This document shows positions 1-64,000 of a stretch of DNA of 64,000 nt, in pieces (the first letter of the stretch is position 1; every line of letters starts with the position of its first letter). The notes beneath the pieces were generated by a model, which was given only the letters and a program-made list of their open reading frames with translations, had not been told where the DNA came from and made no database searches. The position numbers were made by a program, and so were the translations under genes. The DNA is taken from the NCBI RefSeq assembly GCF_029227855.1, contig NZ_CP074356.1; one strand, given 5' to 3'. The stretch is from Escherichia coli. Its GTDB lineage: Bacteria; Pseudomonadota; Gammaproteobacteria; Enterobacterales; Enterobacteriaceae.

Positions 1-5656
<5,656 letters not shown>

Positions 5657-5968
5657 GCTTACCTTCCCTGAACGAGCTAACATAAATGCGCCCTTTCTAG
5701 CACAGCGAAAAAATATAAATCCTGATAGCAATATGATTGAAAATTAATAACTTTTCGTTAGGCAGTTTTGGGTGTGAGTTGCAAGAGGGGAGACTACTGA
5801 ATTACTCAAGTTTTATAATCGAGGGGAAAATGGTGATGGCGTCCATAGCAAAACGCCCTCAACCATAAAGGTCGAGGGCGCTTAAGATGTCAAAAACCCG
5901 CTATCCGTTAAAAAGCAATGCTCAACTAAGGTCAGTGACATTGCGCTAAAAAGCAAATTTTTAGAATT

Positions 5969-6044
5969 TGGCTCCTCTGACTGGACTCGAACCAGTGACA
6001 TACGGATTAACAGTCCGCCGTTCTACCGACTGAACTACAGAGGA
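5969..6044 (-). tRNA. asnT: tRNA-Asn (anticodon GUU)
   Basis: Reverse complement reads TCCTCTGTAGTTCAGTCGGTAGAACGGCGGACTGTTAATCCGTATGTCACTGGTTCGAGTCCAGTCAGAGGAGCCA, 76 nt; K-12 order yeeJ-asnT-mtfA-serU. Confidence 0.9.
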
Positions 6045-6144
6045 ATCGTGTGAACGGGGCGCATATTACTTAGCGGTACCTTGTCTGTCAACACTAAATT
6101 TCATAAGTCATTTCAATTGGTTAATTAATCTGCAAAGTTGTTAA

Positions 6145-6942
6145 TTAATGAACATTCGTCGTCGAAAACGAGTCTGTATCATTAGCGTGGTGCAGTCTCT
6201 GCAAAGGATCTTGTTGATAAAATTGGCAGAAACGTTGCCACAATGAAGGGAAACGAGGAGCAAAAAGTTCTGGGGCGCTAAAGAAATATTCAGAAAGTAC
6301 GGCAAAACATTCAGCAGGATCACTGGCAGCATAAGCATCAATGCTCGCCGCATTCTCGCCAACCAATTCGATTTCTTCCTGAATGTTGTTCATTGCAGCA
6401 TGAAGATCGTATTCCCAGCCAGCAACCTCACGCAACGGAATAAAGGGAACTCCGCTGGCGCGATCGCCGTTACGGGTGTCCAGCTTATGAGCGACTTCAT
6501 GAATAATCAGGTTAAAACCAGAAGCATCAAAAGAATCTTGTATATCCAACCAGTTCAAAACGATAGGCCCTTGCTGCCAGCTCTGACCTGACTGAACAAT
6601 ACGTTGGTTATGCACCAGACCGATATCGTCTTCCCATTCATCATCGACCACAAATGGCGCAGGATAAATTAAGACTTCATGAAAACCATCCAGCCATTCC
6701 AGTCCTAACTCCAGAACGGGCAGGCAAAATAGAAGTGCTATCCGGCAGCTTCTTAATGAATCCAGTTCAAAGCCCTGTAAAGGAACAAGCCGCTTTTGCT
6801 GTAAAAAACGTTCGGCAAGAGTGACTAATTTGCTTTGTTCCTGTTCCGTCAGACACGTTAAAAGGGGGATCGATAGTGCTTCCTGCCAGGGAAGGGCAGT
6901 TTGATGTGCTGATTCTTGTACTTTCCAGGGCCACTTAATCAT
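6145..6942 (-). CDS. mtfA: Mlc titration factor MtfA (YeeI), 265 aa
   Basis: Track ORF 6145..6981 contains [23 protein letters not shown]...; start trimmed to the MIKWPWK methionine. Confidence 0.9.
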
Positions 6943-7035
6943 CGTTTTGCTCGCAAACTCGTCACTTGAACAAAATTGCACGGACAGGGACTGTTAAAAT
7001 GCCAAATTTCCTGGCATCATGGCAACCATCTGAAC

Positions 7036-7125
7036 GGAGAGATGCCGGAGCGGCTGAACGGACCGGTCTCGAAAACCGGAGTAGGGGCAACTCTACCGGG
7101 GGTTCAAATCCCCCTCTCTCCGCCA
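7036..7125 (+). tRNA. serU: tRNA-Ser (anticodon CGA); prophage attachment target
   Basis: GGAGAGATGCCGGAGCGGCTGAACGGACCGGTCTCGAAAACCGG...CCCCCTCTCTCCGCCA, 90 nt with long variable arm; its 3' 62 nt are repeated at 63384..63445. Confidence 0.9.
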
Positions 7126-7177
7126 AAATTCAATCACTTATACATCATTAAGTCAGTGACAAAAATCACACTTGGAA

Positions 7178-8203
7178 TTACTTGGAATATTTTCTTGGAA
7201 TATTTTCAGGTAACGGGACATCAAGTGTCGGTGAAACTTTAACCTTCCTGTCATAGATTAGCACTTGCCCCTCGGTTTTGTGACCAGAGAAAAGTTGCTT
7301 ATCCCGACTGCTTCCTTCATAGTCTGAAATTCCTTTCGCCTTCAGATCATGAAAGGTGAAGTCGGTTAAAATACCTGAAATTTTGCCTGCGCGATTTCTT
7401 GCTTCTACCCACATTTCGTTAAAGCCTTTGTACATATATCGGTTGCCGTACTGATTGCTGATTACATAGGCGGATGTTGGTAACTGTTTTGCTTTTTCGA
7501 TCGCCGCCTGTAATCGTGGACTCCATGCTTTTATCTGTTTTTTTCCTGTTTTCCCTTGCTGGATAAAGATCCCGTCGTTTCCAATCTGCTCCCATTTCAG
7601 CGATAACACATCGGAAACCCTCGCTGCACACAGATAGGCAATTTCCATTGCGATAAAAACAGGAAGAGGTGCAACGCTTAATACTGCCTGGTATTCTTTG
7701 TCGGTTACATATCGTTCGCGGTTTTTGGCCTTGAATTTACTTACACCTGCACATGGGTTAGCCTTCACGTACCCTCGCTCATACCCCCAACTGTAAACGC
7801 GGGACATACTGCTTTTTTCATGGTTGGCTTGCGTTTTACTCTGTTCCCCTCTCTTGTCCATGTATCGACGGATGTGTTCTGGTTTTATGGAATCTGCCGG
7901 CACCTTACCGAATACGGCAAGCAACTTTTTTTGATGTTGCAGATAATCTTTTTGTGTTCTTGGACTGAGGTCACTGTAATAGGCGCTGGCGAGGAATTTT
8001 TCCCACAAGCGACCGAATGTCATTGCACGATCGCGATTATTTACAGTTTCCTCATACTTTTTCCATAAAGCAGCTAAACCATCCTTGATGGCGGTTAGTG
8101 TTACAGATTCTCTGGATGTTGGTTTCCATACATAACTATATTTATTTGGGTATACATTTGGAGGTAATTTTTCGTGTTCAGGATTTTTCCTTCGTCTTCC
8201 CAT
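7178..8203 (-). CDS. int: Prophage tyrosine integrase
   Basis: 341-aa ORF next to tRNA-Ser with a lambda-family integrase C-terminal region (..AWSPRLQAAIEKAK.., ..HDLKAKGISDYEGS..). Confidence 0.9.
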   Translation of the reverse strand: MGRRRKNPEHEKLPPNVYPNKYSYVWKPTSRESVTLTAIKDGLAALWKKYEETVNNRDRAMTFGRLWEKFLASAYYSDLSPRTQKDYLQHQKKLLAVFGKVPADSIKPEHIRRYMDKRGEQSKTQANHEKSSMSRVYSWGYERGYVKANPCAGVSKFKAKNRERYVTDKEYQAVLSVAPLPVFIAMEIAYLCAARVSDVLSLKWEQIGNDGIFIQQGKTGKKQIKAWSPRLQAAIEKAKQLPTSAYVISNQYGNRYMYKGFNEMWVEARNRAGKISGILTDFTFHDLKAKGISDYEGSSRDKQLFSGHKTEGQVLIYDRKVKVSPTLDVPLPENIPRKYSK

Positions 8204-8406
8204 CAGATCGCACCAAAATTCGGCTCTACCTCGCGTGGTGGTAAAGTTTTATTGCAGGTAAATAGATCCCGGCTGACAATCGGTTTGCCACTACGATTGG
8301 TATAGAACGGAAGCCCGTTTTCCATTAACCATTTTCGCTGGTGGCTTGCATATTTGCAGCCCGTTAATATTAGCAATTCATCTTCGGTTAAAAATAAGCT
8401 GCTCAT
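8203..8406 (-). CDS. xis: Excisionase-like small protein
   Basis: 67-aa ORF immediately upstream of int with start/stop overlap; the Xis call is positional. Confidence 0.55.
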   Translation of the reverse strand: MSSLFLTEDELLILTGCKYASHQRKWLMENGLPFYTNRSGKPIVSRDLFTCNKTLPPREVEPNFGAI

Positions 8407-8464
8407 AGCTATATCTCATAACCGCCGCTAACTATATACGGTTAGCGGCAATTAGGGTTGAACA

Positions 8465-10906
8465 TTAAAAATCAGCCTGACTCGGGATCAGTTTTTGCCA
8501 GATAGCTGAAACGTATTTTGCCTGGTAACGAGCGTCATCAAGTGCATTATGGCGCTCACCTTCGAATGGAATAGCCGTTCTGGCATCGAAGTCTATGGCT
8601 TTCCCCAGCTCAACGATTGTGCGTACATCGCGATCGTTGTAGTAACGCCACGGGCAGGGGATCCCCTGCCGTTCGTATGAACGGCGCAAAATCGTGTTGT
8701 CGAAGTTGGCTCCATTTCCCCAGACCTGAACAAAAAATTCACCGGAGTTTTCGTCGATAAATTCCCGCAATTGTAACAGTGCATCATCTAACGGGATTTC
8801 ATCGGTCATAATGGCAGATTGCGCTTCGCGTGATTGCTTAAGCCACCATTTAATGGTGTCCCGATCAATGACTCCGCCAGCAGTTTCCAGATCGATAGTC
8901 TTACTAAATTCCGGTCCCATATCTCCGGTTTGCGGATCGAAAAATATTGCACCTATTGAGATGATCGGGGCATCAGGATTTTTTCCCATGGTTTCAAGGT
9001 CGATCATTAGATGGTCACACGTCCTGCTGGTGGATGTGATTTCGTGATGACCATTCACCGTAATTAAGGGATCTGCCGTCTCGCCAGTTTTACTATCGCT
9101 GGCGTGGTCCTGAGCGCTGCCAGCATTCTCCTTGTGTGGATGTTCAGCGCCTTCCATTTCCTCCGGATCATTTTCCTGAACTTCAACCTGATTCTCTTCA
9201 TCGAATGTTTTCTGGTATGTTGCGTCGCCCATCACCGCGCCACAATCAGGGCAGTTGCCGCCACCGCTCTGACCGCAGGCGGAGCAGACTTTTTCCGGTT
9301 CCTGTTGCGCTACTGGTTCGGATTGTTTCGTTTCTGGCTCGTTTTGTAACGCATTTGGGCTGTTTTGTTCCGCTTTTTGGTCGTTCCGTTCCGATTCATG
9401 CTGGTTCTGGTTCACAGAATCGCGAGTCTGGATCCCCTTGACCCATTTCGGATCATTAGGGTCGCTAATCCCCTCAACAAATTCACCACGCGATACAGCA
9501 AGTAACTTATCGGCGTCAGGCTGGCTGATATTGGCTGCCTGCATAATTTTGTTTACTTCGTCAGCGGTGACTTTTACTTGGTTAGCGGAACTCACCTGCG
9601 ACTGAGCATCCAGCGACTGCGCGTTCTGGCAATGTTCAGTTGTATCCGGTTCCATTGTTTCAGTTGTTGCCTGTTCACCTGCCATTGCGTCAGATGGTTG
9701 TGGTTTTTCTTCTTCTGTTTCACGCTCAGTAACCACCTCGCGGTTAATTTCTTCCAGGATATCTTTTTCCGGCGTATGCCGGGCAGCTGTGAGAGTTTCC
9801 TTGCTGGGGTTCTCGTGATCAGTTTCCGTCAAATAGGCGTTGATATACCCCTGAAGGCGTCCCGGGTAGTGATAAAATTCAGGGTGTGCGCTTCGGATAA
9901 GTGCAAAAATAGCGGCGCGGGAATAGTCCAGAATACCCGGGGTTGCACGAAGTGCTGCGGACCATTCTTTGAACGGACTTTCTTTTTTCAGGACTACTTC
10001 TTTTGCGCGACGATAAACGCTGCCCGGAATTTCATAAATATTAAAATCCATCGGAAGTGTGGCTGCTGCAATCTCCACATCCAGTGTGTCGAGGGTGTGT
10101 ACTAAATTCGGACTGCGATCGGTTTTGTTCCCACCGCCAGCATTAGCACCGGAAGCCGTGCGGGTGATGCGTGAAACACGATTTCCTTTCATCCACTCTT
10201 TTGTCAGCAGACCCCGATCAGTGTAGTCAGCGTCCAGGTATGCTTCGAAAAAAGCAGTTATTAGTCCCAGGTCTGAATTACCAGGATTAGGGAAAACTTT
10301 GTCAGTGTCACGAACCAGTTTGTGGAGGTCGCGAATCTCCAGCGAGTCGAGCAGACTGGTTTTATGCGAAATAGCCAGGGCAGTAACAGCCGGTAGTTCT
10401 TCAGCCCGTGCAATGTGTAATGCCTGGAGTTCGTCGCGTGAAACGTGCGTTACTGGTTTTTCGCTGCCGTGTTGAGCAAGCCAACGAATGGGCAGTTCCT
10501 GACCGGAGACAGGTAGAAGCATGCTCTCCTCAATCTCAGTCATGTCTTCGCCGTTGATGTTGGTATTATCAGTGCTGGCTGATTTGTCCTGAACAGAGGG
10601 GGAAGGGCCGATAAATGTCATTGTGATGCCATCTTTCCCGCCTTTTTCATAGCGGTTGCAGAATTCAGTATCAAACACGCCTTCTGGCGGAAGGTCGTCA
10701 ACAACGGGCAAATTGACGCGGACGGGTTTTTTAAAGTCGTCTTCATCATAATCGTTGTCATCCATTGCGGTAATGCAGCGGGAGATTGCAACAGATAATT
10801 TTTTTGCTGTAGTCCAGTAAAAACCACCTTTAATTCCTAGGCGTTTTCTTACTTTGTCATTTTTTGCTTCGCAATATAGTGCAAATTCTTCTTTATCAGT
10901 GCTCAT
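8465..10906 (-). CDS. Phage exonuclease-domain protein (DEDDh 3'-5' exonuclease C-terminal domain), 813 aa
   Basis: C-terminus has [10 protein letters not shown]...[10 protein letters not shown] and ..[16 protein letters not shown] motifs typical of DnaQ-like exonucleases; large acidic linker region. Confidence 0.7.
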
Positions 10907-10999
10907 TATTGATAAACCTCATCACAGATTTAAGGGTGAACAAATCTCTGCCATTGCTGACATATAAGAATGAAACTGGATATTTATTACGGTGCTGTT

Positions 11000-11191
11000 T
11001 TAAAATCCTGCCGGGATTTCGTTATTATCCTGGTGAATAACTTTATCGACCGGATAACAGTTGCCTGGAATTTTCTGTTCGGTTGCTGCTGCCATACATT
11101 CCTGCATTGTTCTGTGAACACTGACTGCAATATCAACTGGCTCTCCGGAAACAAGAAAAACCGTCAGAATAAGTGCAAATACTGGATTCAT
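11000..11191 (-). CDS. ydfD: YdfD-like small secreted/lysis protein (63 aa)
   Basis: MNPVFALILTVFLVSGEPVD..., directly downstream of dicB as in Qin; start chosen at the internal ATG with hydrophobic N-terminus. Confidence 0.5.
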   Translation of the reverse strand: MNPVFALILTVFLVSGEPVDIAVSVHRTMQECMAAATEQKIPGNCYPVDKVIHQDNNEIPAGF

Positions 11192-11376
11192 TGTGCACAT
11201 CCTTTTGGCATCAGACGTAAACGGGCCAGCATTGAAACAATGCATACTTTATTTAATAACTCCCGTTCGTGTTTTCTTTTGTTAATGGCCTCTTCAGTAA
11301 ATACAGGATTACTGATAGTGACACCAATTTCAAAACAACCTTCAGACGTATTAACGTTTGGTAATAACGTTTTCAT
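11188..11376 (-). CDS. dicB: Cell-division inhibitor DicB (62 aa)
   Basis: MKTLLPNVNTSEGCFEIGVTISNPVFTEEAINKRK...LMPKGCAQ matches recalled Qin DicB; DicF lies just upstream. Confidence 0.7.
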   Translation of the reverse strand: MKTLLPNVNTSEGCFEIGVTISNPVFTEEAINKRKHERELLNKVCIVSMLARLRLMPKGCAQ

Positions 11377-11549
11377 TATCGCGCCCCAACAATGAGTTTT
11401 GTGATGCGGTGCCTGGTGCCTCCAGGTGACGTTAACCAGTTAACAATTAACGCCGGATACAGAGAATCCACCCATAACACTGTTTTTGGTTTTAACTGTT
11501 CCGCGTGCGCTTAGCCGCATTCACCGCATCACAAAATTCACTTTAAAAA

Positions 11550-11602
11550 GGGCGGCAGAGCAGTCACGGAGTAAAACTGATACCGCCAAACGTCACCAGA
11601 AA
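11550..11602 (-). ncRNA. dicF: DicF small regulatory RNA (53 nt) with 3' hairpin and U-tract
   Basis: Minus strand reads TTTCTGGTGACGTTTGGCGGTATCAGTTTTACTCCGTGACTGCTCTGCCGCCC followed by TTTTT; matches recalled DicF. Confidence 0.7.
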
Positions 11603-11943
11603 ATTGATAACAGAGGGCGTTGCAGCGGGGTTGTCACTTAAGCGTATGGTCAACCTGACAACCCGGTGTCCTCAACGGGGGAAGGAATAACCCCGCCATA
11701 CTTACCGCCGCGCCATTTCGCGGATTGCCACAACCGGAAGCGCACGGTCGACGAAAATTTAACGACAGGCTATCTATGAACCAGCTACCTCGCCGTGCGC
11801 TTTCGCGTTATGGTCTGACTTTTCAGGGAAATATCCTTTCAGTAAACTGTCAGTGCCGGATGCTCACCCGTGTCCGGCGCACGCACTCCACCTCACCCGT
11901 GGAGAACTCCTTAATTACTAACCTTAGCTTTGTTGATTAGCTA

Positions 11944-12162
11944 CTAACGCGGGTATGTAATCATTCTGGCAATGCTTAATGCCGCTGCTTTTTCCAGATT
12001 GGTGATATCCTGCTCCAGAGCGGACAGATTTTCAGCCTGCTTAGCCCTGGCTTCATTAGCCCATTTCAGATCCTGCGCTGCATTAATTTTCTGGCGCATC
12101 CACTCATAAAGTTCATCATCGGTATAGTCTGGCGCGATGATGACGGGTTCTCGTTTCTGCAC
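11944..12162 (-). CDS. ydfC: YdfC-like protein (72 aa)
   Basis: ORF MQKREPVIIAPDYTDDELYEWMRQKINAAQDLKW...; position and length as ydfC in the Qin dicB operon. Confidence 0.6.
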   Translation of the reverse strand: MQKREPVIIAPDYTDDELYEWMRQKINAAQDLKWANEARAKQAENLSALEQDITNLEKAAALSIARMITYPR

Positions 12163-12191
12163 GCTGATTCCTCGCGGTGCTGTTTCGCTTA

Positions 12192-12320
12192 TCAGCCGTT
12201 AGATTTTGCCGAACTGGAAAGCGCCTGTTTAAATTCGCTGAAGCTGAGAGCTTCTTCGCCTTCGGCAAGGCCTTCGAAGTATTCTTCGTAAGCCTTTTCC
12301 ATGATTGTGTCGAAATCCAT
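12192..12320 (-). CDS. ydfB: YdfB-like small protein (42 aa)
   Basis: Hand-translated MDFDTIMEKAYEEYFEGLAEGEEALSFSEFKQALSSSAKSNG; below track length cutoff. Confidence 0.5.
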   Translation of the reverse strand: MDFDTIMEKAYEEYFEGLAEGEEALSFSEFKQALSSSAKSNG

Positions 12321-12321
12321 A

Positions 12322-12477
12322 TCACCCACCTGAATTTCTTTCCAGCCAGCGACGCGCTCCAGATTCGGTTTTAAACGTTTTGCTTTTGGTATACGTCATT
12401 GCGGTGAAGGTGCCGTCCTGGTTGGGAAACACGCCGTACACCAGAGATTCGTTGTTGCCAAGATCGATAGTATCCAT
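12322..12477 (-). CDS. ydfA: YdfA-like small protein (51 aa)
   Basis: Internal ATG of track ORF 12322..12558 gives the 51-aa MDTIDLGNNESLVYGVFPNQDGTF... product; first gene of the dicB-type operon. Confidence 0.5.
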   Translation of the reverse strand: MDTIDLGNNESLVYGVFPNQDGTFTAMTYTKSKTFKTESGARRWLERNSGG

Positions 12478-12774
12478 GCTGACCTCATTTCCCCTTAACG
12501 CCGGGGTAGCGGAACAAAAACCTGCTGCATAGTTATTAAAGTTGAACCCTGCCGTCATGTTCTTACGCCTCGGGCTGGCTACTTAACCCCTGACCACTGC
12601 CTGGTAACTCGAAGTATTGCCCTGCATTCTGTGGGGCGGGGTGGGTGGTAGGTATATAATGTACTTTTCGTTCATTGTTGTAAAGTACTTTTAGTACATT
12701 TTGTGTGTAAAAAAATGAGATGGGATAAAGTGAAGCACAAACCCGGAGGAAGGCGCTACCGGATTTATGCTGGT

Positions 12775-13194
12775 TTAAGAGGCTTTTTGTTTTTTCTTTC
12801 GTGCTAACTCTTCGTAAATTGCATTGTACTTCTGTTTTTTCTCTTCAAGAGTTTTTAAAAGTTCATCTGTCTCACTGTCAGGGAGCTCGTCCAGAAGGTC
12901 AATGATGATTTTTTGTCTTGGATTTAACTCCTGATAGAAACGTACCTGTCCACTTTCTTCTGTATCCTCTCCCAAAAGATAGGTTGGTGTTGTTCCTATT
13001 AGTGTTGCTAATTCCCTTAATTTCTCCCGGCGAGGAATTGTTTCGCCATTAAACCATTTGCTAACCGCTTTTGGTGTTAATTTCATTCGACGGGCAATTT
13101 CTGCCTGCCTTCCATGTTGTTCATAACCAGCGTTTTCACAGGCTAGCGCAAGCCTACTGGCGAACTCTTTACGCGCTTTATCTTCATGAACCAT
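12775..13194 (-). CDS. Prophage repressor, HTH XRE family (DicA/RacR-like)
   Basis: 139 aa with N-terminal HTH (..QAEIARRMKLTPKAVSKWFNGETIP..); divergent from a Cro-like gene. Confidence 0.8.
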   Translation of the reverse strand: MVHEDKARKEFASRLALACENAGYEQHGRQAEIARRMKLTPKAVSKWFNGETIPRREKLRELATLIGTTPTYLLGEDTEESGQVRFYQELNPRQKIIIDLLDELPDSETDELLKTLEEKKQKYNAIYEELARKKKQKAS

Positions 13195-13273
13195 AAGTTC
13201 AATGATATTCGCTCTTGAATGTACTGTCAGTTCTGTTATAGCATGTACTCAAAGTTCACATTGTGAGGGTGAT

Positions 13274-13528
13274 ATGAACCAGAAAACACTTGAAGATGTA
13301 ATCAAAACTGTTCGCGTTGCTGTTGTGGCCGACGTTTGTGGTGTCAGCCAAAGAGCAATCTATAAATGGATGGATAACGGAAAATTGCCTCGCACAGAAT
13401 ATACCGGCGAAACAAATTACGCTGAAAAAATCGCTCTTGCATCAAACGGATTATTTTCTGCCGATGCAATTTTAACTATTGGCAGGAATAAAACTACTAC
13501 GAAAAAGCTGATGGGAGTTGATTCATGA
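13274..13528 (+). CDS. Cro/DicC-like small HTH regulator (84 aa)
   Basis: MNQKTLEDVIKTVRVAVVADVCGVSQRAIYKWMDNGKLP..; divergent from the repressor; start set at the ATG at 13274. Confidence 0.6.
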   Translation: MNQKTLEDVIKTVRVAVVADVCGVSQRAIYKWMDNGKLPRTEYTGETNYAEKIALASNGLFSADAILTIGRNKTTTKKLMGVDS

Positions 13529-13950
13529 AAATCAAGCATGAACACATCCGCATGGCGATGAATGCCTGGGCGCATCCGGACGGCGAAAAAGTACCGGCTG
13601 TGAAAATTACCAAAGCGTATTTCGAGCTGGGAATGACGTTCCCGGAACTGTATGACGACAGCCATCCGGAAGCCCTGGCTCGCAATACTCAGAAAATTTT
13701 CCGCTGGGTGGAGAAAGACACCCCTGATGCGGTTAAAAAAATTCAGGCGTTGTTACCAGCTATCGAAAAAGCAATGCCACCTCTGCTGGTGGCCCGAATG
13801 CGCAGTCATAGCTCAGCCTATTTTCGGGAACTAGTGGAGACGCGGGAACGACTGGTGAGAGACGCTGATGATTTTGTCGCAGTGGCGATCGCTGGTTTCA
13901 ACCAGATGAATCGTGGTGGCCCTGCAGGAAATATTGTGGCTGTGCATTGA
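13525..13950 (+). CDS. YdaT-like (CII-like) regulator, 141 aa
   Basis: Position after cro-like gene and before the replication gene, start overlapping the upstream stop; family assignment recalled from Rac ydaS-ydaT-ydaU organisation. Confidence 0.65.
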   Translation: MKIKHEHIRMAMNAWAHPDGEKVPAVKITKAYFELGMTFPELYDDSHPEALARNTQKIFRWVEKDTPDAVKKIQALLPAIEKAMPPLLVARMRSHSSAYFRELVETRERLVRDADDFVAVAIAGFNQMNRGGPAGNIVAVH

Positions 13951-14021
13951 CTCGCAATATTCATACCGGATCACTTCCGGCAATTTGTGAGTAAAAAGAT
14001 TCGGTATCAAAAGAGGTGAGT

Positions 14022-15104
14022 ATGGCTAACGCCTGGCTCAGATTATGGCATGACATGCCAAATGACCCTAAGTGGCGAACAATTGCCAGGGTGTCAGGGC
14101 AGCCAATTGCAACAGTGATGGCAGTGTATATCCACCTCCTGGTGAGCGCGTCACGAAATGTCACGCGAGGTCACATTGATGTCACGACAGAAGATTTGGC
14201 AAGTGCGCTCGACGTGACAGAAGAGGTAATTGATTCAATTTTGCAGACGATGCAGGGGCGGGTACTTGATGGTGATTTAATCACTGGATGGGAAAAACGC
14301 CAGGTGCTTAAAGAGGACAACGGCAATATTTCGCAAACCGCAAAATCTCCTGCAGAGCGCAAGAGGGCGCAGCGAGAGAGGGAAAGAAAGCGGGAACAAA
14401 ATGGCGATTGTCACGGCGCGTCACGAAATGTCACGCACATGTCACGACGAGTCACGACAGATAAAGATACAGATAAAGATACAGATAAAGATACAGATCA
14501 AGAAGATCAAAACACTATGGTCCATGGCGTAAAAAACGCCACGAACCAGGCAGGGGATGTTCAGACCGTCAATCTTGGTCAGCCAGCAGGCACGACACCG
14601 GAAGCCGATTCAGCGTATGCGCTGAAAGCCGATTCGGGCGCTGTGCAGCAGGTGATGACCGCAAGGCCGGAGCAATCACACCAACTGCAGCAGCCCGAAG
14701 CCGATTCCGCCATTCAGCGGGAAGCCGATCGGGTAGTCCCGGAAAACACCGGGCAGTCTGTGGGACGAGTGGATTATCCGGATGTGTTCGAACAGGTCTG
14801 GCGGGAGTACCCGTTGCGTGCCGGAGCAAACCCGAAGAAATCCGCTTTCAGTGCCTGGAAGGCCAGATTACGCGAGGGGGTGCCACCAGAGGCCATGCTG
14901 GATGGCGTGAGGCGTTACGCAAGATACTTGGCGGCTACCGGGAAAACGGGAACGGAATTTGTTCAGCGAGCGACGACGTTTTTTGGACCGGACCGGAATT
15001 TTGAGAACCCCTGGTTGCTCCCGGTAAGCGGCACGAACAACCAGCGTTGTGTGAATCATATTTCTGAACCGGATAACGAAATTCCGCCGGGCTTCAGGGG
15101 GTAA
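14022..15104 (+). CDS. Replication initiation protein (lambda O / YdaU-like) with internal origin-like repeats
   Basis: Long ORF after cro/ydaT-like genes; contains GTCACG iteron-like clusters and a DKDTDKDTDKDTD repeat; ATG at 14022 preferred over the upstream GTG because of AAGAGG RBS. Confidence 0.65.
   Translation: MANAWLRLWHDMPNDPKWRTIARVSGQPIATVMAVYIHLLVSASRNVTRGHIDVTTEDLASALDVTEEVIDSILQTMQGRVLDGDLITGWEKRQVLKEDNGNISQTAKSPAERKRAQRERERKREQNGDCHGASRNVTHMSRRVTTDKDTDKDTDKDTDQEDQNTMVHGVKNATNQAGDVQTVNLGQPAGTTPEADSAYALKADSGAVQQVMTARPEQSHQLQQPEADSAIQREADRVVPENTGQSVGRVDYPDVFEQVWREYPLRAGANPKKSAFSAWKARLREGVPPEAMLDGVRRYARYLAATGKTGTEFVQRATTFFGPDRNFENPWLLPVSGTNNQRCVNHISEPDNEIPPGFRG
14149..14500 (+). 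repeat. Putative replication origin: two clusters of ~10-bp-spaced GTCACG iterons plus (GATAAAGATACA)x3-4 tandem repeat, inside the initiator gene
   Basis: 14149..14190 and 14409..14460 carry 4-5 GTCACG copies at ~10-11 bp spacing; 14459..14500 has the 12-bp AT-rich repeat. Confidence 0.5.
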
Positions 15105-15144
15105 GTGTTAATTTCTGGTCATGAGGTAATTTTCAGGAGGGCTT

Positions 15145-15567
15145 GTGGCAAAAGTTTTTACACAAGAAGAGCGGGAAAAAATTAAAGGGCAGGTTGTTGA
15201 ACTCGTACGCCAGAGTGGGCGCGAGACGTTACGACAACTGGAAACTAAAACTGGGGCAACAAGATATCTGATGAGCGTTCTGGCCAGAGAGCTGGTTGCC
15301 AGTGGCGATGTATACAACTCTGGTTACGGGTTATTCCCGTCTGAACAGGCGCGTAAGGACTGGCAAAATGCCCGTAAAAAGCTCTCAAGGGCAAAGCCGA
15401 AGAAACCATCTGCGGTTGATCCGGACCTAATCTGGTCATTACCAGACGGAGAAATACGCCGCTACGACAGGCGCCTGAATATAATCTGTCGCGAGTGCCG
15501 GAAGAGCGAAGCTATGCAGCGTGTACTGGCTTTCTATCAGGGTAATTTTCAGGAGGCGGTACTGTGA
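15145..15567 (+). CDS. Hypothetical phage protein (140 aa)
   Basis: ORF with good spacing after the replication gene; no recognisable domain. Confidence 0.5.
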   Translation: MAKVFTQEEREKIKGQVVELVRQSGRETLRQLETKTGATRYLMSVLARELVASGDVYNSGYGLFPSEQARKDWQNARKKLSRAKPKKPSAVDPDLIWSLPDGEIRRYDRRLNIICRECRKSEAMQRVLAFYQGNFQEAVL

Positions 15568-15981
15568 GTGAAATTAGCTATCAGGCTTCAATTGCCGCTG
15601 GCATTCGCATCAAAGGAGAGGAGCATGGAAATAAAACCAGAGGATTAGTTAAGCAATATCGTTTTATTTCCGATAAAAGAGGATGACCCTCGTAATCAGG
15701 TTAATTTTCTTTATGAGCCATCGGAAAGACCATATTGCCATCACGCTTCTGTCCGGGTTGACGAAAAAGAGCGTCAGGTCCGCTGTAAAATCTGCGGTGC
15801 AGTTGTGGAGCCATTTGACTGGATGCTCTCTGTGGCGAAAAGAGAAACCAGACTGGCAGATGATGTAAGGCTCTTGCGCCAGGAGGAACGGGAAAGGCGA
15901 AAAAATATAGAAAAGCTAATTCAGATTGAGCGTAACGGGAAAGCGCGGATACGCAGGGTGACAAAATCCAAAACTGAATAA
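15564..15981 (+). pseudogene. Frameshifted gene: 40-codon frame (VSEISYQ...) followed in +1 frame by a start-less Cys/His-rich ORF (..RPYCHHASVRVDEKERQVRCKICGAV..)
   Basis: GTG at 15564 overlaps upstream stop with AGGAGG RBS; frame ends at TGA 15684..15686 inside an A-run (GATAAAAGAGGATGA); downstream frame open to 15981 without any start codon. Confidence 0.3.
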
Positions 15982-16074
15982 TTAAATTTAGCACTGTTAA
16001 AAATTTAATCCTTAACCGGAGGGATTTCTGCACCCTCAGAACAGCAGGAGGCCACCCGAAAGGGCGGTAGTGAA

Positions 16075-16257
16075 ATGCGAAAGTTCAAAATAATTATTGA
16101 AACGGGAATGGCTGGTGGAGATTTCGAGGATGAATTCGAAGTGGATGCTGATGCGACGCCTGATGAAATACATGACGAAGCAAAAGATATTTTCTTTAAC
16201 TACTGCAATTACTCATATCACGAAATAAAAGACGAAGAGGAAGAGCAAAATGGCTGA
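16075..16257 (+). CDS. Small acidic hypothetical protein (60 aa)
   Basis: Track ORF; stop overlaps the next ATG. Confidence 0.35.
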   Translation: MRKFKIIIETGMAGGDFEDEFEVDADATPDEIHDEAKDIFFNYCNYSYHEIKDEEEEQNG

Positions 16258-16426
16258 TTTTGGTTCAACTAAATACAACGTCAGTTTTGAAAAATGGCAT
16301 GAACTGTTAATGGACTATGCAGAGTTACGTGGTGGCAGTGCTGCTGATGCTGAAGCATGGCGTGATGATTATGAAGCAGGAAAAAATCCGGTCGAAGCAT
16401 ATTGTGATGAGTGGGGCGATGAATGA
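16250..16426 (+). CDS. Small hypothetical protein (58 aa)
   Basis: Hand-translated MADFGSTKYNVSFEKWHELLMDYAELRGGS...; translationally coupled on both sides. Confidence 0.35.
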   Translation: MADFGSTKYNVSFEKWHELLMDYAELRGGSAADAEAWRDDYEAGKNPVEAYCDEWGDE

Positions 16427-16533
16427 GCGAGATTAATTATCAGGAAGGGTATGAAACGGCGGGGCAAGCAAAACCAGTGGCATGGCGATATCGCTACGTG
16501 AAAAAAGGCGTTACGGACTTTCAGGAGAAGTAG
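16423..16533 (+). CDS. Small hypothetical protein (36 aa)
   Basis: MSEINYQEGYETAGQAKPVAWRYRYVKKGVTDFQEK; ATGA overlap with the upstream gene. Confidence 0.3.
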   Translation: MSEINYQEGYETAGQAKPVAWRYRYVKKGVTDFQEK

Positions 16534-16964
16534 TGGTCTGTTGACTGGAAATATGTACCGAAAAAAGAGGATTGTAACGACAGGCCGAACTATCAAATTC
16601 AGGCCTTATTCACTGCCTCACCAGCCCTGGTTACATCAGAAGAACTGGTTAAAGCTGTGCACTTTTATGAACAACTAAAACGCGAAAATCCACCAACATC
16701 CGGCAACTAGATTAATGGGTTAACTATGTCGGTTAAACGACCAGCCAACTGAAAAAGCGGAAACCTGATTATAGGTTGCCAGATAAGGCAATAAGCTACC
16801 TGGCGCGGAACGGACTGATAAGTATGGGGAATGTTTTACGATGAACCTTTAGACTAAAGAGTTTGTAACGCTATGTAAGTGATTTTTTCTAGTTTAGATA
16901 TTTATATGTCCGGCCAAATTGAGGTGTGTTTAAATGTAATTGCACATTGATTGTAGGAGGAATA

Positions 16965-17144
16965 ATGAAAAACGCATTGCAGTTTTTGTTTGTTGCGTTC
17001 TGGTTGTTCGTATCATGTATGCCCATCATCTTCACAGCAAGGTATATGGAAAAAGTTGATGTTTTGATATTAATATTTGGATATATAAATGCCCTTTTTT
17101 TAGGGGTGTTCATGGCGGTCATGTGCATTGAATACTGGCGGTAA
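16965..17144 (+). CDS. Small hydrophobic membrane protein (59 aa), AT-rich moron
   Basis: MKNALQFLFVAFWLFVSCMPIIFTARYMEK...; AGGAGG 4 nt upstream of the ATG. Confidence 0.4.
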   Translation: MKNALQFLFVAFWLFVSCMPIIFTARYMEKVDVLILIFGYINALFLGVFMAVMCIEYWR

Positions 17145-17401
17145 ATACAGCGAACTCCATTGGTTTAGTTGGATATTTATTGTGCTGGACAAAAACGGTT
17201 TGCGGGGAAATCTTAGTTAAGTAGAATGACTGCGGGTGCTTGAGGCTATCTGCCTCGGGCATGAACACCAACGGCAGATAGAGAAAAGCCCCAGGTAACA
17301 TTACGCGTCCTGCAAGACGTTTAACATTAATCTGAGGCCATATCTATGCGACACATAGAGATTAGCCTCTTACGGACCGAAAGGTCAAGGAGAAGCAGGC
17401 T

Positions 17402-17557
17402 ATGAAGCAGCAAAAGGCGATGTTAATCGCCCTGATCGTCATCTGTTTAACCGTCATAGTGACGGCACTGGTAACGAGGAAAGACCTCTGCGAGGTACGA
17501 ATCCGAACCGGCCAGACGGAGGTCGCTGTCTTCACAGTTTACGAACCTGAGGAGTAA
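17402..17557 (+). CDS. hokD: Hok/Gef-family type I toxin (51 aa), HokD/RelF-like
   Basis: MKQQKAMLIALIVICLTVIVTALVTRKDLCEVRIRTGQTEVAVFTVYEPEE; single TM helix plus conserved Cys pattern. Confidence 0.75.
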   Translation: MKQQKAMLIALIVICLTVIVTALVTRKDLCEVRIRTGQTEVAVFTVYEPEE

Positions 17558-17625
17558 GAGACCCGGCGAGGGAGAAATCCCTCGCCACCTCTGATGTGTC
17601 AGGCATCCTCAATGCACCCGCACTT

Positions 17626-17649
17626 AACCCGCTTCGGCGGGTTTATTTT
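17626..17649 (+). terminator. Rho-independent terminator after hok
   Basis: AACCCGCTTCGGCGGGTT hairpin followed by TTATTTT. Confidence 0.5.
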
Positions 17650-18015
17650 ATCTGTGAATATTTTTATAAAAATAATGCCCACACACAGCATAAAACAAAA
17701 AGTATCACAGATAAAAAAGGAGCGTAATGTGCAGATTTGTTGTTTTCCATATTTACTCACTTTAACATAATCAATATTGATATGGTTGTTGTTTCGGTGG
17801 TTTCAAACGAGATGTTATGATGATCTGGTAAAATTGCATAACATTAAAATTTAATTTATCTAATCGCTTTTAATAATAAGCGTTGTGTTTATCCCAACAA
17901 TCTGTTGTTTGACTTTTATTCCATTAATGTAGGGGCTTTACACTGGAACCAGTTTATTTATACTTTATACGCCAGCCTGAACAACTGGCACCTGCTGCGC
18001 CAGCAGAGACAACCG

Positions 18016-18294
18016 ATGGCGCACGATACCAAATTACACAATTCTGATGATTCTGCCGTCTTTGCCAGCAGGTGCGGACGGCGTTTTCATGCATTCAAAT
18101 CGGACTGGTTCCAGCATCCACCATGCACTGAAGAGCAGGCTGAATGGATAATTCAGTGTTACCGCAGGCGCGGATACGAGGTTAAAAAAGCCCTTAGCCT
18201 CGACTACCGTCACTGGATAATCTCAGTCAGATTGCCTTACTCCGAACGCCCACCGCGTCCATCCCGCACATTCCAGCAACGCATCTGGAGGTAA
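18016..18294 (+). CDS. Hypothetical prophage protein (Rem-like position), 92 aa
   Basis: MAHDTKLHNSDDSAVFASRCGRRFHAFKSDWFQHPPC...; between hok and the DUF968 gene as in Qin. Confidence 0.45.
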   Translation: MAHDTKLHNSDDSAVFASRCGRRFHAFKSDWFQHPPCTEEQAEWIIQCYRRRGYEVKKALSLDYRHWIISVRLPYSERPPRPSRTFQQRIWR

Positions 18295-18295
18295 C

Positions 18296-19345
18296 GTGCG
18301 GGTATTACTTCGACCTGTTCTGGTACCGGAACTCGGGCTGGTGATCGTTAAGCCGGGCCGTGAATCCATGCCGGTATTCCACAATACCCGGTTACTGGTG
18401 GAGCCGGAACCGAAAAGCATGCGTAATCTGCCGTCCGGGGTCGTTCCTGCCGCTCGCCAGCCGCTGGTGGAAGACAAAACATTGCTGCCGTTTTTCAGTA
18501 ACGCACGGGTGATTCGTGCTGCTGGTGGTGCTGGTGCATTGTCTGACTGGCTGTTGCGCCATATTAAATCCTGCCAGTGGCCACACGGCGATTATCATCA
18601 CAGCGAAACCGTCATTCACCGTTATGGTACCGGCGCAATGGTGTTGTGCTGGCACTGCGACAACCAGCTGCGTGACCAGACATCCGAATCACTCGAGCAA
18701 GTTGCTCATCAAAACCTGTCAGCATGGATGATTGACGTCATCGGTCACGCAATAAGCGGTACGCAGGAGCGTGAATTATCTCTGGCTGAATTATCCTGGT
18801 GGGCGGTCCGCAATCAGGTGGCGGACGCGCTACCGGAAGCGGTATTACGTCGTTCGCTGGGGTTGCGTGCGGAAAAAATCCGCTCAATGTACCGTGAAAG
18901 CGACATCGTACCGGGAGAGCAGACCGCCACCAGCATACTGAAACAGCGCACAAAAAATCTTGCGCCGCTGCCTCACGCCCACCAGCAACAGAACCCACCA
19001 CAGGAAAAGACGGTGGTCAGCATTGCCGTTGATCCTGAGTCTCCGGAATCTTTCATGAAACGACCTAAACGTCGCCGCTGGGTTAACGAGAAATACACAC
19101 GCTGGGTGAAGACACAGCCGTGTGCGTGTTGTGGTAAGCCAGCCGACGATCCCCATCACCTGATTGGTCATGGTCAGGGCGGAATGGGGACAAAATCTCA
19201 CGATATTTTCACGCTACCGCTGTGTCGGGAGCATCACAACGAGCTTCATGCGGATCCGCTGGCGTTCGAAGAAAAGCATGGTTCTCAGGTTGATTTAATT
19301 TTTCGTTTTCTTGATCACGCCTTTGCAACTGGCGTGCTTGGGTAA
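18296..19345 (+). CDS. DUF968-family phage protein (YdfU-like), 349 aa
   Basis: GTG start with GGAGG RBS; C-terminal Cys/His cluster (CACCGKPADDPHHLIGHG...CREHHNELH); typical neighbour of rusA and Q. Confidence 0.75.
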   Translation: MRVLLRPVLVPELGLVIVKPGRESMPVFHNTRLLVEPEPKSMRNLPSGVVPAARQPLVEDKTLLPFFSNARVIRAAGGAGALSDWLLRHIKSCQWPHGDYHHSETVIHRYGTGAMVLCWHCDNQLRDQTSESLEQVAHQNLSAWMIDVIGHAISGTQERELSLAELSWWAVRNQVADALPEAVLRRSLGLRAEKIRSMYRESDIVPGEQTATSILKQRTKNLAPLPHAHQQQNPPQEKTVVSIAVDPESPESFMKRPKRRRWVNEKYTRWVKTQPCACCGKPADDPHHLIGHGQGGMGTKSHDIFTLPLCREHHNELHADPLAFEEKHGSQVDLIFRFLDHAFATGVLG

Positions 19346-19357
19346 AAGAGGTGACTG

Positions 19358-19732
19358 ATGCTCATAGATTTGGTTTTACCTTACCCGCCGACGGTGAACA
19401 CTTACTGGCGACGCCGTGGCAGCACATATTTTATCTCGGAGGAGGGAAAGCGTTATCGCCGTGCTGTGGCGCTTATTGTTCGCCAGCAGCGGCTGAAATT
19501 AAGCCTGTCCGGAAGGCTGGCGATAAAGGTGATTGCAGAGCCACAGGATAAGCGTCGTCGCGACCTGGACAATATCCTGAAAGCACCGCTGGATGCGCTG
19601 ACGCATGCGGGAGTGTTAATGGACGATGAGCAGTTTGATGAAATCAATATCGTTCGTGGTCAGCCAGTATCTGGTGGACGTCTGGGGGTGAAGATTTACC
19701 CCATAATGCATGAAGAGCAGGTCAAAAAATGA
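19358..19732 (+). CDS. rusA: Holliday-junction resolvase RusA
   Basis: 124 aa with ..NTYWRRRG..RRRDLDNILKAPLDALT.. RusA motifs. Confidence 0.85.
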   Translation: MLIDLVLPYPPTVNTYWRRRGSTYFISEEGKRYRRAVALIVRQQRLKLSLSGRLAIKVIAEPQDKRRRDLDNILKAPLDALTHAGVLMDDEQFDEINIVRGQPVSGGRLGVKIYPIMHEEQVKK

Positions 19733-20550
19733 AACTGGAAGATTTACCGAAATACTACTCCCCAAAATCCCCTTGCCTGACCGATGCATCGGCCTCAACG
19801 TCAAAAGATGCGCTGAGTATCACTGATGTGATGGCCGCGCAGGGCATGACACAGAATCGGGCTGAGATGGGGTTTTCTGCGTTCCTGGGGAAGATGGGCA
19901 TCAGTATGAATGACAGGGCGCGGGCAACAGAATTACTGGCAGATTATGCACTCAGTCGGTGCGATCGTGTGGCGGCGTTGAGAAAACTTCCGGCAGAAAT
20001 AAAACCGGTAGTGATGCGCATTATGGCTTCGTGCGCTTTTGAGGATTATGCCCGCAGCGCAGCGAGTAAAAAGCTGTGCCCTTGTTGCTATGGGGAAAAA
20101 TTTATTGAAAGCGTAGTTTTTACAAACAAGGTCCAGTATCCGGATGGTAAGCCGCCGGTATGGGCAAAGTGTACGAAAGGTGTGTATCCGTCTTACTGGG
20201 AAGAATGGAAAAAAGTCAGGGAGGTGGTAAAAGTTGCCTGTCCGGAGTGTGGCGGGAAGGGTGAGGTTTCCACCGCCTGTAAGGATTGCCGTGGGCGTGG
20301 TGTCGCCATTCATCGTGAAGAGTCGGTAAAACGTGGTATGCCTGTTATCAGAGACTGCCAGCGTTGTGGTGGTCGTGGCTATGAAAGGCTACCATCAACG
20401 GAGGCATTTAATGCTATATGCGAGGTGACAAACCAGATAACACGCGCGTCATGGGAAAAAACAGTTAAGAAATTCTATGATGCGCTGGTGACCCGGTTTG
20501 ATATTGAAGAAGCATGGGCTGAGCGGCAGTTAAAAAAGGTAACTAGGTAA
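19729..20550 (+). CDS. Late-gene antiterminator Q
   Basis: 273 aa with Cys-rich zinc-binding region (CPECGGKGEVSTACKDCRGRG..CQRCGGRG); immediately upstream of a promoter/terminator pair and the lysis genes. Confidence 0.8.
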   Translation: MKLEDLPKYYSPKSPCLTDASASTSKDALSITDVMAAQGMTQNRAEMGFSAFLGKMGISMNDRARATELLADYALSRCDRVAALRKLPAEIKPVVMRIMASCAFEDYARSAASKKLCPCCYGEKFIESVVFTNKVQYPDGKPPVWAKCTKGVYPSYWEEWKKVREVVKVACPECGGKGEVSTACKDCRGRGVAIHREESVKRGMPVIRDCQRCGGRGYERLPSTEAFNAICEVTNQITRASWEKTVKKFYDALVTRFDIEEAWAERQLKKVTR

Positions 20551-20555
20551 CAAGG

Positions 20556-20583
20556 TTGATTTTTCCGGAATCTGTGGTAAATT
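20556..20583 (+). promoter_or_regulatory. Putative late promoter (PR' analogue)
   Basis: TTGATT, 16-nt spacer, TAAATT directly downstream of Q. Confidence 0.35.
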
Positions 20584-20631
20584 CGTCATAACGATGGGCG
20601 TTTTATGCCTGACGTTAGAAGAGTTTCTACA

Positions 20632-20656
20632 ACCCGCCGCCGAGCGGGTTTTTTAT
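20632..20656 (+). terminator. Rho-independent terminator (tR' analogue, likely Q-antiterminated)
   Basis: ACCCGC-CGCCGA-GCGGGT hairpin followed by TTTTTT. Confidence 0.5.
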
Positions 20657-20692
20657 TGCGGAATTAATTACGGACCGTTATTATTCTGCTCC

Positions 20693-20769
20693 CGGTCCTT
20701 TAGCTCAGTGGTGAGAGCGAGCGACTCATAATCGCCAGGTCGCTGGTTCAAATCCAGCAAGGGCCACCA
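20693..20769 (+). tRNA. Phage-borne tRNA with CAU anticodon (Met or lysidine-Ile2 type)
   Basis: GGTCCTTTAGCTCAGTGGTGAGAGCGAGCGACTCATAATCGCC...GGGCCACCA; cloverleaf folds. Confidence 0.85.
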
Positions 20770-20874
20770 TCACAAACCGCCATTAGCTTATCAGGAAGAG
20801 CAGACGACACGATAACAGGGGTGTTGGTGCGGGGGGGGGGCGGGTCCCCGATGGCGGTCCATTATCGGTATTCA

Positions 20875-20951
20875 GCGTTGTTAGCTCAGCCGGACAGAGC
20901 AATTGCCTTCTAAGCAATCGGTCACTGGTTCGAATCCAGTACAGCGCGCCA
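20875..20951 (+). tRNA. Phage-borne tRNA-Arg (anticodon UCU)
   Basis: GCGTTGTTAGCTCAGCCGGACAGAGCAATTGCCTTCTAAGCAATCGGTCACTGGTTCGAATCCAGTACAGCGCGCCA. Confidence 0.85.
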
Positions 20952-21061
20952 TATTCATTCTTCCAGATTCCTTCCGGCAGAGCCTTATACTGGAATATAC
21001 CTGGCTCAGGATATTGTTGAAAACATTATATGTTTGTCAAAAATAAAAGTTCTGTTAAGTA

Positions 21062-21415
21062 TTGATTGAGTGTTTGTTATACGGTCTAATGGTTTTTTCA
21101 GTATTAAATATTTATCATTCATATGGTGTGGGTAGAGTGAATATTGATGAGGCGTCGGGGTGTTTCATCCTTAGGCAGCGTATTGATATAGTCAATGCAG
21201 CACGAGCAAAGGCCTTCAGCCGTTTGACAGTTTTGTTCTGTACTCCTGATCGTCTTTCGGGAAGAGACGTTATTCTTCTGAATAGTGATGCTATACAGAG
21301 GGTTTGCGATGAGTTCATGGTTGCTAATTCAGAATTATTTGCTCTTGTTCAGGAGTACAACAGAATAGCCAGGACCTGTGGTATGGATGAACTTCGGATT
21401 ACTCATCTGGGGTAG
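21062..21415 (+). CDS. Hypothetical protein in AT-rich moron region
   Basis: Track ORF only; start uncertain. Confidence 0.3.
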   Translation: MIECLLYGLMVFSVLNIYHSYGVGRVNIDEASGCFILRQRIDIVNAARAKAFSRLTVLFCTPDRLSGRDVILLNSDAIQRVCDEFMVANSELFALVQEYNRIARTCGMDELRITHLG

Positions 21416-21862
21416 ATACATATCTGGATTATCACCTGTTACGGTAAAAAGTGATTGCTTACTGTTTTTGTGAATGGCATTGCAGCAGCCGGATAATGTC
21501 AGTGCTGGCTGACGGTGTGCTGGTGGCGGGTGTGGTGGTTGTTGCTTTCCCGTTGCTGAAAAAGAAAACGCCAGACTGTTAGCCGGGTATCAGTTAGCGG
21601 GAGAAATTTTTAAATACTTCACAATTCAGGCGGTTGACTGTTGTCTGGTTTGCGGGGAGTTTGTTAAAAGAAACTGGCATGGTGAATCCCCCTGTGCGGA
21701 GGGGCAATCAGCGAGTAGGTATATGGGATAATCGCGGATTCAGGTGCTGGTACTGAATTCACCGGGAGGCACCCGGCACCATGCAATGGCACATAGCGCC
21801 ACTCTCCAGCCCCTCTCCGGAGGGGCTGTTTATATTGATTTTGTCAGATGTGAGTAAACTCC

Positions 21863-22198
21863 TTATGGACTTTGTTGTTTTAGTCCATAAGGACATATTT
21901 GCAGAGTGCAACGGTTATTAAAGCATTCATTCAATACGTTATCTGTATTTGTAGGGCATTCCTGGCTGTTTTTGATTAAATTCCAGAATGTTTTATTGAA
22001 TGGTACTACGTTGTAAATGGTTACAGGTAGCACTTTGTTATTGAGCATGATACCTGTGTGAGTCAGTGTAAATATACTTTCAGGAGGTAAGAAAGCATCC
22101 GATTGATACCAGATTATTAATTTTACTTTACTCCATATGACTGAAAAAGATATTCCGCATGATGGCTGGATAACTGTATCAATCACAATCCACTTCAT
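21863..22198 (-). CDS. Hypothetical protein in AT-rich moron region
   Basis: Track ORF only. Confidence 0.3.
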
Positions 22199-22458
22199 TT
22201 AGCTTCCTTGTTTATGCCTTGCTGGTGATGTTCTGAAAAGTATAAATGATATTTTTGAATGTAAACCATAGCGCAGAATTATTTTTCTGATGTTGTTTAT
22301 TGTTTATTTAAATGCAGGGTGGTTTATATCTCGTCTTGTAGTTTATCCATGCATATCTGCTTGATAATCAGGTTTTTATTTAAGGTATGGTTTTGTGTTT
22401 TTTCTGTATTACATATCCGGTATTTTAAAGAATTATTTTTCAGATAGTGGAAAGAACC

Positions 22459-22647
22459 ATGGCATTTAAACACTATGATGTTGTCAGGGCGGCGCCGCCG
22501 TCAGATCTTGCGGAAAAGCTGACACATAAACTGAAAGAGGGCGGGCAGCCGTTTGGTAGTCCGGTGGCCATAACCCCTTATACCCTGATGCAGGCGATTG
22601 CAGCAGAAGGTGATGTGGTGGTCAGTGGTGCAACTGAGCCGGAGTGA
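22459..22647 (+). CDS. Small conserved prophage protein upstream of lysis genes (DUF1737-like)
   Basis: MAFKHYDVVRAAPPSDLAEKLTHKLKEGGQPFGSPVAI...; family assignment recalled. Confidence 0.5.
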   Translation: MAFKHYDVVRAAPPSDLAEKLTHKLKEGGQPFGSPVAITPYTLMQAIAAEGDVVVSGATEPE

Positions 22648-22954
22648 TACTACGTCATCGTACTGGCCCGGCATTCCAGGCCATAAAAGACAGTCTGGCA
22701 GTGGGACTAAATGCACTGACGCTGATGGATATTACCAAAAATGTAACGTATGGCGTTGAGATAGAAAGTCTGGCGCTGGAGATAAATGCACCGGCATCAT
22801 CATAAAAAGTGAGCCAGTCAAATGGAAGGTATCGTTAAACTCACCGGTAGTGTCAGTGGGTCGTCTGAGACGCTTGCATGAGTTATCAGAGCCATCAGTA
22901 GTTAACTGGTGGCTTTTTTATTGTTTTCAGCTTCCGGATAACGGGAGACGGGGT

Positions 22955-23170
22955 ATGGACCAGATGGAAAAAATCACAACAGGTGTGTCATACACCACGT
23001 CAGCGGTGGGAACGGGCTACTGGTTCCTGCAGTTGCTGGACAGGGTTTCCCCGTCTCAGTGGGCGGCAATAGGCGTGCTGGGGAGTCTGCTGTTTGGGCT
23101 GCTGACATATCTGACTAACCTGTATTTCAAAATCAGAGAGGACCGTCGTAAGGCGGCACGGGGAGAGTAA
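22955..23170 (+). CDS. S: Holin, phage-21 S (pinholin)-like, 71 aa
   Basis: [71 protein letters not shown]; two TM segments, charged C-terminus. Confidence 0.8.
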
Positions 23171-23174
23171 TTCA

Positions 23175-23519
23175 ATGACTCAAAACTATGAACTGATTGT
23201 GAAAGGGATCCGCAATTTTGAGAATAAAGTTACGGTAACTTTAGCATTACAGGACAAAGAACGCTTTGACGGTGAAATTTTTGACCTGGACATCTCGCTG
23301 GACCGTGTTGAAGGTGCTGCGCTGGAGTTTTATGAGGCAGCGGCCAGAAGGAGCATCAGACAGGTCTTCCTGGATGTCGCTGCCGGGTTATGTGAAGGGG
23401 ATGAGCAGTCGCCGGAAAAGCGCCCCGTAATTTTAGAGGCGCAGAATGTATGGATAACCTACAAAGGAAAGCTACCGGGAAGGATTACTGGTTCCCTGAA
23501 GACTCCGCCGAAATGGTAG
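23175..23519 (+). CDS. Hypothetical protein between holin and endolysin
   Basis: 114-aa ORF starting 5 nt after the holin stop. Confidence 0.5.
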   Translation: MTQNYELIVKGIRNFENKVTVTLALQDKERFDGEIFDLDISLDRVEGAALEFYEAAARRSIRQVFLDVAAGLCEGDEQSPEKRPVILEAQNVWITYKGKLPGRITGSLKTPPKW

Positions 23520-23757
23520 TTTTGCCAGCATAATTTTCTTCCAGCAATGCCGCCAGCCACTTGAAAGAATTTTGTTGTTCCTGGGACCATTTGGGGTTGC
23601 GTGATTCAAAATGAATGGATGCCAGCGTTGGCAGCATTTGCTCCCTGGGAATTGATAAGGCCAGATGTGAAAATGCAACAGTGAGGGCATTTACATCATC
23701 CCGAAGCCTGAAAATGCAGTCGAGCAACTCCTGTAGAGAAATGGTGCTATTGTCCAT
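23485..23757 (-). CDS. Hypothetical protein (antisense orientation within lysis cassette)
   Basis: Track ORF filling the 340-bp gap before the endolysin; may be spurious. Confidence 0.3.
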   Translation of the reverse strand: MDNSTISLQELLDCIFRLRDDVNALTVAFSHLALSIPREQMLPTLASIHFESRNPKWSQEQQNSFKWLAALLEENYAGKTTISAESSGNQ

Positions 23758-23862
23758 AAATAATCCTCTTGATTGTCTTTACCTTTTCCCCGCCTGATTC
23801 AACAGGCCGGGACAGATAAACATATCCAGGGTTCAGAAACCGATAAATCCTGATAAATATCC

Positions 23863-24396
23863 ATGAACGCAAAAATCAAATACGGCCTGTCAGCTGCAGT
23901 TCTGGCGCTGATTGGAGCAGGCGCATCAGCTCCTCAGATACTTGACCAGTTTCTGGATGAAAAAGAGGGTAACCACACTACGGCATACCGCGATGGTTCC
24001 GGCAACTGGACCATCTGTCGGGGGGCCACGATGGTGGATGGAAAACCCGTTTTTCCCGGTATGAAACTGTCGAAGGAAAAATGCGACCAGGTCAACGCCA
24101 TTGAGCGTGATAAGGCGCTGGCATGGGTGGAGAAAAACATCAAAGTGCCATTGAGCGAACCCCAGAAAGCGGGGATCGCGTCATTCTGTCCGTACAACAT
24201 TGGTCCCGGTAAGTGTTTCCCGTCGACGTTTTATAAACGAATTAATGCAGGTGATCGCAGGGGAGCGTGTGAGGCGATTCGCTGGTGGATTAAGGACGGT
24301 GGCAGAGACTGCCGTATTCGTTCAAACAACTGCTACGGTCAGGTATCCCGTCGTGACCAGGAGAGCGCGCTGGCGTGCTGGGGTATCGACAGATAA
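23863..24396 (+). CDS. R: SAR endolysin (phage lysozyme, R21/P1 Lyz type)
   Basis: N-terminal signal-anchor (LSAAVLALIGAGASA) and E..D..T catalytic spacing (EGNHTTAYRDGSGNWT). Confidence 0.9.
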   Translation: MNAKIKYGLSAAVLALIGAGASAPQILDQFLDEKEGNHTTAYRDGSGNWTICRGATMVDGKPVFPGMKLSKEKCDQVNAIERDKALAWVEKNIKVPLSEPQKAGIASFCPYNIGPGKCFPSTFYKRINAGDRRGACEAIRWWIKDGGRDCRIRSNNCYGQVSRRDQESALACWGIDR

Positions 24397-24694
24397 GCAG
24401 AATATTTTGCTGAAAAATAAGGCATGGCCACGCGGGCGGATAACATGAAATCCTGCGAAGTGGCGAAACGTAAGTGAATAAAAGTAAAAACCCCGTTTGT
24501 TGGCACCAAGCGGGGTTTTGTGTTTCCTGACTCCGGAAAAGTCAAAGGAGAAAGTGTGTTTGATTTTAGCAAACTGATTCGGGAGATTCGAGTGATGGCT
24601 GAAAAATTATCCACCTGGAAGTTCATTCTTATCTGGCTGGTGTTTGTGATTATGGCCTCTGGTTATTTCATCGGTCAGATACGCTGGTGGTGAA

Positions 24695-25159
24695 ATGAAC
24701 CGCGTACTGTGCGTGGTCATCATTGCCCTGCTGGTGGCCTGTGGTGCGCTTAGTCTGGGGCTGAATCATTACCGTGATAACGCCATTACCTACAAAGCCC
24801 AGCGCGACAAAAATGTCAGAGAACTGAAGCTGGCGAACGCGGCAATTACTGACATGCAGATGCGTCAGCGTGATGTTGCTGCGCTCGATGCAAAATACAC
24901 GAAGGAGTTAGCTGATGCGAAAGCTGAAAATGATGCTCTGCGTGATGATGTTGCCGCTGGTCGTCGTCGGTTGCACATCAAAGCAGTCTGTCAGTCAGTG
25001 CGTGAAGCCACCACCGCCTCCGGCGTGGATAATGCAGCCTCCCCCCGATTGGCAGACACCGCTGAACGGGATTATTTCACCCTCAGAGCGCGACTGATAA
25101 TAATGCAAAAACAACTTGAAGGGGCACAGCTATACATTCGAGAGCAATGCCTCAGATAA
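24695..25159 (+). CDS. Rz: Spanin inner-membrane subunit Rz
   Basis: N-terminal TM helix and coiled-coil; Rz1 embedded in +1 frame. Confidence 0.85.
24915..25097 (+). CDS. Rz1: Spanin outer-membrane lipoprotein Rz1 (embedded in Rz)
   Basis: Lipobox LVVVGC followed by proline-rich segment ([15 protein letters not shown]). Confidence 0.8.
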
Positions 25160-25466
25160 AAACCGGCCAAGGATAATCCGCTGAAGATTCGCCGGTGGCT
25201 AAAGTGTGCCAAGAGTTCAATTTACGCAATTACTCCTGTCGATGCTATGTACCGTCTTTGTGAAGTCAATGGATACCTGATTTATTTCTGTGCGCTGTAT
25301 CGTCGCTGTACTCTTGCATTAATTATGACTGTAGCCTGACGGGGAACTCCTTCTGCACAAGTGTGGGGGAATAATCAAAAACGATGCACACCGGGGTTAC
25401 CGGGTACACATATTTCATCATGCCAGCGAGTCCGGTTCTGGCACGGAAGAAACCGGACGTTATGAT

Positions 25467-25892
25467 TTAGTGCGGAAATATTTGTGTAGTGTTCTGAATG
25501 TTCTCAGTAAAGAGTAATGAATTATCAAAGGTATAGTAATACCTTTTGTTTTCGTGGATATTTGTAATCCATCTGAAAACCCCTGCTGTAGCAAGATTTT
25601 TCCTGTATTCGTAAAATGATAACTCTCCTGATTTGAATCCTTTTAAGGTGGCTTCTATAAGGCATTTATTTTTTGAAAATCTTACATTTACAACCTTACC
25701 CTGTCCTTTTATTAAAACCGTATTATCGTTTTCAAGAACAAGATGAATATTCTCTGTGGCTAAATAGTAAATGTAATGTGAGACATTGTGACGTTTTAGT
25801 TCAGAATAAAACCAGTGATAGTTTAAATTATTTCGCACTTTATCGAATATTTGTTTAAAAATGGCAATCTGAGCCATTGTAGTACCTTCCAT
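25467..25892 (-). CDS. Hypothetical protein, AT-rich moron
   Basis: Track ORF; likely start at the MAQIAIFKQ methionine. Confidence 0.4.
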
Positions 25893-25934
25893 GTGATATG
25901 AGGGGGCGTAGTCTGCACGATTATCTAAATTGCT

Positions 25935-26168
25935 TCAATCTGGTCTGACCTGTTTTCTGAGCAATTCAGTAATGTCACTCTTTTCTTTGTTTGCTTCAGG
26001 CGAAACTCTTTTTTCTGAGCACAGTCTCCGGCGGCAGGCTTCAATGACCCAGGCTGAGAAATTCCCGGACCCTTTTTGAACAAGAGCGATGTTAATTTGT
26101 TCAATCATTTGGTTAGGAAAGCGGATGTTGCGGGTTGTTGTTCTGCGGGTTCTGTTCTTCGTTGACAT
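25935..26168 (-). CDS. Small basic putative DNA-binding protein (77 aa)
   Basis: MSTKNRTRRTTTRNIRFPNQMIEQINIALVQKG...; RHH-like pattern. Confidence 0.45.
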   Translation of the reverse strand: MSTKNRTRRTTTRNIRFPNQMIEQINIALVQKGSGNFSAWVIEACRRRLCSEKRVSPEANKEKSDITELLRKQVRPD

Positions 26169-26339
26169 GAGGTTGCCCTGTATTCAGTGTCGCTGATTTG
26201 TATTGTCTGAAGTTGTTTTTACGTTAGGTTGATGCAGATCAATTAATACGATACCTGCGTCATAATTGATTATTTGACGTGGTTTGATGGCCTCCACGCA
26301 CGTTGTGATATGTAGATGATAATCATTATCGCTTTACGG

Positions 26340-26540
26340 GTCCTTTCCGGTGATCCGACAGGTTACGGGGCGGCGACCTCGCGGGTTTTCGCTATTTATG
26401 AAAATTTTCTGGGGAAAATCATGTCGGTACTTCTCGAACATAACTATTTGTTTTTTCTAATATCGAATCCGTAAAAGGTCCGACATGAAAACGCCTAAAA
26501 AAGTCATTTTCGGGCACTTTCATGTCGGCCCCTGTATTTA
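26340..26540 (+). other. Prophage cos site: lambda-identical cosN (cohesive end GGGCGGCGACCT at 26369..26380) with a non-lambda cosB (three CATGTCGG-type elements)
   Basis: ACGGGTCCTTTCCGGTGATCCGACAGGTTACG|GGGCGGCGACCT|CGCGGGTTTTCGCTATTTATGAAAATTTTC matches lambda; downstream repeats differ from lambda R sites. Confidence 0.8.
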
Positions 26541-26555
26541 TTGTGAGACTGTTTC

Positions 26556-27075
26556 ATGAAGGTTAATAAAAAGAAACTTGCCGAAATTTTCAACGTGGAT
26601 CCGCGAACGATTGAACGCTGGCAGTCTCAGGGACTCCCTTGCGTCTCCGGAGGTGGTAAGGGCGTTGAATCTGTATTTGATACCGCCATGGCAATTCAGT
26701 GGTATGCGCAGAGGGAAGCTGATATCGAAAATGAAAAACTCCGTAAAGAGGTTGAGGATTACAGGGCTGCCAGTGAGGCAGATCTCCAGCCTGGGACTAT
26801 TGAGTACGAACGCCATCGACTTACGCGTGCGCAGGCCGACGCACAGGAGCTGAAGAATGCCAGAGACTCCGCAGAGGTGGTGGAAACCGCATTCTGTACT
26901 TTCGTGCTGTCACGGATCGCAGGTGAAATTGCCAGTATTCTTGACGGGATCCCTCTCTCGGTACAGCGGCGTTTTCCGGAACTGGAAAACCGACATGTTG
27001 ATTTCCTGAAACGGGATATCATCAAAGCCATGAACAAAGCAGCCGCGCTGGATGAACTGATACCGGGGTTGCTGA

Positions 27076-27101
<26 letters not shown>
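26556..27101 (+). CDS. Nu1: Terminase small subunit
   Basis: 181 aa collinear with lambda Nu1 (C-terminal two-thirds nearly identical; N-terminal DNA-binding region diverged). Confidence 0.9.
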
Positions 27102-30782
<3,681 letters not shown>

Positions 30783-30802
<20 letters not shown>

Positions 30803-32102
30803 TCTCCCGCATATTGCCAGCATGGCCTTTAATGAGCCGCTGATGCTTGAACCCGCCTATGCGCGGGTTTTCTTTTGTGCGCTTGCAGGCCAGCTTGGGA
30901 TCAGCCGCCTGACGGATGCGGTGTCCGGCGACAGCCTGACTGCCCAGGAGGCACTCGCGACGCTGGCATTATCCGGTGATGATGACGGACCACGACAGGC
31001 CCGCAGTTATCAGGTCATGAACGGCATCGCCGTGCTGCCGGTGTCCGGCACGCTGGTCAGCCGGACGCGGGCGCTGCAGCCGTACTCGGGGATGACCGGT
31101 TACAACGGCATTATCGCCCGTCTGCAACAGGCTGCCAGCGATCCGATGGTGGACGGCATTCTGCTCGATATGGACACGCCCGGCGGGATGGTGGCGGGGG
31201 CATTTGACTGCGCTGACATCATCGCCCGTGTGCGTGACATAAAACCGGTATGGGCGCTTGCCAACGACATGAACTGCAGTGCAGGTCAGTTGCTTGCCAG
31301 TGCCGCCTCCCGGCGTCTGGTCACGCAGACCGCCCGGACAGGCTCCATCGGCGTCATGATGGCTCACAGTAATTACGGTGCTGCGCTGGAGAAACAGGGT
31401 GTGGAAATCACGCTGATTTACAGCGGCAGCCATAAGGTGGATGGCAACCCCTACAGCCATCTTCCGGATGACGTCCGGGAGACACTGCAGTACCGGATGG
31501 ACGCAACCCGCCAGATGTTTGCGCAGAAGGTGTCGGCATATACCGGCCTGTCCGTGCAGGCTGTGCTGGATACCGAGGCTGCAGTGTACAGCGGTCAGGA
31601 GGCCATTGATGCCGGACTGGCTGATGAACTTGTTAACAGCACCGATGCGATCACCGTCATGCGTGATGCACTGGATGCACGTAAATCCCGTCTCTCAGGA
31701 GGGCGAATGACCAAAGAGACTCAATCAACAACTGTTTCAGCCACTGCTTCGCAGGCTGACGTTACTGACGTGGTGCCAGCGACGGAGGGCGAAAACGCCA
31801 GCGCGGCGCAGCCGGACGTGAACGCGCAGATCACCGCAGCGGTTGCGGCAGAAAACAGCCGCATTATGGGGATCCTCAACTGTGAGGAGGCTCACGGACG
31901 CGAAGAACAGGCGCGCGTTCTGGCAGAAACCCCCGGTATGACCGTGGAAACGGCCCGCCGCATTCTGGCCGCAGCACCACAGAGTGCACAGGCGCGCAGT
32001 GACACTGCGCTGGATCGTCTGATGCAGGGTGCACCGGCACCGCTGGCTGCAGGTAACCCGGCATCTGATGCCGTTAACGATTTGCTGAACACACCAGTGT
32101 AA
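30783..32102 (+). CDS. C: Head maturation protease / scaffold C
   Basis: GTG start giving VTAELRNLPHIASMAFNEPLMLEP..., 439 aa as lambda gpC; track ORF begins further upstream in the same frame. Confidence 0.9.
31707..32102 (+). CDS. Nu3: Scaffolding protein Nu3 (in-frame internal start within C)
   Basis: Internal ATG giving MTKETQSTTVSATASQ..., 131 aa, same frame as C. Confidence 0.6.
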   Translation: MTKETQSTTVSATASQADVTDVVPATEGENASAAQPDVNAQITAAVAAENSRIMGILNCEEAHGREEQARVLAETPGMTVETARRILAAAPQSAQARSDTALDRLMQGAPAPLAAGNPASDAVNDLLNTPV

Positions 32103-32111
32103 GGGATGTTT

Positions 32112-32444
32112 ATGACGAGCAAAGAAACCTTTACCCATTACCAGCCGCTGGGCAACAGTGACCCGGCTCATACCGCAACCGCGCCAGGCGGATTGAGTGC
32201 GAAAGCGCCTGCAATGACCCCGCTGATGCTGGACACCTCCACCCGTAAGCTGGTTGCGTGGGATGGCACCACCGACGGTGCTGCTGTCGGCATTCTTGCT
32301 GTTGCTGCTGACCAGACCAGCACCACGCTGACGTTCTACAAGTCCGGCACGTTCCGTTATGAGGATGTGCTCTGGCCGGAGGCTGCCAGCGACGAGACGA
32401 AAAAACGGACCGCGTTTGCCGGAACGGCAATCAGCATCGTTTAA
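32112..32444 (+). CDS. D: Head decoration protein D
   Basis: [27 protein letters not shown]...; lambda gpD. Confidence 0.9.
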
Positions 32445-32499
32445 CCTTACCCTTCATCACTAAAGGCCGCCTGTGCGGCTTTTTTTACGGGATTTTTTT

Positions 32500-32775
32500 A
32501 TGTCGATGTACACAACCGCCCAGCTGCTGGCGGCAAATGAGCAGAAATTTAAGTTTGATCCGCTGTTTCTGCGTCTCTTTTTCCGTGAGAGCTATCCCTT
32601 CACCACGGAGAAAGTCTATCTCTCACAAATTCCGGGGCTGGTAAACATGGCGCTGTACGTTTCGCCGATTGTTTCCGGTGAGGTTATCCGCTCCCGTGGC
32701 GGCTCCACCTCTGAATTTACGCCGGGATATGTCAAGCCGAAGCACTTAGCATGGCTTTCTGAGGCTTTCGTGTAG
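32500..32775 (+). pseudogene. E: Major capsid protein E, 5' fragment (codons 1-82) disrupted by insertion
   Basis: MSMYTTAQLLAANEQKFKFDPLFLRLFFRESYPF...EFTPGYVKPKH matches lambda gpE, then reads into foreign sequence (LAWLSEAFV, stop at 32775). Confidence 0.85.
32735..32744 (+). repeat. Left copy of 10-bp direct repeat AGCCGAAGCA (putative att core of the inserted element)
   Basis: Identical 10-mer at 43864..43873 exactly where E homology resumes. Confidence 0.6.
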
Positions 32776-32907
32776 CTGCTGGTTTTTACACTTAATCTTT
32801 TGATAATAAAGAATAAGTTTATCTGGCGCTTTCACTGAATTTTCCTCGTTATCTGTGTGTTGCAATCATCTCTGTATTGCAGCTTGTATTGCTTTTTGGG
32901 GCTAAAA

Positions 32908-34143
32908 ATGGCTGGCGAGAACAAACTGAGCGACAAAGCGCTTAAAGGATATCTGGGGAAACCCAGAGAAAAGCAGATCACCATTGCTGATGGAAAGGGG
33001 CTTTCTATTCGTGTGAGTACTAAAGGGGCTGTGAGCTTTGTTTTCTTCTACAGGTTAGCAGGTGGCCGGGCTGCTCCGGTCTGGCTAACGTTGGGTAAAT
33101 ATCCTGATATGTCACTCAAACAGGCAAGGGAAAAGCGCGACGAGTGCCGTGGTTGGTTGGCTGACAAACGTGATCCGCGTATCCAGATTAAGATTCAGGC
33201 TGAAGAACGCTTAAAGCCGGTCACAGTGGAGGATGCACTAAATTACTGGTATGAAAATTACTGTAAGGTGCGTCGTAAAACTCATGCTGTAACGCTTGGC
33301 AGATTTCGAAAGCATATCTTTCCCTATATCGGTCATTTGCCCGTAAATGACACTCACCTATATGAATAGCTGGACTGTTTTGACCGAATTAAACGTAATG
33401 CACCAGTTATGGCGGCGTATGTTTTTTCTGACACTAAATTAGCTCTTCGTTTTTGTCGGGTACGCCAGTACGCGACGTGTGATGCTTTAAAGGATTTGCG
33501 CATGAGTGATGTGGGGCAGATTGCAGGTAAGCGGGATCGGGTTCTGGATGAGGTCGAACTCGGCCAGCTCTGGAAGGCAATTTTTGTCGAGCCTGATTTA
33601 AAACTAATGTCTGAATACACGCGAAAAATGTTTGTGCTTTGTACAGTATTTGGATGTCGAATGAGTGAAGCCCGATTATCAGAATGGAGCGAATGGGATC
33701 TCGAAAGTTGGGTTTGGACTGTGCCAAAAGATCACTCAAAAACTGGTGTTGAAATCGTCAGACCAGTACCTGAAATTCTACGACAGTGGGTAACGGATGT
33801 TCACGAAGAGACAAAACATACTGGTTATGTGCTGGGAAGTCTGCGAATTAGAGAAAGCGTAAGCAAGATTGGGGGGAAAATCGGTAAACGTTTGGGCCAT
33901 GAAAAACAATGGTCACTACACGACCTTAGAAGAACGCTATCTACTCATCTAAGTGATCTCGGTGTTGAATTTTATGTAGTAGAACAACTGTTAGGCCATG
34001 CGCTACCTGGCGTGGCAGGTGTTTACAACCGGAGTAAGTTTATGGCTAAAAAACTGGATGCTCTGGAACTCTGGACTACATATCTCAATAGCATCGCAGC
34101 TGCTGATTCAAAAGTGACAATCCTCAAACAAAAGGCTGGTTAG
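32908..34143 (+). pseudogene. int: P4-type tyrosine integrase interrupted by an in-frame amber codon (TAG at 33367..33369)
   Basis: Track ORFs 32857..33369 and 33409..34143 are in the same frame; P4-int-like N-terminus (..KGLSIRVSTKGAVSFVFFYR..GKYPDMSLKQAREKRDE..); TAG sits where homologues have Trp. Confidence 0.8.
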
Positions 34144-34144
34144 C

Positions 34145-34375
34145 ATGAAAAAAATGGCAATTGTTGATAAAAAGGGTCTGGAGTACATTCCTAACATTGA
34201 CCGAATGATCCGTGAGAAAGAATGTCGGGAGCTAACTACTCTTGCGAACAGCACACGCTGGAAGCTGGAGAAGGAAGGAAAATTTCCTAAGCGGATCAAG
34301 ATTGGTTCCACTGCTGTTGCATATCGTCTTTCAGAAGTGCAGGCATGGATTCGAGGTGAGTGGGAAACAACTTAA
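34145..34375 (+). CDS. alpA: AlpA-family transcriptional regulator / excisionase-like protein
   Basis: 76 aa, HTH (..CRELTTLANSTRWKLEKEGKFPKRIKIGSTAVAYRLSEVQAWI..) directly after int. Confidence 0.75.
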   Translation: MKKMAIVDKKGLEYIPNIDRMIREKECRELTTLANSTRWKLEKEGKFPKRIKIGSTAVAYRLSEVQAWIRGEWETT

Positions 34376-34382
34376 CTATTAG

Positions 34383-35213
34383 GTGGGCATTGTGGCTATA
34401 TTTCATTATACAGATCTTTTTGGTTTGAAAGGTATATTAGACTCTAATTCTTTATGGGCTACAAACATATATTTCTTAAATGATAAAGAGGAGTCTAACC
34501 ATGGATGTGAATGCTTTCGAAATACAATTAAAATAGTTGATGACAATATCATTCCAAAAGATAAGAAAACTATTTTGCTCAAGTCTCTTGACATGTATGA
34601 GAAAGGGAGGTTACAAAAAGAAAAAGGGATTGATAAACATGTTTATAGCATCTCTTTTTGTAAGGAAAACGATAAGTTAAGTCAGTGGAGAGGTTACGGA
34701 AATAAACAGGGTGTTTGCATTGAGTTTGATGCGGATGAACTTGTGAGCTTTTCTCAAAATATTTATTTAAATTGTGTTGCACATGATGTTATATATTCAA
34801 ATAATAACGATATTACTAAGATGAGTAAGGAGTTGGGAGAGTTTTTTTCTTGTAATGGTATTAATATTAAAGAAATGAATGATCATTTTGTAACAATGGT
34901 CTCTACGTATCAATTTATATCTAAATACATCCCATTTTTTAAACATCCTAGTTTTATCGAAGAGAATGAATTTAGATTGGTATTTACTCCGTGGATGCAA
35001 ATGCCAGATGTGCACTTCAGAATAAATAATAATGGGATCATCCCTTATATCATCATTGATAATAAAGATAATAGAAAGTTACCAATTAAAAGCATTACAA
35101 TTGGCCCGACAAACGATTATGATTTCATTGAGGCTGGTATAAAAATGTTCTTGGATTCAAGAGGATTTAGTTCTGTGGAAATTAAATCCTCATCAATTCC
35201 ATTCAGGGGGTAA
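34383..35213 (+). CDS. DUF2971-like protein (276 aa), AT-rich cargo gene
   Basis: N-terminal IFHYTDLFGLKGILDSNSLWATNIYFLNDKEE resembles the DUF2971 signature; very low GC; start could be GTG 34383 or GTG 34391. Confidence 0.6.
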   Translation: MGIVAIFHYTDLFGLKGILDSNSLWATNIYFLNDKEESNHGCECFRNTIKIVDDNIIPKDKKTILLKSLDMYEKGRLQKEKGIDKHVYSISFCKENDKLSQWRGYGNKQGVCIEFDADELVSFSQNIYLNCVAHDVIYSNNNDITKMSKELGEFFSCNGINIKEMNDHFVTMVSTYQFISKYIPFFKHPSFIEENEFRLVFTPWMQMPDVHFRINNNGIIPYIIIDNKDNRKLPIKSITIGPTNDYDFIEAGIKMFLDSRGFSSVEIKSSSIPFRG

Positions 35214-35258
35214 GGATTAACACTTTTAATCTATGATATTATAAAAATGGTGGATAAA

Positions 35259-35278
35259 GGCGACCAGAATTGGTCGCC
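35259..35278. terminator. Bidirectional hairpin between convergent cargo genes
   Basis: AGGCGACCAGAATTGGTCGCC perfect inverted repeat. Confidence 0.4.
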
Positions 35279-35344
35279 AATGTGAGTATATAGTTAGCCT
35301 TAATCAGAATACGAGGTTATCGCCTGATAGGCAATGTGAACAGT

Positions 35345-35701
35345 TCAATATTTAGGTGGTTCAACAAGAGCGTTTATCATTGCTCTCAAATTATCGCGAA
35401 CACTTATCCAAGTCTGTTCTGCTCGTTCTAACTCATCAGTGTACAACTTTAATGTTTTATCTATGCCATATGTGGCTATTAAATTTATAGCTTCTTGTAA
35501 TTTTTCAGGATTATTCCTTCTTGGGGGAGTGAATATACCACGGATTTTTCCGGTAATTAAAGCTTTACGGTGTCTACATAGAATACCTTTACTTCCTGCT
35601 GGACAATTACAAGTCATGATTAGCGAGCCAGAATCGTTTGATACAGTGACTATGTATACATCCAAACTACTGCTACTTGTTGCGAAGAATTCGTATTTCA
35701 T
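35345..35701 (-). CDS. Small SWIM-type zinc-finger protein (118 aa)
   Basis: CNCPAGSKGILCRH (CxC..CxH) motif; AT-rich. Confidence 0.55.
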   Translation of the reverse strand: MKYEFFATSSSSLDVYIVTVSNDSGSLIMTCNCPAGSKGILCRHRKALITGKIRGIFTPPRRNNPEKLQEAINLIATYGIDKTLKLYTDELERAEQTWISVRDNLRAMINALVEPPKY

Positions 35702-35728
35702 GTGTTAGCTCCTTGACTTCAATTATTC

Positions 35729-35860
35729 TTATCCTTTTGGTTCAATACCGCGCCGTAGCAGCTCTTTGCGCCCTAATTCTTTAAGCCAGTTGGCTAGGCT
35801 TATGCCGTCGCTCTGCGCTTCTTTGTCGAATTGCTCTTTTAGCTCTGGAGAAATTCGCAT
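35729..35860 (-). CDS. Small ribbon-helix-helix-like protein (43 aa; longer in-frame form to 36043 possible)
   Basis: MRISPELKEQFDKEAQSDGISLANWLKELGRKELLRRGIEPKG; immediately upstream of the SWIM gene on the same strand. Confidence 0.45.
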   Translation of the reverse strand: MRISPELKEQFDKEAQSDGISLANWLKELGRKELLRRGIEPKG

Positions 35861-36059
35861 TCTGAATTGTGGAGATTGCCCATCACCCTTAGGACTTTTA
35901 TCGCGTTTGATCGTTGACAAGTGACCACCTATTGAATTAGCCTTTTCATTGTTAGGTGACCACCTTAACACGGGGGCACTTAAAAAAGCAAAGCCCGAAG
36001 GTGCTGGGAACACCAACGGGCTTCTAACCACCAACGATAGCAACAGTATCGAGGTAGCT

Positions 36060-36263
36060 ATGAGAAATCATACCACACACCCGCAAGGGCGGGACCCGCA
36101 CAACCTGAATAAATACATCTGGCGTTTTATCGCCTTGAGTACGGCACAACCGCGCATGATTACCATCGAGGCCATCAGCGAACAGGAAGCCCGCCAGCAA
36201 TCCCCAACTGGCTGCGTGATGGTATTCGCCGCCCGTATTCGTCAGGAGGTGTGCCGTGCTTAA
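36060..36263 (+). CDS. Small hypothetical satellite protein (67 aa)
   Basis: ATG with GAGG RBS; first of five tightly coupled small genes preceding the primase. Confidence 0.4.
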   Translation: MRNHTTHPQGRDPHNLNKYIWRFIALSTAQPRMITIEAISEQEARQQSPTGCVMVFAARIRQEVCRA

Positions 36264-36441
36264 AACCTTCCGTGTATTTGCCCGAGCTGTTAACCCACTG
36301 GGCCACACAATTGGTATCACTCAGAACGTGAAGGCTGTTAATGTTCAGACGGCTATTGCTGCGGTGAGAAGCGAATCATCAGAATATGGCTTATCACAAG
36401 TCATTATTTCAGCAGTGTATGAATTAAAAGAGGTGCATTAA
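36256..36441 (+). CDS. Small hypothetical satellite protein (61 aa)
   Basis: Track ORF, overlaps neighbours by a few nt. Confidence 0.4.
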   Translation: MLKTFRVFARAVNPLGHTIGITQNVKAVNVQTAIAAVRSESSEYGLSQVIISAVYELKEVH

Positions 36442-36632
36442 TGCAGGAAATCACATTACACGAAGCCGCTGAACGTGCGCACCAGACAGAAATTATTTGC
36501 CGCCTTCTTGAGGTATACCCGAACAAAATTACAGATGCTGATATATCCGCGCTGGCGAGCCTACTGGCGCGCCTTTCGGGAAGTGTCGCTAGTTTCCTGA
36601 TTGAGGAAGAAAGTAAGCTGGTGGGGGATTAA
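36441..36632 (+). CDS. Small hypothetical satellite protein (63 aa)
   Basis: Track ORF, start overlaps upstream stop. Confidence 0.4.
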   Translation: MQEITLHEAAERAHQTEIICRLLEVYPNKITDADISALASLLARLSGSVASFLIEEESKLVGD

Positions 36633-36854
36633 ATGAATACAGAACGGGAAGTCTTTTTTAAATTGTTAGCATGTGCAGAAAGTTCATTAACTTTAAATAA
36701 TTCAGCAAAAGCAATATTAAATATGTGGCTTGATTGCATAAATGACAATGAAGATGCAAATATTGCTTATGGCCTGTTGTCACTTATTGATGAATCAGCA
36801 GAAAAACTCAATGACGCAATAAATAGTGCCCTGCTATCAAATAAGTCGAGTTAA
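36633..36854 (+). CDS. Small hypothetical satellite protein (73 aa)
   Basis: Track ORF. Confidence 0.4.
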   Translation: MNTEREVFFKLLACAESSLTLNNSAKAILNMWLDCINDNEDANIAYGLLSLIDESAEKLNDAINSALLSNKSS

Positions 36855-36871
36855 GTCGAGGAATAAATAAT

Positions 36872-37171
36872 ATGGAAATGAAAAATTCTGGCTTTATTGC
36901 CAGCGGCCCCGCTCGGCCTGAATTTATGAACGGCGATATTTACCGCGATAAATACGGCGGCACGGTAACGATTAAAGGCGTGGCAGAACGGCGCATCACT
37001 TACCGCCGTGAGGGGTATAGCTATGACTGCGTGATGCCTGTTTATCAGTTCCGGCGTGATTTTTCCCTGGTATATGCCGCACCCCGCAGTAAGCCCATCA
37101 GCAGGGAAAAAGCGCGGGGAAACATCCAGAAAATGAAAAGCATGATTAACGCATTCAGGGGCAAAAAATGA
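36872..37171 (+). CDS. Small hypothetical satellite protein (99 aa)
   Basis: Track ORF, stop overlaps primase start. Confidence 0.45.
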   Translation: MEMKNSGFIASGPARPEFMNGDIYRDKYGGTVTIKGVAERRITYRREGYSYDCVMPVYQFRRDFSLVYAAPRSKPISREKARGNIQKMKSMINAFRGKK

Positions 37172-38919
37172 AACTGGCACCGAACTTAAAAAAACAGCCA
37201 CGCGACAGACTGACAGAGGTAATCATCTTTGCAGGTAGTGATGCGTGGAGCCATGCGAAAGAGTGGCGGGAATGGGCGGGTAAACATATTGCCGCCGACG
37301 ATGTGCCGCCTGTCGTGCTGGCTGATGAGCAACTGAAAAATATCACCGATTACCGGATCATTGATGAAGATCGTCAGTGTGTGCGTGTTTACCGCGCAGG
37401 ACATATCACAGAGCACAGCATGACGCAGATTGTTACGTTACTGGCTGTGGCTGGAGTGAAGACCGTACACGAATACGCGGGGATTACTGACACCAGCCCA
37501 GTGGATTTATCCGAGCAGTTGCCGCGACTCAAAGAGGAATGCGAGCGTGGGGAAAGTCTGGTGCTTAATCTTCCGACGAAGCAAAAGGCGCAACTTTCAC
37601 AGATGGCAGACAGTGAACGTGCACAACTACTTGCCGATCGCTTTGATGGTGTGTGTGTTCATGCAGAAAGTGAAATCGTCCACGTATGGCGCGGCGGGGT
37701 ATGGTGTCCGGTCAGCACAATGGAGCTGAGCCGCGAAATGGTGGCGATCTATTCAGAGCACAGGGCCACGTTCAGCAAACGTGTAATCAATAACGCCGTG
37801 GAAGCGTTAAAAGTTATTGCCGACCCCATGGGGGAGCCGTCCGGTGATTTGCTACCGTTCACTAATGGTGTGCTTAACCTGAAAACGGGGGAATTTTCTC
37901 CGCACTCGCCGGAGCACTGGAGCACCACGCACAATGGCATTGAGTACACGCCACCAGTAGCAGGGGAAAACATCCGCGATAATGCGCCAAATTTCCATAA
38001 ATGGCTTGAACATGCTGCAAGAAAAGACCCGCGCAAGATGATGCGTATATGTGCCGCGTTATACATGATTATGGCGAACCGCTACGACTGGCAGATGTTC
38101 ATTGAGGCCACCGGAGACGGGGGAAGCGGTAAGAGTACATTTACCCATATTGCCACCCTGCTTGCTGGCAAACAGAACACCGTAAGCGCGGAGATGACAT
38201 CACTCGATGATGCAGGAGGGCGCGCGCAGGTTGTCGGGAGTCGTCTTATCGTCCTTGCCGATCAGCCGAAATATACGGGGGAAGGCACGGGCATCAAGAA
38301 AATCACGGGAGGCGATCCCGTTGAAATTAACCCGAAATATGAGAAGCGATTCACGACGATAATAAGGGCGGTGGTACTGGCAACCAATAACGACCCGATG
38401 ATCTTTACCGAACGGGCCGGAGGTGTGTCACGCCGTCGGGTGATTTTCCGGTTCGACAACATTGTAAGGGAGGACGAAAAAGACAAGGAATTACCGGAAA
38501 AGATAGCGGCAGAAATCCCCGTAATTATCCGCCGCTTGCTGGCTAATTTTGCTGACCCTGAAAAGGCACGGGCTTTATTACTGGAACAGCGTGACGGTGA
38601 TGAAGCTCTGGCAATAAAGCAGCAAACGGATCCGGTTGTTGAGCTTTGCGCGGCGCTGGAGTTTCTGGAGGAAGCTCGTGGGCTAATGATGGGCGGTGGT
38701 GGTGACACCGTGAAGTACACGACCAGAAACAGCCTTTACCGTGTCTATATGGCCTTCATGGCATACACAGGAAAGGGGAAATGTTTGAGCGTGAATGAGT
38801 TCGGAAAGGCTATGAGGTCAGCGGCGAAAGTTTACGGATATGAATATATTACGCGAAAAGTTAAGGGAGTCACGCAGACCAACGCAACGACTACTGATGA
38901 TTGCGATGCGTTTTTATAA
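37168..38919 (+). CDS. Primase/replicase (P4 alpha / D5-type), 583 aa
   Basis: Walker A GDGGSGKST in the C-terminal half; large N-terminal domain; followed by iterons. Confidence 0.8.
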   Translation: MKLAPNLKKQPRDRLTEVIIFAGSDAWSHAKEWREWAGKHIAADDVPPVVLADEQLKNITDYRIIDEDRQCVRVYRAGHITEHSMTQIVTLLAVAGVKTVHEYAGITDTSPVDLSEQLPRLKEECERGESLVLNLPTKQKAQLSQMADSERAQLLADRFDGVCVHAESEIVHVWRGGVWCPVSTMELSREMVAIYSEHRATFSKRVINNAVEALKVIADPMGEPSGDLLPFTNGVLNLKTGEFSPHSPEHWSTTHNGIEYTPPVAGENIRDNAPNFHKWLEHAARKDPRKMMRICAALYMIMANRYDWQMFIEATGDGGSGKSTFTHIATLLAGKQNTVSAEMTSLDDAGGRAQVVGSRLIVLADQPKYTGEGTGIKKITGGDPVEINPKYEKRFTTIIRAVVLATNNDPMIFTERAGGVSRRRVIFRFDNIVREDEKDKELPEKIAAEIPVIIRRLLANFADPEKARALLLEQRDGDEALAIKQQTDPVVELCAALEFLEEARGLMMGGGGDTVKYTTRNSLYRVYMAFMAYTGKGKCLSVNEFGKAMRSAAKVYGYEYITRKVKGVTQTNATTTDDCDAFL

Positions 38920-38935
38920 AAAATGGCAATGGTTA

Positions 38936-39170
38936 TCTACCTTGTCTACCTGACTGAAAGAAAATACTTTTATTTCAATGTATTAATGCAGGTAGATAAC
39001 TATTTTTCACTGTCTACCTGTTATCTACCTTATCTACCCATTTTTGTAGACAGGTAAGGAGACGGGTAGAGATGAGGTAGACAGCTATTTGGGGCTGTCT
39101 ACCTCCCTGAAACCCGCGCCATTACTGGCCTGATAACTAATCAGGTAGACAAGGTAGACAAGGTGGTGGT
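38936..39170. repeat. Iteron array (putative satellite replication origin)
   Basis: About 12 copies of (A/G)TCTACC / GGTAGA(C/T) in both orientations within ~235 bp. Confidence 0.7.
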
Positions 39171-39208
39171 GCACAAAAAACTTTTTAAACGAGGGGGTAA
39201 AAATAAAA

Positions 39209-39466
39209 ATGCACACTTCAGGAAAACTGAACAAACATATAAAGCCACATTACCGCGCCCTTGATATGGCTGAACACTGGCTAAGGGTGGCGATTAAGGC
39301 AATAGACCGCAACGCCGGGGAAGGATACGCGAAAGCACATCCCGAACTGATAAGCGCATTCATGACAACGGCGGCTGCAAACTTTGCCACGCTGACCGAA
39401 CGGGAGATTGCTGAAGCGGAGGAAGTGACAACAATCAATATTAAGTCCGGAGAGCAGGCAGCATGA
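39209..39466 (+). CDS. Hypothetical satellite protein (85 aa)
   Basis: Track ORF, translationally coupled to the SSB gene. Confidence 0.45.
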   Translation: MHTSGKLNKHIKPHYRALDMAEHWLRVAIKAIDRNAGEGYAKAHPELISAFMTTAAANFATLTEREIAEAEEVTTINIKSGEQAA

Positions 39467-39912
39467 CGGCGCAAATATCAGTTTACGGGCGGTTGGTGGA
39501 CGACCCGCAGACAAAACAGACCAGCAAGGGCACCCCCATGACGCTGGCGCGTATGGCGGTATCACTGCCCTGCAGTCAGTCGGATGACGGTCTGGCGACG
39601 TTGTGGTTATCTGTCCTGGCGTTTGGCAGACAAGCCGACGCGCTGGCAAAGCATCACAAAGGCGAACTCCTGAGCGTGGCGGGTAACATGCAGATGAGCC
39701 AGTGGACTGGACAGAACGGCGAAACGCGGCAGGGCTGGCAGGTTATCGCAGACAGCGTAATCAGTGCGCGATCGGTGCGACCGGGCGGCAAAAAAGGCCA
39801 ACAGGGGCAGGCTACTGACGCACTGAACAGAGCAAAACAACAGGCAGATCAGCAAGGAAGCCAGCCACCAGAGGGAGATAATGAGCAATGGGGAGATGAT
39901 ATCCCGTTTTAA
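39463..39912 (+). CDS. ssb: Single-stranded DNA-binding protein
   Basis: OB-fold-like N-terminus, Gly/Gln-rich linker and acidic C-terminal tail ending DDIPF. Confidence 0.8.
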   Translation: MTAQISVYGRLVDDPQTKQTSKGTPMTLARMAVSLPCSQSDDGLATLWLSVLAFGRQADALAKHHKGELLSVAGNMQMSQWTGQNGETRQGWQVIADSVISARSVRPGGKKGQQGQATDALNRAKQQADQQGSQPPEGDNEQWGDDIPF

Positions 39913-40128
39913 ATATTGCCAATAAAAAAAGCCGGAAAAAATAAATTTTCCGGCATGCTACATAAATCCCGACCAAAGGGAGTGAAGATATTAACACTAA
40001 TTGTCCGCACTGAAGTTGTCACACCAAAACTTTATACAACATTGCACTCGGTTGCATGTGTTCGCATGACAAATATCGGTGATAGCATATATCCACAATT
40101 ATTTTTAATGAATGCAAAGAGGATGCGT

Positions 40129-41169
40129 ATGGTTGATTTATATTCGCCTACTCAGCTTGTACAGGTAGTTAATGCTGTAGATGTACAAAAACAACTAAAT
40201 GCGTTGTTTACCAGTTTGTTTTTTACTCGCTCGGTAATGTTTGAATCGCGCGATATTATTCTTGATACAATCGACGATCCAAATATCCCAATTGCAGCGT
40301 TTTGTTCTCCTATGGTGGGTAGTAAAGTTTCACGTGACGAAGGGTACGAATCAAAAACAATTCGTCCAGGCTATATGAAGCCGAAAAGCAGCATTGATCC
40401 AAATAAGTTAGCTGTGCGCCCTGCTGGTGTGTCACCTGAGCAATACAATGCTTTTGGGGCGCGTAATATTAAAGTTAAACAGGCGATTGTAAATCAGGCT
40501 AAAGCTATTCGTGCACGTATTGAATGGCTTGCTGTTCAGGCAATCACAACGGGGAAAAATATCATTGAGGGCGATGGTATTGAACGTTATGAGCTGGACT
40601 GGAATATAAAACCACAAAATATCATCACTCAGTCTGGCGGTACTGAGTGGTCAGGTAAGGATAAAGAAACTTTTGATCCAAATGATGATATTGAGAGCTA
40701 CGCAGAATTTAGTGAGGGCGTCACTAATATCATCATTATGGGTGGTAATGTATGGAAGAAATACCGTTCATTCAGAGCGATAAAAGAGGCTTTGGATACC
40801 CGTCGTGGTTCTAATTCCGAACTGGAAACGGCCCTTAAAGACCTTGGTGATTCGGTGAGTTTTAAAGGGTATATGGGCGATGTTGCGATTGTTGTTTACA
40901 GCGGGCGTTATACCGACGAGGACGGAACAGAAAAACATTTCCTTGATCCTGATTTGATGGTGCTTGGCAATACGGCTCTTCAGGGGATTGTCGCCTATGG
41001 CGGTATTCAGGATCCGGAGCTAATCCGAATGGGGCTGACTAAAGCCGAACTTGCACCGAAAAACTATATTGTGCCTGGTGATCCGGCTATTGAATATGTG
41101 CAGACACATTCAGCACCACAGCCAATACCGGCCCGCATCAATCGTTTTGTTACCGTTCGCATTGGCTAA
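40129..41169 (+). CDS. Satellite-encoded major capsid protein, lambda gpE family (346 aa)
   Basis: Collinear similarity to gpE (ITQSGGTEWSGKDKETFDPNDDIESYA..., ..LDTRRGSNSELETALKDLG..GDVAIVVYSGRY..MVLGNT..); start set at MVDLYSPTQ with AGGA RBS. Confidence 0.8.
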   Translation: MVDLYSPTQLVQVVNAVDVQKQLNALFTSLFFTRSVMFESRDIILDTIDDPNIPIAAFCSPMVGSKVSRDEGYESKTIRPGYMKPKSSIDPNKLAVRPAGVSPEQYNAFGARNIKVKQAIVNQAKAIRARIEWLAVQAITTGKNIIEGDGIERYELDWNIKPQNIITQSGGTEWSGKDKETFDPNDDIESYAEFSEGVTNIIIMGGNVWKKYRSFRAIKEALDTRRGSNSELETALKDLGDSVSFKGYMGDVAIVVYSGRYTDEDGTEKHFLDPDLMVLGNTALQGIVAYGGIQDPELIRMGLTKAELAPKNYIVPGDPAIEYVQTHSAPQPIPARINRFVTVRIG

Positions 41170-41178
41170 GGGGGAGCA

Positions 41179-41520
41179 ATGGCTACTCATTACACTGAAC
41201 TCATGGCTGGCACTGAAGCACTGGTGACTACGCTGGGGATATTTTCAGCTAATAAAGGGGTAATTCCTGCATTTACGCCACTGATGCAGGAAGATGCAAC
41301 AGGTGCACTGGTGGTATGGGATGGTTCGAGCGTAGGTAAAGCGGTTTATGTTTCCGCTGTACAAATCGACACCGCGAAAAAAACACAGGCTCAGGTCTAT
41401 AAGACAGGTGTCTTAAATGTTGATGCTCTGAACTGGCCTGAGTCTGTTAAAGAACTGTCAGTAAAGGTTGCAGCGTTTGTTGGCTCAGGTATTTCTGTTC
41501 AGCCGCTGGCTCGTGTGTAA
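41179..41520 (+). CDS. Satellite-encoded head decoration protein, lambda gpD-like (113 aa)
   Basis: Shares THY, TPLM, LVVWDG, YKTG, WPE, AF.G..IS motifs with gpD at matching positions. Confidence 0.7.
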   Translation: MATHYTELMAGTEALVTTLGIFSANKGVIPAFTPLMQEDATGALVVWDGSSVGKAVYVSAVQIDTAKKTQAQVYKTGVLNVDALNWPESVKELSVKVAAFVGSGISVQPLARV

Positions 41521-41531
41521 AGGGGGATACA

Positions 41532-41915
41532 ATGCAGAATGATTACAATGACCTTAAGCCAATTGCCGAAATGATGTACCCGAATCAAGCTGTAGAGGAA
41601 TTAAAAGCTATCGCTGACAAAATGTGTTTAAGCGAGCGCCTTGTTGATATGAATCAGGTGATGGAAATTACAACCCTGAGTCGTCGTACACTGCTAAACC
41701 TTGAGGCTAGTGGAGAGTTCCCGGAGCGTGTGCAGGTTACGGAAGGGCGTAAGGCCTGGTATTTAAGTGAAGTGATCGACTGGATAAATAATATTCCTCG
41801 CGCTTCTGAATATTGCCGCGTACCTGTCCCAAAAAAGCCAGATGCGGCGCTATGCCTCAAGATTGAGCGTGTACGCCGCAATGCACGGGATGGTCGCTAT
41901 AAGCTGATTGGTTGA
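41532..41915 (+). CDS. AlpA/MerR-like winged-HTH protein immediately upstream of the satellite cos
   Basis: 127 aa with HTH (..MNQVMEITTLSRRTLLNLEASGEFPERVQVTEGRKAWYLSEVIDWINN..). Confidence 0.6.
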   Translation: MQNDYNDLKPIAEMMYPNQAVEELKAIADKMCLSERLVDMNQVMEITTLSRRTLLNLEASGEFPERVQVTEGRKAWYLSEVIDWINNIPRASEYCRVPVPKKPDAALCLKIERVRRNARDGRYKLIG

Positions 41916-41939
41916 TGAAATTAGGACCCGCTCTGGCTG

Positions 41940-42145
41940 GCGGGTCCTTTCCGGCGATCCAGAACGTTACGGGGCGTCAGGCGCGCAGTTTTTCGCTATT
42001 TGTGAAAATTTTCCTGTTTAAGGCGTTTCCGTTCTTCTTCGCCGTAACTTAATGTTTTTATTAAAAACACCCCCTAAAAAGAAAGGAAACGACAGGTGCT
42101 AAAAACAGGCTTTTTGGCCTCTGTCGTTTCCTTTCTCTGGTTTTG
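41940..42145 (+). other. Second cos site, belonging to the satellite: altered cohesive-end sequence (GGGCGTCAGGCG at 41972..41983) with lambda-type cosB elements
   Basis: GGGTCCTTTCCGGCGATCC..GTTACG|GGGCGTCAGGCG|CGCAGTTTTTCGCTATTTGTGAAAATTTTCCTGTTTAAGGCGTTTCCGTTCTTCTTCG..GAAAGGAAACGACAGGTG..TCTGTCGTTTCCTTTCTC tracks lambda cos closely. Confidence 0.75.
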
Positions 42146-42481
42146 TTGCCATCCGTCGCGGTCTATCACCAGAAAAAATCTTATCCCTGAGTTGAATCAG
42201 GCCCTATTCAGAAGCGGCCAATAACGCGCCGCTAGCTTCACTTCATAGTTATGGCCTACTTCTGCGCCATTGCAATTGCTTTATGCGCCTTGATGGTGGA
42301 ATATAGAGCAAGCAGTTTGCGAATAACAAAGTTTCATATGTTTTTTGCTGTGTGGCTAGACAACTTTACAGCAGAGTTTTGTGTCAGTTCTTTATGTGTG
42401 CAAGCAAGCTTGAGGGGGAATTACTTCTGGCTGTATCTTTGCTTAAGAACAGCAATAATTTAATCATAAGGAAATGTATAT

Positions 42482-42504
42482 AAGCCTGATTAAATTTCAG
42501 GCTT
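42482..42504 (-). terminator. Hairpin terminator after the TIR gene
   Basis: AAGCCTGA-TTAAATT-TCAGGCTT just 3' of the stop. Confidence 0.4.
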
Positions 42505-42513
42505 ATTGAAATG

Positions 42514-43656
42514 TTAACTCCTTATTAGAGAGTAAATTCCATCCTCTTTAAGGAAGTCTATTACTTCAAAGAATGAGATAAAGAATTCCCAAGAACCAAA
42601 AGCATATGCATGAATTTCGTAAGGTGCAAAATGGAATCTAAATCCATCACTATTTATTGTGAACGAGTCTAAGTTACTATCCATGATACCCGTTGCAAAC
42701 GTACTAATGTCGTCCTCACTTGGTTTTTCACCAGTTTTCTCCCAAAATTCACGAGCTGATTCAGAGATTATTTTTTGTTTTATCTTATTAATCGCTTCTT
42801 GCTCTTTCCCTTCGGTAAATACATCCCATAAACTAAATTTGTATGCGTAGTCATCCTTGGTTATTACGAAATTACTAGTTTCAAAATGACTGTTAGGGTG
42901 TGCTGCTCCCGCACCATACCAATGTACGGAATGAAGGATGCTCATGACATTTTCGTTACAGTATGAGATGTTATAACTTTCATTATAGGAACTAGTGTAA
43001 GTGTGTTTATATTCTTCATCCCAATATGGTGTTCCTGGCCATAGTGATGTGCGTTCAGAAAAAATATGTAAAGCCGCTTTTCCTGAAAAGTAATCACTAA
43101 TGAGTTTTGCTGATTTCGGTAATGTATGGCTTTCAATTCTTGGATATGCTATTTCAATTTCATGCCCTGGGATCTTGTTATATTCTTCCTTGAAAACCTC
43201 GCTGCTAAAGTTAAATGGCCCATAAGTGATACCTTGAGATATTTCAAGTTTTTGTTGCGATGCTGCTAATCTTAAAGATCTAGATAAAATGTCCCAACCA
43301 TCATTTCTCTTAAAATCAATGAATTGGAGCTTGCTTGATATGTAGGCGGGTACTTCGCAATCATCAATAAGTAATGGTATCACGAACACATCATCTGGTT
43401 TGTAATACTTTAGTTTATCAATGGCGTCATTTATTTCGCGGCGAATATAACCATTTTTCTGAGTGCTCACTTTGCTAAGGATAAGGATTATCAAGTTTGA
43501 ATTAGCGAAGTTTTTTTGGATTTCATAATCCCAGTTTACGCCAGCGGGTATATCTTTTACATCCATCCAAGGGGAATATCCTCCACTTTTTAGCCTTTCA
43601 TAGATTTCTTCAGTTATCGTTTCATCTTCTTTTGCATGAGCAAGAAAAATTTTCAT
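42514..43656 (-). CDS. TIR-domain protein with ~250-aa C-terminal domain of unknown function (380 aa); candidate anti-phage defence gene
   Basis: N-terminus MKIFLAHAKEDE...SNLIILILSKVS..YIRREINDAIDK..VIPLLIDD fits the bacterial TIR pattern; AAGGA RBS; AT-rich; between satellite cos and right att repeat. Confidence 0.75.
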   Translation of the reverse strand: MKIFLAHAKEDETITEEIYERLKSGGYSPWMDVKDIPAGVNWDYEIQKNFANSNLIILILSKVSTQKNGYIRREINDAIDKLKYYKPDDVFVIPLLIDDCEVPAYISSKLQFIDFKRNDGWDILSRSLRLAASQQKLEISQGITYGPFNFSSEVFKEEYNKIPGHEIEIAYPRIESHTLPKSAKLISDYFSGKAALHIFSERTSLWPGTPYWDEEYKHTYTSSYNESYNISYCNENVMSILHSVHWYGAGAAHPNSHFETSNFVITKDDYAYKFSLWDVFTEGKEQEAINKIKQKIISESAREFWEKTGEKPSEDDISTFATGIMDSNLDSFTINSDGFRFHFAPYEIHAYAFGSWEFFISFFEVIDFLKEDGIYSLIRS

Positions 43657-43863
43657 TGAATATTCCTTTATAATTTAACTAATTAAGTGAAGGAGGCTTT
43701 ACTTGGCTGTGTTAGAAAAAATTCGGTTTGTTTTTTGTACGATGCCAAGAAGGCTTTTCCCTAACCATGTATTGCAGCATGTATTGCTACGTAATTCTGC
43801 ACCCTCTCATTTATAAAATAAATCTCTGTTAAATCAAGTATCTTTTTTCTATTTGACTCATGT

Positions 43864-43873
43864 AGCCGAAGCA
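43864..43873 (+). repeat. Right copy of 10-bp direct repeat AGCCGAAGCA
   Basis: Identical to 32735..32744; E reading frame resumes immediately after. Confidence 0.6.
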
Positions 43874-44699
43874 TGAGGTGAATCCGCAGATGACCCTGCG
43901 TCGCCTGCCGGATGAAGATCCGCAGAATCTGGCGGACCCGGCTTACCGCCGCCGTCGCATCATTATGCAGAACATGCGTGACGAAGAGCTGGCCATTGCC
44001 CAGGTCGAAGAGATGCAGGCAGTTTCTGCCGTGCTTAAGGGCAAATACACCATGACCGGTGAAGCCTTCGATCCGGTTGAGGTGGATATGGGCCGCAGTG
44101 AGGCGAATAACATCACGCAGTCCGGCGGCACGGAGTGGAGCAAGCGTGACAAGTCCACGTATGACCCGACCGACGATATCGAAGCCTACGCGCTGAACGC
44201 CAGCGGAGTGGTGAATATCATCGTGTTTGATCCGAAAGGCTGGGCGCTGTTCCGTTCCTTCAAAGCCGTCAAGGAGAAGCTGGATACTCGTCGCGGCTCT
44301 CATTCCGAGCTGGAGACAGCGGTGAAAGACCTGGGCAAAGCGGTGTCCTACAAGGGGATGTATGGCGATGTGGCCATCGTCGTGTATTCCGGACAGTACG
44401 TGGAAAACGGCGTCAAAAAGAACTTCCTGCCGGACAACACGATGGTGCTGGGGAACACTCAGGCACGCGGTCTGCGCACCTATGGCTGCATTCAGGATGC
44501 GGACGCACAGCGCGAAGGCATTAACTCCTCTGCCCGTTACCCGAAAAACTGGGTGACCACCGGCGATCCGGCGCGTGAGTTCACCATGATTCAGTCAGCA
44601 CCGCTGATGCTGCTGGCTGACCCTGATGAGTTCGTGTCCGTACAACTGGCGCAATCGTGGCCCTTCGGGGCCATTTTCTCTCTGTGGAGGAGTCCATGA
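43866..44699 (+). pseudogene. E: Major capsid protein E, 3' fragment (codons ~80-341) plus 15-codon readthrough extension
   Basis: PKHEVNPQMTLRRLPDEDPQNLADPAYRRRRIIMQN... matches lambda gpE to ..DEFVSVQLA; the lambda stop position reads CAA here, so the frame runs to TGA at 44697..44699. Confidence 0.85.
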
Positions 44700-45091
44700 C
44701 GAAAGATGAACTGATTGTCCGTCTCCGGTCGCTGGGTGAGCAACTGAACCGTGATGTCAGCCTGACGGGGACGAAAGAAGAACTGGCGCTCCGTGTGGCA
44801 GAGCTGGAAGAGGAGCTTGATGACACGGATGACGCTGCCGGTCAGGATACCCCTCTCAGACCGGAAAATGCGCTGACCGGACATGAAAATGAGGTGGTAT
44901 CAGAGCAGCCGGATACCATGATTGATACGGCTGCTCTGGTCACGGTCGTGGCACTGGTGACGCTGCATACTGATGCACTTCACGCCACGCGGGATGAACC
45001 TGTGGCATTTGTGCTGCCGGGAACGGCGTTTCGTGTCTCTGTCGGTGTGGCAGCCGAAATGACAGAACGTGGCCTGGCCAGAATGCAATAA
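44696..45091 (+). CDS. FI: DNA-packaging protein FI
   Basis: MTKDELIVRLRSLGEQLNRDVSLTGTKEELALRVAELEEELDD...; lambda FI. Confidence 0.9.
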   Translation: MTKDELIVRLRSLGEQLNRDVSLTGTKEELALRVAELEEELDDTDDAAGQDTPLRPENALTGHENEVVSEQPDTMIDTAALVTVVALVTLHTDALHATRDEPVAFVLPGTAFRVSVGVAAEMTERGLARMQ

Positions 45092-45102
45092 CGGGAGGCG
45101 CT

Positions 45103-45456
45103 GTGGCTGATTTCGATAACCTGTTCGATGCTGCCATTGCCCGCGCCGATGAAACGATACGCGGGTACATGGGAACGTCAGCCACCATGACATCCGGTGA
45201 GCAGTCCGGCGCTGTGATACGTGGTGTTTTTGATGACCCTGAAAATATCAGCTATGCCGGACAGGGCGTACGCGTTGAAGGCTCCAGCCCGTCCCTGTTT
45301 GTCCGGACTGATGATGTGCGGCAACTGCGGCGTGGAGACACGCTGACCATCGGTGAGGAAAACTTCTGGATAGATCGTGTTTCGCCGGATGATGGCGGAA
45401 GCTGTCATCTCTGGCTTGGGCGGGGCGTACCGCCTGCCGTTAACCGTCGCCGCTGA
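45103..45456 (+). CDS. FII: Head completion protein FII
   Basis: 117 aa, lambda FII-like; GTG start. Confidence 0.9.
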   Translation: MADFDNLFDAAIARADETIRGYMGTSATMTSGEQSGAVIRGVFDDPENISYAGQGVRVEGSSPSLFVRTDDVRQLRRGDTLTIGEENFWIDRVSPDDGGSCHLWLGRGVPPAVNRRR

Positions 45457-45467
45457 AAGGGGGATGT

Positions 45468-46046
45468 ATGGCCATAAAAGGTCTTGAGCAGGCCGTTGAA
45501 AACCTCAGCCGTATCAGCAAAACGGCGGTGCCTGGTGCCGCCGCAATGGCCATTAACCGCGTTGCTTCATCCGCGATATCGCAGTCGGCGTCACAGGTTG
45601 CCCGTGAGACAAAGGTACGCCGGAAACTGGTAAAGGAAAGGGCCAGGCTGAAAAGGGCCACGGTTAAAAATCCGCAGGCCAGAATCAGGGTTAACCGGGG
45701 GGATTTGCCCGTAATCAGGCTGGGTAATGCGCGGGTTGTCCTGTCCCGACGCAGGCGTCGTAAAAAGGGGCAGCGTTCATCCCTGAAAGGTGGCGGCAGC
45801 GTGCTTGTGGTGGGAAACCGTCGTATTCCCGGCGCGTTTATTCAGCAACTGAAAAATGGCCGGTGGCATGTTATGCAGCGTGTGGCCGGGAAAAACCGTT
45901 ACCCCATTGATGTGGTGAAAATCCCGATGGCGGTGCCACTGACCACGGCGTTTAAACAGAATATTGAACGGATACGGCGTGAGCGTCTTCCGAAAGAGCT
46001 GGGCTATGCGCTGCAGCATCAACTGAGAATGGTAATAAAGCGATGA
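45468..46046 (+). CDS. Z: Tail completion protein Z
   Basis: 192 aa, lambda gpZ-like. Confidence 0.9.
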   Translation: MAIKGLEQAVENLSRISKTAVPGAAAMAINRVASSAISQSASQVARETKVRRKLVKERARLKRATVKNPQARIRVNRGDLPVIRLGNARVVLSRRRRRKKGQRSSLKGGGSVLVVGNRRIPGAFIQQLKNGRWHVMQRVAGKNRYPIDVVKIPMAVPLTTAFKQNIERIRRERLPKELGYALQHQLRMVIKR

Positions 46047-46438
46047 AACATACTGAACTCCGTGCAGCCGTACTGGATGCACTGGAGAAGCATGACACCG
46101 GGGCGACGCTTTTTGATGGTCGCCCCGCTGTTTTTGATGAGGCGGATTTTCCGGCAATTGCCGTTTATCTCACCGGCGCTGAATACACGGGCGAAGAGCT
46201 GGACAGCGATACCTGGCAGGCGGAGCTGCATATTGAAGTTTTCCTGCCTGCTCAGGTGCCGGATTCAGAGCTGGATTCGTGGATGGAGTCCCGGATTTAT
46301 CCGGTGATGAGCGATGTCCCGGCACTGTCAGATTTGATCACCAGTATGGTGGCCAGTGGCTATGACTACCGGCGCGACGATGATGCGGGCCTGTGGAGTT
46401 CAGCCGATCTGACTTATGTCATTACCTATGAAATGTGA
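46043..46438 (+). CDS. U: Tail terminator protein U
   Basis: 131 aa, lambda gpU-like. Confidence 0.9.
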
Positions 46439-46445
46439 GGACGCT

Positions 46446-47186
46446 ATGCCTGTACCAAATCCAGTAATGCCGGTGAAAGGGGCCGGGACCACACTGTGGG
46501 TTTATAAGGGGAACGGTGACCCTTATGCGAACCCGCTTTCAGACGTTGACTGGTCGCGTCTGGCTAAAGTTAAAGACCTGACGCCCGGCGAACTGACCGC
46601 TGAGTCCTATGACGACAGCTATCTCGATGATGAGGATGCGGACTGGACTGCGACCGGGCAGGGGCAGAAATCTGCCGGAGATACCAGCTTCACGCTGGCG
46701 TGGATGCCCGGAGAGCAGGGGCAGCAGGCGCTGCTGGCGTGGTTTAATGAAGGCGATACCCGTGCCTATAAAATCCGCTTCCCGAACGGCACGGTCGATG
46801 TGTTCCGTGGCTGGGTCAGCAGTATCGGTAAGGCGGTGACGGCGAAGGAAGTGATCACCCGCACGGTGAAAGTCACCAATGTGGGACGTCCGTCGATGGC
46901 AGAAGATCGCAGCATGGTAACAGCGGCAACCGGCATGACCGTGACGCCTGCCAGCACCTCGGTGGTGAAAGGGCAGAGCACCACGCTGACCGTGGCCTTC
47001 CAGCCGGAGGGCGTAACCGACAAGAGCTTTCGTGCGGTGTCTGCGGATAAAACAAAAGCCACCGTGTCGGTCAGTGGTATGACCATCACCGTGAACGGCG
47101 TTGCTGCAGGCAAGGTCAACATTCCGGTTGTATCCGGTAATGGTGAGTTTGCTGCGGTTGCAGAAATTACCGTCACCGCCAGTTAA
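46446..47186 (+). CDS. V: Major tail protein V
   Basis: [22 protein letters not shown]...; lambda gpV with C-terminal Ig-like domain. Confidence 0.9.
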
Positions 47187-47201
47187 TCCGGAGAGTCAGC
47201 G

Positions 47202-47624
47202 ATGTTCCTGAAAACCGAATCATTTGAACATAACGGTGTGACCGTCACGCTTTCTGAACTGTCAGCCCTGCAGCGCATTGAGCATCTCGCCCTGATGAAA
47301 CGGCAGGCAGAACAGGCGGAGTCAGACAGCAACCGGAAGTTTACTGTGGAAGACGCCATCAGAACCGGCGCGTTTCTGGTGGCGATGTCCCTTTGGCATA
47401 ACCATCCGCAGAAGACGCAGATGCCGTCCATGAATGAAGCCGTTAAACAGATTGAGCAGGAAGTGCTTACCACCTGGCCCACGGAGGCAATTTCTCATGC
47501 TGAAAACGTGGTGTACCGGCTGTCCGGTATGTCTGAGTTTGTGGTGAATAATGCCCCTGAACAGACAGAGGACGCCGGGCCCGCAGAGCCTGTTTCTGCG
47601 GGAAAGTGTTCGACGGTGAGCTGA
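47202..47624 (+). CDS. G: Tail assembly chaperone G
   Basis: 140 aa, lambda gpG-like. Confidence 0.9.
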   Translation: MFLKTESFEHNGVTVTLSELSALQRIEHLALMKRQAEQAESDSNRKFTVEDAIRTGAFLVAMSLWHNHPQKTQMPSMNEAVKQIEQEVLTTWPTEAISHAENVVYRLSGMSEFVVNNAPEQTEDAGPAEPVSAGKCSTVS

Positions 47625-48040
47625 GTTTTGCCCTGAAACTGGCGCGTGAGATGGGGCGACCCGACTGGCGTGCCATGCTTGCCGGGATGTCATCCACGGA
47701 GTATGCCGACTGGCACCGCTTTTACAGTACCCATTATTTTCATGATGTTCTGCTGGATATGCACTTTTCCGGGCTGACGTACACCGTGCTCAGCCTGTTT
47801 TTCAGCGATCCGGATATGCATCCGCTGGATTTCAGTCTGCTGAACCGGCGCGAGGCTGACGAAGAGCCTGAAGATGATGTGCTGATGCAGAAAGCGGCAG
47901 GGCTTGCCGGAGGTGTCCGCTTTGGCCCGGACGGGAATGAAGTTATCTCCGCTTCCCCGGATGTGGCGGACATGACGGAGGATGACGTAATGCTGATGAC
48001 AGTATCAGAAGGGATCGCAGGAGGAGTCCGGTATGGCTGA
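47202..48040 (+). CDS. T: Tail assembly chaperone G-T fusion made by programmed -1 frameshift at GGGAAAG (47600..47606)
   Basis: Canonical lambda slippery heptamer near the end of G; T frame open from there to 48040. Confidence 0.75.
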
Positions 48041-50594
48041 ACCGGTAGGCGATCTGGTCGTTGATTTGAGTCTGGATGCGGCCAGATTTGACGAGCAGAT
48101 GGCCAGAGTCAGGCGTCATTTTTCCGGTACGGAAAGTGATGCGAAAAAAACAGCGGCAGTCGTTGAACAGTCGCTGAGCCGACAGGCGCTGGCTGCACAG
48201 AAAGCGGGGATTTCCGTCGGGCAGTATAAAGCCGCCATGCGTATGCTGCCTGCACAGTTCACCGACGTGGCCACGCAGCTTGCAGGGGGGCAGAATCCGT
48301 GGCTCATCCTGCTGCAACAGGGGGGGCAGGTGAAGGACTCCTTCGGCGGGATGATCCCCATGTTCAGGGGGCTTGCCGGTGCGATCACCCTGCCGATGGT
48401 GGGGGCCACCTCGCTGGCGGTGGCGACCGGTGCACTGGCGTATGCCTGGTATCAGGGCAACTCAACCCTGTCCGATTTCAACAAAACGCTGGTCCTTTCC
48501 GGCAATCAGGCGGGACTGACGGCAGATCGTATGCTGGTCCTGTCCAGAGCCGGGCAGGCGGCAGGGCTGACGTTTAACCAGACCAGCGAGTCACTCAGCG
48601 CACTGGTTAAGGCGGGGGTAAGCGGTGAGGCTCAGATTGCGTCCATCAGCCAGAGTGTGGCGCGTTTCTCCTCTGCATCCGGCGTGGAGGTGGACAAGGT
48701 CGCTGAAGCCTTCGGGAAGCTGACCACAGACTCGACGTCGGGGCTGACGGCGATGGCACGCCAGTTCCATAACGTGACGGCGGAGCAGATTGCGTATGTT
48801 GCTCAGTTGCAGCGTTCCGGCGATGAAGCCGGGGCATTGCAGGCGGCGAACGAGGCCGCAACGAAAGGGTTTGATGACCAGACCCGCCGCCTGAAAGAGA
48901 ACATGGGCACGCTGGAGACCTGGGCAGACAGGACTGCGCGGGCATTCAAATCCATGTGGGATGCGGTGCTGGATATTGGTCGTCCTGATACCGCGCAGGA
49001 GATGCTGATTAAGGCAGAGGCTGCGTTTAAGAAAGCAGACGACATCTGGAATCTGCGCAAGGATGATTATTTTGTTAACGATGAAGCGCGGGCGCGTTAC
49101 TGGGATGATCGTGAAAAGGCCCGTCTTGCGCTTGAAGCCGCCCGAAAGAAGGCTGAGCAGCAGACTCAACAGGACAAAAATGCGCAGCAGCAGAGCGATA
49201 CCGAAGCGTCACGGCTGAAATATACCGAAGAGGCGCAGAAGGCTTACGAACGGCTGCAGACGCCGCTGGAGAAATATACCGCCCGTCAGGAAGAACTGAA
49301 CAAGGCACTGAAAGACGGGAAAATCCTGCAGGCGGATTACAACACGCTGATGGCGGCGGCGAAAAAGGATTATGAAGCGACGCTGAAAAAGCCGAAACAG
49401 TCCGGCGTGAAGGTGTCTGCGGGCGATCGTCAGGAAGACAGTGCTCATGCTGCCCTGCTGACGCTTCAGGCAGAACTCCGGACGCTGGAGAAGCATGCCG
49501 GAGCAAATGAGAAAATCAGCCAGCAGCGCCGGGATTTGTGGAAGGCGGAGAGTCAGTTCGCGGTACTGGAGGAGGCGGCGCAACGTCGCCAGCTGTCTGC
49601 ACAGGAGAAATCCCTGCTGGCGCATAAAGATGAGACGCTGGAGTACAAACGCCAGCTTGCTGCACTTGGCGACAAGGTTACGTATCAGGAGCGCCTGAAC
49701 GCGCTGGCGCAGCAGGCGGATAAATTCGCACAGCAGCAACGGGCAAAACGGGCCGCCATTGATGCGAAAAGCCGGGGGCTGACTGACCGGCAGGCAGAAC
49801 GGGAAGCCACGGAACAGCGCCTGAAGGAACAGTATGGCGATAATCCGCTGGCGCTGAATAACGTCATGTCAGAGCAGAAAAAGACCTGGGCGGCTGAAGA
49901 CCAGCTTCGCGGGAACTGGATGGCAGGCCTGAAGTCCGGCTGGAGTGAGTGGGAAGAGAGCGCCACGGACAGTATGTCGCAGGTAAAAAGTGCAGCCACG
50001 CAGACCTTTGATGGTATTGCACAGAATATGGCGGCGATGCTGACCGGCAGTGAGCAGAACTGGCGCAGCTTCACCCGTTCCGTGCTGTCCATGATGACAG
50101 AAATTCTGCTTAAGCAGGCAATGGTGGGGATTGTCGGGAGTATCGGCAGCGCCATTGGCGGGGCTGTTGGTGGCGGCGCATCCGCGTCAGGCAGTACAGC
50201 CATTCAGGCCGCTGCGGCGAAATTCCATTTTGCAACCGGAGGATTTACGGGAACCGGCGGCAAATATGAGCCAGCGGGGATTGTTCACCGTGGTGAGTTT
50301 GTCTTCACGAAGGAGGCAACCAGCCGGATTGGCGTGGGGAATCTTTACCGGCTGATGCGCGGCTATGCCACTGGTGGTTATGTCGGTGGCACCGGAAGTC
50401 CGGCACAAATGCGGCGTTCAGAGGGTATCAGATTTGAGCAGAACAACAACGTGGTGATTCAGAACGACGGTACGAATGGTCTGCCAGGTCCACAGATGCT
50501 GAAGGCGGTGTATGACATGGCCCGCAAGGGTGCCCGTGATGAAATTCAGGCACAGATGCGTGATGGTGGTCTGTTCTCCGGAGGTGGACGATGA
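48033..50594 (+). CDS. H: Tail tape measure protein H
   Basis: 853 aa, lambda gpH-like. Confidence 0.95.
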   Translation: MAEPVGDLVVDLSLDAARFDEQMARVRRHFSGTESDAKKTAAVVEQSLSRQALAAQKAGISVGQYKAAMRMLPAQFTDVATQLAGGQNPWLILLQQGGQVKDSFGGMIPMFRGLAGAITLPMVGATSLAVATGALAYAWYQGNSTLSDFNKTLVLSGNQAGLTADRMLVLSRAGQAAGLTFNQTSESLSALVKAGVSGEAQIASISQSVARFSSASGVEVDKVAEAFGKLTTDSTSGLTAMARQFHNVTAEQIAYVAQLQRSGDEAGALQAANEAATKGFDDQTRRLKENMGTLETWADRTARAFKSMWDAVLDIGRPDTAQEMLIKAEAAFKKADDIWNLRKDDYFVNDEARARYWDDREKARLALEAARKKAEQQTQQDKNAQQQSDTEASRLKYTEEAQKAYERLQTPLEKYTARQEELNKALKDGKILQADYNTLMAAAKKDYEATLKKPKQSGVKVSAGDRQEDSAHAALLTLQAELRTLEKHAGANEKISQQRRDLWKAESQFAVLEEAAQRRQLSAQEKSLLAHKDETLEYKRQLAALGDKVTYQERLNALAQQADKFAQQQRAKRAAIDAKSRGLTDRQAEREATEQRLKEQYGDNPLALNNVMSEQKKTWAAEDQLRGNWMAGLKSGWSEWEESATDSMSQVKSAATQTFDGIAQNMAAMLTGSEQNWRSFTRSVLSMMTEILLKQAMVGIVGSIGSAIGGAVGGGASASGSTAIQAAAAKFHFATGGFTGTGGKYEPAGIVHRGEFVFTKEATSRIGVGNLYRLMRGYATGGYVGGTGSPAQMRRSEGIRFEQNNNVVIQNDGTNGLPGPQMLKAVYDMARKGARDEIQAQMRDGGLFSGGGR

Positions 50595-50920
50595 AAACCT
50601 TCCGCTGGAAAGTGAAACCCGGTATGGATGTGGCTTCGGCCCCTTCCGTAAGAAAGGTGCGCTTTGGTGATGGCTATTCCCAGCGAGCGCCTGCCGGGCT
50701 GAACGCTGACCTGAAAACGTACAGCGTGACGCTTTCTGTTCACCGTTGGGAGGCCACGGCGCTGGAGTCGTTTCTGGCTGAGCACGGGGGCTGGAAGGCC
50801 TTTCTGTGGACGCCGCCTTATGAGTGGCGGCAGATAAAGGTGACCTGCGCAAAATGGACGTCGCGGGTCAGTATGCTGCGTGTTGAGTTCAGCGCAGAGT
50901 TTGAACAGGTGGTGAACTGA
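50591..50920 (+). CDS. M: Minor tail protein M
   Basis: 109 aa, lambda gpM-like. Confidence 0.9.
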   Translation: MKTFRWKVKPGMDVASAPSVRKVRFGDGYSQRAPAGLNADLKTYSVTLSVHRWEATALESFLAEHGGWKAFLWTPPYEWRQIKVTCAKWTSRVSMLRVEFSAEFEQVVN

Positions 50921-51618
50921 TGCAGGATATCCGGCAGGAAACACTGAATGAATGCACCCGTGCGGAGCAGTCGGCCAGCGTGGTGCTCTGGGAAATCGAT
51001 CTGACAGAGGTCGGTGGAGAACGTTATTTTTTCTGTAATGAGCAGAACGAAAAAGGTGAGCCGGTCACCTGGCAGGGGCGGCAGTATCTGGCGTATCCCA
51101 TTCAGGGGAGTGGTTTTGAACTGAATGGCAAAGGCACCAGTACGCGCCCCATGCTGGCAGTCTCTAACCTGTACGGCATGGTCACCGGGATGGCGGAAGA
51201 CCTGCAGAGTCTGGTCGGCGGAACGGTGGTCAGGCGTAAGGTTTACGCCCGTTTTCTGGATGCGGTGAACTTCGTCAACGGAAACAGCGATGCCGATCCG
51301 GAGCAGGAGGTGATCAGCCGCTGGCGCATCGAACAGTGCAGCGAACTGAGCGCGGTCAGTGCCTCTTTTGTACTGTCCACACCGACGGAAACGGACGGCG
51401 CTGTTTTTCCGGGGCGCATCATGCTGGCCAACACCTGCACCTGGACCTATCGCGGTGATGAGTGCGGTTATAACGGTCCGGCGGTCGCGGATGAATATGA
51501 CCAGCCGACGTCCGATATCACGAAGGATAAATGCAGCAAATGCCTGAGTGGCTGTAAGTTTCGCAATAATGTCGGCAACTTTGGCGGCTTCCTTTCCATT
51601 AACAAACTTTCGCAGTAA
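50920..51618 (+). CDS. L: Minor tail protein L
   Basis: 232 aa, lambda gpL-like. Confidence 0.9.
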   Translation: MQDIRQETLNECTRAEQSASVVLWEIDLTEVGGERYFFCNEQNEKGEPVTWQGRQYLAYPIQGSGFELNGKGTSTRPMLAVSNLYGMVTGMAEDLQSLVGGTVVRRKVYARFLDAVNFVNGNSDADPEQEVISRWRIEQCSELSAVSASFVLSTPTETDGAVFPGRIMLANTCTWTYRGDECGYNGPAVADEYDQPTSDITKDKCSKCLSGCKFRNNVGNFGGFLSINKLSQ

Positions 51619-51623
51619 ATCCC

Positions 51624-52367
51624 ATGACAGAGACAGAATCAGCGATTCTGGCGCACGCCCGGCGATGTGCGCCAGCGGAGTCGTGCGGCTTCGTGGTGAG
51701 AACGCCGGAAGGGGAAAGATATTTTCCCTGCGTGAATATCTCCGGTGAGCCGGAGGCGTATTTCCGGATGTCGCCGGAGGACTGGCTGCGGGCAGAGATG
51801 CAGGGTGAGATTGTGGCGCTGGTCCACAGCCACCCCGGTGGCCTGCCCTGGCTGAGTGAGGCTGACAGGCGGCTGCAGGTGCAGAGCGATTTGCCTTGGT
51901 GGCTGGTCTGCCGGGGTGAGATTCATAAATTCCGCTGTGTGCCGCATCTTACCGGGCGGCGCTTTGAGCACGGGGCGACGGACTGTTACACGCTGTTCCG
52001 GGATGCTTATCATCTGGCGGGGATTGAGATGCCGGACTTTCATCGTGAGGATGACTGGTGGTGTAACGGCCAGAATCTCTATCTGGATAATCTGGAGGCC
52101 ACAGGGCTGTATCAGGTGCCGTTGTCAGCGGCGCAGCCGGGCGATGTGCTGCTGTGCTGTTTTGGTTCATCGGTGCCGAATCATGCCGCCATTTACTGCG
52201 GCGACGGTGAGCTGTTGCACCATATTCCTGAACAACTGAGCAAACGAGAGAGGTATACCGACAAATGGCAGCGACGCACACACTCCCTCTGGCGTCACCG
52301 GGCATGGCACGCATCTGCCTTTACGGGGATTTACAACGATTTGGCCGCCGCATCGACCTTCGTGTAA
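51624..52367 (+). CDS. K: Tail assembly protein K
   Basis: 247 aa, lambda gpK-like. Confidence 0.9.
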   Translation: MTETESAILAHARRCAPAESCGFVVRTPEGERYFPCVNISGEPEAYFRMSPEDWLRAEMQGEIVALVHSHPGGLPWLSEADRRLQVQSDLPWWLVCRGEIHKFRCVPHLTGRRFEHGATDCYTLFRDAYHLAGIEMPDFHREDDWWCNGQNLYLDNLEATGLYQVPLSAAQPGDVLLCCFGSSVPNHAAIYCGDGELLHHIPEQLSKRERYTDKWQRRTHSLWRHRAWHASAFTGIYNDLAAASTFV

Positions 52368-52912
52368 AAACGGGGGCTGAAGCCATCCGGGCGTTGTCCA
52401 CACAGCTCCCGGCGTTTCGTCAGGAACTGAATGACGGCTGGTATCAGGTGCGCATTGCCGGGCGTGATGCAGGTGAAACCGAATTATCTGCCCGTCTTAA
52501 TGAGCCGCTGGCAAATGGTGCCGTGATCCACATCGTGCCGCGTCTGGCGGGAGCTAAAAGTGGCGGTGTGTTTCAGGTGGTGCTGGGGGCGGCGCTGATT
52601 GCGGTGGCATGGTGGAACCCTGTGGGCTGGCTGGGAGCCGCGGCTGTATCGGGTATGTATGCGGCAGGGGCCAGTATGATCCTGGGCGGAGTGGCGCAGA
52701 TGCTGGCACCGAAAGCCAGGACGCCCACGGCAGCAAGTACAGATAACGGCAAACAGAACACCTATTTCTCCTCACTGGATAACATGGTTGCCCAGGGCAA
52801 TGTTCTGCCCGTTCTGTACGGTGAAATGCGCGTGGGGTCGCGGGTGGTCTCTCAGGAGATCAGCACGGCAGACGAAGGGGATGGTGGTCAGGTTGTGGTG
52901 ATTGGCCGCTGA
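52265..52912 (+). CDS. I: Tail assembly protein I
   Basis: 215 aa, overlaps K as in lambda. Confidence 0.85.
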   Translation: MAATHTLPLASPGMARICLYGDLQRFGRRIDLRVKTGAEAIRALSTQLPAFRQELNDGWYQVRIAGRDAGETELSARLNEPLANGAVIHIVPRLAGAKSGGVFQVVLGAALIAVAWWNPVGWLGAAAVSGMYAAGASMILGGVAQMLAPKARTPTAASTDNGKQNTYFSSLDNMVAQGNVLPVLYGEMRVGSRVVSQEISTADEGDGGQVVVIGR

Positions 52913-52972
52913 TGCAAAATATTTCATGTGAAACCGCCTCCGGGCGGTTTTGTCGTTTATGGAGTATGACGA

Positions 52973-55900
52973 ATGGGCAAAGGAAGCAGTAAGGGGCATA
53001 CCCCGCGCGAAGCGAAGGACAACCTGAAGTCCACGCAACTGCTGAGTGTGATTGATGCCATCAGCGAAGGGCCGATTGAAGGTCCGGTGGATGGATTAAA
53101 AAGCGTGCTGCTGAACAGTACGCCAGTGCTGGACACTGAGGGGAATACCAACATCTCCGGCGTCACGGTGGTGTTCCGGGCCGGTGAGCAGGAGCAGACA
53201 CCGCCGGAGGGATTTGAATCCTCCGGCTCCGAGACGGTGCTGGGTACGGAAGTGAAATACGACACGCCGATCACCCGGACCATCACGTCGGCAAACATTG
53301 ACCGACTGCGTTTTACCTTCGGCGTGCAGGCACTGGTGGAAACCACCTCAAAGGGGGACAGGAATCCGTCGGAAGTCCGCCTGCTGGTTCAGATACAACG
53401 TAACGGTGGCTGGGTGACGGAAAAAGACATCACCATTAAAGGCAAAACCACCTCACAGTATCTGGCCTCGGTGGTGGTGGGTAACCTGCCGCCGCGCCCG
53501 TTCAATATCCGGATGCGCAGGATGACGCCGGACAGCACCACAGACCAACTGCAGAACAAAACGCTCTGGTCGTCATACACCGAAATCATCGATGTGAAAC
53601 AGTGCTACCCGAACACGGCACTGGTTGGCGTGCAGGTGGACTCGGAGCAGTTCGGCAGCCAGCAGGTGAGCCGTAATTATCATCTTCGCGGGCGCATTCT
53701 GCAGGTGCCGTCGAACTATAACCCGCAGACGCGGCAATACAGCGGTATCTGGGACGGAACGTTAAAACCGGCATACAGCAACAACATGGCCTGGTGTCTG
53801 TGGGATATGCTGACCCATCCGCGCTACGGCATGGGGAAACGTCTTGGTGCGGCGGATGTGGATAAATGGGCGCTGTATGTCATCGGCCAGAATTGCGACC
53901 AGTCAGTGCCGGACGGCTTTGGCGGCACGGAGCCACGCATCACCTGTAATGCATACCTGGCCACACAGCGCAAGGCGTGGGATGTGCTCAGTGATTTCTG
54001 CTCGGCGATGCGCTGTATGCCGGTATGGAACGGGCAGACGCTGACGTTCGTGCAGGACCGACCGTCCGATAAGGTGTGGACCTATAACCGCAGTAATGTG
54101 GTGATGCCGGATGATGGCGCGCCGTTCCGCTACAGCTTCAGCGCCCTGAAGGACCGCCATAATGCCGTTGAGGTGAACTGGATTGACCCGGATAACGGCT
54201 GGGAGACGGCGACAGAGCTTGTGGAGGACACGCAGGCCATTGCCCGTTACGGTCGTAACGTCACGAAAATGGATGCTTTTGGCTGTACCAGCCGGGGGCA
54301 GGCACACCGCGCCGGGCTGTGGCTGATTAAAACGGAGCTGCTGGAAACGCAGACCGTGGACTTCAGCGTGGGCGCAGAAGGGCTGCGCCATGTACCGGGT
54401 GATGTTATTGAAATCTGCGATGATGACTATGCGGGGATCAGCATTGGCGGGCGCGTGCTGGCGGTGAACAGCCAGACCCGGACGCTGACGCTCGACCGTG
54501 AAATCACGCTGCCATCCTCCGGTACCACGCTGATAAGCCTGGTTGACGGAAGTGGCAATCCGGTCAGCGTGGAGGTTCAGTCCGTCACCGACGGCGTGAA
54601 GGTAAAAGTGAGCCGTGTTCCTGACGGCGTTGCCGGATACAGCGTATGGGGGCTGAAGCTGCCGACGCTGCGCCAGCGCCTGTTCCGCTGCGTGAGTATC
54701 CGTGAGAACGACGACGGCACGTATGCCATCACCGCCGTGCAGCATGTGCCGGAAAAAGAGGCCATCGTGGATAACGGGGCGCACTTTGACGGCGAACAGA
54801 GTGGCACGGTGAATGGTGTCACGCCGCCAGCGGTGCAGCACCTGACCGCAGAAGTCACTGCAGACAGCGGGGAATATCAGGTGCTGGCGCGATGGGACAC
54901 ACCGAAGGTGGTGAAGGGCGTGAGCTTCCTGCTCCGTCTGACCGTAACAGCGGACGACGGCAGTGAGCGGCTGGTCAGCACGGCCCGGACGACGGAAACA
55001 ACATACCGCTTCAGGCAGCTGGCGCTGGGGAACTACAGGCTGACAGTCCGGGCAGTAAATGCCTGGGGGCAGCAGGGAGACCCGGCGTCGGTATCGTTCC
55101 GGATTGCCGCACCGGCAGCGCCGTCACAGATTGAGCTGACTCCGGGCTATTTTCAGATAACCGCCACGCCGCATCTTGCGGTTTATGATCCGACGGTACA
55201 GTTTGAGTTCTGGTTCTCGGAAAAGCGGATTGCGGATATCAGGCAGGTTGAAACCACAGCACGCTATCTTGGCACGGCGCTGTACTGGATAGCCGCCAGT
55301 ATCAATATCAAACCGGGCCATGATTATTATTTTTACATCCGCAGTGTGAACACCGTTGGCAAATCGGCATTTGTGGAGGCTGTTGGCCAGCCGAGTGATG
55401 ATGCATCCGGCTATCTGAATTTTTTCAAAGGAGAGATAGGGAAAACCCATCTGGCTCAGGAGCTGTGGACGCAGATTGATAACGGTCAGCTTGCGCCTGA
55501 CCTGGCGGAAATCAGAACGTCCATCACGGATGTCAGTAATGAAATCACGCAGACCGTCAATAAGAAACTGGAAGACCAGAGTGCGGCAATCCAGCAGATA
55601 CAGAAGGTTCAGGTTGATACAAATAATAACCTGAACAGCATGTGGGCTGTGAAGCTGCAGCAGATGCAGGACGGACGCCTTTATATCGCGGGTATTGGTG
55701 CCGGTATTGAGAATACCCCTGACGGTATGCAGAGTCAGGTGCTGCTGGCGGCGGACAGGATTGCGATGATTAATCCTGCGAATGGCAACACAAAACCGAT
55801 GTTTGTTGGTCAGGGCGATCAGATATTCATGAACGAAGTGTTCCTGAAATATCTGACGGCTCCCACCATTACCAGCGGCGGTAATCCTCCGGCATTTTCC

Positions 55901-56452
55901 CTGACACCGGACGGGCGGCTGACGGCGAAAAATGCCGATATTAGCGGTAACGTGAATGCGAACTCCGGGACGCTCAACAACGTCACGATTAACGAGAACT
56001 GCCGGGTTCTGGGAAAACTGTCCGCGAACCAGATTGAAGGCGATCTCGTTAAAACAGTGGGCAAAGCTTTCCCCCGGGACTCCCGTGCACCGGAACGGTG
56101 GCCATCAGGGACCATTACCGTCAGGGTTTATGACGATCAGCCGTTTGACCGGCAGATTGTTATTCCGGCGGTGGCATTCAGCGGCGCTAAACATGAGAGA
56201 GAGCATACTGATATTTACTCCTCATGCCGTCTGATAGTGCGGAAAAACGGTGCTGAAATTTATAACCGTACCGCGCTGGATAATACGCTGATTTACAGTG
56301 GCGTTATTGATATGCCTGCCGGTCACGGTCACATGACGCTGGAGTTTTCGGTGTCAGCATGGCTGGTAAATGACTGGTATCCCACAGCAAGTATCAGCGA
56401 TCTGCTGGTTGTGGTGATGAAGAAAGCCACCGCAGGCATCAGTATCAGCTGA
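52973..56452 (+). CDS. J: Central tail fibre / host specificity protein J
   Basis: 1159 aa, lambda gpJ-like. Confidence 0.95.
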
Positions 56453-56519
56453 ATTTTATAACCCATATACGGGCGCCAGAAATGGCGCCTTTTTTATTGC
56501 AGAAAAGCGAGAGGTAATT

Positions 56520-57119
56520 ATGCGTAAAGTTTGTGCCGCCATTTTTTCCGCAGCCATTTGTCTGGCCGTATCCGGTGCGCCTGCATGGGCATCTGAACAT
56601 CAGTCCACGCTGAGCGCGGGGTATCTTCATGCCTCGACGAACGTTCCCGGCAGCGATGATCTGAACGGGATTAACGTGAAATACCGTTATGAGTTTACGG
56701 ACACACTGGGGATGGTGACGTCATTCAGCTATGCAGGAGACAAGAATCGCCAGCTTACCCGTTACAGCGATACCCGCTGGCATGAAGATTCCGTGCGTAA
56801 CCGCTGGTTCAGCGTGATGGTGGGGCCGTCTGTGCGCGTGAATGAATGGTTCAGCGCGTATGCGATGGCGGGTATGGCTTACAGCCGTGTTTCGACTTTC
56901 TCCGGAGATTATATCCGCGTAACTGACAACAAGGGGAAAACGCACGATGTGCTGACCGGAAGTGATGACGGTCGCCACAGCGACACGTCTCTGGCATGGG
57001 GGGCTGGCGTGCAGTTTAACCCGACCGAATCCGTGGCCATTGATATTGCTTATGAAGGTTCCGGCAGTGGCGACTGGCGCACTGACGGTTTCATCGTGGG
57101 TGTCGGTTATAAATTCTGA
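56520..57119 (+). CDS. lom: Outer-membrane protein Lom (Ail/Lom family)
   Basis: 199 aa with signal peptide and beta-barrel ending ..GVGYKF. Confidence 0.85.
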
Positions 57120-57177
57120 TTAGCCAGATAACACAGTGTTATGACAGCCCGCCGGTTCAGGCGGGCTTTTTTGTGGA

Positions 57178-59583
57178 GTGGATATGGCAGCAGTAAAAAT
57201 CTCAGGTGTGCTGAAAGATGGTGCGGGAAAACCAATACAGAACTGCACTATTCAACTGAAGGCAAAGCGTAACAGCACCACGGTACTGGTGAACACGGTG
57301 GCCTCTGAAAATCCGGATGAAGCCGGGCGTTACAGCATGGATGTTGAGTATGGCCAGTACAGCGTCACCCTGCTGGTTGAAGGTTTTCCGCCTTCGCATG
57401 CCGGGACCATTACCGTCTATGAAGGTTCCAGACCAGGTACGCTGAATGATTTTCTCGGTGCCATGACGGAAGAGGATGTCATGCCGGAGGCATTGCGCCG
57501 TTTTGAGGAAATGGTGGAAGAAGCGGCACGCAACGCCGAAGCCGCCTCTCAGAGCGCAGCGGCGGCAAAGAAATCCGAAACGGCTGCGGCATCATCGAAG
57601 AACGCGGCGAAAACCTCAGAAACGAATGCAGCTAATAGTGCACAGGCGGCAGCGACCTCAAAGACTGCATCGGCAAACTCCGCGACAGCAGCCAAAAAAT
57701 CAGAAACCAACGCGAAAAATAGCGAGACAGCCGCAAAGACGAGCGAAACCAACGCAAAGTCCAGCCAGACGGCAGCGAAAACCAGCGAAACGAATGCCAA
57801 AGCCAGTGAAACTGCGGCAAAAAACAGCCAGGTTGCAGCAGCCCAAAGCGAGAGCGCGGCAGCCGGTTCTGCGACTTCAGCAGCTGGATCAGCAACTGCT
57901 GCGGCTAACAGCCAGAAAGCTGCGAAGACGAGTGAAACTAACGCAAAGTCCAGCCAGACGGCAGCGAAGACCAGCGAAACGAATGCCAAAGCCAGCGAAA
58001 CTGCGGCGAAAAACAGCCAGGTTGCAGCAGCCCAAAGCGAGAGCGCGGCAGCTGGTTCTGCAAGCGCGGCGGCTGCTTCTGCCACTGCATCAGCCAACAG
58101 TCAAAAAGCGGCAAAAACCAGTGAAACCAATGCAAAGACAAGCGAGACTGCAGCGGCGAACTCGGCGAAAGCATCGGCAGCAAGCCAGACAGCAGCTAAA
58201 GCAAGTGAAGACGCAGCCAGAGAGTATGCAAGTCAGGCAGCAGAGCCGTATAAATATGTCTTACAGCCACTGCCTGATGTGTGGATACCGTTTAACGATT
58301 CACTGGATATGATTACGGGCTTTTCGCCGTCATATAAAAAAATTGTTATTGGTGATGATGAAATAACGATGCCTGGCGACAAGGTTGTTAAGTTTAAACG
58401 CGCATCAACTGCCACATATATCAATAAATCAGGCGTATTTAGTGTTGCTAAAATTGATGAGCCACGATTTGAAAAAGAAGGTTTATTGATTGAAGGACAG
58501 CGCACTAACTATTTTGTTAAATCCAATACTCCCGCTGAATGGACGAGTACCAGCAATATCGATAAAACTAATAATGGTGTTGATGAATTTGGTTTTTCAT
58601 ATGCCAAAATGCGAACAAAAGATAATATGACAGGACAATCATCTGCACTTAGTCTGCATACATGCAGTGCATCCCGGGGGATTGATGTTAGTGGCGATAA
58701 TAAGTATTGCACTGTTTCATGCAGGGTTAAAGCTCCTGATGGTCTTCGTTGTCGTTTGCGTTTTGAAAAATACGATGGGTCGGTTTATACATTTTTAGGA
58801 GATGCTTATTTAACTTTCGGAACTCTGATAATAGAAAAAACTGGCGGAGCAGCCAATAGAATAGCAGCTACTGCAACTAAAGATCCGGTTACAGGGTGGA
58901 TTTTCTATGAGGCAACTATAGAAGCTGTTGAAGGTGAAGCCTTAATTGGCGCAATGATTCAGTATGCGCCGAAAAAAGGTGGTATAACTGAAGCGGGAGA
59001 TTATATTTACCTTGCAACACCACAATTTGAAAACGGCGGATGTGCTTCATCTTTTGTTATTACGACAACTGCACCCGCAACCCGCTCCAGTGATATGGTG
59101 ACGATCCCAACTGAAAATAATATCTATAATAGACCGCTTACGTGTCTTGTCGAGGTCAATAGAAATTGGGGCGATATTCCTCCTAATGTAGCACCGCGTA
59201 TTTTTGATTTTTCTGGTGTGCCACCTATTGAGTCAATTACATACGCTTTTAACACAACTGAGAAATATTACGGTCAGCTTTATATACAAACTTATAAAGC
59301 GTCGACAAGTACTTACGTTTCTAGTGTGTTTGCTGGTCGAACTGATGTTCGAAAATTCATTGGTGGTTTTAATATTTATTCTGATGGTACTAAACGAGTA
59401 GTTTCTAACGGTGAGGCTACTAAAACTATGAAAACGGAGTGGACGGGCGTAAAAACACGGACCTTTATTCGAATTGGAGGTCAAGCCACATCGGGAACTC
59501 GTCATCTATTCGGCCATTTGAGAAATCTTCGTCTCTGGCATAAAGAATTAACTGATGCGCAAATGGGGGAGAGTATTAAATGA
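57178..59583 (+). CDS. stf: Side tail fibre protein with internal tandem repeats
   Basis: 801 aa; lambda Stf-like N-terminus; Ser/Ala/Thr-rich repeats; lower-GC C-terminal domain. Confidence 0.8.
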   Translation: MDMAAVKISGVLKDGAGKPIQNCTIQLKAKRNSTTVLVNTVASENPDEAGRYSMDVEYGQYSVTLLVEGFPPSHAGTITVYEGSRPGTLNDFLGAMTEEDVMPEALRRFEEMVEEAARNAEAASQSAAAAKKSETAAASSKNAAKTSETNAANSAQAAATSKTASANSATAAKKSETNAKNSETAAKTSETNAKSSQTAAKTSETNAKASETAAKNSQVAAAQSESAAAGSATSAAGSATAAANSQKAAKTSETNAKSSQTAAKTSETNAKASETAAKNSQVAAAQSESAAAGSASAAAASATASANSQKAAKTSETNAKTSETAAANSAKASAASQTAAKASEDAAREYASQAAEPYKYVLQPLPDVWIPFNDSLDMITGFSPSYKKIVIGDDEITMPGDKVVKFKRASTATYINKSGVFSVAKIDEPRFEKEGLLIEGQRTNYFVKSNTPAEWTSTSNIDKTNNGVDEFGFSYAKMRTKDNMTGQSSALSLHTCSASRGIDVSGDNKYCTVSCRVKAPDGLRCRLRFEKYDGSVYTFLGDAYLTFGTLIIEKTGGAANRIAATATKDPVTGWIFYEATIEAVEGEALIGAMIQYAPKKGGITEAGDYIYLATPQFENGGCASSFVITTTAPATRSSDMVTIPTENNIYNRPLTCLVEVNRNWGDIPPNVAPRIFDFSGVPPIESITYAFNTTEKYYGQLYIQTYKASTSTYVSSVFAGRTDVRKFIGGFNIYSDGTKRVVSNGEATKTMKTEWTGVKTRTFIRIGGQATSGTRHLFGHLRNLRLWHKELTDAQMGESIK

Positions 59584-59861
59584 AAGATTTAACACTCAAA
59601 TTTGCAGACAGGGCCGACTTTTCGGCCTTTATGGAGAGCATTGGCTATTATGATGACGAGTCGATGCAGGATGATATTCTTATTGACGTGATAGGTAATG
59701 TGTACAAAGAAACCGGAGAACTGACTGAAGATGGCGAACCGGTATGTGTTAAGGAAGACGGATATTTTGTAAACGTGCGCATCATTAATGATTCGCAAAT
59801 ATCGTCAATATTCGATGAATACGTGGTTGCTGTTGAGCATCAACTTCGTGGCTGGATGTGA
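59580..59861 (+). CDS. Hypothetical tail-fibre-associated protein (93 aa)
   Basis: Start overlaps the stf stop. Confidence 0.45.
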   Translation: MKDLTLKFADRADFSAFMESIGYYDDESMQDDILIDVIGNVYKETGELTEDGEPVCVKEDGYFVNVRIINDSQISSIFDEYVVAVEHQLRGWM

Positions 59862-59870
59862 GGAAGAAAA

Positions 59871-60911
59871 ATGGCTACATCGACAGTAATTCCTGATGAC
59901 ATCAAAACGCTAAAATCCGACGTTAGCAAATTAAAAAACGATCAAGGAAGCTACGCAACAAAATTATATGTAGACAGCAAAGATGAAATCGTTGGTGACT
60001 GGTCTGTTTCATGGTATCAGCAGGTATTGCCAACTAGCGGAGCTATATTTGGGAGAAAACTCCGCTCAACTCACAGGACGGCAGGTGTTGAGGATGCGTA
60101 TTGCGAACTATACCTCAAAAAATGGATAGACAGTCCAGGTAACGCAATGGCGCGCCTTAACCTGAACGATAACGGGACAAACATTTGCTGGGACTTTACC
60201 AACCTTTATGGCGGTACGATGATTTTTCCCGGTGACAGCGGATACCTCAAAATGGGTAACTGCCTTATGTCATACAGCAAGCGTGGAAGTAACGCGCTTA
60301 TTAAATTTGATTACACCGACACATTACAGATCAAATATGCCAATCATGGGTCAACCATGACATTAAACACACAGGGAACCGCTTATGCTGGTGTTACTGC
60401 TCAATTGTGGGGCAACTCCAGCCGTCCTGTTGTTTATGAAGTCGGTGTTGATGGTGGCGCTTATATGTTCTATGCGCAGAAAAATACCGATAACACCTAT
60501 ATGTTAAGCGTTAATGGTGCATGTCATGCCACCGCATTTAACCAGCATTCCGACCGGGATCTGAAAGACAACATTCAGGTGATCGATAATGCAACCGACC
60601 GCATCCGTAAAATGAACGGCTATACATACACGCTTAAAGAAAACGGTATGCCCTATGCTGGTGTCATTGCACAGGAAGCTCTGGAAGCAATCCCAGAAGT
60701 TGTAGGTTCCGCAATGAAATATCAGGACGGTGCGAGCGGATCGGAAGGTGAAGAAGGTGAACGTTATTACACAGTAGATTATTCTGGTGTTACTGGCTTG
60801 CTTGTTCAGGTAGCCAGAGAGTCAGACGACAGAATAACAGCACTGGAAGAAGAAAACGCAGAATTAAGACAAAGATTATCTGCAATTGATGCGGCGCTTG
60901 CGTCTAAATAA
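59871..60911 (+). CDS. Second tail fibre/spike protein with C-terminal intramolecular-chaperone (S74-like) domain
   Basis: C-terminus ..HQHSDRDLKDNIQVIDNATDRIRKMNGYTYTLKENGMPYAGVIAQEALEAIPEVV.. resembles the autoproteolytic chaperone module. Confidence 0.65.
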   Translation: MATSTVIPDDIKTLKSDVSKLKNDQGSYATKLYVDSKDEIVGDWSVSWYQQVLPTSGAIFGRKLRSTHRTAGVEDAYCELYLKKWIDSPGNAMARLNLNDNGTNICWDFTNLYGGTMIFPGDSGYLKMGNCLMSYSKRGSNALIKFDYTDTLQIKYANHGSTMTLNTQGTAYAGVTAQLWGNSSRPVVYEVGVDGGAYMFYAQKNTDNTYMLSVNGACHATAFNQHSDRDLKDNIQVIDNATDRIRKMNGYTYTLKENGMPYAGVIAQEALEAIPEVVGSAMKYQDGASGSEGEEGERYYTVDYSGVTGLLVQVARESDDRITALEEENAELRQRLSAIDAALASK

Positions 60912-60938
60912 TATTAAGGGGCCGAGCGCCCCGTTTTA

Positions 60939-61247
60939 TTGGGTAGGATGAAAATGGATATAACACCTTTCCTTCATGCGCTTTGTGCTGTGGCTGCGCA
61001 GCTACTGATTGGTCTTTTTACCGGGAACTGGGCTTACGGGGCGATAGCCGGTTGTACGTTCTTCATTGCGCGTGAACACACCCAGGCAGAATATCGCTGG
61101 ATCGAAATGTTCGGGCATGGCAAGCGAATGAATATGCCGTGGTGGGGCGGTTTTGATCCACGCGCGTGGGATGTGGCAAGCCTGATGGATTTTGCTGTGC
61201 CGGTGGTGGCGTGTCTGCTGGTCTGGCTGTTGGTTAATCGTGGGTGA
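60939..61247 (+). CDS. Hypothetical membrane protein (102 aa)
   Basis: Two predicted TM helices. Confidence 0.4.
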
Positions 61248-61386
61248 AAAAAGGTGGGCTGTATATGCAACGGAGGAAGAAACCACGTTGCTGGAAGCCT
61301 GGAAGAAGTATCGGGTGTTGCTGAACCGTGTTAATACAACAACTGCACCGGATATTGAATGGCCAACAGTACCCATTATCGAATAG
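61240..61386 (+). pseudogene. tfa: Tail fibre assembly protein (Tfa) C-terminal remnant
   Basis: ..[34 protein letters not shown] matches the conserved Tfa C-terminus; no N-terminal region. Confidence 0.5.
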
Positions 61387-61459
61387 TGCATTACGAACTG
61401 CAGGATATTATATGGGATAATATTCTGCAGTTTATTGGGGCTGTATTTTAAAAAGGTGT

Positions 61460-62791
61460 TTATTTTGAGTGAATTATCACCTTGTTTTTTCCGGTTCTTT
61501 TGGCTTGATATAACGCTTTGTCGGCATTGACTAACATTTCAGATGGACTGAGATTATTCTCTTTTGAAGCAAAGCAACCAATACTGACAGTTATTTTCTC
61601 AGGTCCATGCGATAATAATTTTTCCGAGCATTGCTCTTCAATGTTTTTTCTGATTCGCTCTGCAATTGATAGCAAGAGTTTTTGAGTATTACCTTTAATG
61701 ATAATACCGAACTCCTCACCGCCTAAGCGCCCTAATATATCCTCTTTCCTGATGGATTTTTTTATTATTCTGGTAACCATTACTATGACTTGATCACCCA
61801 TATGATGCCCCCATTTGTCATTGATGCTTTTGAAACTGTCAATATCTAACATTATTACTGAGAAATCATGGTGTTTTGATATATTCTTCAATGAGTCAAT
61901 AAAGTATCTTCTATTGTATGTATTCGTTAGTGGATCATGAATTGCCATATGATTAGCATGATTTAATTTCCTGAAAACATAATACATGAGTGTTGAAATG
62001 ATATAAATCATTGATATCAATTCAAGAAATTTTGTCATGTACCATGCAGGATGGGATTTATCAATAAAATACAATAAAATTAGATTATTGCATACTGACA
62101 CTATACTAATAAGTATTATACACAACCATATTTTTGAGTAATTACGTATGCTGATGCATGAGCTGATAAGTAATACAAGCCAAAATACTGATATTATTTT
62201 GGTGTACACGATATTCCACGTCGACAAATGACGATTCAGCGAGTATTGTATAATATTAAGACTATATTTTATATGGTCACTGCTTAGATTTTTTGCTACA
62301 AACGGAGTAATAAAAAGAATTAATATTGACAAAACAACAATTATTATGTTTCTTTTATCTTCTAAAATACTTTTATTTTTAACATTGGTGGAATAAACAG
62401 CCAGAAAGATTATAGATATAAAGCTGAACTGACGGAATAGATAATATATTGCGATATCATTTGATTTCTGATAGATTGTAGATAAATCGTTACCTAACGG
62501 AGATAAAGAAATAATAGCCACTTCTAATAAATAATACGTGTTGCTCAAAAACGCGAATGAAAGAATTAAGAGATAACTTTGTCTCTGATTAGAAACATAG
62601 TAAAGCAATAGAAAAATAAAAATCATCAGGTTTATGAAAAAAAGCCCAATAATGAAAACACTATAACTTATTTGTGTTGTTTGTGTTATGTATATTCCAT
62701 TATTTTCATGCAGTAACAAAAATATAATAGAGATGCATGAAAATAAAAAGATGAAGATTTTTATTTTTATAGGTACCTGGTTGATAATCAT
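61460..62791 (-). CDS. Membrane-anchored diguanylate cyclase (GGDEF domain), AT-rich moron at prophage right end
   Basis: N-terminal multi-TM region; C-terminal GGDEF with RLGGEEFGII active-site motif. Confidence 0.8.
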   Translation of the reverse strand: MIINQVPIKIKIFIFLFSCISIIFLLLHENNGIYITQTTQISYSVFIIGLFFINLMIFIFLLLYYVSNQRQSYLLILSFAFLSNTYYLLEVAIISLSPLGNDLSTIYQKSNDIAIYYLFRQFSFISIIFLAVYSTNVKNKSILEDKRNIIIVVLSILILFITPFVAKNLSSDHIKYSLNIIQYSLNRHLSTWNIVYTKIISVFWLVLLISSCISIRNYSKIWLCIILISIVSVCNNLILLYFIDKSHPAWYMTKFLELISMIYIISTLMYYVFRKLNHANHMAIHDPLTNTYNRRYFIDSLKNISKHHDFSVIMLDIDSFKSINDKWGHHMGDQVIVMVTRIIKKSIRKEDILGRLGGEEFGIIIKGNTQKLLLSIAERIRKNIEEQCSEKLLSHGPEKITVSIGCFASKENNLSPSEMLVNADKALYQAKRTGKNKVIIHSK

Positions 62792-63383
62792 GTACGCACC
62801 TGAGAATGATATATATATAATATGTATCGCTACAAATAACGATAATTTCTTACTGGTGATAGTATACTATTATTCTGGTTAATCGCTGTCAAATTGATGA
62901 TTTTGGTTAGTATTGCAATAGCGAAGGGTTTGATCCGGTAAGACTGGCTAGGCAAGGCTATACCAAAAAATCAGTGTAGGTTCAGAAAACGATGCACCAT
63001 ACAATCATCAATAATTTCAAATTGTCCATTGTGCATAAATCATAAAGAAAACCGCAGCACGTCGTATGCAAGAACGTGCTGCGGTTGGCTGGTGAGCTTT
63101 CGATAGTGCGAGTATTGAATGATTTCCAGACGTTACCGATTTTATATAACTGCAGTGGAATTATTCAACACACAGGCAAAACGGAATAAGCTGAGAAAAA
63201 AGCGTGCTTTCCCAATCTGGGGCAAATCACGTCTGAATGACACCTGAAAACAGGTGGTAGCCTCAAGAAGGCTTGGAATATTCTTCTTTAATGTTATGTA
63301 ATTCATTGATTTTTCTTGTACGATTTTAAGACATTTATTCCAAGAAAAATTTTTAACTCTTTGATTTTTCGACTCTGTATCAT

Positions 63384-63445
63384 CGGTCTCGAAAACCGGA
63401 GTAGGGGCAACTCTACCGGGGGTTCAAATCCCCCTCTCTCCGCCA
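63384..63445 (+). repeat. Prophage right attachment site: 62-bp copy of the serU 3' end
   Basis: CGGTCTCGAAAACCGGAGTAGGGGCAACTCTACCGGGGGTTCAAATCCCCCTCTCTCCGCCA identical to 7064..7125. Confidence 0.85.
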
Positions 63446-64000
63446 CTTTATCAATGACTTATCTCCCGACTTCCCGCCTTGCTTTTCCTAAACAGAACAA
63501 TCGTAGAATATTCTTGAAGGGTTAGATCGTCACTGTTTTCTGTTCGATACTGTGACATTCAGCACTTGATTCGCTATGGATCTGACAGGAAGGTTTCGAG
63601 CGAAAATCTGCAATTATTCAGTCGTTTTCTTATCGGTCACCATTATTCTTTTAGACATTGATCCTACAAAGCTGCCGCAAAGTTGGTGGTGGGAACTGAA
63701 GTTGCGTAGAGAAGGGGGCAATAATTGAGCAAAAAAAGGAACGCGGCCGTCAGATTAAAGCCGCGGGACAAAGTCCATAATTTCCAAGAGTTGTTGAATT
63801 TCCCAGCTTTTTTGAAAGCCTTTGTATCATACTAACAAGTAAAAAAGGTTTAAATACCAAAATTAACCTATATTTCTGGTTAGCTTTACCATGACAGATG
63901 ACTTGCTCCTGGAGACATTGGCGCAGCCAGTCTGTATTGGTGAGTTGTGTATTTATTGTTCGCCGTTTTCTCAGTTTTTTTCTACAGACGTAATAAAAAA

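Follow-up and report, generated by a model that had tools for sequence, protein, structure and literature searches.

A side-fibre module was replaced by recombination in the lambda-like prophage (56 kb, integrated at a tRNA-Ser(cga) gene) that we found in the analysed window, a stretch of 64,000 nucleotides of the Escherichia coli contig NZ_CP074356.1. In the far part of the side-fibre locus, an ancestral 'Stf tip plus Tfa' was probably swapped for a tfa-less cassette that would give a branched side fibre. This clarifies the annotation of the window as an intact, probably two-headed side fibre accompanied by an apparently dead tfa stub. The features of the prophage that are relevant here are the following.

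7064-7125: attL, 62-bp repeat partner of attR
57178-58263, + strand: proximal part of stf, with a lambda-type N-terminal anchor (PF08400) followed by Ala/Ser/Thr-rich repeats
58264-59583, + strand: distal half of stf (aa ~363-801), left portion of the imported low-GC cassette
59580-59861, + strand: orf93, small acidic alpha/beta protein (phrog_1361), with an ATGA overlap with stf
59871-60911, + strand: orf346, second-fibre ORF of 346 aa, with the Shine-Dalgarno sequence GAGGA 7 nt 5'
59871-60548, + strand: predicted mature part of orf346 (aa 1-226), with N-terminal peptide, coiled coil, beta region and gp34-like domain
60549-60911, + strand: C-terminal S74 intramolecular chaperone domain of orf346 (aa 227-346; PF13884)
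60918-60932, no strand assigned: GC-rich hairpin and T-run, terminator-like (pattern scan only), right edge of the S74 cassette
60954-61247, + strand: orf97, intact gene for a small membrane protein of 97 aa (phrog_1443)
61267-61386, + strand: tfa remnant, codons 156-194 and stop, pseudogene of a lambda/Qin-type tail fibre assembly gene
61460-62791, - strand: MASE4-GGDEF diguanylate cyclase (PF17158, PF00990), AT-rich prophage cargo with a GC content of 29.7%
63384-63445, + strand: attR, 62-bp perfect copy of the tRNA-Ser(cga) 3' end, true right end of the prophage

A second fibre with an S74-type C-terminal module had been proposed besides stf in a preliminary description of this DNA, and domain searches bore this out. 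The Pfam search revealed a match of orf346 to Peptidase_S74 (PF13884) at aa 227-278 with an E-value of 4.8e-14 and 52.8 bits (cut-off 22 bits), and the full-length protein matched PHROG 4563 ('tail fiber protein'). When 52 homologues were combined into a profile, it matched the solved S74-type domains of S16 gp37 (6f45, E 4e-9) and of the MYRF auto-processing domain (7dc3, E 1.6e-6) and, immediately before the S74 region, a fibre domain of T4 gp34 (profile positions 169-223, E 7e-8). All 52 aligned homologues have Ser227 and Lys232. Both lie in the motif HSDRDLKDNI, which aligns with SSDRRIKKDI of S16 gp37, and self-cleavage is predicted before Ser227. The C-terminal position of the domain, the serine as its first residue and the lysine five residues further on are shared with the S74 domains of K1F endosialidase, T5 pb1, S16 gp37 and MYRF; the passenger in the window differs from those systems in comprising merely 226 aa. 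This passenger consists of an N-terminal peptide, a short coiled coil, a variable beta-rich region and the gp34-like trimerisation domain (aa ~172-226), behind which the S74 domain is located. The latter has a long C-terminal helix, as in known S74 domains. In the AF2 monomer model, a helix spans residues 9-23 and beta strands occupy residues 58-128 and 175-214. Its confidence is moderate (pLDDT 66.6), as expected because a monomer was modelled from an interdigitated trimer, and a Foldseek comparison of the model with the PDB yielded nothing at E <= 0.001 (top match T4 gp34, E 0.015, TM ~0.16), so that we gave this comparison no weight. We found no enzymatic or known receptor-binding domain in the passenger. 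The Pfam search also showed that the PF08400 tail anchor is absent from the 346-aa protein, and attachment in the manner of Stf is therefore impossible for it. The product of orf346 is likely a virion-borne 'extra fibre'.

The lack of a tail anchor would also fit a dead C-terminal fragment of a longer tail fibre that gives no functional protein. Residues 132-342 are homologous to the ends of fibres of 450-1200 aa (comparison with PHROG 6578), and most protein matches cover only 47-57% of the orf346 query. This reading is nevertheless very unlikely. The full-length 346-aa family is conserved and has its own start codon and Shine-Dalgarno sequence, and dN/dS was 0.15-0.25 against the most divergent ungapped copies. 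Moreover, the gene is present in plaque-forming temperate phages as well as in a virulent Nonagvirus and a Tequintavirus, and 2132 sequences belong to its closest protein cluster alone. The N-terminal peptide MxTxTVIPxDIxxLKxDV is kept even between alleles whose overall identity is only 25-46%, which would not be expected of a random fragment. Hence, orf346 is an intact gene under purifying selection.

The fibre gene upstream consists of two parts of different character. Its product of 801 aa carries PF08400 at aa 5-134 (E 2e-66), matches the solved N-terminal domain of lambda Stf (9e7m, E 9e-49), and is encoded by a sequence with 84% nucleotide identity to lambda as far as 57536. The distal half contains a GTA-head-spike-fibre-like domain (NF048003, aa 437-637) and has a LamG/ConA-like C-terminal end. 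The C-terminal motif IRIGGQ..G.RHLFGH.RNFR.WHK.LTD is common to fibres of lambda-like, Queuovirinae and T5-like phages, and the Stf homologue of phage ESCO3 showed a weak match to Laminin_G_3. The GC content is 54.8% in the proximal part compared to 40.0% in the distal half, and across 58264-60911 as a whole it falls from 55% to 40-44%.

The small gene orf93 is translationally coupled to stf through the ATGA overlap and evolves under a dN/dS of 0.1-0.2. Searches of Pfam, NCBIfam and PADLOC gave no match for it, and a fold search with its AF2 model (pLDDT 91) gave no informative one. Matches of the orf93 profile to large proteins (PKD-repeat and TPR proteins, matched over many short stretches) were discarded as spurious. 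The family comprises 77 clusters at 50% identity and occurs in at least 186 phage records, each time at a tail-fibre gene. Phages of about 50 kb, Dhillonvirus and rV5-like phages also have such genes at their fibre loci; in these we examined orf93 alone. The 93-aa proteins are thus uncharacterised accessory proteins of lateral-fibre loci. Literature searches retrieved no paper that characterises either this family or the S74 mini-fibre.

With Tfa missing, another factor must fold the new Stf tip, and orf346 lies downstream of stf, the usual place of chaperone genes. It might accordingly be speculated that orf346 is not a fibre at all and acts in trans as a chaperone for Stf, a functional substitute for Tfa; its homologues in ESCO3 and HMD-P4 are indeed annotated as 'endosialidase chaperone' and 'lateral tail fiber chaperone'. 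However, these names derive from the title of the Pfam domain. S74 domains that have been characterised, such as those of K1F endosialidase and T5 pb1, act in cis on the upstream polypeptide and are then cleaved off. In orf346, the S74 domain is preceded by 226 fibre-like residues including the trimerisation domain, and the middle region varies between alleles as is typical of receptor-binding parts. Furthermore, phage Lambda_2E9 lacks the S74 gene although its Stf is of the same type, and folding of this Stf is therefore independent of that gene. We consider a role as trans-acting chaperone unlikely; orf93 is the better candidate for such a function because it always accompanies the LamG-ended fibre. 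Most likely, orf346 supplies a second receptor-binding subunit, itself exchangeable, that would be attached as part of a branched side fibre.

Analysis of 80 IMG/VR loci supported the gene order. Four of them stop within a few bases of orf93 and were left out of the synteny count; in 76 of the remaining 76, an S74-type gene with the conserved N-terminus starts 10 nt past orf93. Of 69 complete second-fibre ORFs in IMG/VR loci, 30 encoded 346 aa and 28 encoded 234 aa, while three were shortened. Phage PhiR49_1 has a 234-aa allele alongside the same Stf and orf93, which indicates allele swapping. The 234-aa allele would have a mature part of only ~115 aa. This is little for a receptor-binding fibre and counts against the branched-fibre model.

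The order of fibre gene and tfa remnant given in the preliminary description holds in so far as both are present. Their direct adjacency does not: the terminator-like hairpin and orf97 lie in between, and it is orf97 that the remnant physically adjoins. As to the hairpin, the pattern scan found four terminator-like sites compared to 2.6 expected by chance. The orf97 protein, which would be 102 aa long (orf102) if read from the TTG at 60939, has two strongly hydrophobic segments in its hydropathy profile. The gene has a GC content of 54.4% and a dN/dS of 0.04-0.2, and it had no match in Pfam, NCBIfam or PADLOC. In every locus whose sequence extends far enough, the second-fibre gene is followed by orf97; in ESCO3 and HMD-P4, no orf97 was found after the S74 gene. 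It is probably an accessory gene expressed from the prophage (moron).

Alignment with lambda tfa confirmed that only the end of the assembly gene is left, earlier estimated at ~40 codons: 39 codons and the stop remain, with 88% identity to the last 120 nt of lambda tfa (105 of 120 nt; 32 of 39 aa). The remnant matches positions 95-130 of the 131 in the PF02413 (Caudo_TAP) profile (E 1.8e-15) and is not a complete Tfa domain, since the N-terminal fibre-binding part is missing. Compared to intact tfa genes in general, identity is 88-98%, with 98% to some tfaQ alleles. An identical sequence in E. coli strain 20 is called by PGAP as a tfa pseudogene without its N-terminus. The comparison of lambda Tfa with TfaQ, which are ~94% identical over their whole length, shows that this is a true truncation and not a mere limit of conservation.

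Could this short piece still have a function, be it as a small RNA, as a peptide of ~32 aa from an in-frame TTG at 61288, or as a recombination anchor under selection? An Rfam match to IS009 (RF02111) covers 61245-61343 with an E-value of 1e-14, but it scored 69.8 bits, below the gathering score of 117; the IS009 model is built on sequence alone, lacking base pairs, and the segment that it covers here is tfa coding sequence. This match and one to CssrB, also below its gathering score, were rejected. The sequence GGAGGA lies 10 nt before the TTG, but it codes for a Glu-Glu pair conserved in all Tfa proteins. No ATG or GTG stands in frame from the upstream stop to where the homology begins; the only start in that stretch is a TTG at 61192 inside orf97. 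Most copies have an open frame, with polymorphisms at 14 third, 11 first and 4 second codon positions, a spread that is ambiguous because the variation may come from functional tfa alleles; distinct full-length copies were too few for dN/dS to be informative. On the other hand, the remnant is absent from 24 of 44 related loci, one copy contains an in-frame stop (L082), and the 3' end is cut at differing points (~61323, ~61367) by different cargo.

As for a recombination anchor, lambda has been shown experimentally to recombine with Rac and Qin inside the stf/tfa homology, with homologous exchange inside tfa itself (De Paepe et al. 2014, PMC3945230). The window has the same locus, Stf N-terminus and tfa 3' end as these elements, and differs from them in keeping only codons 156-194, without an intact tfa, and in its unrelated fibre tip. 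With 88-98% identity to intact tfa genes the remnant is a usable homology arm for further exchanges. This role, however, follows from the presence of the sequence and involves no sign of selection. A functional remnant is therefore quite improbable, and the sequence evidence indicates that it is a dispensable, decaying and non-functional scar of the replaced module.

Replacement of the module by recombination, as suggested in the preliminary description, was evident from two versions of the Qin prophage. The gene order is stfQ-tfaQ-pinQ in K-12 and stf'-orf93-S74 gene-orf97-tfa'-pinQ in the Qin of the BL21 lineage, represented by C43(DE3). Homology between the two resumes, at 98.9%, at nt 465 of tfaQ. 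This corresponds to Tfa codon ~156, the same breakpoint as in the window. The junction of codon 156 with orf97 is also found in the plaque-forming phages Tritos, PhiR63_1 and 2G7b, in Lambda_2E9 (with the remnant cut at ~61323) and in 20 IMG/VR loci, and it is identical in every related locus that retains the remnant. At least 80% of the 2-kb block is present in 450 of 5426 complete E. coli genomes. Thus, the replacement event is old and common to many loci and not peculiar to the prophage in the window. As there is no flanking homology at the junction of orf97 and tfa, the original event was probably an illegitimate recombination.

Shortened genes are common in decaying prophages, and the degraded prophage of strain MB7671 holds several tfa fragments, so that the truncation could also be regarded as a recent local deletion in a decaying prophage rather than a module exchange. 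The recurrence of one junction in plaque-forming phages, in the C43(DE3) Qin prophage and in the IMG/VR loci leaves very little room for this explanation, which we regard as extremely unlikely. In addition, purifying selection acts on the upstream genes, which are intact, and the prophage in the window retains an integrase ORF and att repeats that match perfectly over 62 bp.

The S74 gene is itself a separate presence/absence cassette (59862-60944). In Lambda_2E9 precisely this segment, which includes the hairpin, is missing, yet orf93, orf97 and tfa' are kept. The S74 gene consequently did not itself displace tfa, and since phages of the Lambda_2E9 type are viable without it, it is not essential. 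The locus represents ordinary phage mosaicism with a widespread cassette.

This low-GC cassette of three genes, comprising the distal half of Stf, the 93-aa protein and the S74 mini-fibre, was also detected behind other fibre anchors: in the virulent Nonagvirus ESCO3, with 90% nucleotide identity from 58264 onward, and at the L-shaped-fibre locus of the T5-like Tequintavirus HMD-P4, whose S74 protein also has the conserved N-terminus. More distant trios occur in Queuovirinae-like contigs at 40% identity and in another lambdoid prophage, whose orf93 is 31% identical. The cassette is thus common to temperate lambdoid prophages and to virulent phages considered for therapy, with up to 90% nucleotide identity, and its sharing is a concrete case of recent flow of a host-range module between the two lifestyles.

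In the branched-fibre model, the lambda-type N-terminal anchor of Stf would bind the tail tip, and from ~aa 363 Stf would continue as the imported distal domain ending in the LamG-like lectin fold. The mini-fibre would be expressed from the late operon and trimerise with the help of its own C-terminal chaperone domain, which the Ser227/Lys232 dyad may then cut off to leave a mature fibre of ~226 aa. Via its conserved N-terminal peptide, this fibre could dock onto the Stf/orf93 assembly and so give a branched side fibre with an additional receptor-binding tip that can be exchanged. The tfa scar of 39 codons is joined to orf97 at a single ancestral junction and has been kept in some lineages. 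It may tentatively be speculated, at somewhat less than even odds, that orf93 and the N-terminal peptide of the mini-fibre make up a portable system, so far undescribed, for docking and assembling second fibres on LamG-tipped lateral fibres without Tfa. If so, lambda-like, Queuovirinae and T5-like siphoviruses could all add a second, freely exchangeable receptor-binding fibre in this way, and the orf93 family would constitute a new class among fibre accessory proteins. The docking peptide is not universal, as the N-termini of the second fibres in two more distant loci (L093 and L096) differ from it.

Branched fibres of comparable layout have been described. In DT57C and DT571/2, branched L-shaped tail fibres are formed by two proteins, LtfA and LtfB (PMC4728585, PMC10713586). 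As in the window, two fibre genes are adjacent at a siphovirus lateral-fibre locus and only the first has a tail anchor; LtfB is thought to attach through LtfA, which provides two receptor specificities. The likeness is one of gene layout; the anchor in the window is of the lambda Stf type (PF08400) and not of the T5 Ltf type, and the two fibre genes of the window are separated by the conserved gene for 93 aa. In the Tequintavirus IrisVonRoten (Bas32), the proximal fibre is predicted to end in a galectin-like domain and to carry a distal fibre with a T5-like receptor-binding domain and an intramolecular chaperone domain (PMC11990801). The galectin-like jelly-roll domain has been proposed as an additional receptor-binding domain, and the receptor-binding parts are often exchanged horizontally (PMC11990801). 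A proximal fibre with a lectin-like end and a separate chaperone-bearing second subunit are features shared with the window, with the IrisVonRoten structures being predicted and not solved. Its distal subunit is larger, 'T-shaped' and has two receptor-binding domains, in contrast to the 346-aa mini-fibre. The paper on Gifsy-1 Stf does not mention chaperones. For fibre engineering, the boundaries revealed here could be used, on the left past the Ala-rich repeats at ~Stf aa 363 and, for the second-fibre allele, between orf93 and orf97.

The prophage was found to run 2 kb beyond the end implied in the preliminary description. An end at 61386 was considered, as the diguanylate cyclase looked chromosomal, and was ruled out by the att repeats and by strain MB7671, in which the same block of tfa' and cyclase adjoins the lambda attB. 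The cyclase, for which PADLOC gave no match, is thus cargo of the prophage.

The tail region at the right end of the window, part of a lambda-like prophage, contains a second fibre gene downstream of stf and, further on, the end of a tail-fibre assembly gene. The features considered here are listed by window position.

7036-7125: tRNA-Ser(cga) gene
7178-8203, minus strand: integrase-sized open reading frame
52973-56452: J, tail region of the prophage
56520-57119: lom, tail region, between J and stf
57178-59583: stf, 801 aa
59580-59861: orf93, 93 aa
59871-60911: orf346, 346 aa
60918-60932: terminator-like hairpin, between orf346 and the tfa remnant
60954-61247 (or from 60939): orf97, 97 (or 102) aa
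to 61386: short frame with Tfa similarity, the tfa remnant
61460-62791, minus strand: MASE4-GGDEF diguanylate cyclase gene, AT-rich (29.7% GC)

The preliminary description had proposed a second fibre with an S74-type C-terminal module, and a Pfam search did place Peptidase_S74 at residues 227-278 of the orf346 product (E 4.8e-14; 52.8 bits, cut-off 22). The protein matches over its full length a PHROGs 'tail fiber protein' family of 346 positions, and PGAP names an identical sequence in E. coli strain 20 'tail fiber domain-containing protein'. Within the motif HSDRDLKDNI, Ser227 and Lys232 are invariant across 52 aligned homologues, down to 25% identity. Among solved structures, a profile built from this alignment matched the chaperone region of Salmonella phage S16 gp37 (6f45, E 4e-9) and the MYRF auto-processing domain (7dc3, E 1.6e-6), and its 55 positions directly N-terminal of Ser227 matched a T4 gp34 trimerisation domain (E 7e-8); that the S74 protein serves purely as a chaperone in trans is, in our judgement, very improbable. 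Going by what is known of the S74 family, the protein is expected to release its last 120 residues by self-cleavage. An AF2 monomer model of moderate confidence (pLDDT 66.6) consists of a helix near the N-terminus (residues 9-23), a pair of beta-rich blocks and, at the C-terminus, a long helix; a fold search with it gave no significant match. Purifying selection (dN/dS 0.15-0.25 against the most divergent ungapped copies) and a good Shine-Dalgarno sequence in front of the gene indicate that orf346 is live and encodes a short fibre-like protein, and there is little chance that it is a dead fragment.

GC content falls from 55% in proximal stf to 40-44% over 58264-60911 (distal stf, orf93 and orf346) and returns to 54% in orf97. 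The low-GC 2.6-kb stretch (58264-60839) shares 90% identity with the virulent Nonagvirus vB_EcoS_ESCO3 (OM386652.1, phage record L007), in which a fibre gene is followed by a 93-aa gene and a 351-aa S74 protein. A temperate and a virulent (Queuovirinae) phage have here exchanged a fibre module fairly recently; temperate-virulent exchanges outside tail-fibre genes are considered rare (PMC3945230). The same trio was found in Queuovirinae-like contigs with an S74 protein only 40% identical, in a lambdoid prophage with an orf93 homologue 31% identical, and in the Tequintavirus HMD-P4 at the L-shaped-fibre locus, straight after the collar protein gene. Wherever the C-terminus of the first fibre was read, the protein ends in the LamG-like motif IRIGGQ..G.RHLFGH.RNFR.WHK.LTD, in degenerate form in one related locus (L095), and the small gene overlaps or abuts the first fibre's stop codon in every case.

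Among 80 IMG/VR loci whose orf93 shares at least 91% identity with that of the window, four stop within a few bases past orf93; in all of the 76 reaching further, the next gene lies 10 nt on and opens with MxTxTVIPxDIxxLKxDV. This peptide is kept across alleles otherwise only 25-46% identical, and also in HMD-P4. Two second-fibre alleles dominate, of 346 aa (30 loci) and 234 aa (28 loci), both with S74 domains. In phage PhiR49_1 the 234-aa allele accompanies Stf and orf93 of the window's type (98% identity), showing that the second fibre is swapped independently; it is also optional, since phage Lambda_2E9 precisely lacks segment 59862-60944, with orf97 starting 12 nt after orf93. The orf93 family comprises 77 clusters at 50% identity, without a Pfam, NCBIfam or PADLOC match, and databases list its members only as 'hypothetical protein'. 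Members were found in 186 phage records, classed by genus label or genome size as lambda-like, T1-like, Dhillonvirus, Queuovirinae, T5-like and rV5-like; with few exceptions they lie at a tail-fibre gene.

Of 5426 complete E. coli genomes, 3452 contain parts of the feature and 450 contain most of the 2-kb block. The feature is thus common, and standard pipelines already annotate it; what modest novelty remains concerns the conserved cassette of three genes and the uncharacterised 93-aa protein in it. In the best-supported model, a lambda-anchored Stf would bear an imported, lectin-tipped distal domain, orf93 would be an accessory of Stf, the S74 mini-fibre would dock through its N-terminal peptide and serve as a second receptor-binding subunit that can be exchanged, and the tfa remnant would be a scar. 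The nearest described counterparts are the branched LtfA/LtfB fibres of DT57C (PMC4728585, PMC10713586) and the predicted fibres of IrisVonRoten, in which a proximal fibre with a galectin-like domain bears a distal fibre with a chaperone domain (PMC11990801).

The proximal part of stf (~57550-58200) encodes Ala/Ser/Thr-rich repeats (..SETNAKSSQTAAKTSETNAKASETAAKNSQ..), shows strongly positive AT skew and includes an internal duplication of ~190 bp (cross-matches 57718-57979 and 57907-58155).

The claim that only the last ~40 codons of a tail-fibre assembly gene are left was borne out as well. The last 36 of the 131 positions of Caudo_TAP (Tfa) match the short frame (Pfam, E 1.8e-15), and 61266-61385 is 88% identical to the final 120 nt of lambda tfa (105/120 nt, 32/39 aa); PGAP annotates the identical sequence in strain 20 as a tfa pseudogene 'missing N-terminus'. 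The remnant does not directly follow the fibre gene as described, as the hairpin and the intact orf97 lie between them. Over their whole length, lambda Tfa and K-12 TfaQ share about 94% identity, and loss of codons 1-155 is therefore a true truncation. In place of the K-12 Qin order stfQ-tfaQ-pinQ, the Qin prophage of the BL21-lineage strain C43(DE3) has stf'-orf93-S74(234 aa)-orf97-tfa'-pinQ. Identity between the two, at 98.9%, resumes exactly at tfaQ nt 465, which is also the breakpoint in the window; this supports the proposed replacement of a receptor-binding module by recombination. Because this breakpoint is shared and the remnant starts at Tfa residue 156 in every related locus keeping one, the sequences point to one ancestral orf97/tfa junction that was later inherited and spread; a recent local deletion is hardly credible.

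At its 3' side the remnant is complete in the window, before the cyclase gene, and is cut by cargo in relatives (~61323 before sitABCD, ~61367 before pinQ and others). One copy has an in-frame stop, 24 of 44 related loci with sequence past orf97 have no remnant at all, and no usable start codon was found for it. The remnant is a pseudogene scar, and we give a functional product very little credence. Its similarity to intact tfa (up to 98% identity with some tfaQ alleles) makes it a potential crossover site; recombination of lambda with Rac and Qin at a tfa crossover site has been shown experimentally (PMC3945230). The Rfam family IS009 (RF02111), a model without base pairs, matches 61245-61343 with 69.8 bits, under its gathering score of 117. 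As the 3' part of its consensus is tfa 3' coding sequence, this family may in part describe tfa pseudogene remnants.

Strong purifying selection (dN/dS 0.04-0.2) acts on the membrane protein gene orf97 (phrog_1443). Most matching E. coli genomes carry it and the virulent phages sharing the fibre cassette lack it, a distribution that would fit a lysogen-expressed function such as superinfection exclusion. The position after its homologues is a cargo hot spot (related loci L045, L057, L061, L068, L081, L086 and L092), occupied by pinQ, sitABCD, a cdtABC-like toxin operon, ParA/ParB-like genes, a gene for a 1362-aa protein, or a ybcY-like methyltransferase with an omptin.

A 62-bp perfect direct repeat at 7064-7125 and 63384-63445, corresponding to the 3' part of tRNA-Ser(cga), marks attL and attR; together with the integrase-sized frame it bounds an element of ~56 kb. 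The right-hand copy rules out a prophage end at 61386, and the cyclase gene is prophage cargo. In strain MB7671 the block of tfa remnant and cyclase gene (99% identity) adjoins ybhB-bioA, the lambda attB, and hence travels with lambdoid prophages using different integration sites. The prophage also contains tRNA-Met (20694-20769) and tRNA-Arg(tct) (20875-20951) genes. Near its right end, an element of ~97 bp (63052-63148) is 82-90% identical to the lambda b region (NC_001416 24162-24259), phages Tritos and Lambda_2E9, and K-12 Qin; a weak Rfam CssrB match under the gathering score (62988-63083) overlaps its left edge, and PGAP labels 63073-63144 within it a 'capsid protein' fragment.

Follow-up and report, generated by a model that had tools for sequence, protein, structure and literature searches.

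An open reading frame (ORF) near the right end of the window, by which we mean the whole 64,000-nt stretch of Escherichia coli DNA analyzed here, was identified with a probability of roughly 90% as dgcX, which encodes an accessory inner-membrane diguanylate cyclase (DGC) and is carried as a moron in an ea47-slot module of a lambda-like serU prophage. The ORF, at 61460-62791 on the minus strand, was confirmed and is an allele of a gene that is already described, and both dgcX and its link to prophages have been known since 2014. Richter et al. 2014 presented DgcX as an extra, prophage-adjacent DGC of the 2011 O104:H4 outbreak strain; they described the protein as hydrophobic over about 270 residues at its N terminus, with the A-site and the I-site intact (PMC4287979). 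The added value of the window is small, and it opens no new question; its increments are a fourth integration site, exact module edges, homology to the ea47 slot of lambda, counts across the population, and a corrected transfer model. Taken together, the att repeats, the motifs, the domains, and the base composition rule out a chance origin.

For the O104:H4 strain of the 2011 outbreak, with its strong adherence and curli phenotype, a contribution of DgcX to these traits has been proposed; the enzyme is one of few in second-messenger metabolism known on prophages. PGAP goes no further than "sensor domain-containing diguanylate cyclase" for this gene, and calling it dgcX is therefore useful for annotation. 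A 2016 survey of accessory GGDEF/EAL genes by Povolotsky and Hengge reportedly has both dgcX and dgcY among them.

Identity with DgcX of O104:H4

The earlier note on this DNA had proposed a comparison with known accessory E. coli cyclases, and this comparison led to dgcX: the predicted protein differs from DgcX of HUSEC2011 (O104:H4) at only 7 of 443 residues (436 identical residues; 98.4%). The substitutions (window residue first, I142V, H173N, I194T, K245Q, S319N, A408T, and I440T) spare the catalytic motifs; S319, which is N in O104:H4, adjoins the DID metal-binding motif and stands just after it. At the nucleotide level, the module (61266-63144) is 99.1% identical to that of HUSEC2011 over 1,879 nt. 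Furthermore, three of the four published dgcX primers (PMC4287979, Table S3) could be placed in the window, at the positions that their names imply. Primer dgcX-u-18 matches 62779-62800 across the ATG and primer dgcX-d-(-62) matches 62818-62842, both with 0 mismatches, and primer dgcX-u-1310 matches 61463-61481 with 1 mismatch. The published dgcX -412 primer has no match in the window, because the module ends 356 bp upstream of the ATG; its target is present in the lambda-attB context of the outbreak strain. The two glutamates of the GGEEF motif are numbered E359 and E360, as they also are in the published DgcX mutants (PMC10459773).

DgcX of O104:H4/EAEC 55989 and the window protein share the MASE4-GGDEF architecture, the A-site, the I-site, and the 1.88-kb module. 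In O104:H4, too, dgcX is positioned after the tail-fiber genes of a lambdoid prophage, and the promoter-like hexamers are identical. The carriers differ, however: the carrier phage is integrated at serU in the window but at lambda attB in O104:H4, and the window prophage has other tail-fiber genes and only a truncated tfa.

Domain architecture, catalytic motifs, and K-12 relatives

Pfam analysis assigned residues 40-274 of the product to MASE4 (PF17158; E = 3e-35) and residues 283-437 to GGDEF (PF00990; E = 4.7e-44). The multi-TM N terminus that the earlier note had proposed was borne out by this MASE4 assignment and by hydropathy analysis, which revealed about 7 to 8 hydrophobic segments within residues 1-274. 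Against the NCBIfam GGDEF model TIGR00254, the product scored 162 bits (cutoff, 37). This domain model was the only NCBIfam model above its cutoff, and NCBIfam is without an equivalog model for DgcX.

A GGDEF protein with an intact RLGGEEF motif had also been claimed, and this description holds. The A-site GGEEF is found at residues 357-361, inside GRLGGEEF, and an RxxD I-site (RKED, residues 348-351) is located five residues before it. In an alignment with PleD, residues D316, N324, D333, R355, and K431 of DgcX correspond to D327, N335, D344, R366, and K442, respectively, and the GGEEF motif and the I-site are kept. In PleD, the established roles of such residues are metal binding by Asp, base binding by Asn and Asp, and phosphate binding by Lys. 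The AT richness of the gene noted previously was confirmed as well: the GC content of dgcX is 29.7%, versus 49.7% for the remaining prophage and 49.2% for the chromosomal flank.

The full-length MASE4-GGDEF architecture is also present in two K-12 proteins, DgcT (YcdT; 37% identity over 408 aa) and CdgI (YeaI; 38% identity over 426 aa). DgcT keeps GGEEF and RxxD, while the A-site of CdgI is degenerate. Both are encoded by core chromosomal genes, whereas dgcX is AT rich, accessory, and phage linked. DgcT is weakly expressed (Richter et al., PMC4287979). Homologs with more than 50% identity to DgcX all belong to Escherichia and form clusters at about 98, 85, 81-83, 67, and 51-52% identity; they are followed by Citrobacter homologs with 41-43% identity.

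The carrier prophage and its ends

The features of the prophage and of the dgcX region are compiled in Table 1. The gene lies inside an att-bounded element, 592 bp from the attR core and after J, lom, and the tail-fiber genes. This is in line with the earlier placement of the gene between the tail-fiber genes (57178-60911) and attR. In genomes whose serU is unoccupied, similarity to the window restarts at exactly 63384, the first position of the attR core. The att-proximal arm that separates the module from this core is common to dgcX-less serU prophages and absent from dgcX modules elsewhere.

Table 1. Features of the serU prophage and the dgcX region (positions in the window)
Feature	Position	Strand	Remarks
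tRNA-Ser(CGA) gene serU	7036..7125	plus	ARAGORN
attL core, 3' 62 nt of serU	7064-7125	plus	exact repeat of 63384-63445
Prophage tyrosine integrase gene, beside attL	7178..8203	minus	341-aa ORF; Pfam Phage_integrase at residues 183-317 plus SAM-like domains
lom	56520-57119		in prophage, with J before the tail-fiber genes
stf-like tail-fiber gene	57178-59583	plus	
Small ORF between the tail-fiber genes	59580-59861	plus	
Tail-fiber gene with C-terminal chaperone-type end	59871-60911	plus	
Gene for small hydrophobic phage protein, phrog_1443	60939..61247	plus	last gene common to the dgcX-less sister prophage
tfa remnant, last ~39 codons, left module edge	61267..61386	plus	PGAP pseudogene in identical sequence; PHROG tfa C-terminal matches
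Hairpin, putative terminator	61396..61432		-16 kcal/mol, z = -5.9 (RNA fold)
dgcX, MASE4-GGDEF diguanylate cyclase	61460..62791	minus	443 aa, ATG start
Putative promoter, TTGACA, 17-nt spacer, TAGTAT	62864..62892	minus	10/12 match (consensus scan); ends 73 nt upstream of ATG
14-bp perfect hairpin followed by UUUUCUUUAU	63041..63086	minus	-24.8 kcal/mol, z = -3.4 (RNA fold)
Right module edge, 97-bp b-region piece	63052..63148		89% identical to lambda 24162-24259, between ea47 and ea31 (BLAST)
Phage-specific att-proximal arm	63148..63383		236 bp between module and attR core
attR core, duplicated 3' 62 nt of serU	63384..63445	plus	exact repeat; chromosome resumes

At the other end, the ortholog of the prophage integrase gene in strain 20, a close relative, is frameshifted according to PGAP. 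Farther left, where the window begins, the plus-strand ORFs (107-5447) gave no family match.

A 1.88-kb module in the ea47 slot

The gene is part of a module of 1.88 kb (61266-63147; roughly 30% GC) that comprises the tfa remnant, dgcX, the promoter-like site, and the hairpins. Its edges recur in many other genomes, where the match starts at 61266/61267 (sometimes at 61292) and ends at 63147/63148. BLAST revealed that both edges have counterparts in lambda. The tfa remnant shares 88% identity with the last part of lambda tfa (lambda 22438-22557), and the b-region piece at the right edge, which is also present in HUSEC2011, corresponds to the lambda segment given in Table 1. Between these counterparts, lambda has ea47, oriented like dgcX. 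The module resembles the lambda ea47/b region in slot, strand, approximate size, and homologous flanks on both sides, but the gene content is unrelated. When the O104:H4 prophage is compared with the lambda b region, ea31 and ea59 are missing, and therefore dgcX is its only b-region gene.

Strain MSB1_4E has a sister prophage in serU from which 61233-63078 is absent; about 52 bp stand in its place, and the same small upstream gene and the att-proximal arm are kept. Since presence and absence are clean, the composition is deviant, and the flanks are conserved, the module can be regarded as a typical b-region moron. With the lambdoid morons lom and bor it has in common that it is accessory, deviates in base composition, has a promoter-like site, is bracketed by hairpins, and is polymorphic in presence. 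Like them, dgcX may plausibly be expressed from the prophage and so alter the surface behavior of the host; in contrast to them, it encodes a signaling enzyme acting on a global second messenger and not a surface protein.

The putative dgcX promoter is the best consensus match in the region. Sigma-70-like sites are not in excess there (13, versus 12.6 in shuffled sequences), and because the count is no higher than in the shuffles, the assignment leans on the position of the site and on a published reporter: the match falls inside the -412..+18 lacZ fusion (PMC4287979). The O104:H4 allele agrees with the window in both hexamers and throughout the spacer, and its closest mismatch is at 62894, just outside the site. 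With this pair of hexamers, transcription is predicted to start near 62857. Along the first 356 bp upstream of dgcX, there are 5 differences from the reporter-tested allele, none of them in the -35/-10 match.

Although a terminator scan of the region called no terminator, RNA folding gave two stable hairpins. The first is located within the 73 bp that separate dgcX from the convergent tfa remnant, and on the plus strand TTTATT comes after it. The other, situated upstream of the putative promoter, may act as an intrinsic terminator; leftward transcription coming from yodB or from the int/att side would then be kept out of dgcX. It was missed by the scan because its loop is 9 nt long; the loops or tails of the hairpins are outside the scan rules.

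Distribution and integration sites

The dgcX module was detected in 766 of 5,426 complete E. coli genomes (~14%), the criterion for a carrier being a match to 80% or more of a 1.7-kb query taken from within the module. The junction dgcX-attR-ybhB, which corresponds to the lambda attB site, was found in 593 genomes, and the junction dgcX-sitD at the Rac site in 42. The serU configuration seen in the window is present in 37 complete genomes. In addition, the argW/dsdC region of strain M1 harbors a frameshifted dgcX copy with 90% identity. At every one of the loci, of which there are at least four, the module is accompanied by the tfa remnant. In many carriers the prophage is reduced to a remnant, such as Rac with trkG and the sit genes. 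Lambda attB, Rac, and argW are already published as dgcX sites (PMC4287979, PMC10459773); serU was not found in the published dgcX accounts, as far as the part of the literature covered here goes.

Phage cargo or host DNA

In HUSEC2011, tfa is followed by dgcX, then by the b-region piece, a segment of 272 bp, and ybhB. The 272-bp segment is 89% identical to the P arm and core of lambda attP (GCTTTTTTATACTAA), and in genomes with an empty lambda attB the match restarts at the HUSEC2011 att core, which places dgcX inside attR there too. These right ends bear on a suggestion of Richter et al. 2014 (PMC4287979), according to which dgcX hitchhikes by specialized transduction: it would be host DNA beside a prophage, spread after aberrant excision, and not phage cargo. 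An ancestral chromosomal capture is indeed conceivable, given that a paralog with 67% identity resides in a nonphage chromosomal context near nfrBA-ybcH. However, aberrant excision would set the captured DNA directly on the core and remove the arm, whereas a phage arm is kept beside the att core both at serU (236 bp in the window) and at lambda attB (272 bp of lambda-like P arm in O104:H4). Moreover, lambda-homologous sequence is present on both sides of the module, and at least three different att systems are involved. Simple specialized transduction was therefore rejected, and we consider spread of host DNA in this manner unlikely; at serU and lambda attB, ordinary phage cargo is the better fit to the sequence context. 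Capture of dgcX in the distant past, with later recombination, is conceivable.

The degraded appearance of the prophage (a split capsid gene in the window and the frameshifted integrase gene in strain 20), together with the carriers that hold prophage remnants only, could also suggest that dgcX is a chromosomal core gene, or part of an old island, that borders a prophage by accident. This was the case named in the earlier note as refuting its view of the gene as prophage cargo. The gene is inside the att repeats, however, and the sister prophage at the same site lacks precisely the module, which elsewhere occurs in a minority of genomes (14%), at several loci, and always with the tfa remnant. 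Distribution and att boundaries thus rule out a core gene, an accidental neighborhood is extremely unlikely, and the cargo view of the earlier note stands. Probably, dgcX is an ea47-slot cassette that has been swapped among lambdoid phages by recombination at conserved flanks. Since the edges of the module are conserved among lambdoid phages, it has most likely been passed between phages with different integrases, and recombinational exchange would account for its occurrence at lambda attB, Rac, argW, and serU.

State of the carrier prophage

Comparison with strain 20 revealed an 11.1-kb insertion (32745-43863) inside the major capsid gene of the window prophage, flanked by the 10-bp repeat AGCCGAAGCA. 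The insertion carries genes for an integrase, a primase, SSB, and Icd-like and AlpA-like proteins, as well as its own capsid and decoration homologs, which are 42% and 38% identical to those of the helper. It matches the published helper-embedded PICI "11capE" (PMC10111431). The satellite integrase gene has a premature stop, W154*, at codon 154, while the copy in strain 10 is intact. Probably, the satellite is locked in place and the capsid gene of the helper stays split. With its capsid gene split by a satellite whose integrase is broken, the prophage in the window is probably immobile, and so is its dgcX; in this strain the gene is best seen as the retained cargo of a grounded prophage.

Among 50,697 deposited phage genome records, no dgcX was detected by megablast or tblastn; the latter yielded only remote GGDEF domains, with less than 40% identity and at most 63% coverage. 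This weakens the claim that dgcX travels in virions and leaves the claim of its prophage location unaffected.

Predicted activity and function of DgcX

According to the published work, the dgcX::lacZ fusion (-412..+18) was the strongest of all E. coli DGC fusions, with contributions of both RpoD and RpoS (PMC4287979). Overexpression of DgcX induced cellulose independently of csgD, and this induction was lost in GGEAF and GGAAF mutants; deletion of dgcX in the commensal strain Fec101 caused only a minor phenotype (PMC10459773). By the likeness of its upstream region to that of the reporter-tested allele, the window allele may be strongly expressed, and from its conserved motifs and the mutants of the nearly identical allele, the protein is predicted to be an active cyclase.

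The minor deletion phenotype in Fec101, and the fact that the best-scoring K-12 paralog is CdgI, could be taken to mean that DgcX is instead a degenerate or regulatory GGDEF protein, serving as a c-di-GMP receptor or scaffold as CdgI does. But CdgI has RLEGEVF at the A-site position, whereas DgcX has an unaltered GGEEF motif and, relative to PleD, retains the positions that bind metal, base, and phosphate. In addition, the GGEEF point mutants of DgcX are without the cellulose phenotype (PMC10459773). On the basis of the motifs and the published mutants, a degenerate protein was rejected; we regard such a role as very unlikely and keep to the active cyclase in what follows.

In the proposed mechanism, MASE4, with 6 to 8 transmembrane helices, would control dimerization of the cytoplasmic GGDEF domain, which would convert two GTP to c-di-GMP and would be subject to feedback inhibition via the RxxD I-site. 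Expression of dgcX from the prophage would then enlarge the c-di-GMP pool of the host, and raised c-di-GMP may promote matrix production, namely, of cellulose and, in some backgrounds, also of curli. The earlier note had proposed that the gene modulates host c-di-GMP signaling and biofilm as a lysogenic conversion trait. On the whole, this interpretation is supported. The modulation part agrees with the published dgcX expression and cellulose induction; as the carrier is probably no longer a working phage, lysogenic conversion would here amount to cargo kept by a grounded prophage.

Chromosomal paralogs

The contexts of the paralogs, like those at Rac and argW, were read from annotation or gene tables. 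The paralog with 67% identity is equally AT rich and is located between ybcH-nfrA-nfrB and folD; no phage flanks were found within 7 kb on each side. NfrB carries a c-di-GMP-binding MshEN domain, and the NfrB/NfrA exopolysaccharide machinery is also the receptor pathway of N4-like phages. Because this paralog adjoins ybcH-nfrA-nfrB and NfrB has the MshEN domain, one could speculate that proteins of the DgcX family were originally local c-di-GMP suppliers for NfrB/NfrA. The prophage copy would then remodel a surface glycan and alter the susceptibility to competing phages, rather than act mainly on biofilm; we consider this quite improbable, and the exchanged ea47-slot cassette much more likely. 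The paralog with 51% identity has uspF on one side and the ynaE/pin/tfa/stf end of Rac on the other.

Other locations of dgcX and a prophage end without it

At serU in strain MSB1_4E, a sister prophage end lacks dgcX, the MASE4-GGDEF diguanylate cyclase gene (L011 3290-3341 versus window 61233-63078). There, a different hairpin takes the place of the window's AT-rich dgcX module and is followed by the same att-proximal arm. In strain EC09, dgcX was found at the Rac site, with tfaR on one side and the sitABCD genes for iron/manganese transport on the other (L006 2875-12431). The gene belongs here to a degraded Rac remnant in which trkG is also present; two accessory cargo modules are stacked at a single prophage end.

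DgcX paralogues

An equally AT-rich paralogue (67% identity; 29.9% GC) was detected in CP057162.1 and Logan contigs (L012/L013 7001-8335), flanked by ybcH-nfrA-nfrB on one side and by folD on the other. Neither phage genes nor flanks of the dgcX module were present within the 7 kb read on either side. Since the adjoining NfrB carries a c-di-GMP-binding MshEN domain, a local pairing of diguanylate cyclase and effector may be indicated. Another MASE4-GGDEF paralogue (51% identity; L015 7001-8341), whose cluster comprises 106 sequences, is located at the right-hand end of a Rac-type prophage, flanked by uspF on one side and by ynaM/ynaE/pin/tfa/stf on the other. Linkage to a prophage end therefore extends to a second, diverged family member. 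This paralogue may be the DgcY described in the literature.

A satellite in the capsid gene of the prophage

The serU prophage of the window is itself the host (helper) of an inserted satellite (see the table). Its genes code for an integrase, a primase, an SSB, Icd-like and AlpA-like proteins, as well as capsid and decoration homologues of its own, with 42% and 38% identity, respectively, to the helper's counterparts. The satellite matches a helper-embedded PICI described earlier as "11capE" (PMC10111431), and the satellite-in-capsid configuration is common to 25 complete E. coli genomes. While E. coli strain 10 has an intact copy of the satellite integrase, the gene in the window carries a premature stop. 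Excision of the satellite is therefore probably no longer possible, and the helper capsid gene would consequently stay interrupted.

Features of the window prophage and its satellite
Feature	Position	Remark
PICI-like satellite, 11.1 kb	32745-43863	interrupts the lambda-E-type major capsid gene of the prophage
10-bp repeat AGCCGAAGCA	32735-32744 and 43864-43873	brackets the satellite
Satellite integrase gene	32908-34143	premature stop at codon 154 (W154*)
Two prophage tRNA genes, CAU and Arg(UCU)	20694-20951	3' of the antiterminator gene
Long, near-perfect tandem repeats, Ala/Ser/Thr/Lys-rich (…KTSETNAKSSQTAAKTSETNAKASETAAKNSQVAAAQSESAAAGSA…)	57400-58200	within tail-fibre gene 57178-59583

Other features of the prophage

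The CAU tRNA was called Met by ARAGORN and Ile by PGAP, the latter in the close relative strain 20. Stx phages carry tRNAs at the same position, downstream of the antiterminator gene; in the annotated relative, strain 20, no toxin genes follow the tRNA pair. The tail-fibre tandem repeats give rise to a strong A-over-T skew and to spurious long ORFs in other frames. Furthermore, an early-region segment differs between the window (15542-17215) and strain 20 (L002 25247-28313), the latter containing, besides a hypothetical gene, one for abortive infection of the AbiH family.
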